From positions 3,081,605 through 3,113,604 of the forward strand of contig NZ_QFFJ01000001.1 of assembly GCF_003308995.1 (NCBI RefSeq): a stretch of 32,000 nucleotides of DNA. Direction: 5' to 3'. The notes beneath the pieces were generated by a model. That model had not been told where the DNA came from. It did no database searches and was given only the letters and a program-made list of their open reading frames with translations. Shown here piece by piece: positions 1 to 32,000 of this stretch. How positions within the stretch are numbered: position 1 is the stretch's first letter; each line of letters begins with the position of its first letter. Position numbers and translations under genes: made by a program. The stretch comes from Chitinophaga flava (GTDB taxonomy: Bacteria > Bacteroidota > Bacteroidia > Chitinophagales > Chitinophagaceae).

Positions 1-83
1 TAAATATCAATTCTAAGGTGATGATGCCATCACCATCACGCAGAAAAGTCGTACTTTGACGACGTTTCAAGAGTGCAGATTAC

Positions 84-1913
84 ATGCGGAATATAACTAC
101 CCTCAATGATGTTCACCAGCAGTTTGCCGAGTACTTTGAAGTACCGGTCCTGAAGCCGTATGCTTACCTGCTGTCTAAAAAACTCAGTGAAGGGCATATC
201 TGCCTGGACCTCGACAGTATCAGTGAAGAACAGGACAGCCTTCCCGGTTTCTATCAGATCGCGGAAAACGGTGCTGCCCCGCTGGCAGGCATCCCATTGA
301 TAGGAAAAAACGGAAACGATTCCCAGCCTTTTGTACTGTTTCAAAACAGACTGTACCTGCAACGGTACTACCGCTACGAAACCAACTTCCTGCAACATAT
401 CAATGATTTTCTTACTACAGAAAAAGCACTGCAGTCCGACAGGATTGCCTTGCTTAAACAACAGCAGGAACTGGTACAACAACTGTTTGCCTCTACCGGT
501 CAACTACGCGAAGGCGATGATCCGGCCGACTGGCAACTGGCTGCAGCCATCACCGGAGTACTCAACAACTTCACCATCATCACCGGCGGGCCCGGTACCG
601 GTAAAACCACTACTGTGGCCAAACTGCTGGCCATCCTGTATGCTACCGACCCAGCCCTGAAAGTGGCCCTGGCCGCACCTACCGGTAAAGCCGCCGCCAG
701 GATGGCGGAAAGTCTGCGCAATACCACCATCCCGGTAAGCCCGGAGATCGCTGCCAGATTCCAGGAACTGAGCCCTTCCACCATACACCGGCTGCTCAAG
801 TCCATCAAAAACAGTCCGTACTTTCGATACAACAAAAAGAACCCACTCACCTATGATGTAGTCATCATCGATGAGTGTTCCATGATAGATGTGGCGCTCT
901 TCGCCAAACTGCTGGATGCCATTCATCCGCAGACACGCCTGATACTGCTGGGAGATAAAGACCAGCTGGCCTCCGTAGAAGCAGGAAGTCTTTTCGGCGA
1001 TCTCTGCCAGGCACAGGAGAAACTAAATACCTTCTCCGGAGAAAGATTACAGCTCATCAACGGATTTATTACCGACGACAGCCGTAAAATTTCATCTGCA
1101 CAGGAAGAACAGCATTCTACACACCCGCTGTTCCAACACCTCGTGGAACTGCGGCGCAGTCACCGTTTCACCGGTCATACCGGTATCGGTAAATTCAGTA
1201 AAGCCGTCATACAAAACAATCAACTGGCCATCCGGAGCTTCTTTCCGGCCGGCGCCGATAGTCAGGTAGTCATCGATCAAACTAATTCGACAGCATTGTT
1301 TGAAGATTTTATCGCCGGATACGAATCTTTTATCAAGGAAACGGATACCCGCACCGCTCTTCGGAAACTCAACGATCAGCGCGTACTCGTGGCTATCCGT
1401 GAAGGTGCCCAAGGCCTCTACGCCATCAACCGGGATATCGAAAGATACCTGCATGATAACGGCAAAATCAGGGTCAATGCAGAGTTCTACGAAAACCGGC
1501 CCATCATCCTTACCCGTAACTATTATGAGCATGGGTTGTTCAACGGAGACACCGGCATTATCCGGCCTGATGAAAACGGGGTGCTGATGGCCTGGTTTGA
1601 AGACAGCAATGGAGAGCTGAAAGGCGTACTGCCCGGCTATCTGACACTGGCGGAAACAGCTTTCGCCATGACCATCCACAAAAGCCAGGGCTCCGAGTTC
1701 GGGAAGGTACTGGTGATATTGCCGGACGCAGCAGATGTACCCATCCTGACGCGGGAACTGCTGTATACCGCTGTCAGCCGCGCCCGTAACAAAGTATATG
1801 TGCAGGGCTCCGCAGAAGTGATCCTGGCAGCCGCAGAACGTTTTGTGGCCAGGGCTTCCGGCATTGCGGCCAGATTCATTGCCCAGGCAGGCAATGACCA
1901 AACAGGAAATTAA
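84..1913 (+). CDS. recD: RecD-like exodeoxyribonuclease V alpha subunit (SF1 helicase)
   Basis: 609-aa ORF. Walker A ITGGPGTGKTTTVAKLLA (nt ~580-640) closely matches the E. coli RecD P-loop as I recall it. Also has VIIDECSMID (motif II), LILLGDKDQLASVEAGS, AMTIHKSQGSEF and YTAVSRAR helicase motifs. Its stop lies 2 nt before the recC start. Confidence 0.9.
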   Translation: MRNITTLNDVHQQFAEYFEVPVLKPYAYLLSKKLSEGHICLDLDSISEEQDSLPGFYQIAENGAAPLAGIPLIGKNGNDSQPFVLFQNRLYLQRYYRYETNFLQHINDFLTTEKALQSDRIALLKQQQELVQQLFASTGQLREGDDPADWQLAAAITGVLNNFTIITGGPGTGKTTTVAKLLAILYATDPALKVALAAPTGKAAARMAESLRNTTIPVSPEIAARFQELSPSTIHRLLKSIKNSPYFRYNKKNPLTYDVVIIDECSMIDVALFAKLLDAIHPQTRLILLGDKDQLASVEAGSLFGDLCQAQEKLNTFSGERLQLINGFITDDSRKISSAQEEQHSTHPLFQHLVELRRSHRFTGHTGIGKFSKAVIQNNQLAIRSFFPAGADSQVVIDQTNSTALFEDFIAGYESFIKETDTRTALRKLNDQRVLVAIREGAQGLYAINRDIERYLHDNGKIRVNAEFYENRPIILTRNYYEHGLFNGDTGIIRPDENGVLMAWFEDSNGELKGVLPGYLTLAETAFAMTIHKSQGSEFGKVLVILPDAADVPILTRELLYTAVSRARNKVYVQGSAEVILAAAERFVARASGIAARFIAQAGNDQTGN

Positions 1914-1915
1914 CA

Positions 1916-4900
1916 ATGGCTATATATTTAAAGGTTTCAAATTCACTCAACAGTCTCGCATCCAGTCTTTCAGACGATCTGAAGGCCGCGGGCAATGGTG
2001 TGTTTCAACCTCATTATATCATCACTCAGACGGAGGGGATGAACAACTGGTTAAAGCTGCAACTGGCCTATAAAATGGGCATTGCGGCCAACTGCCGGTT
2101 TATGAAACCCAACGACCTGCTCTTTCATCTTTACCTTTTGCTGGGCGGCCCTTTTACACAGGTGCTCTCTCCGCAAAACCTCAGCTGGCTGTTGTTTAAG
2201 CTGTTGGGTGAACCCGAGTTTGCGGAGAAATATCCCGAAGTAGCCGCCTACTTTAACGAAGGAGAAGGAGAGAGTGATTTAAAACGTATGGGCCTGGCCG
2301 AAAAAGTAGCCGACTTGCTCGACCAGTACCAGGTATACCGTCCGGAGATGATCCGGGAGTGGAGCCAGGCCAATCCGGCCCTGCTCAAGGATGACGACTG
2401 GCAAGCCTGGTTATGGGCCAAAGTAAAAGCCCTCTCCGGCAATGCTTTACCCGATAAAACCCTGGTAGGCAACCATATCCTCGAAACCCTTTTCTATAAA
2501 GGGCCACACGCGGGATTATCCAACAAGATGCCCGCCGTGCATCTGTTTGGCCTCTCTATCATCACGGCTTATCACGTAAAGATCTTACATGAACTGTCTT
2601 CTTATATAGACATTCATTTTCATATCATCAATCCTGCACCCGTGGTGTATTGGTTTGATGACAAAAGCGAAAAACAGCTGGCACGCTGGCGGCAGAAAGG
2701 ACTGGAGGAACAAAAATCCACCGATCCGATGAACGTAGGTAATCCTCTGCTCACCGGCTGGGGCCGCGTAATACAAAACACTTTCGGGCTGTTTTTCCAA
2801 TATGAGGCTTTTATCAATGCCTACGAAGAAATAGGCATCGAAGAGCCGATCGCCGATACACTGCTGCATAAGATTCAACACGATATCTTCTCTGCCGCCA
2901 CTACAGACCGGCACCCGCTTACCCTGGAAGATGTGCAGGACGGCACTGTCACGATCAATTCCTGCTATACTATAGCCCGGGAAGTAGAAGTGCTGTACAA
3001 CTACCTCGTACACCTGGTAGACCAGCGGCAGGAATCCCTGTCGCCACGCGACATTGTAGTGATGGTGAGTGATATCGATGCTTATGCTCCTTATATCAAA
3101 GCGGTGTTCAACAACGCACCGCATAAATTCCGCTATACCATCGCGGATGAAAGTTATACCGATAACGACAACCTCTTCAACGCACTATATGCCCTGCTGA
3201 CCATCAACGAAGAAAACTTCACTGCGGAAACAGTGATGCAGCTGTTGGATTTTTCGTATATCCGTAACCGTTTTGGGCTAAACGATCCTGTACGCATCCG
3301 GAATGTGGTAGAAGCGGCCAATATCCGCTTTGGCATAGAAGGCAGCAAAACGGAGGAAACTCACTTCGTAAGCTGGCGCTATGGAATACAGCGTATCATG
3401 TATGGTATTTGTATGAGTGGGGAAGAAGAATATGGTTATGGTGATGATAGCTTTTTCCCGCTGGACATGCAGGAAGGCAGCGATGCCCATGAAACCATCC
3501 GGTTCTGCCATTTCGCAGAAGTGCTGATGGCCTCTATCGAAGACCGGCGCAAACTGCGTACCATCCCCGATTGGGTGAAGTATGCAGAACAGATTGTGCA
3601 TAACCTGGTGTTTGAACAACAGGAAGAAGTAGATGAAGACTACAATACCCTCATCAAACAACTAACAGATTATAACGCACTGAATGAATATATGCAACAG
3701 CCAGTGGCCTTCGAAGTATTCAGCCACAGCCTGTTGCAGGCCCTCACCGGCACCACCAGGGCCGGACTCTTCGTCAACGGCGGCATTACCTTCTGTTCGT
3801 TGATCCCTATGCGTAGTATCCCATTCAAGGTGGTGGCACTCATGGGCCTTAACTTCGACAAGTTCCCCCGCCGGGAGATCAAGTCCAGCTTCAACCTCAT
3901 GGAAAAGCAATGGCAGCGCGGCGATCGTAATGTAAAGGAAAACGATAAACATCTTTTCCTGGAAACAGTGCTGTCTGCCCAGCAATATTTATACATCAGC
4001 TATGCCGGCCGTAATGCCAAAGATAACAGTCTGTTGCCACCATCAGCCCTGGTAGATGAACTGGTGGATTACATCGTTTCCGGTGTTGAAGACGGAGCGG
4101 AAAAGGTACGGGAGCTGCTGATTACGCAGCAGCCGCTGCAGGGCTTCAGCCGCAAATACAGCATGGGCGATGACCGGCTGTATAGTTACCTCAACGCCTT
4201 TACGGTTTCCGGAAAAGAAGTCATCAATCCACAGAAAAAAGTCGATCCGCTCACCTTCGATGAAGTAAGCCTGGAAGAGCTGGTCAGCTTCTTCAAAAAT
4301 CCATTCAAGGCTTACTACAACAAAGTGCTGGGCATCTATTATAACGATGAACAGATTCTGCTGAGTGAAACAGAGCTTTTCAGCCTGAACAACCTGCAGA
4401 AATGGGGTATTAAAAATCAGCTGTTGCCTGTAGGGGAAGGGGATACCCGCACCTTACAGAAGACGCTTGTTAAAAAAGGACAGCTACCGTTGAGCAATAT
4501 GGCTTTTGTGGCCATACAACAGGTAGAGGAGGGGGTACATCCTGTGCGTACGCTGTACGAAGCCTGTACACAGGGCGCCACCGAACAAAGGGCATCCTTT
4601 GAAACAACTATAGACGGCACCCTCCTGAAAGGTCATATCAACAGCATCTACCATGATCAGCTGTTACAGATTTCCTGGTCTAAAAGCGAAACCAAGTATC
4701 TGGTGGAAGCTTATGTCCGTTATCTGGCTGGTATTGCCTCCGGGGCTGTCAAAGGGATGCAGTTTATTTCCGGGGGCAGGAAAGAGGCCGTATTTACGGC
4801 TGCACGCCTATCCAAGGAATTGGCGTATAGCCGTTTACGTGAACTGTTAGCCATTTATAAATCCGGCTTTAACCAGATCTTTGCTTTCTATCCTGACTTT

Positions 4901-5122
4901 GGCAGCAAGCCCGCCGATCTGAAAGAGCTGGACGTTGACAAATTTGCCAAACTGGTAGAAAATAAATTGAATAATTATCAATACCCATGTAATGATAATT
5001 ATATCATGCAGGAATATGAAAAAGGATTTTTCGAAGAAGAGCATGTGCTGGCGGCTTACAAGCGTGCTTGTGAACTGCTGATTGTTCCGTTGGCCGAAAT
5101 TTTTCCTGACTATTACGACTAA
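1916..5122 (+). CDS. recC: RecC-like exodeoxyribonuclease V gamma subunit
   Basis: 1068-aa ORF of canonical RecC size. The N-terminus (YLKVSNSLNSLASSL...FQPHYIITQTEGMNNWLKLQLA) parallels the RecC N-terminal pattern (...ILVQSTGMAQWLQ). It sits between recD and recB with 2-3 nt gaps. Confidence 0.85.
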   Translation: MAIYLKVSNSLNSLASSLSDDLKAAGNGVFQPHYIITQTEGMNNWLKLQLAYKMGIAANCRFMKPNDLLFHLYLLLGGPFTQVLSPQNLSWLLFKLLGEPEFAEKYPEVAAYFNEGEGESDLKRMGLAEKVADLLDQYQVYRPEMIREWSQANPALLKDDDWQAWLWAKVKALSGNALPDKTLVGNHILETLFYKGPHAGLSNKMPAVHLFGLSIITAYHVKILHELSSYIDIHFHIINPAPVVYWFDDKSEKQLARWRQKGLEEQKSTDPMNVGNPLLTGWGRVIQNTFGLFFQYEAFINAYEEIGIEEPIADTLLHKIQHDIFSAATTDRHPLTLEDVQDGTVTINSCYTIAREVEVLYNYLVHLVDQRQESLSPRDIVVMVSDIDAYAPYIKAVFNNAPHKFRYTIADESYTDNDNLFNALYALLTINEENFTAETVMQLLDFSYIRNRFGLNDPVRIRNVVEAANIRFGIEGSKTEETHFVSWRYGIQRIMYGICMSGEEEYGYGDDSFFPLDMQEGSDAHETIRFCHFAEVLMASIEDRRKLRTIPDWVKYAEQIVHNLVFEQQEEVDEDYNTLIKQLTDYNALNEYMQQPVAFEVFSHSLLQALTGTTRAGLFVNGGITFCSLIPMRSIPFKVVALMGLNFDKFPRREIKSSFNLMEKQWQRGDRNVKENDKHLFLETVLSAQQYLYISYAGRNAKDNSLLPPSALVDELVDYIVSGVEDGAEKVRELLITQQPLQGFSRKYSMGDDRLYSYLNAFTVSGKEVINPQKKVDPLTFDEVSLEELVSFFKNPFKAYYNKVLGIYYNDEQILLSETELFSLNNLQKWGIKNQLLPVGEGDTRTLQKTLVKKGQLPLSNMAFVAIQQVEEGVHPVRTLYEACTQGATEQRASFETTIDGTLLKGHINSIYHDQLLQISWSKSETKYLVEAYVRYLAGIASGAVKGMQFISGGRKEAVFTAARLSKELAYSRLRELLAIYKSGFNQIFAFYPDFGSKPADLKELDVDKFAKLVENKLNNYQYPCNDNYIMQEYEKGFFEEEHVLAAYKRACELLIVPLAEIFPDYYD

Positions 5123-5125
5123 ACG

Positions 5126-8100
5126 ATGACGGATAACAGATATCAACATTTTGTAGCAACCGATGTACCGCTGGATGGGAGCAATCTGATAGAAGCCAGT
5201 GCAGGCACAGGGAAGACGTATTCCATCGCCATCCTGGTGCTGCGGCTGATATTGGAACAAAAGCTGTCTGTAAAGGACATCCTGATGGTGACCTTTACCA
5301 AAGCCGCTGTGGCCGAACTGGAAGACCGTATCCGGCTGTTTATCCGCAAGGCTTACACCGTCAGCTTCGGCAATCCCGTTGACGATGATACCATCGTCAA
5401 CCTGGTACTGAATGCCGTAGACCAGTGGGGCGCCGTAGAAGTCAACCACCGCCTGCGTGACGCCGTATTGTTACTCGACGAAACATCTGTTCTTACCATC
5501 CATAGCTTCTGTCAGCAAACACTGAATGAATTTGCCTTCGAAACAGACCAACTATTTGGCGCCGAAATGGTGCCGGACACCACACCCATCATTGAAGGCG
5601 AACTGAATAAATTCTGGCGCAGACACGTCACCACCTTACAGCCCATCCTACTGCAGTCTCTCTGGGGCGAGGATATGCGTAGCAATATCCTGCAGGTTTT
5701 GCAGGAACATCTCAGCGGGAAAAAATACCTGGGCTTCAACGCCAAAGAAGATTACCGCATCAATGTTACACAGCAGAACAGATGGCTGGAAGAACTATTC
5801 TCCCTCCGACAGCAGCAGACTGTAGCAGAAGGAGCTTTGCATCAGCATATCATCAACAACAGGGACGATCTAGCTTTCACCTGTAATACCAACACCTATG
5901 CAAGAAAAGGCATTCTTCCATTTATAGATAAACCTGCTGAATTTGCTGCAATCATTAAGAAAAAAAAGAATTCAGACTATATCCAGGAATTGTTTTCGGA
6001 CATCCTCGAACAACTGGAAGCAATAGATGCTTTCGACGAAACCGTCTCCCAGCATAAACAATCGCTGCATCAGCAACTCAACTGCCTCGCTATACAAGAA
6101 GTGATCACCGGCGTGCGCTCCCATAAGGAACGCAGTAACATGCTGAGTTATGACGACCTAATCAGTCATCTTAACCTGGCACTGGTACAAAAAGATAATC
6201 CTGGCCTGATAGCATCCCTGCAAAACAAATACAAAGCCGTGTTTGTGGATGAATTCCAGGATACCGATCGTCAACAGTATGAAATATTCAATCATGCTTT
6301 CGGCGAAAACACCATCCTGTTCTATATCGGTGATCCCAAACAAAGTATCTACGCCTGGCGTAAAGCGGATATTTTCACCTACTTCGATGCCCGCAACAGC
6401 GTTCAGCGTCTCTATGATATGAACCATAACTATCGTTCATCAGAGAACCTGATTGCTGCTATGAACCGCTTTTTCAAGCCTACTGAAAATTTCGACACCT
6501 TCGAGTTTGACGGTGAAAAAGATAGTATCCGGTATATTGATGTGATGGCGCCCGAAGAAAGCAGCAAAGGCTTTCTATACAGAGCTGAAGAAAAAGAGGT
6601 GCCCATCACCATCTACAACTGTAAAAACAAAGATGAAATTGCCAGTGCAGTAGCCGCGCAGGTAGCACAGCTGTTGCTCGATCCGGCCTACCGGATTGTA
6701 AAAGATAAAGCCCAGACGATCACTCCTTCCGATATTGGTATCCTTGTACGTACCGGAAAAGAAGGTAAAGATATCAAGCAAAAGCTGGCCCACCTGGGCA
6801 TTCCGGCGGTGACAATAGATGATACCAAAGTATTAAATACCGCCGAAGCCCTGGAAGTGCTGTATCTCCTGGAAGCGATGGAAACGCCGGAAAGGTCTAC
6901 CATCAACCGGGCGTTGCTGTCTCCTTTTACTGGTTTCAGTGTACAGGATATCCTCAATCTGGATGATGAAATAGCCCTCACCCGCTTCGGCAACTACCGC
7001 AATCTGTGGCAGGAAAACGGGGCCTATACAGCGCTCATGACGTTCATCGCCGACTTCGGCGTGCGCAATATCCTGCTAAGCGATCATTCCAAAAACGGAG
7101 AACGGGCTATTACCAACCTCTATCAGTTGACAGAACTGGTACACCAGGTGCAGAACCGTAAAAACCTGTCTATGCGCGACCTGATCTCCTGGCTCAAACG
7201 CGGTATAGATGGCATGTTGGTAGAAGGAGATGAGTACACCCAACGGGTGGAAAGTGATGAAGAAGCCGTGAATATCGTCACCATTCACAAGAGTAAAGGA
7301 CTGGATTACCGAATCGTACTAGTGCCCTACCTCGATTTCAGGAATAGTGATGCCGCTTTCATTAGTTTCAGAGATCCGGAAACCGGTGATTATATCAATG
7401 CAGAAGCTGCCCGTATCAGTCCTGAACAGAAAGCAGCCCAGCAAAGACAGCAGGTACAGGAAGACCGCCGTCTGATTTATGTGGCCATCACAAGGGCTGT
7501 GTACAAATGTTATCTCTTTAAAAATAACAGCAAGCTCGCTGCCGAATCCTCTTTTGCGAAATTCACCAGCGCCTTGCTGCTCAATCCCCCAGACCCTTCA
7601 TTAATTGAAGTGGTGGATGCTTTACCTGCGGAACCGGAACAGCGTTACCGCAAAAGCAAGCTGGCAATAGTCCGGAATATAGCACCTGCACCGGTATCCT
7701 TTTACCTCCGGGAAGAAAACTGGCGTAAGATGAGTTATACCATGCTGGCCGCCAAACCCGAACAGAAGCCCCGTATGCGCTCCGCCCAGCAGGAAAGCGA
7801 ATACGATAACTTCATTTTCCACACCCTGCGGAAAGGCGCCAAAACAGGGAATCTGCTGCACTTCATCTTCGAGAATATCAACTTCTCTGATGACAGCCAG
7901 TGGGATTACTGGATCAATGAAGCGATAGCCCGCTTTGTTCCCGGACAAGGAGAGGTATATCTGCCCATGCTGCAGCAGCTTTTACAGCATGTGATGCATG
8001 CCAACATCCAGATAGGCAAAAACCGCTTCCAGCTGGCTTCTGTAGGCAAATACAAACGGATGGCCGAACTGGAATTCGATTTCCCGGTGCCTGTTTTCAG

Positions 8101-8545
8101 AGCCAATATGCTCAATGCACTTTCGGACGATGAGTTAACAGTAACGGTTAAACGTTTTTCTGAAGATAGAAATCATGAGCTGGAAGGTATTATGAACGGG
8201 AAAATTGACCTGTTCTTTGAACATAACCATCGGTACTATATCCTCGACTGGAAGTCCAACTACCTGGGCGGTATTGTGGAAGACTACGCCCCATCGGCCT
8301 TAGCAGCTGCTATGAACGAAAACAACTACCATCTGCAATACCTGATATATACCGTGGCAGTAAAAAAATACCTGGAAAGCAGACTACCGGATTTTAACTA
8401 TCAAAAACATTTCGGTGGTATTATCTACTGCTTTGTACGTGGAATCCGCAACAATGGCAATCAGGGTATTTTCACCGCCAGACCTGATCTCGAAAAGATT
8501 ACCTTCCTGGAAGATATGCTCACCGCAAAAAGTCACCGCTATTAA
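5126..8545 (+). CDS. recB: RecB-like exodeoxyribonuclease V beta subunit (UvrD-type helicase plus PD-(D/E)XK nuclease)
   Basis: 1139-aa ORF. Walker A EASAGTGKTYSIA (nt ~5194-5225), VFVDEFQDTD (motif II) and IVTIHKSKGLDY are present. The C-terminal nuclease motif GKIDLFFEHNHRYYILDWKSNYLG resembles E. coli RecB GFIDLVF..GRYYLLDYKSNWLG. Confidence 0.92.
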   Translation: MTDNRYQHFVATDVPLDGSNLIEASAGTGKTYSIAILVLRLILEQKLSVKDILMVTFTKAAVAELEDRIRLFIRKAYTVSFGNPVDDDTIVNLVLNAVDQWGAVEVNHRLRDAVLLLDETSVLTIHSFCQQTLNEFAFETDQLFGAEMVPDTTPIIEGELNKFWRRHVTTLQPILLQSLWGEDMRSNILQVLQEHLSGKKYLGFNAKEDYRINVTQQNRWLEELFSLRQQQTVAEGALHQHIINNRDDLAFTCNTNTYARKGILPFIDKPAEFAAIIKKKKNSDYIQELFSDILEQLEAIDAFDETVSQHKQSLHQQLNCLAIQEVITGVRSHKERSNMLSYDDLISHLNLALVQKDNPGLIASLQNKYKAVFVDEFQDTDRQQYEIFNHAFGENTILFYIGDPKQSIYAWRKADIFTYFDARNSVQRLYDMNHNYRSSENLIAAMNRFFKPTENFDTFEFDGEKDSIRYIDVMAPEESSKGFLYRAEEKEVPITIYNCKNKDEIASAVAAQVAQLLLDPAYRIVKDKAQTITPSDIGILVRTGKEGKDIKQKLAHLGIPAVTIDDTKVLNTAEALEVLYLLEAMETPERSTINRALLSPFTGFSVQDILNLDDEIALTRFGNYRNLWQENGAYTALMTFIADFGVRNILLSDHSKNGERAITNLYQLTELVHQVQNRKNLSMRDLISWLKRGIDGMLVEGDEYTQRVESDEEAVNIVTIHKSKGLDYRIVLVPYLDFRNSDAAFISFRDPETGDYINAEAARISPEQKAAQQRQQVQEDRRLIYVAITRAVYKCYLFKNNSKLAAESSFAKFTSALLLNPPDPSLIEVVDALPAEPEQRYRKSKLAIVRNIAPAPVSFYLREENWRKMSYTMLAAKPEQKPRMRSAQQESEYDNFIFHTLRKGAKTGNLLHFIFENINFSDDSQWDYWINEAIARFVPGQGEVYLPMLQQLLQHVMHANIQIGKNRFQLASVGKYKRMAELEFDFPVPVFRANMLNALSDDELTVTVKRFSEDRNHELEGIMNGKIDLFFEHNHRYYILDWKSNYLGGIVEDYAPSALAAAMNENNYHLQYLIYTVAVKKYLESRLPDFNYQKHFGGIIYCFVRGIRNNGNQGIFTARPDLEKITFLEDMLTAKSHRY

Positions 8546-8937
8546 AGCAGTTTCAGGTCTTTCGTGATTTTATCAATATCCGTGTTCAGATTAGGCCCAA
8601 TAGCACAACAGGTTTTAGTAGGTACCCCTCCGAATTCTGTAAGCCCGGAATCAGTGATCAGCGTGGCATTCAGGCCATCCTCCAGGGCCTGCTGGTATAC
8701 ACGGTCCAGCTCTTCTTCGGAGTCCACAGACAAACATATCTTGGTAAATCCTTTAGTCATCCATTCCTGCACTTCTTCCGGATTACGAACACTGGTTTGC
8801 AGTGTGTTTCCCTCTATGGTGGCGTGACGGGTAAGAAACGCGATGGATGCATGCGCGCCCTGCGCAATCATTTTACCTTTTCTCATATTCAGGTCTTTCC
8901 GCATTACAATTACCTGCTTTACAATTCTCGATGACAT
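8542..8937 (-). CDS. pth2: PTH2-family peptidyl-tRNA hydrolase (archaeal/eukaryotic type)
   Basis: 131-aa ORF. VIVMRKDLNMRKGKMIAQGAHAS and the C-terminal CAIGPNLNTDIDKITKDLKLL align by eye with human PTRH2 ([23 protein letters not shown] ... IGPGPADLIDKVTGHLKLY). Its stop codon overlaps the recB stop (TTAA at 8542-8545). Confidence 0.8.
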   Translation of the reverse strand: MSSRIVKQVIVMRKDLNMRKGKMIAQGAHASIAFLTRHATIEGNTLQTSVRNPEEVQEWMTKGFTKICLSVDSEEELDRVYQQALEDGLNATLITDSGLTEFGGVPTKTCCAIGPNLNTDIDKITKDLKLL

Positions 8938-8980
8938 AATATCACTCCTTTTTACTTAAATTACCATAAATGTAACCTAT

Positions 8981-9745
8981 ATGAGGATACTGTCCCTGAC
9001 CTTTGCCCTACTTCTTTTTGGCCTCGCCCTGCATGCACAGTCAGACACCGCACTTCTTCGTAAAGCATGGGTAGGACCGGAACTGGCCTATTTGAATTTT
9101 GATCAGAAAGGATACTCGATGGATTTCTATGGTCAATGGCCCCAAGATGGCGCTTATACGTTATTAGGGGATACACTCAGATTACACAAAATCAGATATT
9201 ATGGCGAAAAAAAGACCCTCTATGGCGATGGGGATTTTTTGATAAAACGACTCACCACAGATAGTCTGATCCTTGTTCCCATTAACTGGATGGCCAACAA
9301 AAAATTAAGAGGTCAGCCCATACTTTATTATAAAGATCAGGCGCTGACAGCTAAAAAGGATCTTCGTTTCGATAGCCTTGTTTTGAAATCCTCCCATTCC
9401 TATTCGTCCACCCCCACAATGGAAATACAGATAAATCAAAAGAAACAAGTGAAATTCAGCGGATTGATATATGTCATAAAGGATGGGAGTTATACAGATA
9501 TTTTACCAGATTCTACCTATCAGCAGCTGTTGTATCTTCTCAGCATATCTGAACTGGACCACTTAAAATCCTGGGGACAAGAGATACATGATGACAAGCC
9601 GCTTTCGTTACAAATATGGTACAATAACAAGATGATGCTTATTGAATGCAGGCGCTTTCCTATGGTAGCTGATAAACTGGAACAGCTTTTATTCAAGATA
9701 TCGGCAACAACAAAGTTAGAAAGATCTAGCTTTAGGTCATTGTAA
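8981..9745 (+). CDS. hypothetical secreted protein
   Basis: 254-aa ORF with a clear Sec signal peptide (MRILSLTFALLLFGLALHAQ). ATG start. I recognise no catalytic motif. Confidence 0.55.
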   Translation: MRILSLTFALLLFGLALHAQSDTALLRKAWVGPELAYLNFDQKGYSMDFYGQWPQDGAYTLLGDTLRLHKIRYYGEKKTLYGDGDFLIKRLTTDSLILVPINWMANKKLRGQPILYYKDQALTAKKDLRFDSLVLKSSHSYSSTPTMEIQINQKKQVKFSGLIYVIKDGSYTDILPDSTYQQLLYLLSISELDHLKSWGQEIHDDKPLSLQIWYNNKMMLIECRRFPMVADKLEQLLFKISATTKLERSSFRSL

Positions 9746-9811
9746 ATCCTTATCAATAGCAGATCTGACACTTTATAATATCCTGTGAAAATTTAAATAG
9801 ACCTTATATCA

Positions 9812-11038
9812 ATGAATACATCACAAATCGAAAATAAAATTTCGAAAGACAAAAATGTCCTTGTTGTTTTACAAGAAGAAGGAGCGGCAAATTCAGAAAT
9901 GCAGGATTTAATCGATAAATTTTGCGGAAAGGTAGTCAACAGTTTTTCTGAAATTCAGGCTAATCCAAGCGATACAAGAATCTACGTATGTGGCGACATA
10001 AGCAGTATCAAAGATGAGTTCGGCCCTTTATACATTATAAAAGAACTATCCAGTAATTACGAAAATAAAAATAATACGCACATCATCACACTTGGTGAAG
10101 TTCCTATTATCATTAGCAATGCCGGTGTATATTTTAGAAAACTATTTACTGATAACGATTATTTTGATAAGATCAAATCAGAGCATGAATTTCAGGAATT
10201 AACGGAGTCAAACAAACCATCCAAAGCATTTAGGAAAGGGATATACCTAACTAAAGTAACGAAAGCCGAAAATGAAGATGGGAGCGAAGTTCTGCACTAT
10301 CGCCTTTTGAGATGTTCAAGTAACTTAACCGGGCCTACTGATAATTTCCGCGCCACTGATCACAAAATCATCGATTCGTTGAATGAGGCTGTCAAATATG
10401 TTTTTGAGTATAAAACGGACCTGAATCATGTATTGGCACAGATATATGAAAACAGAATGAGAACAGAAGGCACTGATAAGGAAGTGAAATCAAGAATTAA
10501 AGCACATTCTGACAAAACCAAGGATATGCCACAGGATGGGCTTATTGTCTTTTGTACTTTTTACGACAACGTTGACATCAAACATCTGAAACCATCCGCC
10601 ACAGACAGATATGACAGGTGTTATAAAGAAGTGAGTGGTTTAACAAAGCTTCACTTCAAATTAAAAAGCACTGTTAATGATGATTCATTGGAAAAAGAAT
10701 TCAGTGTTACCTTATATCCTAATTCTGTATTCATGATTCCACTTTCTACCAATAGATTATACACACACGAAATCAGACCATCTATGCTGAATGCTGACAG
10801 CATTCCAACAAGATTGGGCTATGTAGTTCGTTGCTCCAATCTGGAAGCTCAGCATGTGAATAACCAAACTTACATCAGAGAAAATAACAACTTCATTAAA
10901 CTGGAGAAAATGACTCCGGAAACACAGGAGGATTTAAGAAGTTTTTACAAAGAAGAAAATAAATCAGAGCAGGTTATCAAATACGGAAAAATTCATTTCA
11001 GCATGAATTCAGGTGACTATGAAAAACCAATATTTTAA
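9812..11038 (+). CDS. 2OG-Fe(II) dioxygenase-like protein (AlkB-like fold) with unrecognised N-terminal extension
   Basis: 408-aa ORF in the AT-rich block. The C-terminal ~220 aa carry NHVLAQIYEN, KAHSDKTKD (HxD, nt 10505-10513), GLIVFCTFYDN, LYTHEIRPS (distal His, nt 10766-10768) and RLGYVVRCS (candidate 2OG-binding Arg). It is paralogous to the next ORF (shared LSTN and F-C/S-x-Y-D/E-N). The N-terminal ~100-190 aa has no motif I recognise. Confidence 0.6.
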   Translation: MNTSQIENKISKDKNVLVVLQEEGAANSEMQDLIDKFCGKVVNSFSEIQANPSDTRIYVCGDISSIKDEFGPLYIIKELSSNYENKNNTHIITLGEVPIIISNAGVYFRKLFTDNDYFDKIKSEHEFQELTESNKPSKAFRKGIYLTKVTKAENEDGSEVLHYRLLRCSSNLTGPTDNFRATDHKIIDSLNEAVKYVFEYKTDLNHVLAQIYENRMRTEGTDKEVKSRIKAHSDKTKDMPQDGLIVFCTFYDNVDIKHLKPSATDRYDRCYKEVSGLTKLHFKLKSTVNDDSLEKEFSVTLYPNSVFMIPLSTNRLYTHEIRPSMLNADSIPTRLGYVVRCSNLEAQHVNNQTYIRENNNFIKLEKMTPETQEDLRSFYKEENKSEQVIKYGKIHFSMNSGDYEKPIF

Positions 11039-11058
11039 CGTAAACCCGTGGCAAAGAG

Positions 11059-11853
11059 ATGATGATCAGTTCTGAGTTTAACAAAATTACGCTTGATTTA
11101 GAAACCAATTTATTCAATGAATTACTGAGCGCAACAGACTTTGAACCTGTTGCTAAAGGCAGAATCGGCAATCACCTGGTAAAGATGGACGGCAATCGTA
11201 TCCCGATAGTGAGAACTACTACAAAATACAATATACCCGCTCATGATTTTTCCGCCATTCATAACATGCTTGTTGAGTGCATCAATGATTCTATTAGAAA
11301 GAGTAACCTGGAAGACATACCTGCGCTGCATTTTAATAATGCCTTAATAGAAGTCTATGATGCCAGTTATTCCAAAATGAATTATCATTCAGACCAAAAT
11401 CTGGATTTGGATAATGATTCATACATAGGACTTTTTTCCTGTTATGAAAACCCGGAAGAACTTTCAGCGCAGCACATTAGGAAACTAAAGATAAAAGATA
11501 AAGTAAGCGAAGAAGAGCAGGAGTATTCGTTAACACATAATTCGGTCATACTGTTTTCATTATCCACCAACACAAAGTTCCTGCATAAAATTGTCCTGGA
11601 TGCTGCTCCAAAACCATTGGTACCAGACAATAAATGGCTAGGCATTACATTCCGGACATCAAAAACGTATATTCAATTTGAGGATGATTTACCTCGTTTT
11701 GCCAATGGGAAATTATTGGAATTAGCGAATAAGGAACAGGAAACAGCGTTTTACAAGCTGAGAGGGGAAGAGAACCGAAATCTGAATTTCGTTTATCCGG
11801 ATCTAATATATACTGTAAATGCAGGAGATACCATGAAACCAAAGCACAGTTGA
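11059..11853 (+). CDS. AlkB-like 2OG-Fe(II) dioxygenase
   Basis: 264-aa ORF starting 20 nt after the previous stop. Motifs are IPIVRTTTKY, NNALIEVYD, NYHSDQNLD (HxD, nt 11386-11394), SYIGLFSCYEN, KFLHKIVL (His, nt 11584-11586) and WLGITFRTSK (Arg, nt 11653-11655). Their order and spacing are as in AlkB/ALKBH-type dioxygenases. Confidence 0.65.
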   Translation: MMISSEFNKITLDLETNLFNELLSATDFEPVAKGRIGNHLVKMDGNRIPIVRTTTKYNIPAHDFSAIHNMLVECINDSIRKSNLEDIPALHFNNALIEVYDASYSKMNYHSDQNLDLDNDSYIGLFSCYENPEELSAQHIRKLKIKDKVSEEEQEYSLTHNSVILFSLSTNTKFLHKIVLDAAPKPLVPDNKWLGITFRTSKTYIQFEDDLPRFANGKLLELANKEQETAFYKLRGEENRNLNFVYPDLIYTVNAGDTMKPKHS

Positions 11854-11874
11854 TTGGTTCAGGCGCTCTATCAG

Positions 11875-11947
11875 AGCGGAAGACGGGACTCGAACCCGCT
11901 ACCTACAGCTTGGGAAGCTGTCGCTCTACCAGGTGAGCTACTTCCGC
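11875..11947 (-). tRNA. tRNA-Gly: tRNA-Gly (anticodon CCC)
   Basis: The reverse complement folds as a 73-nt cloverleaf. Acceptor GCGGAAG/CTTCCGC; D-arm GCTC-ACCTGGTA-GAGC; anticodon arm ACAGC-TTCCCAA-GCTGT (anticodon CCC). Variable loop AGGTA; T-arm GCGGG-TTCGAGT-CCCGT; discriminator U. CCA is not encoded. Confidence 0.93.
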
Positions 11948-11986
11948 AGGTATCTCTCTAAAGATAAAAAAAATACCCATAAAAAC

Positions 11987-12016
11987 GGGGCCGTCTCAGA
12001 AGTAATTCCGGGCCCC
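11987..12016 (-). terminator. GC-rich hairpin with T-run between repeat copy 1 and the tRNA (possible terminator insulating the tRNA)
   Basis: On the minus strand it reads GGGGCC-(18 nt)-GGCCCC followed by GTTTTTATGGGTATTTTTTTT. The stem is only 6 bp and the loop is large, so this call is weak. Confidence 0.3.
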
Positions 12017-12117
12017 TTAGATTTAGCCTGACTGGATTTATTTATGCACTTCGTATGTGCATCCTCAAAAACCGAAAAAGAAAAAGGGTGCCTCAAATTT
12101 ACTTTTGAGACACCCTC
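12015..12117. repeat. 103-bp direct repeat, copy 1 (left boundary of the hydrolase/AraC cassette)
   Basis: CCTTAGATTTAGCCTGACTGGATTTATTTATGCACTTCGTATGTGCATCCTCAAAAACCGAAAAAGAAAAAGGGTGCCTCAAATTTACTTTTGAGACACCCTC recurs at 14419-14521 with 2 mismatches. The flanks outside the 103 bp are unrelated. Confidence 0.9.
12075..12116 (-). terminator. intrinsic terminator inside repeat copy 1 (downstream of the epoxide hydrolase)
   Basis: The minus strand reads AGGGTGTCTCAAA-AGTAAA-TTTGAGGCACCCT (13-bp stem with one C/A mismatch) followed by TTTTTCTTTTTC. It lies 88 nt downstream of the hydrolase stop. Confidence 0.5.
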
Positions 12118-12204
12118 CAGTAATGAAGACTTGAGGAGATTCGGCCCACAGTCGGTGATAACACTTATGCCAGTCGGAGAAACAGGCTCAGCGCAGAAAT
12201 GCGA

Positions 12205-13323
12205 TCACATTTTCCCAAAGAATCCGACAAGCTCCCTGGAATAGATCTCAGGCTGTTCCATCGCTGCAAAATGACCTCCTTTGCCCAGTATATTGAAGCT
12301 TACGACATTGGCCATCCTTTCCGCCCATTCTTTAGGGAATTGGGCTTCCTTGGGAAACAGCGACACCCCCGTTGGTACACCTACCCGTTGGGAAGATTGC
12401 AGCCCCCCCATATAACCGGCGCGAGCATTCTCTGCATATGTTCTGATGGACGAATTAATGGATTGGCTTATCCAGTAGATCATAATGTTTGTGATCAGTG
12501 TGTCCATGCTAAGGCAATTTTCGAGATTTCCATCATTGTCACTCCAGGCATGGAATTTTTCGATGATCCAGGAGGCCAGTCCCACGGGGCTGTCGTTGAG
12601 CCCATAACCCAGGGTTTGTGGCTTAGTTGACTGGATCATATTAAACGCGCCTTCTGTAAAGAACCAATGTTGTATTTGTTGCCCAAACGCCTGTTCGGCG
12701 GGGGTCATCGTTCCCCAGTCCTCGCTGCCGTTGGGATAACCTACATCCGTTAAATGAATAGCCTTTACATTGCCCGGGAACTGCACTGCCAGTGACTTCG
12801 TGATCAAAGTACCCATATCACCGCCTGCGGCAAAGTAGGTGGAATATCCCAGTACTTCTGTCATGAGTTTGTTGAACAGGGCTGCCGTCCTATCGCTATT
12901 CAGGGCCGTTTGTTGGGAGAATCCAAACCCGGGTATGGAAGGGATCACGAGGTCATAAGAACGTCCGCCTTCAGTTGGATCGGTCAGCATTGGAATAATC
13001 GGGAGAAAGCGATAGAATGAGTCTGGCCATCCATGGCTCAGGATCAGCGGCGAGGTATTTTTTCCCTGGCCTTTTACATAAATGAAATGAATGGTAATGC
13101 CGTCTATTTCGGTCTTGTATTGGGGAAACTGGTTGATCTCTGCTTCGTGGGTTCTCCAATCGTACTCTGTCTGCCAATAGTGCACCAGTTCCCGCAAATA
13201 CCCCGGATTGGTGCCATAATTCCACCCGGCATTTTCAGGTTCATCCGTCCACCTGGTTTGTTTTAGTCTTGCTGATAGATCGTTAAGTGTCTCTTGCGGT
13301 ACATTAATGCTAAAAGGGTTCAT
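12205..13323 (-). CDS. epoxide hydrolase (alpha/beta hydrolase with EHN-type N-terminal domain)
   Basis: MNPFSINVPQETLNDLSARLKQTRWTDE matches the microsomal-type epoxide hydrolase N-terminal pattern, and HGWPDSFYRF matches the HGWPGS oxyanion-hole motif. The track start at 13353 is a TTG codon; I prefer the ATG at 13323 (372 aa). Confidence 0.8.
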   Translation of the reverse strand: MNPFSINVPQETLNDLSARLKQTRWTDEPENAGWNYGTNPGYLRELVHYWQTEYDWRTHEAEINQFPQYKTEIDGITIHFIYVKGQGKNTSPLILSHGWPDSFYRFLPIIPMLTDPTEGGRSYDLVIPSIPGFGFSQQTALNSDRTAALFNKLMTEVLGYSTYFAAGGDMGTLITKSLAVQFPGNVKAIHLTDVGYPNGSEDWGTMTPAEQAFGQQIQHWFFTEGAFNMIQSTKPQTLGYGLNDSPVGLASWIIEKFHAWSDNDGNLENCLSMDTLITNIMIYWISQSINSSIRTYAENARAGYMGGLQSSQRVGVPTGVSLFPKEAQFPKEWAERMANVVSFNILGKGGHFAAMEQPEIYSRELVGFFGKM

Positions 13324-13421
13324 AAACTGTTGTATTTGTTTTGTTCGGTACAAAAATAGTCAGCAGGCTCCTCCTGTCATTGTAAAAAATTTACCTGGGA
13401 TACTTGTCGGTAAGTTGAGGT

Positions 13422-14270
13422 TTACTTTGCATCCGGATTATCATTGGGAAATTGCAGGATCATTTCGGGCACCAACTCATTTTCATCCAAGACTAATTGA
13501 GATCTCAGATACTCCATTGGCTTTAACCCTGTAAAATAGGCAAAATCTTTTATGAGATGGGCCTGGTCAAAATAGCCGTACCGGTGGATGATGGAGAACC
13601 AGTCGATATGGGTCTTATTTTTTTGGATTTCAGTAATCACCTGCTGTAGCCGATGAACTCTTTGCAGGTATTTTGGTGAAAAGCCCGTATATGTTTTAAG
13701 CAGGTGAATGACGTGCTTTTGAGAATAGCCGGATTTCTGTATTAACCAGTCGATGGGTTTGTCGATATGCTGGTTTATAAATCTCACGATATGGTATCCC
13801 ATGTTCTCTTCAACCGAATATTGTAAAAAGTAGTTTTCGATCAATGCGAACCTGTCTGCCAGGGCGGTGGCATTGAGTAGCTTTTCATACAATCGCATGA
13901 AGGAACTCCCAAAAACAGCTTCGGCCTCAACACCCGCATTGTCCAATACGGTAATAGGTATCTTCGTAAGCGAAAAAAAGCCACCCACCGTAAAACGGAT
14001 ACTGATGATAGTAGAATTGGGATTGTTTTTGTAAAGGATCGCCTGTTTCTGCATCCCCGAGATCCAGGCATTCTTAACCTCTTTTTTGCAATCGGTATTT
14101 ATTTCGGGATAAACTGTATTCAGGGTATTTTCATTCAGTTCGATCACGAGGTTTATTCCGCCTTCCGGAAGCTCTTTGATGTAAGGTGTTGATAATGATC
14201 CGCTAACGTAAACAATGTGCTGAATGAAGTCTGAGAGCGGATAGGTTGGAATGTGCCGGTGTACTTTCAT
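13422..14270 (-). CDS. AraC-family transcriptional regulator
   Basis: The C-terminal HTH region (KSGYSQKHVIHLLKTYTGFSPKYLQRVHRL ... GYFDQAHLIKDFAYFTGLKPMEY) is typical of AraC/XylS. The track start at 14291 is a TTG; I prefer the ATG at 14270 (282 aa). Confidence 0.8.
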   Translation of the reverse strand: MKVHRHIPTYPLSDFIQHIVYVSGSLSTPYIKELPEGGINLVIELNENTLNTVYPEINTDCKKEVKNAWISGMQKQAILYKNNPNSTIISIRFTVGGFFSLTKIPITVLDNAGVEAEAVFGSSFMRLYEKLLNATALADRFALIENYFLQYSVEENMGYHIVRFINQHIDKPIDWLIQKSGYSQKHVIHLLKTYTGFSPKYLQRVHRLQQVITEIQKNKTHIDWFSIIHRYGYFDQAHLIKDFAYFTGLKPMEYLRSQLVLDENELVPEMILQFPNDNPDAK

Positions 14271-14418
14271 GATCGGATCAGTGACTAGCAAGGTATAAAA
14301 TTTCTTGCTGTCAATTGGAAAATGTTGAAGCCCGTTAATCGCCCCAGTGGAGCACGGCCTTAAAAACTACAGATAAACTTTTTCCTCTTGCCATGCATTA
14401 TTTACCTCAAAACCAAAT

Positions 14419-14521
14419 CCTTAGATTTAGCCTGACTGGATTTATTTATGCACTTCGTATGAGCATCCTCAAAAACTGAAAAAGAAAAAGGGTGCCTCAA
14501 ATTTACTTTTGAGACACCCTC
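14419..14521. repeat. 103-bp direct repeat, copy 2 (right boundary of the cassette, 4 nt from the TonB-receptor stop)
   Basis: 101/103 identical to 12015-12117. The differences are GTATGAGCAT vs GTATGTGCAT and AAAACTGAAA vs AAAACCGAAA. Confidence 0.9.
14479..14520 (-). terminator. intrinsic terminator of the two-component/TonB-receptor operon (inside repeat copy 2)
   Basis: Same hairpin plus T-run as at 12075-12116. It starts 5 nt after the receptor stop codon (14526-14528). Confidence 0.6.
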
Positions 14522-14525
14522 GTTA

Positions 14526-16952
14526 TCAGAATTTATAGCTATATCCCAGTCGGAAAACCTGTGTTTCGTAATTGTCTGTACTCACTACCGAAAAGCCATC
14601 TCCCCGCACTTGCCGTTTGATACGCAGCGTATTAAAGATATCACTGGCATTCACAAATAGTTCTCCTTTTCCTTGCTGGATCAGCTTTTTAGCCCCCAGG
14701 TCCACGGAGAAGCGGGAACCAATTTCTCCCTGTGGAATGATATCCTTAGCCAGATAAATACCGGTCACCTGAAGTTCTGTTTTAGCCGGCAGATGAAACA
14801 GTCCATTCAGCTTGGCATTGCCGGAAGTAAGCTGTTGTTTGGCAGCAGTATAGAAGGTCGGTACCGGATATTTGTTTTCCACGGTAAAGGCATCAATGAT
14901 ATTGCGATATACGTTCACGTTAGCATTCAACGAAAACCAGGCTGTCACCTCCTTATTCAGTACGGCCTCTATACCAGAATTATAGCTACGGCCTGCGTTC
15001 TGGTAGATATTGTAGATAATATCACTTCCTGGCGCCAGTGTGCCAATACGGGTGATGGTTCCATCAGTCATACGATGGTACAACGCCGAATAGAAGCTAC
15101 CGGTACGCCAACTGGTTTTGTATCCCAGTTCAAAAGTATTGGTGAACTGCGGCCGCAGCGCAGGATTACCTACTTTCAGCATTTCCGGTTCATCATATTT
15201 GGGGAAAATACGGATATCACCTTCATCCGGCCGGTCTACTCTTCGGTTGTAGAAGAAAGAGATTTTATTGGCATCATTCAGCTTATAAGCCAGGCGTACA
15301 TTAGGGAAAGGCTGTACATAGTTGTAGCCATCGCTTTTATAGGTATTGTGATCGGGGTTGACAGTGTAATTCAGGCGTACATACTCCATACGTATGCCGG
15401 CTTCGGCTTCAATGCGATTGTTTTCATATACATAGTTGCCGTAAATAGCAGGAATAGTTTCGGCATAATCTGCCCATCCGGCGGCACCTTTATCGAGGGG
15501 TGACTGTTCTCCGGGGAAGAAACGCATATTGGTGGGTATCACTCTTCTGCGGAGCTTCAGTCCACTTTCCACACGGCCATGACGTAGCGGCCGCACGTAG
15601 TCTACATTCAGATCAGCCACGTGTTCATCGGCTATCAGCATAAAGGTATCTTTCCCGATGTAGGTAGTGCGGTTATCGGTCAGAAAATATTTTTCATCTT
15701 CCCGATGGAATGTATAGTTGAAATTGATGTTCAGCAGGTGGCCCGGCTGCCGGAACTTATGCTGATAGGCCGCCATGGCTGTGAAAGCAGAGTTCACTTC
15801 ATCTTCATGAAATTGCCATAACCTTCTTCTTTCCGTTAATTTACCGTTGAAGTAAGGGATATCACCATCATCAAGAACACGCTCACGGCTGTATAATCCG
15901 GACACTGTGAGGGTATTACGATCATCGATATTCCAGTCGACGCCTGTTTTTACAGAGCCGTCATAAGTGCGGCGGTTGCGTTTTACCTGTTGCCGCACGG
16001 TGTCACCATTATCGTATATACGTTCTGCGAACTCGCTTTTATTGAGGGTTTTCATGTATAGCCAATCGCCCTGAAAGAAAGCATTGATCTTATTCTTCCG
16101 GTAGTTGAGCGACAGGGACGGATTAATTTTAGGGGTAGCCTGGTACTGAGGTCTTATGCCGGGCAGGTTTTCTTCCTTTTGCCACAATGCGCCCAGGCCG
16201 GTGGTGAGACCTATTTTACCATTAAAGCCTTCCTGTTTGTTTTTCTTGTAAATGATGTTGATGATGCCTGCGTTACCATTGGCATCGTATCTGGCGGAGG
16301 GGTTGTTGATGATCTCGATCCGTTCGATAGCGGAAGCCGGGATATTATCAAGGCCTGACTGGTTACCAAAACCGGTGAGAGCGGTTTGTTTACCATCGAT
16401 GAGGATGGTCACCCGGTCGCTGCCGCGCAGCTGCACTTTACCATCCTGGCTGGTAGTAATGCCCGGCAGATTTTTCATAGCCTGCAATACAGAACCGCCT
16501 TGCTGGCTCATATTGTTTTCCAGCGAAAAGATCTTTTTATCCATTTTAGTGTCAATGCCAGCTTGCTGAGCGGTCACTTCCACTTCATTGAGGGTGCGGG
16601 CGTTTTCCTTCAGTTCTATGGAACCCAGGTCCAGAAAGGCACTGAGTGATCCCACCTGCACCGGGAGTTGTTTTACTTCATAGCCCAGATAGGTGGTCTC
16701 CAGGAAATAATTGCCGCTACTTATGGCAGACAATGAAAAGCGGCCATCTTCACCTGTAATGGTGCCAGCCGCCAGGCTGCTGTCTTTTGTGTGCTTTAAA
16801 GTCACATTTACAAAAGGCAGTACGGTTTTATTCTTTCCTTCTTTTATAATTCCGGATACCACTACTTTTCTATCCTGGGCGAACAGTGCGCCCTGAAAAG
16901 CTATCAGTGCCACAGCTATCTGAATCAGGCAATTGGTCATTCTCTTCGGCAT
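14526..16952 (-). CDS. TonB-dependent receptor / outer-membrane beta-barrel protein with CarboxypepD_reg-like N-terminal domain
   Basis: Signal peptide MPKRMTNCLIQIAVALIAFQGALFAQ, then VSGIIKEGKNKTVLPFVNVTLK...GRFSL (carboxypeptidase-regulatory-like). A plug-like region follows (IERIEIINNPSARYDANGNAGIINII), and the C-terminus RLGYSYKF ends in an aromatic residue. The track start at 16985 is a TTG; the ATG at 16952 gives a proper signal peptide. Confidence 0.85.
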   Translation of the reverse strand: MPKRMTNCLIQIAVALIAFQGALFAQDRKVVVSGIIKEGKNKTVLPFVNVTLKHTKDSSLAAGTITGEDGRFSLSAISSGNYFLETTYLGYEVKQLPVQVGSLSAFLDLGSIELKENARTLNEVEVTAQQAGIDTKMDKKIFSLENNMSQQGGSVLQAMKNLPGITTSQDGKVQLRGSDRVTILIDGKQTALTGFGNQSGLDNIPASAIERIEIINNPSARYDANGNAGIINIIYKKNKQEGFNGKIGLTTGLGALWQKEENLPGIRPQYQATPKINPSLSLNYRKNKINAFFQGDWLYMKTLNKSEFAERIYDNGDTVRQQVKRNRRTYDGSVKTGVDWNIDDRNTLTVSGLYSRERVLDDGDIPYFNGKLTERRRLWQFHEDEVNSAFTAMAAYQHKFRQPGHLLNINFNYTFHREDEKYFLTDNRTTYIGKDTFMLIADEHVADLNVDYVRPLRHGRVESGLKLRRRVIPTNMRFFPGEQSPLDKGAAGWADYAETIPAIYGNYVYENNRIEAEAGIRMEYVRLNYTVNPDHNTYKSDGYNYVQPFPNVRLAYKLNDANKISFFYNRRVDRPDEGDIRIFPKYDEPEMLKVGNPALRPQFTNTFELGYKTSWRTGSFYSALYHRMTDGTITRIGTLAPGSDIIYNIYQNAGRSYNSGIEAVLNKEVTAWFSLNANVNVYRNIIDAFTVENKYPVPTFYTAAKQQLTSGNAKLNGLFHLPAKTELQVTGIYLAKDIIPQGEIGSRFSVDLGAKKLIQQGKGELFVNASDIFNTLRIKRQVRGDGFSVVSTDNYETQVFRLGYSYKF

Positions 16953-16996
16953 AATATATTCTGTTGAAAATAAATGATGCCACAAAGTTGACCTTC

Positions 16997-17016
16997 AATT
17001 TGGAAGAAATTTGGAA
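16997..17016 (-). promoter_or_regulatory. tandem direct repeat TTCCAAATT-TC-TTCCAAATT (11-bp phase), candidate response-regulator site upstream of the receptor gene
   Basis: Plus-strand AATTTGGAA occurs at 16997-17005 and 17008-17016, directly after the kinase stop (17018-17020) and 45-64 nt upstream of the ATG at 16952. A TAnnTTTG-like box (minus-strand CAACTTTG, 16983-16990) lies just downstream. Confidence 0.3.
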
Positions 17017-17017
17017 T

Positions 17018-18286
17018 TCAGAAATCGATGCAGAATTGATGTAGCTGGTTTTCAAATGTGTAATACACCTGCCAGTGATAACGTTGGCAGATCTGCTGAA
17101 CAATAGCCAGTCCAAGGCCACTACCGGGACTTTGAGGAGATCCCGCCGTAAAACGCTTAAACAGATTACCCGTATCCAGTGAAATACTACCTGTATTGGC
17201 TATACGAAGTTTTCCTGGAAGGAGATGAACAATAATTTTCCCTCCCGGATTTACATAGCGGGCGGCATTCAGCAGCAGGTTATTGAGCAAAATCTCTACC
17301 AGCACTTTATTACCTTCTATGTTAATACCAGACTGTATATGTTGTTCTATCTGCAGGGATTTGTGAGCAAACAAGTCGAACAGTGGAGCAATACAATCTT
17401 CCAGCAACTCACTTAAACAAATGTTTTCTTTCTGAAGGAACTGGTGGTTTTCTATTCTGGCCAGCAGCAGCAGGTTTTTATTGATACGGGTCACCTTCAT
17501 CAGAGCTTTGATGGACTCTTCCACCAGCAAGGATTGTTTATCGTTCAGTGGCTGGCTTTGCAATAACAAGTCCAGCTTGGATTTGGCGATAGCTAGTGGT
17601 GTCTGCAACTCATGCGAAGCATTTTCCGTGAACTCTTTTTGTTGCTGATAGGTGGAGATATTTTCGTTGATCAGCTGCTGTAAACTGTTATTTAGCGTTT
17701 CAAACTCGGCGATGTTGGTTTTATCGAAAGAAATCTGTTGTTGCCGGTTGAGATCAAAACCAGCTATTTTATGAAGGGTATTGTAAAACGGCTGCCACAG
17801 GCGCCTGGACGCCCTTTTATTGAGTAGTACCAGTCCTGCCAGCAGGAGTATAAAAAATAGGATGGTCACCAGCGTAATAGCGAGGATTGTTTCGTGGGTT
17901 TCCTCCATATTGGTTTCTACCGTGAGACTGTAGGGTTGACTGTTGACTGTAAAAGAAGATACCAATCCATGAAAACGGTTGATACCTGTAGCATTGCGAC
18001 GGTAGATATTGTAAGTACTGTCTGGCTTTACCATCGCTGCTCTGCGGATAGCAGCATCCGGCTGCAACTGATTCCAGGTGTGGATATGATGGTCGAGGGC
18101 GCTGTCACTGCTGTAAGCCTTGTGAATATTGGCTTTTATAGTCTCTGCAACAATTTTATTATGCTCATGTAACTCGTTCATCCAGATATTATCCACGATA
18201 TAATAATAGGCAGGAATACTGCATACCAATACAAAAAAGGCATACAGCGAAAATACTTTCAGCGATTTACTCAGCAGTTTTTTCAT
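17018..18286 (-). CDS. sensor histidine kinase (HisKA/HATPase_c)
   Basis: Two TM segments. H-box ENASHELQTPLAIAKSKLDLL, N-box LLNNLLLNAARY, G-box GSGLGLAIVQQI. The ATG at 18286 overlaps the regulator stop (ATGA), implying translational coupling. The track start at 18295 is a GTG. Confidence 0.88.
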   Translation of the reverse strand: MKKLLSKSLKVFSLYAFFVLVCSIPAYYYIVDNIWMNELHEHNKIVAETIKANIHKAYSSDSALDHHIHTWNQLQPDAAIRRAAMVKPDSTYNIYRRNATGINRFHGLVSSFTVNSQPYSLTVETNMEETHETILAITLVTILFFILLLAGLVLLNKRASRRLWQPFYNTLHKIAGFDLNRQQQISFDKTNIAEFETLNNSLQQLINENISTYQQQKEFTENASHELQTPLAIAKSKLDLLLQSQPLNDKQSLLVEESIKALMKVTRINKNLLLLARIENHQFLQKENICLSELLEDCIAPLFDLFAHKSLQIEQHIQSGINIEGNKVLVEILLNNLLLNAARYVNPGGKIIVHLLPGKLRIANTGSISLDTGNLFKRFTAGSPQSPGSGLGLAIVQQICQRYHWQVYYTFENQLHQFCIDF

Positions 18287-18957
18287 ACTTCCCACTTATA
18301 TCCGGTACCATAAACGGTTTTAAGGTAATTGCCTGCTCCGGCTTCTGTCAGCTTACGTTTCAGGTTTTTAATATGAGCATATACAAAATCGAAGTTATCC
18401 AACATATCGGCAATATCACCTGAAAGATGCTCTGCCAGTGCCATTTTGGAGATGACCCGATTTTTGTTGCCGATAAAATATAGTAAGAGATTGAACTCTT
18501 TTTTGGTGAGTGGCACCGGTTCTTCGTTGACAGATACGGTTTTGGCGGGCAGATCTATTTTTAATTCATTAAAAATGACGGTGTTGGCATTTCCGAAATT
18601 TTTTCTTCGGATGACAGAATAGATTCTGGCGGCCAGCTCCGGCAGATGGAAGGGCTTGGCAAGATAATCATCTGCTCCCAGCTGCAGACCAGCTATTTTA
18701 TCTTCCATAGCACCTTTGGCAGAGATGATAATGACACCTTCCTGCTTTTGCTGTTTTTTCAGTTCTTCCAGAATAGCCATACCATTGCCTCCCGGCAGCA
18801 TCAGATCCAGCAGAATACAGTCGTATTCGTAGATGGAGATTTTCTCAACCGCCTCATCGAAGGTGGCAGCAAACTCGCACAGGTAGTTCTCTCCGGCCAG
18901 ATAGTCCGCGATACTTTGTGCCAGTTCCTGTTCATCTTCGATAATCAAGATTTTCAT
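18283..18957 (-). CDS. OmpR/PhoB-family response regulator
   Basis: The receiver domain (MKILIIEDE...CILLDLMLPGGNG...KP) is followed by a winged-helix output domain (LTKKEFNLLLYFIGNKNRVISK...VYGTGYKW). Confidence 0.9.
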   Translation of the reverse strand: MKILIIEDEQELAQSIADYLAGENYLCEFAATFDEAVEKISIYEYDCILLDLMLPGGNGMAILEELKKQQKQEGVIIISAKGAMEDKIAGLQLGADDYLAKPFHLPELAARIYSVIRRKNFGNANTVIFNELKIDLPAKTVSVNEEPVPLTKKEFNLLLYFIGNKNRVISKMALAEHLSGDIADMLDNFDFVYAHIKNLKRKLTEAGAGNYLKTVYGTGYKWEV

Positions 18958-18977
18958 ACCGGCAAGTTATGCGAATG

Positions 18978-18996
18978 ATTCTGAAAAAATTCTGAA
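18978..18996 (-). promoter_or_regulatory. tandem direct repeat TTCAGAAT-TTT-TTCAGAAT (11-bp phase), candidate autoregulatory site upstream of the response regulator
   Basis: Plus-strand ATTCTGAA occurs at 18978-18985 and 18989-18996, 21-39 nt upstream of the ATG at 18957. It shares the core TTC-NN-AAT with the repeat at 16997-17016. Confidence 0.3.
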
Positions 18997-19014
18997 TTCA
19001 AGACAGGGGAGGGA

Positions 19015-20118
19015 TCATACCCGCCCCAGCAGCATGGCTTCGTCGGAGAAATTACGGTAGGCCCTTCCATTACCGAATCCTTCAGGGTTGATGGCATGGG
19101 CTTTTTTTCTGTTACGGAAAAAAACTTTTCGGCCCAGATAAATGGCCCGTTGCAACAGAAAAGTATCCCGCAACGCACCGGATGTGATCCGGTAAAAGGT
19201 ACGCTGATCGTCGGCAGACAGGGCGTCATTGGTCTCCCGGGTTAGTTGCAGGTATTTATGACCGTTTTCCCTGTATAGCTGTATGATATTGTCTGTTTCC
19301 CGATAGGTGCCGGTATATCGTTTTTTAGGCTTCAGTTCATCATCTGTGCTCTGATAGTGCAACAGGTCTCTGTCTACATAAAAACGTTCAAATGTGTGGT
19401 CATTCTGCAGGCATATCACCTCTGAAGTATCTTCACAATAGTGGCCTACCAGCAGATCGGTCATCCGGGTGGTTGTAAAACCGGAGGCGATGCGCATGGT
19501 ATCATCATGGCGGATGGCCTGCAGATAGGCCGGGTCACGGATGATGACCTTCTTTTTGCCATTGGCCACCAGACGGCCTTTGAAGTCCTGATCTTCATAA
19601 CCGTAGTCCATCACGCTCTCATCATATCCACGGAGCGCATTAAAATCGTCCCGGAGAACGCAGATGCGGCCTTGTACGTCCCACCATTTTTTGCCTGGGC
19701 CGATACCAGCCGGCGACATAAAACAAGGATACTCCCGGAGAAAAGTCTGATGAATATATGTTGCAAAGCCTTGTCCGGTGTAGTTATCAGCGTCTACGCT
19801 ACAGAGGATATCGCCGGAAGCCAGCCGGAAAGCCATATTCTTGGCATGGCTCATATGAAAATAAGCAGGGTCCGGATTATGATAGTATACCACTACACCT
19901 GATTCGATATAAGGCCGCAGTTCCTGTCGGGCCCATTGGTCCAGATCATCCCGGGAACCGTAGTTCAATAGCACAAATTCCAGCGGACTATAACCGGCAT
20001 TGTCCTGGATGTTTTGAAGCAGTGTTTTTTTCAGGTGCATGGTCCGGTTCATACACACCGTGCAGAAAGATATTTTATGTTGCAACATTTTCTTTAATGG
20101 GTGAGATGCATTTAGCAT
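19015..20118 (-). CDS. GT2-like (GT-A fold) glycosyltransferase with C-terminal extension
   Basis: ISFCTVCMNR, EFVLLNYGSRDD and AKNMAFRLASGDILCSVDADNY (DxD) follow the family-2 glycosyltransferase pattern. The C-terminal ~170 aa is unassigned. Confidence 0.6.
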   Translation of the reverse strand: MLNASHPLKKMLQHKISFCTVCMNRTMHLKKTLLQNIQDNAGYSPLEFVLLNYGSRDDLDQWARQELRPYIESGVVVYYHNPDPAYFHMSHAKNMAFRLASGDILCSVDADNYTGQGFATYIHQTFLREYPCFMSPAGIGPGKKWWDVQGRICVLRDDFNALRGYDESVMDYGYEDQDFKGRLVANGKKKVIIRDPAYLQAIRHDDTMRIASGFTTTRMTDLLVGHYCEDTSEVICLQNDHTFERFYVDRDLLHYQSTDDELKPKKRYTGTYRETDNIIQLYRENGHKYLQLTRETNDALSADDQRTFYRITSGALRDTFLLQRAIYLGRKVFFRNRKKAHAINPEGFGNGRAYRNFSDEAMLLGRV

Positions 20119-20215
20119 AACAAGGAAGAAGGTGCATTGTTTGAAGGGGTTATTGCAAAAATGTGAACTTATTATTAACTTCCTGATGGTTCCACGATTT
20201 ACACCGCTACCGCTT

Positions 20216-20223
20216 TAGATTTG
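20216..20223 (+). promoter_or_regulatory. Bacteroidetes-type -7 promoter box (TAGATTTG, consensus TAnnTTTG)
   Basis: Exact match to TAnnTTTG, 54 nt upstream of the ATG at 20277, in the divergent intergenic region. This is a single short motif. Confidence 0.25.
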
Positions 20224-20276
20224 CAGCGTTTTTTAAAATTCTTTTCAACCATTTATATACGCTTAAACAACACCCT

Positions 20277-21542
20277 ATGAAACATTCTGTTTATCGGATT
20301 CCACTGTTATTATCCGTTTGTTTGGCTGCCTGTAATAAAAACATGGTAGACCAGGTGTCGCCACCACGTACGCAGCAGCAACAGTCAGCACAAGTAAGCC
20401 CATTGGCCGCCAGCACTGTTACTTTTACAGACGAGAGTAGTTTTGTGAACAGTCTTTCTTCCTATGGATTTAAAACGCCGGACCAGCTTAACCTCAACCG
20501 GATAGCCTCTACCAGTGGTTATAATACGGTATATGGGTTTAATATTCCGGCAGCCAATCAGGTGACCGGTTTCAAATGGAACAGCGGCGACGAACAGACC
20601 CAGGACTGGCGTCCACAGGGAATTACCGGCTTCAGCTGGGGAGGAAAAAAATTCCTGCTGGTAACCTGGTATGGCGTTGATCCCAGCACTATTGCCGGCA
20701 TCAACAACCAACATAAAGGAGTTCGTGTATCCCTGGTAGATATCAGCGATATGAGCAATATAACGTACAGGCATATACTGCTGGTACAAAACGCAGCCAA
20801 TATGTCTAACTCCGCATTGTATAAGGCTTCCAATCCCTATACCCAGCTGGCATCGTTTTGCCCGGTTACCATCCATGCGGGTGGAGTGGCCTATTATGCA
20901 GGTAAGATATACGTAGCCGATACCAACCTGGGCATCCGCGTATTTGACCTCAACACGATGGTATCTGCCGCCGGTGACTCCAGCGAAAGCCGTATTGGTA
21001 AAGAAAGTAATGGAGATCTCAAAGCGTTCAACTACGGATACATCCTGCCGCAGATAGGCTATTACAAAATCACCAATGCCAAACCATTCTCCTGTATTGA
21101 ACTGGGAGAGGGAGCCACTCCGGGTGAAAAATATCTGTGGACCGGTCAGTATATCACTTCTTCCGAAACAGCCATACCACAGGTTTTCGGGTTTCCGATC
21201 GATGCCAGCGGACAGGTGAGCACCAGCACACAGCCTACTATCATCACCCCCGTTGACAACGACAGCGGCCATGTATATGGCATGCAAGGCGTTTTCAGAG
21301 CCGGTAGCAAAACGTTTATGACTACCACCGGCAACAGCTCCTACCTTGGCTCTACTGCCCGCCTGGTACGTTATAGCGACGGCACCACCGCCGGTACCCG
21401 TTACCGCTGGCCTCATGGTGCTGAAGACCTTTTCCGTGACAGTACCACAGGCTACCTCTGGAACCTTACTGAATACGAAACAGCCAAATACGGACAAGAT
21501 AACAGAGTGGTGTTTGCAGTGCGGTTATCAGATTATCAATAA
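20277..21542 (+). CDS. hypothetical lipoprotein
   Basis: 421-aa ORF with a lipobox-like signal (LLLSVCLAAC-NK). ATG start and a strong terminator downstream. No catalytic motif recognised. Confidence 0.6.
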   Translation: MKHSVYRIPLLLSVCLAACNKNMVDQVSPPRTQQQQSAQVSPLAASTVTFTDESSFVNSLSSYGFKTPDQLNLNRIASTSGYNTVYGFNIPAANQVTGFKWNSGDEQTQDWRPQGITGFSWGGKKFLLVTWYGVDPSTIAGINNQHKGVRVSLVDISDMSNITYRHILLVQNAANMSNSALYKASNPYTQLASFCPVTIHAGGVAYYAGKIYVADTNLGIRVFDLNTMVSAAGDSSESRIGKESNGDLKAFNYGYILPQIGYYKITNAKPFSCIELGEGATPGEKYLWTGQYITSSETAIPQVFGFPIDASGQVSTSTQPTIITPVDNDSGHVYGMQGVFRAGSKTFMTTTGNSSYLGSTARLVRYSDGTTAGTRYRWPHGAEDLFRDSTTGYLWNLTEYETAKYGQDNRVVFAVRLSDYQ

Positions 21543-21568
21543 TCAAATAAATGAATAGTCAAATAATC

Positions 21569-21600
21569 AAGAAGCATATCGCATCAACGATATGCTTCTT
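21569..21600 (+). terminator. intrinsic terminator after the lipoprotein gene
   Basis: Perfect 13-bp stem AAGAAGCATATCG / CGATATGCTTCTT with 6-nt loop CATCAA, 27 nt after the stop. The T-tail is weak (CCATTTCT). Confidence 0.55.
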
Positions 21601-21652
21601 CCATTTCTGAAATGTTTTATCTTGAACGTTTGTTAATTCAACCTATTTATCT

Positions 21653-22498
21653 ATGAAACATTTTCTTCTTATTGTAGCAGCACCATTCGTTTGTACCTTA
21701 ACCACCCAGGCACAAACTCTTGACAACGTTTTAAAGAATGGTAATACAACTACCGAAACCATCATTACTTCGAATGCAGAAGGCCTGAAAATAGCAAACA
21801 ACAATGCCTTTATATCAGGCTGGAATGCTCAAAACACTGCCAGGACAGGCTATTTGCAGTTCAACTCTTCAGGGAACATATCACTGTCTGCCGAGGGCGC
21901 CAGAAGTATTCTTTTACTGACCAATCAACAACCCAGAGTTACTATAACAGAAAATGGTTATGTAGGGATTGGTACAACACGGCCCGCGCAGAAATTTGTA
22001 GTTTCCAATAACGAACAGGAAGGACTGGAGGTCTATCTTGAAAACAATGGCATCGTAGGGCTACAAGCCTATAACCGGCAAACGTCCCACTATATGCCTA
22101 TGTATATCGATGCCTCCCATCTTGCCATCACATACGGCAGTGTAAGTATTGGCACACCTTCTCCCAAATCAGAACTTACTGTTAACGGCACTATCACCAC
22201 AAAAAAAATAAAAGTCACTGCCGAAAACTGGCCCGACTATGTATTTCGTAAAGACTACGTACTCCCTTCCTTACAGGATGTGGAAAACTTTATAACTACC
22301 CGTCAGCACTTGCCAGGCATTCCTGCTGCCGCTACCGTAGAAAAGGAAGGGCTGGAACTGGGAGAAATCAACCAGAAGCTGCTGCAGAAAATTGAAGAAC
22401 TAACGCTATACCTGATTGATGAACATAAAAAAAATAAAGAACTGGAAAAACAGGTTTCTTTATTGAATGAACGACTAACAAAACTGGAGCGGCCATAA
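21653..22498 (+). CDS. secreted fibre-like protein with conserved C-terminal WPDYVF...HLPGIP module and coiled coil
   Basis: Signal peptide MKHFLLIVAAPFVCTLTTQAQ. The C-terminus (NWPDYVFRKDYVLPSLQDVENFITTRQHLPGIPAAATVEKEGLELGEINQKLLQKIEELTLYLI) is a module I recall from Bacteroidota proteins annotated as tail-fibre-domain or hypothetical. Confidence 0.5.
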   Translation: MKHFLLIVAAPFVCTLTTQAQTLDNVLKNGNTTTETIITSNAEGLKIANNNAFISGWNAQNTARTGYLQFNSSGNISLSAEGARSILLLTNQQPRVTITENGYVGIGTTRPAQKFVVSNNEQEGLEVYLENNGIVGLQAYNRQTSHYMPMYIDASHLAITYGSVSIGTPSPKSELTVNGTITTKKIKVTAENWPDYVFRKDYVLPSLQDVENFITTRQHLPGIPAAATVEKEGLELGEINQKLLQKIEELTLYLIDEHKKNKELEKQVSLLNERLTKLERP

Positions 22499-22693
22499 TC
22501 GTGAACCAGACACATGACAAGTTTGAGTTTTTCCTAAAATCTGCTTATTTATGTAATTTTACCTGCTTTTACAACGCTCATCGTTGCAAAATCCATAAAC
22601 CATGCTTATCCAAGGGGAACCTGGTTCATCCCGAACAATTCGGTATACCTGTGCCTATTTCCAAGATCGCATCCAAATTAAAACACAACAAAA

Positions 22694-23482
22694 ATGGTTG
22701 TACTAACAAAACTCTACGGTCAAACCAGCAACAACTTTTTACAATTTATACACCTGGATTCATTTTGCAGGGAAAACAATATCCCTTTCCATAGTCCCTA
22801 TTTCAGGAAATATTTTGATCAGTATCCTGCATTGCAGTCTTATGGTGTTAACTATTCGAAAGTGCTGATGAAGTTTTTCATCAGAACGAAACTGTATAAA
22901 GAATTTAGTTTTGTTGATGACACTCAGATTTCTGCTTATAAAAATGCGATCCTTACGAGAAAACGATTGTTTTGTGAAGGCTGGTACTTCAGCAGCAAAG
23001 AAACTGTTGAAAAAAACAGAAGCCTTTATCAGCAGCTATTTACACCAAACATCGATCAGCAGGATTTCCACAATAAATACCTGAAAAAAGAAAATAATGA
23101 AACCATCATTGGTGTTCATATCCGTCGTGGTGATTACAAAGAGTTCCAGGGTGGTGAATATTATTTTGAAGATGATGTTTATATTGATAAAATAAAACAG
23201 CTGTTGAACAACCTGAATACGCCACATAAGGTGATCATCTTCACTAATGATGATGCGCTGAATAAAGCTAATTACACGCAGCATTTTAATGTGTTGTTCT
23301 CAGAAAATCCAGTGCATGTTGACCATTTCCTGATGTCACGCTGTGACTACCTGATCGGGCCTGTGAGCTCATTTTCGTTATGGGCCAGTTATATCGGAGA
23401 AACACCTTTATTTCATATTCGTACAGCCAATGACGTTGTCACGCTGGACAAATTCAAAATTTGCGACGGAAACTGGTTTTAA
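22694..23482 (+). CDS. GT11-like (alpha-1,2-fucosyltransferase-like) glycosyltransferase
   Basis: GVHIRRGDY (the HxRRGDY signature), IIFTNDD, and DHFLMSRCDYLIGPVSSFSLWASYIG (compare D..LMS.C.h.I.sNSTFSWWaAyL in GT11). The N-terminus VVLTKLYGQTSNNFLQFIH parallels GGLGNQMFQYA. Confidence 0.55.
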   Translation: MVVLTKLYGQTSNNFLQFIHLDSFCRENNIPFHSPYFRKYFDQYPALQSYGVNYSKVLMKFFIRTKLYKEFSFVDDTQISAYKNAILTRKRLFCEGWYFSSKETVEKNRSLYQQLFTPNIDQQDFHNKYLKKENNETIIGVHIRRGDYKEFQGGEYYFEDDVYIDKIKQLLNNLNTPHKVIIFTNDDALNKANYTQHFNVLFSENPVHVDHFLMSRCDYLIGPVSSFSLWASYIGETPLFHIRTANDVVTLDKFKICDGNWF

Positions 23483-23505
23483 ACAAAACCAGTTTCTTGT
23501 TTTTC
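23471..23505 (+). terminator. intrinsic terminator overlapping the GT11-like stop codon
   Basis: Perfect 10-bp stem AACTGGTTTT / AAAACCAGTT with 4-nt loop AAAC (the stop TAA lies at 23480-23482), followed by TCTTGTTTTT. Confidence 0.55.
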
Positions 23506-23632
23506 AGATAAACTTATCTTATATTTAAATATCTATCCAACGATTCATATCAGAATAACCGTCACATAAAACGTACCTGTAATTTTTCCTGATTATCCAC
23601 GATTTTCATTTATAACCCAAAATCCAAACATC

Positions 23633-23815
23633 ATGAAAAAGAAAAAAGTAACCCTCAATCCCAAACTGTTCATCAACAAACTTACTATCACTTCCTTAAC
23701 CACAGAACAACAGGAGAAAGTGGCTGGTGGCGCAACTGCAGGTGTTATCTGCATGACCACCGAGACACGTCGTCCAACTGATTGTTCTGCTACTCCAAAT
23801 CACGCTTGCTGCTGA
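23633..23815 (+). CDS. RiPP/bacteriocin-like precursor peptide with Bacteroidetes-type double-glycine leader and Cys/Thr-rich core
   Basis: 60 aa. The leader is MKKKKVTLNPKLFINKLTITSLTTEQQEKVAGG (GG at nt 23726-23731). The 27-aa core ATAGVICMTTETRRPTDCSATPNHACC has 4 Cys and 7 Ser/Thr. ATG start, its own upstream AT-rich region, and a hairpin downstream. Confidence 0.6.
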   Translation: MKKKKVTLNPKLFINKLTITSLTTEQQEKVAGGATAGVICMTTETRRPTDCSATPNHACC

Positions 23816-23841
23816 TATCAGTAGTCTAAGTTCTTATTTGA

Positions 23842-23902
23842 GTATCCCCGTTTCGGAAGGTGATTTGGTTTTCAGGTAAGATCATCCTCCGAATGGGGAT
23901 AC
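23842..23902 (+). terminator. long imperfect stem-loop after the peptide gene (possible terminator/attenuator)
   Basis: GTATCCCC-G-TTTCGGAAGG ... CCTCCGAA-T-GGGGATAC gives about 16 paired positions with bulges and a ~25-nt loop, then CTTGTGTTTGT. It starts 27 nt after the stop. Confidence 0.4.
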
Positions 23903-23958
23903 TTGTGTTTGTAAGATTACAAACTACCACGCCACTTAGTAACTTTATCAAATTACTT

Positions 23959-24042
23959 ATGCCAGTTTTCTCCGGACTGGCTGCTGGTATCATCTTGATA
24001 GTCATGTATATGCCTATGTCTATTTTATGGCAAACACTCTAA
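23959..24042 (+). CDS. possible 27-aa hydrophobic micropeptide (speculative)
   Basis: ATG-initiated MPVFSGLAAGIILIVMYMPMSILWQTL is a single predicted TM helix. There is no clear RBS or promoter. It is in frame with the GTG-started 60-aa track ORF at 23860. Confidence 0.2.
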   Translation: MPVFSGLAAGIILIVMYMPMSILWQTL

Positions 24043-24364
24043 TAATTTCAACCAGGTTATCTACTGGAAAGGAATGTTGTACAATACTGGCTAATTAATT
24101 ACATTCGTATTAGTTCCTTTTACCCATTATCTGTGCTCAAATTTTCATGAGCCCTATATCATTGTAACTTTTAAATTATCACCTATATCTTATGTTTAAA
24201 TGTGAGTATGCACTGATATTTTCCTGAGGGATATCCCCCTTTATATGTTGGCCCAGCAGTAGCTTATTGTAGCTGAGTGTTCCCGGATTTGTATCTTTTT
24301 TATGCCATCATATCAGCGTTACAATCAATCAAACATCTCTAGTTCTTAATCTAAAAATCCCTAT

Positions 24365-27300
24365 ATGATCACTAGCAAAGAACGGCTTAGAAAACATCTT
24401 GCGATGTTTTTCCTTGCTCTTCTGGTTTACCAGATTGGATTTCCAGCTGCAGCCTATGCACTTACTTCCGGGCCCACAGCACCGGAAGCTACCAGTTTTG
24501 AGCCTGTGGATACTACAGATATGGTAAATCTTCAAACCGGAGATTTCACCTATAACCTTCCATTATTAGAAGTACCGGGTCCGGAAGGAGGCTACCCATT
24601 ATCATTATCTTATCATGCCGGTATTCAGGTAGGAGAAGATGCAAGCTGGACGGGACTCGGATGGACGCTGAATCCCGGAGCAATTACCCGTAACGTAAAC
24701 GGCTATCCGGATGACTGGTTTTCAGAAACACAATTAAGAAGAGATTATTGGGAAGGTGGTCAAACCAATACTTATAACGTAGGCGTCAGCGTTGGTATCG
24801 CCAATACGCCGGCCACTGTTAGTTTTGGCCTTGCTTTTTCCCAGGACACCTACCAGGGATTTGGTGTTGGTGGCAGTGTGGGAGTAGGCGCTAACTACGG
24901 CCCTCTTCATATCGGTGCAGAAGTAGGAGTGACCCCATTTGGGCAATCATATCAGTCTATAGGCTTCAGCGCTTCCACTTCATCCGGTGGAAGTCTGGGT
25001 GTATCTGTAAGCGGTGGGCTTTCCACCAGCGGCGGATATGCCGGTGTGAGCGCAGGAAATTCTTTCCTGGGTGCCAGTATGGGAACAAATGGTCTTTCTA
25101 TGATTGTTGGAGAAGGTATCACTGGTACTACCAATAATGACAGGTCAGGGGAGATCTCTACTAAATCCAGCGGTCTTTCTGTAGATATCCCTATCGGATA
25201 TGTTAATATAAGGCTGGGGTATAACCACACCCGTTACTGGTCAGATGAGAATGTTAATATACCCGCTCACGGCAGCTTGAATCTCACCGGCTGGAATATG
25301 CTGGACAATCATGCCTATGATTGTTATTCCCTGCTAAACTATGATCCCGCCAACTATAACGCCACTAATATCGTCGATAACAGCGACCCGGATGTATTGC
25401 AGGGTGGCACCTTTCCGGATTATGACAACTATGTTGTGACCGCTCAGGGTCTTGCCGGCACCATGCGGCCTTATGGCTTCCAGAACTACGTGGCAAGGCA
25501 AAACAGAAGCAATAGCAACCGTACTACGATTATGTACGTATGTCCCGGGCAAACCAATACCTTTAATATGCTGGGTAAGCAGCCCCAGTTCAGGTTTGAT
25601 AACGACTTCTCCAATCAATACCGCCAGAATTTCAACGATATTGATGTGGTAAATGTATATGCCATGAATCTGCCGGCTCCATTTGACCCAAATCCCGTTT
25701 ATGGAAATAATGATGGTACTTATGGTTATAACACGGCTACCACACAGCTCGCAGGTTCCCGCAGTATTCGTACGATAGATTATGCCACACTCTTCGGAGC
25801 CAGTGATAAGAAGGGATTCCTGTATCCATCAGGAACAACCGGTTTTGTGTATAATTCCGCACTGGCTAAAAGCATAGGAGGATTTGCGGTCACAAACAGC
25901 AGCGGTGTAACCTACCACTACAGTTTGCCTGCCTATTCCTATAATGAAAGCATTTACTCTGAAAAAATAGATCCTTCTAAAGGACCAGGGCAAAGTAAAA
26001 GCTTTAACCGTCAGGTAAAACCGGGTAAGTATGCTTATACCTGGTACCTGACAGGTGTTACAGGCCCCGATTATGTTGACAAGAATAATAATGGCATTCT
26101 TGATGAAGGCGACTGGGGATACTGGGTAAAGTTTGAATATGGTAAATGGACAGATACCTATTGCTGGAGAAATCCGGAAACAGGCTTTGCTCCCGATATT
26201 GATAACAAATTCCAGAATGCATCAAAGGGACAAAAAGAAGTTTATTACCTCAATGCCATCAAAACAAGGAGCCATACAGCCTTGTTTGTGAAAGATCTCC
26301 GTACAGATGCGCGTGGAGCTTCGCCCACCATTATGCAAAGCACAGGTGATACAGAAAGTGTTGGAGCCTATGATGGCAACTCTGCCTATAGCCTCAGCCT
26401 GAATCGCATCCTGTTGTATAACAATGCAGATCTTCCTGCTTTGAATATGAACAGCAGTAGTGAACTGAATATCGCAGCACATTACGCAGGCAATGTATTA
26501 GATAAGTACGACGTGGCAGATCCCAGCTTCCTGCAGAAAGCATTCAGAGTGATTGACTTCAAATATGATCTCAGCCTTTGTTTTTATACGCCAAATAGTT
26601 TCAGCGGAAGTTCAACCCGCGTGACAGCTGGTAAGCTGACCTTAAATCAGTTAGTAGTACGCGGCAAAGGTGGGGCCTGTATGCTCCCTTCAACAGATTT
26701 TCAATATGAAGTGGATGATACAAATATGGGCACCATCACAGCCTCCACTGCACCAGGAAGCAATAGTATCGGAAACATTACCTGCTCCAATATCGCAAAC
26801 GGCCAGTATAACGTAGGTGATATTCTCAATATTTATATAGGTCGCGGACGCTATAGCGGAGTGATCACAAAAAAATATTCGGCTACTTCATATGACGTGA
26901 AATACTTCCCGGGTATGGCGTCCGGAGGTGGCTCCGGCACTTGTTACATTACAAAAAATCCAATCTATCTGCAGGATGCAAAAGATATCTGGGGATTGTA
27001 CAAATCTGATTATGATGCCGCTGCTTATGCACAAAACAGCAATATTGGTGGTGCAAGAACCTATGCTTCTGCAGGAAGTGCGGATGCATGGTCTCTCAGA
27101 AAAATCACTACGCAACTGGGAGCCAAGATTAGAGTGGAGTATGAATCAGATGTATACAACAAGGCAGTATTAAATAGCTCTTCATCATCTGTTATCAACA
27201 ATTTTAGTTACAACTCAACCACCAAGCAGCTGAGCTTTAAGGTTAACAGCATTGGAGATGGTTTGTCTCTGAGTAATACCTATAAGGTGGGCACAAAATT

Positions 27301-29668
27301 AAACGCATTATTGATACAACCTGCAGATATTACTATACAGTCTAAAAACAGTGATGGTAGCTCTTGGCCGCTGACCATTTTGGATGGAGATCAATATGTT
27401 ACAAGAACGGCCATCCTGGGAGGGAATGAATTTGTGATAACAGCAGTGGATGATGTTAATAAGACTATTACTGTTAACTGCTCTACACTTAATGAGCTAA
27501 ATATTCCAAATACAGTCCCCAATACCGATGTTATTAAGGTTGAGTGTAAAGTCTATTCTACAGGAAATCTTTTCTACAGCAACGATTTCAACCGCCCAGG
27601 CGGTGGTCTTAGGGTGAAAACACTTTCCGTACAGTCTACACAGAATACTGCTACCACGATGTATGACTACTCCAATGCCGACAATCCCGCAATTAGTTCA
27701 GGGGTAACCTCATACGAACCATCTGTATTTGATTATTGCGAGGTATCCCGTTATCCAGCGGTTGCGAGTGGCGAAAATCAGTATAAAAAAGAACTGTACA
27801 AGAATATCAACTACCTGCTTACTATTGCCAGGGAGGTTACTCCTCCCGGAGTAGTGTATAAGAATGTATCCGTTCGTACAAAAGTGACTTCTCCTGATGG
27901 TACAGAACGCGCTACAGCAGGGCGTACTGTTTATGAATTTGAGGTATTCAATGAAAACATGATTTCACGTCATAAAGTCGGTTTGGGAACTACCTCCGGC
28001 TATTATCATAATAATCCAAGCTCCGGAAGTCTGAATGTCGGTAACAACCAGACAATTCAGAACCTAACAGCTGCCGTAGGATTATTAAAACGGACAACCA
28101 CTTATGATGTGAATGATAAACCATTGGCCAGTACTAACTATATGTTTGAGCATGGCACTTTTGGTTCACCCAACCCTGCTTTCCTGGATATCTATTACAA
28201 TGGTTTAAATAAGTACAATTACCAGGGTGTTACTTCGGAGAGATCTTTTGAAGAAAAATACGTGTATAATCCAGCCACCAGCCAGAATAAGGTAATGCTG
28301 ACCATGAGTGCAAAAGAAACTTATCCGGTAATACCCACAGGTGTAACAACAACAGATTATAAAACGGGAACATCCACTGCCAAATACTATAATGGATACG
28401 ACTTCTATAGTGGAGAGATTACTAAAACTGTCACAAGGGATATTTACGGTAACGCATTTGCTACCGAAGTCATTCCCGCCTACAGGAAGTATCCTCAAAT
28501 GGGGCTGATGGTCAATAATAGTGCTAACAAGAATATGCTGACTCAAACTGCCGGCTCATATACTTATGTGCTGGGCAATGGTGTAAATGCAGGCGTAGTC
28601 AGTGCGAGCGCAACCATCTGGGGAAATCAGACTCCGGTACTCAATCCTGATAACAGTGGAACTACATTGGTCCAAAACACTTCATCCGTTGGTAATGTAT
28701 GGAGAAAACAACAGGAATACATCTGGCGTCCGGATGTAATCAAACCTGATGGAGTAGTGCCTATGGCGGAATTTACAGACATCAACTGGACCAATCCGCT
28801 GGCATCCAATTCCGCGTGGAAAAAAGCAGTAGAGGTAACATTGTACAGCGCCAATTCCCACCCATTGGAAACTGTAGACATCAACGGTGCTTATGGCGCA
28901 ACCAAATATGGATACAAAGATAGCCGCAAGGTGCTGACAGTTACACCAGCTCAGTACAGCCAGGTTGCTTTCTCCGGTGCTGAAGATGAGTTGATCGGAT
29001 CTGCGTTCAGCTCAGGAGTGAATCCTGGTGATGGAACCATTGAAACCAGCACCACCTTCCCTGCAACCCTGGCACATACGGGGTATAACAGCCTTCGTAC
29101 AGCAGCTGCCAAACAAGGTTTTAACTATACCGTTCCTGTTGCTGCCTCACAACTGAATGTACAATACCAGGCAAGTGTTTGGGTAAAAAGTGTAGCTGGT
29201 GGCCAGCCCTCAGCTAATATCTATTACCAGGTGAATGGTGGCACCCCAACACCGGCAACAGTAACGGCTACACGTAAGTCCGGCGACTGGTACTTATTGA
29301 CCTTGGTAACGCCCACCTCTGCTTCAGCCAGTGCTGGCTCCAGCATTAAATTCGGATGCACTAATACAGGTGCAACAGATGTGGTATTTGATGATTTCAG
29401 AGTACATCCGGTAAGCGCCAGCTCGACTGCTTTCGTATATGATAAAACCAGTGGAGAATTAACTTACATACTGGACAATAAGAATATCTATACCAGATAT
29501 AATTATGATTCAGGCGGGAAATTAATCGGTACTTATAAGGAAATTATTGGAACTGGCGAGAAGAAAGTCTATGAGTATGAATATAATTATGGCAAAGGCT
29601 GTATCGCTGCCAATAATTTGAGCATCCCCAAAGTAGATTTTTATAAACAGCATTTTGGGTTGATATAA
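24365..29668 (+). CDS. giant secreted protein with SpvB/TcaC-like N-terminal domain, G/S/V-rich low-complexity segment and C-terminal CBM-like jelly-roll
   Basis: 1767 aa with signal peptide HLAMFFLALLVYQIGFPAAAYA. The N-terminus (TSGPTAPEATSFEPVDTTDMVNLQTGDFTYNLPLLEVPGPEGGYPLSLSYHAGIQVGEDASWTGLGWTLNPGAITRN) follows the SpvB/TcB N-terminal pattern. AHTGYNSLR...WVKS...VVFDDFRVHP (nt ~29070-29410) resembles CBM4/9-type modules. The C-terminus has a YD-like repeat (YTRYNYDSGGKLIGTY). Confidence 0.7.
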   Translation: MITSKERLRKHLAMFFLALLVYQIGFPAAAYALTSGPTAPEATSFEPVDTTDMVNLQTGDFTYNLPLLEVPGPEGGYPLSLSYHAGIQVGEDASWTGLGWTLNPGAITRNVNGYPDDWFSETQLRRDYWEGGQTNTYNVGVSVGIANTPATVSFGLAFSQDTYQGFGVGGSVGVGANYGPLHIGAEVGVTPFGQSYQSIGFSASTSSGGSLGVSVSGGLSTSGGYAGVSAGNSFLGASMGTNGLSMIVGEGITGTTNNDRSGEISTKSSGLSVDIPIGYVNIRLGYNHTRYWSDENVNIPAHGSLNLTGWNMLDNHAYDCYSLLNYDPANYNATNIVDNSDPDVLQGGTFPDYDNYVVTAQGLAGTMRPYGFQNYVARQNRSNSNRTTIMYVCPGQTNTFNMLGKQPQFRFDNDFSNQYRQNFNDIDVVNVYAMNLPAPFDPNPVYGNNDGTYGYNTATTQLAGSRSIRTIDYATLFGASDKKGFLYPSGTTGFVYNSALAKSIGGFAVTNSSGVTYHYSLPAYSYNESIYSEKIDPSKGPGQSKSFNRQVKPGKYAYTWYLTGVTGPDYVDKNNNGILDEGDWGYWVKFEYGKWTDTYCWRNPETGFAPDIDNKFQNASKGQKEVYYLNAIKTRSHTALFVKDLRTDARGASPTIMQSTGDTESVGAYDGNSAYSLSLNRILLYNNADLPALNMNSSSELNIAAHYAGNVLDKYDVADPSFLQKAFRVIDFKYDLSLCFYTPNSFSGSSTRVTAGKLTLNQLVVRGKGGACMLPSTDFQYEVDDTNMGTITASTAPGSNSIGNITCSNIANGQYNVGDILNIYIGRGRYSGVITKKYSATSYDVKYFPGMASGGGSGTCYITKNPIYLQDAKDIWGLYKSDYDAAAYAQNSNIGGARTYASAGSADAWSLRKITTQLGAKIRVEYESDVYNKAVLNSSSSSVINNFSYNSTTKQLSFKVNSIGDGLSLSNTYKVGTKLNALLIQPADITIQSKNSDGSSWPLTILDGDQYVTRTAILGGNEFVITAVDDVNKTITVNCSTLNELNIPNTVPNTDVIKVECKVYSTGNLFYSNDFNRPGGGLRVKTLSVQSTQNTATTMYDYSNADNPAISSGVTSYEPSVFDYCEVSRYPAVASGENQYKKELYKNINYLLTIAREVTPPGVVYKNVSVRTKVTSPDGTERATAGRTVYEFEVFNENMISRHKVGLGTTSGYYHNNPSSGSLNVGNNQTIQNLTAAVGLLKRTTTYDVNDKPLASTNYMFEHGTFGSPNPAFLDIYYNGLNKYNYQGVTSERSFEEKYVYNPATSQNKVMLTMSAKETYPVIPTGVTTTDYKTGTSTAKYYNGYDFYSGEITKTVTRDIYGNAFATEVIPAYRKYPQMGLMVNNSANKNMLTQTAGSYTYVLGNGVNAGVVSASATIWGNQTPVLNPDNSGTTLVQNTSSVGNVWRKQQEYIWRPDVIKPDGVVPMAEFTDINWTNPLASNSAWKKAVEVTLYSANSHPLETVDINGAYGATKYGYKDSRKVLTVTPAQYSQVAFSGAEDELIGSAFSSGVNPGDGTIETSTTFPATLAHTGYNSLRTAAAKQGFNYTVPVAASQLNVQYQASVWVKSVAGGQPSANIYYQVNGGTPTPATVTATRKSGDWYLLTLVTPTSASASAGSSIKFGCTNTGATDVVFDDFRVHPVSASSTAFVYDKTSGELTYILDNKNIYTRYNYDSGGKLIGTYKEIIGTGEKKVYEYEYNYGKGCIAANNLSIPKVDFYKQHFGLI

Positions 29669-29722
29669 AAATGATGATACCCTGATTGTCTGATTTTTGT
29701 TTTATCCATTATTTTTTAGATT

Positions 29723-32000
29723 ATGACTAGTCTGATTAGTAAACATATTAAAAACCGAACAATACCAGTGGCTGCCTGCATGCTAATGAGCATGGCAGCT
29801 GCTGCTCAAACGGTTTCAAGTGGCTCCCTCATCACATTGCCAACCAGTGGTAGCAGTCTTACCATCCCCGCGGGTCAGGTAGCGAACTATAAAAGCGCGA
29901 TTGGCATTGAAATGAACCCGGAGGTGACAATTGAACAGGGGGCAGAGGTCACTTTTGAAGTGGGTAGCGTTACTGTAAATGGTCCCGGAAACTGGCGCCT
30001 GACCAGGGCCTTTGGACTCAATAACGCTGTGGGCGCAGAAGTAAGGTCATTTTATGACGACCGGGGAGTAATGTTACAATACCAGAAACGTGATATGGTA
30101 AGCGGCAATGTACTGGCCAGCCAGATAATTTATGATTATCTGGGCAGACCAGTACTCACCACCCTGATGGCTCCCACGTTGAAGAATACACTGGAATACC
30201 AAAGTGACTTTGTACAAAATGCAGCCGGCACTCCGTATACAGCCGCCAATTTCGATCTCGCCAAAATGAATACACCGGATGCGCTGGGCAATACAAATCC
30301 AGGTACCCTTGGATGGTATTACAGTAACAATAACTCACAGGAACCTTATGTGGGAGCTACCGGGTACCCCTATACGATGACCGACTATTACAATGATGGA
30401 AGTAATGAAATACGAAAAAGCGGTGGTATCGGTGAACAGTTAAAAATGGGCAGTGGTCATGAAGCCAGAACTTTTAACTCAAGGGTGGTAAATGAACTAG
30501 ACCACTACCTTGCAGTAAGAAATAAGTTTTTTGCCACCACCCAAATGGGAGAGTTGCCAGGAGCACTGGGATATCCGGCAACTATCAGTTATAATAAGAA
30601 TAAAAACGGACAGGAAACAGTGGTGATATCAGATGGTAGCGGACATGTGCTGATGAGTGCACAACCAGGAACCGGACTCACTGTTAACAATTACTATGGA
30701 TTCGATAGTCCCAACTATTTCTTCCGGATTTTCACGCCTACTGTTATCGATTATGGAGGGACCTATCAGTTCACCGTCTATGATATGAATACAGAGCAGC
30801 CTGTGAGTTTATCTCCCAACGGGACTTTACCTGCCGGCTATTATAAAATGGTTAAAGGAGCATTCACGGGTAGCAATAACATGGGATTAGCACCTTACAT
30901 CCGTTACGCTACCAGCTTTAGCAAAATCAATTATAGTTTTTATAATCAGCATGGTCAACTGGTTGCATTTATACCTGTAGAAGGGGTAAATAAACTACTG
31001 GGCACTGGTATAAACAACTATGCCAACAAGTCTGACATTCCCTACATTTCAACCAGAGAATATAATCAGGCTGGGTTGCTGAGCGCAGTGACAGACAAAG
31101 AAAGCGGACGCATTGAATTTACCTATCGTAAGGATGGCAACATTCGTTTTTCGCAAAATGCGCAACAGCGTGCATCTGGTAAATATTCCTATATTAATTA
31201 CGATAAGGTAGCTCGTAATATTGAAAGTGGCGAATTTACTCCATCTGCCGGAGGCATTTCATTTAGCCCTACCGGCATGTCCAATCTGGAAAGCACAGCT
31301 ACAGATGGGGGACTGGGTGCTGGCACAAAATCAGACTGGACCCGCAGGACATACGATGTGGCAGTGGCTACGGGTGTTGCAGGGTATACACAGGATGATT
31401 ATACTTTAGCCAGAGGTATATCATATTCTGAGAACAGCTCAGGTTCCAAAACATGGTATAATTATAATGATCAGGAAACGGTTGTCTGGATGGTACAGTA
31501 TATCCCAGGCCTGGGGTATAAAACGATCGATTATACCTACGACGAAATGGGAAATCTGACTAAAAGGGTTTTCCAGAAAAATACACCGGCAGAAACCTTT
31601 GCACAATTCTTTGACTACGATCAGAATTTACGCCTGAAAGCTGTGTATGCTGCTACTTCTGATAATGCTGCTGCTAAAACCCTTCAGGCTAAATACATTT
31701 ATTATCTCCATGGTCCGCTCAAGCGTGTGGAACTGGGAAGTAATGTCCAGGGCATCGATTTTAGCTATACAGCTGCAGGATCTCTGAAAGCGATCAACAA
31801 CGCCAACCGGGACCAGGATCCGGGCAAGGATGGTATTACCGGTACCAATGCAGGTTTTGCAAAGGATGCTTTTGGGATGAATATAGATTATTACAATCAG
31901 GATTACTCCAGGAATAACAGCAACATTGGAAACATCCCTGTGGATAACGGTCTGGCGCCAGATCAATTTGGTGGTAATATCAAGTCTCTCAACTGGCACT
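29723..32000 (+). CDS. RHS/YD-repeat protein, N-terminal part (3'-truncated by the window end)
   Basis: Not in the supplied ORF track because it has no stop in the window. I translated it by hand from the ATG at 29723 (an in-frame TAG lies at 29717-29719) and it stays open to nt 32000 (>759 codons). Signal peptide MTSLISKHIKNRTIPVAACMLMSMAAAAQ. YD repeats include FYDDRGVMLQY, EYNQAGLLSAVTDKESGRIEFTYRKDGNIRF, YTYDEMGNLTKRVF, FFDYDQNLRLKAVY, YIYYLHGPLKRVELG and GIDFSYTAAGSLKAINN. Confidence 0.8.
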   Translation, partial: MTSLISKHIKNRTIPVAACMLMSMAAAAQTVSSGSLITLPTSGSSLTIPAGQVANYKSAIGIEMNPEVTIEQGAEVTFEVGSVTVNGPGNWRLTRAFGLNNAVGAEVRSFYDDRGVMLQYQKRDMVSGNVLASQIIYDYLGRPVLTTLMAPTLKNTLEYQSDFVQNAAGTPYTAANFDLAKMNTPDALGNTNPGTLGWYYSNNNSQEPYVGATGYPYTMTDYYNDGSNEIRKSGGIGEQLKMGSGHEARTFNSRVVNELDHYLAVRNKFFATTQMGELPGALGYPATISYNKNKNGQETVVISDGSGHVLMSAQPGTGLTVNNYYGFDSPNYFFRIFTPTVIDYGGTYQFTVYDMNTEQPVSLSPNGTLPAGYYKMVKGAFTGSNNMGLAPYIRYATSFSKINYSFYNQHGQLVAFIPVEGVNKLLGTGINNYANKSDIPYISTREYNQAGLLSAVTDKESGRIEFTYRKDGNIRFSQNAQQRASGKYSYINYDKVARNIESGEFTPSAGGISFSPTGMSNLESTATDGGLGAGTKSDWTRRTYDVAVATGVAGYTQDDYTLARGISYSENSSGSKTWYNYNDQETVVWMVQYIPGLGYKTIDYTYDEMGNLTKRVFQKNTPAETFAQFFDYDQNLRLKAVYAATSDNAAAKTLQAKYIYYLHGPLKRVELGSNVQGIDFSYTAAGSLKAINNANRDQDPGKDGITGTNAGFAKDAFGMNIDYYNQDYSRNNSNIGNIPVDNGLAPDQFGGNIKSLNWH

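Follow-up and report, generated by a model that had tools for sequence, protein, structure and literature searches.

The window analysed here, a 32,000-nt stretch of the Chitinophaga flava genome (contig NZ_QFFJ01000001.1), contains two co-directional genes on the forward strand, ORF A (9812–11038, 408 amino acids) and ORF B (11059–11853, 264 amino acids), which make up a module of 2.06 kb between a DUF6438 gene and a tRNA-Gly gene. The arrangement of the two ORFs, 20 nt apart, was as described in a first-pass annotation of the same DNA, and the motifs quoted there for ORF A and ORF B were all found in the translations. The right-hand boundary of the module is a neighbouring host gene outside it, tRNA-Gly(CCC) (11874–11947, reverse strand; ARAGORN and Rfam, 67.4 bits), which was the sole Rfam match over the whole window. 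The 3' end of this tRNA gene faces the stop codon of ORF B across a gap of 20 nt, so that the 22 nt given in the annotation were essentially right.

The region from 9746 to 9811 on the forward strand presumably holds the promoter and the 5' leader of ORF A. It includes a sigma-70-like TTATCA-18-TATAAT element at 9750–9779, and the blastn homology of the module to related copies starts downstream of this element, at 9795 or 9787 depending on the relative compared (L001 and L015, respectively). In a promoter and terminator scan around the module, match counts were not above those in shuffled sequences. Upstream of orthologues, Bacteroidota −7-type boxes were seen by eye. The terminator scan found no terminator-like site in the spacer between the two genes (11039–11058, forward strand), so ORF A and ORF B are presumably co-transcribed. 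In relatives the two genes are spaced by 3–30 nt or overlap, as they do in Embleya.

Fold, paralogy and active-site residues of ORF A and ORF B

ORF B (forward strand, 11059–11853) was recognised as an AlkB-type dioxygenase by Pfam PF13532 (37.5 bits, cut-off 31.2), and its AlphaFold model (AF2, pLDDT 94.3) gave ALKBH2 as the best PDB match in Foldseek (3btz, E = 2.6e-9, TM 0.66). ORF A had no Pfam match at E ≤ 1, and neither protein had a match in NCBIfam or to any PADLOC-DB 2.0 defence family at E ≤ 1; the model of ORF A nevertheless also matched ALKBH2 best (3rzj, E = 1.7e-7, TM 0.64–0.69, target-normalised), by residues 116–408, which form an AlkB-fold double-stranded beta-helix (10157–11038, forward strand). 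For both models the top 50 Foldseek matches in the PDB were all AlkB-family structures, with ALKBH2, ALKBH3, AlkB, ALKBH5 and FTO among the best, whereas TauD, PhyH, DOXC and TET/JBP gave no Pfam match and were absent from the top 50 of either model. Profile and fold checks thus agree with the assignment of both proteins, made from motifs in the first-pass annotation, to the AlkB-fold, nucleic-acid-type Fe(II) dioxygenases; neither belongs with the small-molecule hydroxylases of the TauD or PhyH type. At the level of sequence, phmmer of ORF B against all PDB chains returned none at E ≤ 10, and the two family profiles (A1 and A2) returned none at E ≤ 1; hhalign of the ORF B family profile (A2) with E. 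coli AlkB gave a probability of 0.1%, a weak test as the template was a single sequence.

The two proteins are paralogs, as had been proposed from shared motifs. BLASTP aligned A118–406 with B7–261 (E = 2e-11, 25% identity), hhalign of the two family alignments gave 95.9% probability (E = 5e-9), and an extension of about 60 amino acids at the C-terminus is common to both. The part of ORF A that precedes this alignment, residues 1–115 (9812–10156, forward strand), has no counterpart in ORF B; it corresponds to the extra N-terminal domain that the annotation had placed at roughly 100–190 amino acids, it is specific to this family, and its AF2 secondary structure is predicted to be alpha/beta. 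Conserved residues in this domain include F37-C-G39, Y58-x-C-G61-D, S80, P98 and G105, and in some giant-virus forms the domain is absent or shortened (P0386, P0332). A profile of the domain (A4) found no credible relative in the PDB or Pfam. A histone, the sole PDB match of a 24-sequence profile (E = 0.5), and BRCT (E = 0.17) and the other scattered single Pfam matches of individual members were rejected as noise.

Regarding the active site, the residues of both pockets were placed at the sequence level, by aligning their motifs with E. coli AlkB. In ORF A, Q210-x-Y212, H232-x-D234, H319 and R334-x5-R340 were conserved in 250–253 of 253 sequences, the remainder being alignment gaps (iron triad: H232 and D234 in 252, H319 in 250; R334 and R340 in 250–252). 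In ORF B, E98-x-Y100, H110-x-D112, H176 and W193-x5-R199 were conserved in 190–191 of 191 sequences, and the iron triad of H110, D112 and H176 was present in all of them. The order HxD...H...R reported for both proteins therefore stands as far as the triad and the last Arg are concerned, but ORF B lacks the first Arg of R-x5-R. In AlkB structures, N120, Y122, R204 and R210 are the residues that hold 2-oxoglutarate. ORF A retains this motif largely, keeping R-x5-R and carrying Gln at the position of N120 (Q-x-Y instead of N-x-Y), and by analogy with the AlkB structures it probably uses 2-oxoglutarate. On the other hand, ORF B does not match N-x-Y plus R-x5-R, having an invariant Glu98 at the position of N120 and an invariant Trp193 at that of R204 in the 191 sequences. 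As judged from these alignments the co-substrate pocket of ORF B is non-canonical, and ORF B may be no 2-oxoglutarate enzyme at all.

Linkage of the pair, its neighbours and its origin

Among 107 loci of the family, 52 carry A and B as co-directional adjacent genes, 33 as convergent genes (31 adjacent and 2 at a distance of 1.5–3.1 kb, on giant-virus-like contigs) and 1 as divergent genes; 8 carry them fused (6 A-B and 2 B-A), and 13 show A only. Eight of these 13 stop at a contig end, and four or five have A without an adjacent B. Adjacency or fusion of A and B is seen in about 95% of the informative loci. Fusions of the A-B type were found in Polarella glacialis, Chromera velia, Nannocystis (P0500) and metagenome-assembled genomes (MAGs) of Cyanobacteria, Planctomycetaceae, Pseudomonadales and Myxococcota, and the median linker between the two domain envelopes in 122 A-B fusions was 0 residues. 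On giant-virus contigs the two members face each other as convergent genes or are fused in the order B-A. At 50% identity the sequences of the family fall into at least 617 clusters, and the pair is kept across Bacteroidota, Actinomycetota, Myxococcota, Cyanobacteria, Planctomycetota, alveolate algae and giant viruses. That the two genes occur as a unit, which the first-pass annotation had left to be checked, is borne out by the three orientations and by the fusions in both orders across phyla; the same observations back its suggestion of a possible heteromer, at the level of gene arrangement.

Clustering of the neighbouring genes revealed no recurrent conserved partner in the flanks except Endonuclease V, an enzyme that handles deaminated bases. 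This short gene (PF04493, 37.8–47.8 bits against a cut-off of 23.4 for three representatives; PDB EndoV 3goc, E = 7e-5) was present in 11 loci; in 5 of them it immediately precedes A and in the other 6 it immediately follows B. These loci form about 6 dereplicated groups, are all from Bacteroidota and amount to about a fifth of the Bacteroidota loci. The statement that the module has no nuclease partner is accordingly true of the window but does not extend to the family. Most contexts consist of ordinary metabolic or housekeeping genes, including those of the window (recBCD, PTH2, epoxide hydrolase).

The G+C content of the pair was 0.362 compared to 0.453 in the remainder of the window, and the deviation falls at synonymous sites (GC3 of 0.347 for A and 0.374 for B, against 0.48–0.58 in recD, recC, recB, PTH2, epoxide hydrolase, AraC, TonB, HK and RR), in line with the 30–37% that had been counted by hand against 48% elsewhere and with the deviation in codon usage that was to be looked for. 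Nucleotide homology to relatives is confined to 9787–11851, ending within about 25 nt of both genes, and in Chitinophaga sp. S165 the module is present at a different locus; its distribution is patchy even within one genus. The foreign composition, the other locus in S165 and the abrupt ends of homology support the earlier view that the pair was acquired horizontally, and show that it is not syntenic core DNA. In C. flava the module is a compositionally foreign insertion, probably gained by horizontal transfer within Bacteroidota. Low G+C is common to the Chitinophagaceae copies at other loci as well, and may thus characterise the module itself instead of pointing to a recent acquisition. A search of 50,697 phage records by tblastn gave no match. 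The matches in a plasmid collection were chromosome-sized actinomycete replicons only and give no evidence for carriage by plasmids.

The tRNA gene had been taken for the classic insertion side of an island, and this part of the first-pass annotation did not hold. No integrase or recombinase was found in the low-G+C stretch, which contains A and B alone, flanked in the window by DUF6438, PTH2, recBCD, epoxide hydrolase and AraC genes. A search of 9400–12300 for att-type direct and inverted repeats gave chance-level repeats of 12–22 nt alone, none of them involving the tRNA 3' end. Among the 106 other loci, the same element was not found beside the same tRNA, nor was there a comparable abutting bacterial tRNA; the one abutting tRNA (L103) is an unrelated tRNA-Gly(CCC) that sits between A and B on a virus- or eukaryote-like contig. 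The coincidence of anticodon between that locus and the window was set aside as probably chance, the two tRNAs being unrelated and their frequency close to the base rate of tRNA adjacency. The tRNA adjacency of the module is incidental.

Proposed function and its alternatives

The explanation that we favour, and which we rate as about evenly balanced between right and wrong, is that A and B constitute a self-contained, horizontally mobile, two-subunit oxygenase of the AlkB family acting on nucleic-acid bases, as suggested by sequence comparison and predicted structures. The pair needs no other conserved gene. A and B would be physically associated, probably as a heterodimer, and the abutting of the two domains in the fusions with essentially no linker is consistent with such an arrangement. 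Labour would be divided between them, with A, bearing the AlkB-type R-x5-R, probably using 2-oxoglutarate and B relying on its different, universally conserved pocket with Glu98 and Trp193. By analogy with AlkB-type direct reversal, the substrate would be a damaged or modified DNA or RNA base that becomes oxidised, and at about a fifth of the Bacteroidota loci Endonuclease V would join the pair. A two-component reading goes further and is in our view unlikely. It would make A+B a hitherto unrecognised class of AlkB-fold oxygenase for which both components are obligate: A would be 2-oxoglutarate-dependent, B, given the invariant Trp and Glu of its co-substrate pocket, would use another co-substrate or the product of A, and the two would jointly carry out a two-step oxidation of a nucleic-acid base beyond any single AlkB. 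The system would be conserved over a range that takes in soil Bacteroidota, dinoflagellates and giant viruses, having spread horizontally.

Several observations could instead be read as reuse of the AlkB fold for substrates that are not nucleic acids, for instance protein side chains, lipids or small metabolites, and such reuse has been proposed for the AlkB-fold proteins ALKBH4 and ALKBH7. The two proteins have median pI values of 5.7 and 6.0, compared to 7.7 for E. coli AlkB, a mild acidity that one would not usually see in proteins binding nucleic acids avidly; the co-substrate pocket of B is non-canonical; and a membrane anchor, a feature one would not look for in a DNA repair enzyme, is present at the N-terminus of 14 of the 122 A-B fusions, those of dinoflagellates among them. 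Moreover, a few loci have lipid or secondary-metabolism contexts (FAAL-ACP-aminotransferase directly upstream at L024, FA_hydroxylase at L022 and a siderophore cluster at L015), and the N-terminal domain of A could bind such a ligand. We nevertheless regard this alternative as improbable, because those neighbours never recur while the sole recurrent partner, Endonuclease V, is a nucleic-acid enzyme, because the top 50 fold matches are nucleic-acid-acting AlkB members or close relatives with no TauD, PhyH or DOXC among them, and because AlkB-like repair genes are common in giant viruses. It is also rather unlikely that A and B repair nucleic acids independently of each other as AlkB-type enzymes, with preferences for lesions or strands that complement one another, in the manner of ALKBH2 and ALKBH3 or of the group 1 and group 2 AlkBs of bacteria; the two would then be linked for co-expression only and form no complex. 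Both active sites are intact and A stands alone at a few loci, as such independence would allow; the giant-virus pairs are convergent and hence not co-transcribed; and bacteria with two AlkBs split their specificities between methyl and etheno adducts (PMC2790896). What argues for the two-subunit enzyme over two separate ones is that linkage is near-universal and persists through changes of orientation, that fusions occur in both orders and essentially linker-free, and that B lacks the canonical 2-oxoglutarate-anchoring residues in 191 of 191 sequences, unlike an ordinary stand-alone AlkB.

Between repair, defence and counter-defence, which the first-pass annotation had listed side by side, the evidence leans towards repair. 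A role in anti-virus defence or counter-defence, where bases of invading or host nucleic acid would be oxidised and Endonuclease V would serve as an optional effector cutting at the altered base, would suit the patchy, mobile distribution, the AT-rich composition, the carriage by giant viruses and the nearby IS91 and integrase genes at L024, as well as two neighbourhoods, one in Flavobacterium Fl-77 (HEPN, PIN-TPR-GreABC and Mrr_cat genes) and one in a cyanobacterial MAG (NB-ARC-WD40, Uma2, PIN and caspase-KAP NTPase genes). It appears quite improbable, however, given the absence of matches in PADLOC and in the phage records, contexts that are mostly ordinary with no defence gene recurrent in the neighbour clustering, and the fact that protist nuclear genomes and transcriptomes encode the pair with an organelle- or membrane-type anchor, which fits cellular maintenance better. 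Equally doubtful to us is that the pair installs or removes a regular RNA modification instead of repairing damage, a possibility modelled on the eukaryotic AlkB-family proteins ALKBH8 and ALKBH1, which hydroxylate or oxidise tRNA wobble bases. An oxidation in two steps would suit the presence of two different active sites, genes for translation (an aminoacyl-tRNA synthetase, for example) accompany the pair on giant-virus contigs, and tRNA-Gly(CCC) touches the module at two unrelated loci; but this last coincidence is post hoc and near the base rate, no methyltransferase or other modification enzyme is linked, and patchiness within a genus together with foreign composition is unlike a core translation factor.

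The direct reversal of base damage in DNA and RNA, and the demethylation of both, have the AlkB family as their model enzymes, and to our knowledge all characterised members act as single catalytic domains. In the present family two different AlkB-type active sites are tied to each other through adjacency or fusion, and one of them has lost the residues by which 2-oxoglutarate is normally held. If A and B cooperate, a heavily studied enzyme family would gain an architecture, and possibly a chemistry, that is new to it. If true, the two-subunit reading would also assign a function to a widely distributed gene annotated as "hypothetical protein" (A) and explain why the "AlkB" gene (B) is never alone in many Bacteroidota genomes. 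Since it consists of two genes only and has natural single-chain fusions, the pair is directly testable.

Comparison with known AlkB-family systems

The A+B family is apparently undescribed: literature on paired or tandem AlkB proteins, on AlkB in giant viruses and dinoflagellates and on EndoV-AlkB operons yielded no description of it. Many literature matches to "AlkB" concern an unrelated alkane hydroxylase of the same name.

With E. coli AlkB and with ALKBH2 and ALKBH3 (PF13532), both proteins have in common the beta-helix fold and the order of the triad and the last Arg, and A in addition the R-x5-R spacing. The family differs from them in consisting of two linked or fused paralogs, in the C-terminal extension of about 60 amino acids and in the N-terminal domain of 115 amino acids of A; it differs from solved AlkB and ALKBH chains in having no sequence-level match to them, and from E. 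coli AlkB in lacking an Ada-type regulatory context and in the residues at the positions of N120 (Gln in A, Glu in B) and R204 (Trp in B). Proteins of the Tpa1/Ofd1/OGFOD1 type have two tandem double-stranded beta-helix domains, of which the second is non-catalytic, and act on a ribosomal protein. They resemble the fused forms of the pair in carrying two such domains per polypeptide, whereas both domains of A+B keep the iron triad and their fold matches lie in the AlkB branch.

In the survey of van den Born et al. 2009 (PMC2790896), bacterial AlkBs were assigned to groups 1A, 1B, 2A and 2B, and in genomes with two AlkBs the genes were unlinked, with no preferred combination. These bacteria are like the present case in having two AlkB-type enzymes per genome and in the idea of a divided substrate range. 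A and B, in contrast, form a fixed set, adjacent or fused in nearly all informative loci, and lie outside the sequence-search reach of E. coli AlkB.

Ciliate DMT3 homologues are ALKBH5-type 6mA demethylases, some of them with two tandem AlkB domains (PMC12974511), which illustrates that protist AlkB-family proteins are able to carry two such domains. They were considered as members of the same family and rejected, because they belong to the ALKBH5 clade; the A and B profiles find neither ALKBH5 nor any other solved chain by sequence, and ALKBH5 is a lower-ranked fold match, so the two are presumably distinct. Finally, the structural neighbours in a viral library were AlkB-like gene products of giant viruses, together with the AlkB domains that plant RNA viruses encode. 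The annotated viral AlkBs are single-domain proteins, whereas the viral members of the A+B family retain both paralogs, side by side as convergent genes or joined in the order B-A.

Base composition and chromosomal setting of the pair

ORF A (9812–11038, 408 aa) and ORF B (11059–11853, 264 aa) are located in the same direction on the plus strand with a gap of 20 nt, and another 20 nt separate the stop codon of ORF B from the 3′ end of tRNA-Gly(CCC) on the opposite, minus strand (11874–11947, found by ARAGORN and Rfam). A Chitinophaga flava 'hypothetical protein' matched ORF A at 100% identity, and the cluster nearest to ORF B was annotated as 'alpha-ketoglutarate-dependent dioxygenase AlkB'. 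The chromosomal setting is ordinary: recD-recC-recB, a gene for a PTH2 peptidyl-tRNA hydrolase and one for a DUF6438 protein precede the pair, which is followed by an epoxide hydrolase gene, genes for an AraC regulator and a TonB-dependent receptor, and a two-component system. The low G+C of the pair, which the first-pass annotation had counted by hand, proved to be a real anomaly, since the computed dip (0.362 vs 0.453 in the remainder of the window) was located at synonymous positions (GC3 = 0.347 and 0.374 for A and B vs 0.48–0.58 for neighbouring genes), indicating a composition foreign to this genome. Low GC was common to the copies of the module (A plus B) in Chitinophaga sp. S165 and Flavihumibacter; in Filimonas, Flavobacterium and Chryseobacterium the copies did not show it, the host genome itself being AT-rich or the copy equilibrated.

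Some other features of the window were also recorded. The DUF6438 gene (8981–9745), directly 5′ of the module, was of intermediate composition (GC 0.407, GC3 0.435) and was not carried along with the pair elsewhere (no tblastn match in loci L001–L011). A second low-GC stretch (22400–24600, 0.36–0.39) contains a GT11-type glycosyltransferase (22694–23482) with a GT2 glycosyltransferase nearby (19015–20118), and looks like a polysaccharide-synthesis locus. An ORF of 1767 aa (24365–29668) had no Pfam match at E ≤ 0.001. An inverted repeat (GCGCTCT / AGAGCG, 11863–11878) bridges the gap between the ORF B stop and the tRNA, overlapping the tRNA 3′ end, and could be a shared terminator or processing signal.

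Identity to other Chitinophagaceae copies (78–80% at the nucleotide level) started at 9787/9795 and ended at 11851, indicating that the transferable unit consists of the two genes and a leader of about 20 nt. The module is at a different place in Chitinophaga sp. S165, and was probably acquired horizontally in C. flava. The first-pass annotation had regarded the tRNA 3′ end as the insertion side of an island. This reading was not borne out: the window locus has neither an integrase nor a repeat of the tRNA end, and among the 106 other loci a tRNA abutted the module only in L103, a distant, virus- or eukaryote-like contig carrying an F-box protein, ORFans and RNase_T. There, tRNA-Gly(CCC) (7208–7281, ARAGORN) lies between A and B on the same strand (L103:5743–8051); two abutting tRNAs in 89 locus groups are, by a rough estimate, about the base rate. 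We set aside the shared Gly(CCC) anticodon as probably a post-hoc coincidence, since the two tRNAs have only universal tRNA positions in common. Thus, tRNA-Gly marks an insertion boundary and is not evidence for a tRNA-targeting element. The module was found in none of the phage records searched, and homologous recombination after transformation is a plausible candidate route for transfer of a two-gene cassette without mobility genes. When the Flavihumibacter-labelled MAG locus (L001) was compared with that of Chitinophaga sp. S165 (L015), 91% identity was observed downstream of the pair (L001:7324–7881 = L015:3–560), along with an insertion or deletion of about 7.3 kb directly upstream.

Fold and active sites of A and B

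A and B are paralogs (BLASTP E = 2e-11; 95.9% probability in profile-profile comparison), and the profile-profile alignment spans a common C-terminal extension of about 60 residues, composed of a beta-hairpin, a helix and '...EN...Y...GD..P', for which canonical AlkB (216 aa) is too short. ORF B scored above the cut-off of the AlkB-type family PF13532 (37.5 vs 31.2 bits); ORF A had no match in Pfam, NCBIfam or PADLOC, and neither family profile found a solved structure by sequence. The AlphaFold models (A: pLDDT 78.8, pTM 0.84; B: pLDDT 94.3, pTM 0.92) had AlkB-family proteins as all of their top 50 structural matches (ALKBH2, ALKBH3, E. coli AlkB, ALKBH5, ALKBH6/7, FTO, NMAD-1 and Ofd2), and TauD, PhyH, DOXC and TET/JBP structures were absent from them, which upholds the first-pass assignment to nucleic-acid-type dioxygenases over small-molecule hydroxylases. 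Residues 1 to about 115 of ORF A form a separate predicted alpha/beta domain, to which no family could be assigned by a profile search of PDB and Pfam scans.

The roles of the AlkB active-site residues are established by crystal structures, in which the Arg pair R204/R210 holds 2-oxoglutarate (2OG). When the motifs were placed on the E. coli AlkB sequence, N120-x-Y122 corresponded to Q210-x-Y212 in A and E98-x-Y100 in B, H131-x-D133 to H232-x-D234 and H110-x-D112, H187 to H319 and H176, and R204-x5-R210 to R334-x5-R340 and W193-x5-R199, respectively. In alignments that covered bacteria, protists and giant-virus contigs (253 sequences for A, 191 for B), the mapped residues were kept in 250–253 of the A sequences, with gaps in the alignment and a single Y-to-F change as the exceptions, and in 190–191 of the B sequences. 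As judged from these alignments, both subunits retain an intact iron site, whereas the Arg pair is retained in A only. The invariant R35, R52, R141 and K/R177 of B are candidate substitutes that may contact 2OG; alternatively, B may use a co-substrate other than 2OG.

Linkage of A and B and their neighbours

Species genomes, annotated assemblies, metagenomes and IMG/VR supplied 107 loci, each of which we scored with the A and B profiles. The genes were adjacent and co-directional, A then B, in 52 loci, adjacent and convergent in 31, convergent at 1.5–3.1 kb in two and divergent in one; six loci carried A-B and two B-A fusions, and 13 carried A only. Among these 13, eight end within 320 nt of A and are uninformative on B. 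One more of the 13, L011 (Niastella MAG), is an internal-deletion remnant in which A codons 1–222 are joined straight to the final 55 nt of B (L011:1450–2166), showing that the module can decay. In L002, L010, L079 and L085, A has flanks of 1.8–8 kb with no B; either B is elsewhere in the genome or A works alone in some lineages.

An exhaustive profile search gave 617 clusters at 50% identity, many of them proteins of 650–1100 aa, and every one of these inspected was an A-B or B-A fusion. A-B fusions occurred in eukaryotes (the dinoflagellate Polarella glacialis, Chromera velia, MMETSP/EukProt transcriptomes) and in bacteria (Nannocystis; Myxococcota, Cyanobacteria, Planctomycetaceae and Pseudomonadales MAGs), with abutting domain envelopes (median linker of 0 residues, n = 122); the Embleya (Actinomycetota) genes for A and B overlap. 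Convergent pairs and B-A fusions were found on AT-rich contigs (median 26% G+C) with FNIP-repeat, F-box, RING, kinase and aminoacyl-tRNA-synthetase genes, and one of these contigs is a catalogued giant-virus MAG. Adjacency outlasting orientation changes, together with fusions in both orders, indicates that A and B function together as an obligately linked unit, and we infer a putative heterodimer, in line with the first-pass suggestion of a possible heteromer. In 14 of the 122 A-B fusions, of dinoflagellate type (P0409, P0393, P0394, P0429 and 10 more, Polarella included), a conserved N-terminal hydrophobic helix, e.g. LVAGLATLAVGIAVR, is followed by basic residues; it is absent from bacterial fusions and suggests that the enzyme would be membrane-anchored in these eukaryotes.

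Each lineage examined had its own flanking genes. Filimonas has GH106 and GT87; Chitinophaga sp. S165, a beta-lactamase and a siderophore cluster; Chryseobacterium, a sigma factor and an acetyltransferase; Xanthocytophaga, an FAD monooxygenase and AraC; Flavobacterium, HEPN, PIN-TPR-GreABC and Mrr; Nannocystis, kinase, Ank and RCC1 genes; a cyanobacterial MAG, STAND, PIN and caspase genes; and a further bacterium, IS91 and an integrase. No other gene is required. Clustering of all ORFs within 6 kb of the module in 89 dereplicated locus groups gave a sole informative recurrent partner, an optional Endonuclease V (EndoV) of about 170 aa (38–48 bits on PF04493 vs a cut-off of 23.4; PDB EndoV matched at E = 7e-5). 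It lies on the module strand; five loci have it directly upstream of A and six directly downstream of B (L004, L014, L029, L030, L032, L033, L034, L036, L041, L044 and L083; for instance, L014:7400–7909 and L029:9000–9527). The first-pass statement that the pair has no nuclease partner therefore holds for the window, where EndoV is absent, but not for the family. Since its position shifts while adjacency stays, the link exceeds inherited synteny, and it connects the module with the handling of damaged (deaminated) bases. The module-linked EndoV is shortened: it matches the Pfam model from position 22 or so onwards, and is thus without the usual N-terminal segment.

Likely function and known AlkB systems

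We are confident that A and B constitute an obligate AlkB-fold enzyme pair. In the full model, for and against which we see the case as evenly balanced, they would join as a two-subunit oxygenase whose substrate is a damaged or modified DNA or RNA base, oxidised as in direct reversal by AlkB; A would be the conventional subunit, dependent on 2OG, and B would have a specialised role. Caution about this model comes from the mildly acidic character of both proteins (median pI 5.7 for A and 6.0 for B vs 7.7 for AlkB), the non-canonical pocket of B and the hydrophobic anchor of the 14 fusions.

Our literature search on paired or tandem AlkB, giant-virus or dinoflagellate AlkB and EndoV-AlkB operons found no description of this family. 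A study of bacteria with two AlkBs found neither a preferred combination nor linkage of them (PMC2790896), and some ciliate ALKBH5-type proteins have two tandem AlkB domains (PMC12974511) but belong to another clade. The family is widespread, its A subunit is unannotated, and the system is simple enough for direct testing. AlkB, ALKBH2 and ALKBH3 are the closest families, having the same fold and metal site as A and B, from which the pair differs in its obligate pairing, its extensions and the pocket of B.

What the first reader, a model, noticed from the sequence alone, without database searches (positions are those of the whole stretch)
23633..23815. Orphan double-glycine-leader, Cys/Thr-rich peptide gene with no maturase within reach
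Seen: the 33-aa leader (Lys-rich start, KLFINKLTITSL amphipathic stretch, ending AGG) precedes a 27-aa core ATAGVICMTTETRRPTDCSATPNHACC. The core has 4 Cys, including a terminal CC, and 7 Ser/Thr. Established: this architecture is typical of Bacteroidota class I lanthipeptide precursors (pinensin-type) and of the TIGRFAMs GG-Bacteroidales natural-product-precursor family. However, I recognise no LanB/LanC/LanM, radical-SAM/SPASM, YcaO or C39-peptidase ABC transporter anywhere in the 32 kb. The neighbours are a GT11-like glycosyltransferase that ends in its own terminator, a long hairpin, an AT-rich spacer, and then the SpvB-like/RHS pair. Inference: this is either a precursor modified in trans by a distant cluster, or a peptide with a different, undescribed maturation or role linked to the downstream giant secreted proteins.
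Basis: partly seen in the sequence, partly recalled or inferred. Interest (0 to 1): 0.7.

Follow-up and report, generated by a model that had tools for sequence, protein, structure and literature searches.

The report
Stand-alone class I lanthipeptide precursor gene
This is a real, conserved gene for a lanthipeptide (ring-forming antimicrobial-type peptide) precursor that sits far from its modifying enzymes, which in sister genomes lie megabases away or on another contig; it is ordinary in kind, and the suspected link to the neighbouring giant toxin-like genes is not supported.

Summary
Its leader matches the curated class I lanthipeptide leader model NF038153 (51 bits; cut-off 22). RefSeq already names it 'class I lanthipeptide' (Chitinophaga flava and strain HK235). 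It is under purifying selection: 11 synonymous and 0 non-synonymous differences from HK235. It has a conserved 3' hairpin. No LanB, LanC, LanT, rSAM or YcaO gene lies in the 32 kb window, nor within +/-10 kb in five orthologous loci, so it is truly unclustered.

This is normal for the family in Chitinophagaceae. Of eight independent loci, five had no enzyme, two had LanC only and one was complete. C. eiseniae, which carries the orthologue, has a full LanC-LanB-C39 transporter cluster with same-family precursors on another contig. HK235, which has the identical peptide, has a published lanthipeptide BGC with an NF038153-type precursor 2.77 Mb away.

The core resembles the LanC-proximal precursors of those clusters. 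Synteny with HK235 ends just after the hairpin, so the giant ORF and the RHS gene are strain-specific and unrelated.

Verdict: an in-trans class I precursor, a new member of a known kind, of modest interest.

The parts
23520..23527 (+). Putative promoter -7 box (TATATTTA), about 105 nt upstream of the ATG. It is conserved as TATATTTA, TATATTAG or TAAATTAG in five orthologous loci.
   Evidence: Alignment A5. The resemblance to the Bacteroidota TAnnTTTG -7 element is from my own knowledge. This is inferred, not shown.
23633..23731 (+). Leader peptide, residues 1-33: MKKKK start, L12-x-I-x-K16-x5-L22 motif, GG32-33 cleavage site.
   Evidence: NF038153 match to residues 1-33. LxLxKx5L...GG motif of Bacteroidetes class I LanAs (PMC7268733). 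Profile of enzyme-adjacent leaders, E=4.7e-13.
23732..23812 (+). Core peptide, residues 34-60: ATAGVICMTTETRRPTDCSATPNHACC. Cys at 40, 51, 59, 60. Ser/Thr at 35, 42, 43, 45, 49, 52, 54.
   Evidence: The RPTDC[ST]A.P...CC block is invariant in orthologues. Significantly similar to the LanC-proximal precursors L016_9670 (1/5000 shuffles) and L015_10001 (5/5000).
23813..23815 (+). Stop codon (TGA).
23840..23904 (+). Long 3' stem-loop followed by a U-rich tract (terminator or transcript stabiliser), conserved in all orthologous loci.
   Evidence: -41.4 kcal/mol, z = -5.9. Equivalent hairpins in L001, L004, L005, L008. 27 pairs, 5 with compensatory double changes. No Rfam family.
23468..23497 (+). 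Terminator of the upstream GT11-like gene. It separates that gene from the peptide gene, so the peptide gene is a monocistronic unit.
23913..23913 (.). End of homology with the sister strain C. flava HK235. Everything downstream (spacer, 1767-aa ORF at 24365-29668, RHS-like ORF from about 29720) is strain-specific and is not part of the peptide system.
   Evidence: blastn of the window against L005. Downstream genes differ in all orthologous loci.

Best explanation
The gene encodes an unclustered class I lanthipeptide precursor (LanA) of the Bacteroidota 'L1a' leader family.

Proposed steps:
1. It is transcribed as its own short unit, from a conserved promoter-like box to a conserved hairpin. 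(inferred)
2. The 33-aa leader, with its LxLxKx5L motif, is recognised by a LanB dehydratase and a LanC cyclase encoded elsewhere on the chromosome. (inferred from family membership)
3. LanB dehydrates some of the 7 core Ser/Thr residues, and LanC adds the 4 Cys to them to form up to four thioether rings. (inferred)
4. A C39-peptidase ABC transporter cuts after Gly-Gly33 and exports the 27-residue product. (inferred)

Shown:
- family membership;
- selection on the ORF;
- absence of local enzymes;
- complete or annotated L1a-type clusters elsewhere in sister genomes.

Not shown:
- that those enzymes act on this peptide;
- that the peptide is expressed.
For: 1. Leader. NF038153 scores 51 bits against a cut-off of 22. 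A profile of 10 leaders physically next to LanC/LanB scores E=4.7e-13.
2. Core. It is a diverged paralogue of the precursors that sit immediately before LanC in C. eiseniae and C. nivalis.
3. Real gene. 11 synonymous and 0 non-synonymous differences from HK235, dN/dS 0.13-0.23 elsewhere, and a conserved 3' hairpin with covariation.
4. C. eiseniae. It carries the orthologue on contig 2. On contig 1 it has five L1a precursors, then LanC, a 1050-aa LanB, a C39-ABC transporter and an HlyD-like protein. RODEO lists this as a class I BGC.
5. Other orthologue-bearing genomes. LanC at >=90% identity is present in C. varians and sp. 22536. Their C39 transporters are too, with one gene between LanC and LanT by accession order.
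6. HK235 (identical peptide, ANI 93% to C. flava). It has an antiSMASH lanthipeptide BGC at 2.599-2.622 Mb (PMC10239826 Tables S1/S2). That BGC's precursor hits NF038153, 2.77 Mb from the orphan gene (coordinates).
7. C. flava and HK235 also have an intact stand-alone LanC with all hallmark motifs.
8. Unclustered precursors are the norm in this family. Five of eight independent loci have no enzyme within 10 kb, and two have LanC only.
Against: - I could not inspect the genes of HK235 BGC14. That it contains LanB rests on antiSMASH's class I rule as I recall it.
- The orphan leader is only about 50% identical to cluster leaders, so recognition by the distant LanB is plausible but untested.
- There are no expression or mass-spectrometry data.
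- The published RiPP tables for HK235 do not list this peptide.
Confidence: 0.7

Rival explanations
1. The peptide is an unmodified (or only disulfide-bonded) double-glycine-leader peptide, either a bacteriocin or a signalling pheromone. A C39 transporter cleaves and exports it without LanB/LanC action.
For: The GG leader fits C39 export in general. Four family members sit beside LytTR-type two-component systems (L011, L012 and L013; L015), which is reminiscent of peptide-pheromone regulons. LanB was not directly seen in the window's own genome.
Against: The leader belongs to a model built for class I lanthipeptides. The core shares its Cys/Thr scaffold with LanC-adjacent precursors. No LytTR system lies near this gene: the nearby two-component system is OmpR-type and is not conserved in orthologous loci. 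A LytTR system next to precursors is equally expected as a regulator of lanthipeptide production.
Confidence: 0.12
2. The gene is a decaying or silent relic of a former cluster and has no current product.
For: It lies at the edge of a rearranging region, with three different downstream contexts. There are no expression data.
Against: There is strong purifying selection on both leader and core across five species at saturating dS. The start, GG site, all four Cys and the hairpin are intact in every orthologue.
Confidence: 0.08
3. The peptide forms a local functional module with the conserved neighbours (GT2 glycosyltransferase, 421-aa lipoprotein, GT11-like enzyme), for example as a glycosylated, glycocin-like peptide.
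For: The order GT2(-)/421-422-aa protein(+)/[GT11]/peptide is conserved in all five orthologous loci.
Against: The whole left flank (RecBCD, PTH2, DUF6438) is also syntenic, so the adjacency can be simple vertical inheritance. The 421-aa protein has a lipoprotein signal and is exported. The GT2 has no detectable similarity to any solved structure, including peptide S-glycosyltransferases. GT11 is absent from three loci. The GT11 gene ends in its own terminator. Wider family members lack these neighbours.
Confidence: 0.05
4. The peptide works with the downstream 1767-aa protein and RHS protein, for example as a toxin accessory or immunity factor.
For: Only physical adjacency in this one window.
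Against: None of five orthologous loci has those genes. Downstream are AraC/glyoxalase/LCM or a beta-lactamase instead. Homology to HK235 ends at 23913. A strong hairpin and a 450-nt AT-rich spacer separate them.
Confidence: 0.02

Closest known systems
Bacteroidota class I lanthipeptide precursors with the L1a leader (NCBIfam NF038153 / Pfam PF28317 Lant_leader_dom), e.g. the five precursors of the C. eiseniae LanC-LanB-LanT cluster listed by RODEO (Walker et al. 2020, PMC7268733)
   Same: Same leader model and LxLxKx5L...GG motif. Same overall size. Cys/Ser/Thr-rich core. The core scaffold is shared with the LanC-proximal member.
   Different: It is encoded alone, megabases (or a contig) away from any LanB/LanC/LanT. 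The core ends at CC without the QIP/MIP tail. The product is uncharacterised.
Pinensins (Chitinophaga pinensis; NF038180 leader_pinensin)
   Same: Class I lanthipeptides from the same genus. The leader also ends near a GG.
   Different: A different leader family (LSIDDLKIDSF type). The orphan does not hit NF038180. The core is unrelated. Pinensin uses a split LanB (PMC7268733), whereas the L1a cluster seen here has a full-length LanB.
Prochlorosins / Nif11-leader class II lanthipeptides (one ProcM serving many precursors scattered round the genome)
   Same: The organisational logic: a conserved leader, hypervariable cores, and precursors encoded far from the enzyme (PMC7268733). C. eiseniae has at least 14 L1a precursors at three loci and one L1a-type LanCBT cluster seen.
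   Different: Class II (LanM) rather than class I (LanB+LanC). Cyanobacteria rather than Bacteroidota. An unrelated leader family. This is a 'works like' comparison, not membership.
PedA15-type class I lanthipeptides of Pedobacter lusitanus NL19
   Same: Bacteroidota class I peptides with GG leaders removable by a C39 protease domain (LahT150), as cited in PMC12328550.
   Different: I could not read the primary papers, so sequence and ring similarity are untested.

Membership tests
Class I lanthipeptide precursor, L1a leader family (NF038153) | Leader matches the curated HMM above its cut-off | tested here: met
   51.1 bits against a cut-off of 22, E=1e-13, residues 1-33 covering the whole model. 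Pfam PF28317 is precomputed for the identical protein.
Class I lanthipeptide precursor, L1a leader family (NF038153) | LxLxKx5L motif and a Gly-Gly cleavage site | tested here: met
   L12-F-I14-N-K16-LTITS-L22 and G32-G33. The motif is as described in PMC7268733.
Class I lanthipeptide precursor, L1a leader family (NF038153) | Core with Cys plus Ser/Thr able to form (methyl)lanthionine | tested here: met
   4 Cys and 7 Ser/Thr. All four Cys are invariant in orthologues.
Class I lanthipeptide precursor, L1a leader family (NF038153) | LanB and LanC encoded next to the precursor (a canonical BGC) | tested here: not met
   None in the 32 kb window or within +/-10 kb in five orthologous loci.
Class I lanthipeptide precursor, L1a leader family (NF038153) | LanB, LanC and a C39 transporter present somewhere in the same genome, with same-family precursors | tested here: inconclusive
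   Met for C. eiseniae. Met for HK235 by published antiSMASH data plus the HMM result. LanC and LanT are met for C. varians and sp. 22536. For the window's presumed genome (C. flava type strain) only LanC was found.
Class I lanthipeptide precursor, L1a leader family (NF038153) | Dehydrated residues and thioether rings in the mature product | not testable with these tools
   Needs MS/MS and a thiol-alkylation assay.
Pinensin family (NF038180) | Leader matches leader_pinensin | tested here: not met
   No hit at E<=10. Genuine pinensin and its HK235 homologue score 42.5 bits.
TIGR04149 GG_sam_targ_CFB (rSAM-modified GG-leader RiPP of Bacteroidota) / Pfam PF14406 Bacteroid_pep | Match to the family HMM, and an adjacent radical-SAM/SPASM maturase | tested here: not met
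   No TIGR04149 hit at E<=10. PF14406 scores 13.6 bits against a cut-off of 25. No rSAM gene in the window.
Glycocins (sublancin/glycocin F type) | A dedicated GT2 peptide S/O-glycosyltransferase acting on the precursor | tested here: inconclusive
   A GT2 gene is a conserved neighbour, but on the opposite strand. It has no sequence similarity to any solved structure at E<=0.01. The leader belongs to a lanthipeptide family. Nothing positively supports this.

The most novel reading that the evidence does not exclude
Chitinophaga runs a class I counterpart of the prochlorosin system. A single L1a-type LanB/LanC/C39-transporter set would service a genome-dispersed library of precursors: enzyme-less tandem arrays, LanC-only loci, and conserved singletons such as this one. 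The singleton has been kept under purifying selection across species at saturating synonymous divergence, which suggests a distinct, selected product and not mere redundancy.
Probability: 0.45. Interest if true: 0.55.

Novelty: new member of a known kind. Interest (0 to 1): 0.3.

Why it matters
The peptide itself is an uncharacterised lanthipeptide from a genus rich in natural products. C. flava and C. eiseniae were singled out as the most chemically distinctive Chitinophaga strains in PMC9248904.

More generally, cluster-centred mining misses such genes. RODEO searches within seven genes of a LanC. The antiSMASH, PRISM and RiPPMiner tables for HK235 do not list this peptide. In my small sample most L1a precursors were unclustered, so the lanthipeptide repertoire of Chitinophagaceae is probably under-counted. 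One enzyme set may make many more products than its cluster suggests. That is useful for discovery and for engineering substrate-tolerant class I enzymes.

Tried and rejected
- I guessed that the 920-980-aa plus ~250-aa ORF pairs beside family members in L011-L013 were a split LanB. Pfam showed they are Reg_prop/His_kinase sensors plus LytTR regulators.
- The full 69-sequence family alignment was too divergent for the locus finder. A narrower leader alignment gave only 5 loci.
- Exact-product look-ups for the 1767-aa ORF, the 281-aa ORF and the two C. flava LanC versions all failed. I therefore could not place the window on a named contig or see the C. flava LanC locus.
- Single-sequence AlphaFold of the conserved 421-aa lipoprotein gave pLDDT 35, which is unusable, so I ran no fold search.
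- PDB sequence searches with the 421-aa protein, the 1767-aa protein and the GT2 gave nothing useful.
- Rfam found no family for the hairpin or the 5' region.
- The sigma-70 promoter scan found nothing upstream of the gene. This is expected, because Bacteroidota promoters differ.
- The primary Pedobacter lusitanus paper (PMC9845027) is not held.
- Literature searches for orphan class I precursors, or for LytTR-linked Bacteroidota lanthipeptides, found nothing specific.
- Rejected readings: the RHS/giant-protein link, a glycocin-like module, pinensin-type membership and TIGR04149 membership. Reasons are given under the rival explanations and the membership tests.

Full report
**Observation**

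The window holds an ATG-initiated 60-codon ORF at 23633-23815 (+). It encodes MKKKKVTLNPKLFINKLTITSLTTEQQEKVAGG|ATAGVICMTTETRRPTDCSATPNHACC.

The upstream GT11-like gene (22694-23482; PF01531) ends in its own terminator at 23468-23497. The peptide gene is followed by a long hairpin at about 23840-23904 (-41.4 kcal/mol, z = -5.9). An AT-rich spacer follows (GC 0.34).

**Is it a real gene?**

Yes.
- The identical protein is in RefSeq as 'MULTISPECIES: class I lanthipeptide [Chitinophaga]' (WP_113615920.1; RBL93323.1 from C. flava; also strain HK235).
- Five further orthologues at 65-77% identity exist in other Chitinophaga. The start, the GG site, all four Cys and an RPTDC[ST]A.P...CC block are invariant.
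- Against the HK235 copy the window differs by 11 synonymous and 0 non-synonymous changes. Against three other species dN/dS is 0.13-0.23, in both leader and core.
- All orthologous loci keep a long 3' stem-loop: 27 pairs, 5 with compensatory double changes.
- A TAtATTt-like box about 105 nt upstream is conserved. I read it as a Bacteroidota -7 promoter element, from memory of the consensus.
- Rfam has no family for these elements.

**What family?**

The leader hits NCBIfam NF038153 lant_leader_L1a ('class I lanthipeptide') at 51.1 bits against a cut-off of 22. It fits the LxLxKx5L...GG motif that Walker et al. described for Bacteroidetes class I LanAs (PMC7268733).

It does not hit the pinensin leader model NF038180, which genuine pinensin does. 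It does not hit TIGR04149 either. Pfam Bacteroid_pep is far below threshold.

An exhaustive profile search found 74 representatives. All share the leader and have hypervariable Cys/Ser/Thr-rich cores.

**Are maturases nearby?**

No. Pfam and NCBIfam scans of every large ORF show the following genes:
- RecD, RecC and RecB;
- PTH2, DUF6438, a 2OG oxygenase, an epoxide hydrolase and AraC;
- a TonB-type outer membrane protein and an OmpR-type two-component system;
- a GT2 glycosyltransferase;
- a 421-aa lipoprotein and a 281-aa secreted protein;
- the GT11-like enzyme;
- a domain-less 1767-aa ORF and a weakly RHS/YD-like ORF.

tblastn with the C. eiseniae LanB, LanC and LanT finds nothing in the window or in any orthologous locus. 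The same is true within +/-10 kb of the orthologues in sp. 22536, C. eiseniae, HK235 and C. varians.

**Link to the giant/RHS pair?**

This is refuted. Downstream genes are AraC/glyoxalase/LCM in three species and a beta-lactamase in HK235. Nucleotide homology between the window and HK235 runs through GT11, the peptide gene and the hairpin, and stops at 23913. The 1767-aa ORF shows no SpvB domain even at E<=10.

**Where are the enzymes?**

- **C. eiseniae.** The orthologue is on contig FUWZ01000002. Contig FUWZ01000001 carries five NF038153 precursors, then LanC, a full-length 1050-aa LanB, a C39-peptidase ABC transporter and an HlyD-like protein. RODEO's supplement lists this cluster.
- **C. 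varians and sp. 22536.** The >=90% LanC and LanT clusters include both species, with one gene between LanC and LanT by accession order.
- **HK235.** It was published as C. flava HK235, with ANI 93.2% to the type strain (PMC10239826). It has antiSMASH lanthipeptide BGCs at 2,599,333-2,621,961 and at 3,135,929-3,161,212 (pinensin-like). The first contains MKKKKIQLNKKLLLKKDKIVTLNPQEQSKLAGG|VPITWFSSCCVETDEVTCPEGCVWTR. That precursor hits NF038153. By eye it is about three-quarters identical to a precursor of the C. eiseniae cluster.
- **Distances in HK235.** The orphan gene lies at 5,386,682-5,386,864 (derived). That is 2.77 Mb from this precursor.
- **Stand-alone LanC.** C. flava and HK235 also have a stand-alone LanC. 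In HK235 it is at 3.198 Mb, 2.19 Mb from the orphan, and outside any antiSMASH region. All hallmark LanC motifs are intact. A marginal L1a-like 67-aa gene lies beside it.

**Fit of the orphan to those enzymes**

A profile made only from the ten leaders adjacent to LanC/LanB in C. eiseniae and C. nivalis scores the orphan at E=4.7e-13. It finds nothing else in the window. The orphan core aligns with the precursor immediately upstream of LanC in C. eiseniae (ATRDIVCMEDTRYISSCRATRPSPNSPCC; 1/5000 composition-preserving shuffles) and in C. nivalis (5/5000). It does not align with the other core types.

**How unusual is the orphan state?**

It is not unusual in this family.

| Enzymes within +/-10 kb | Loci |
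|---|---|
| None | L010-L013 and the eight-gene array L014 in C. eiseniae |
| LanC only | L015 (C. nivalis), L017 (HK235) |
| Complete LanC-LanB-LanT | L016 (C. eiseniae) |

The sample is small and not random.

**Conclusion**

The best explanation is an in-trans class I lanthipeptide precursor (confidence 0.7).

The main gaps:
- I could not place the window on a named C. flava contig.
- I could not see LanB directly in C. flava or HK235.
- There are no expression or product data.

Rivals rank well below: an unmodified GG-leader peptide or pheromone, a silent relic, a glycosylation module with the GT neighbours, and an RHS accessory.

In kind this is a new member of a known family that NCBI already annotates. 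The modestly novel aspect is the apparent prochlorosin-like dispersal of class I precursors in Chitinophaga.

Noticed in passing
L011 13763-17273, L012 6236-9873, L013 10329-14004, L015 11616-13424: Four non-orthologous L1a-leader precursor loci (Taibaiella koreensis, an Edaphocola MAG, C. solisilvae, C. nivalis) sit directly beside a His_kinase (PF06580; with Reg_prop in three of them) plus a LytTR response regulator. This may be a recurrent regulatory or pheromone-type pairing. I found no description of it in the literature I could search.
   Followed up: partly
L014 8581-10554 (C. eiseniae FUWZ01000004): A tandem array of eight L1a-leader precursor genes with diverse cores and no Lan enzyme within +/-10 kb. 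With the cluster (five precursors) and the singleton orthologue, C. eiseniae has at least 14 L1a precursors at three loci.
   Followed up: partly
L017 9731-11203 (C. flava HK235, CP073766 about 3.198 Mb): A stand-alone, motif-intact LanC with no LanB or transporter within 10 kb. Next to it is a 67-aa gene whose leader is a marginal L1a match (22.0 bits against a cut-off of 22) and lacks the GG site. It lies outside every published antiSMASH region.
   Followed up: partly
window 24365-29668: A 1767-aa ORF with no Pfam, NCBIfam or PDB sequence match (best: DUF6531, E=0.049). It is strain-specific relative to HK235 and lies immediately upstream of an RHS/YD-like ORF (from about 29720, running off the window). 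The 'SpvB-like' label is not supported.
   Followed up: partly
window 12015-12117 and 14419-14521; tRNA at 11874-11947 (-): A 103-nt direct repeat (98% identical) flanks the epoxide hydrolase and AraC genes, next to a tRNA-Gly(CCC) gene. This may be the footprint of an insertion or duplication.
   Followed up: no
window 21537-22670: A 281-aa secreted protein gene (signal peptide, C-terminal coiled coil, no Pfam hit) is an insertion relative to HK235, between the 421-aa lipoprotein gene and the GT11-like gene.
   Followed up: no
window 22671-23913: The GT11-plus-peptide segment is only 82.5% identical to HK235, whereas the flanking 12880-21536 is 94-98.7% identical. It is also AT-rich (GC 0.34-0.41). 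This suggests recombination or faster turnover of the segment.
   Followed up: no
window 20277-21542: A 421-aa lipoprotein (lipobox ...LSVCLAAC) with no Pfam, NCBIfam or PDB match is the most constant same-strand neighbour of the peptide gene in all five species. Its function is unknown. The single-sequence structure model failed (pLDDT 35).
   Followed up: partly
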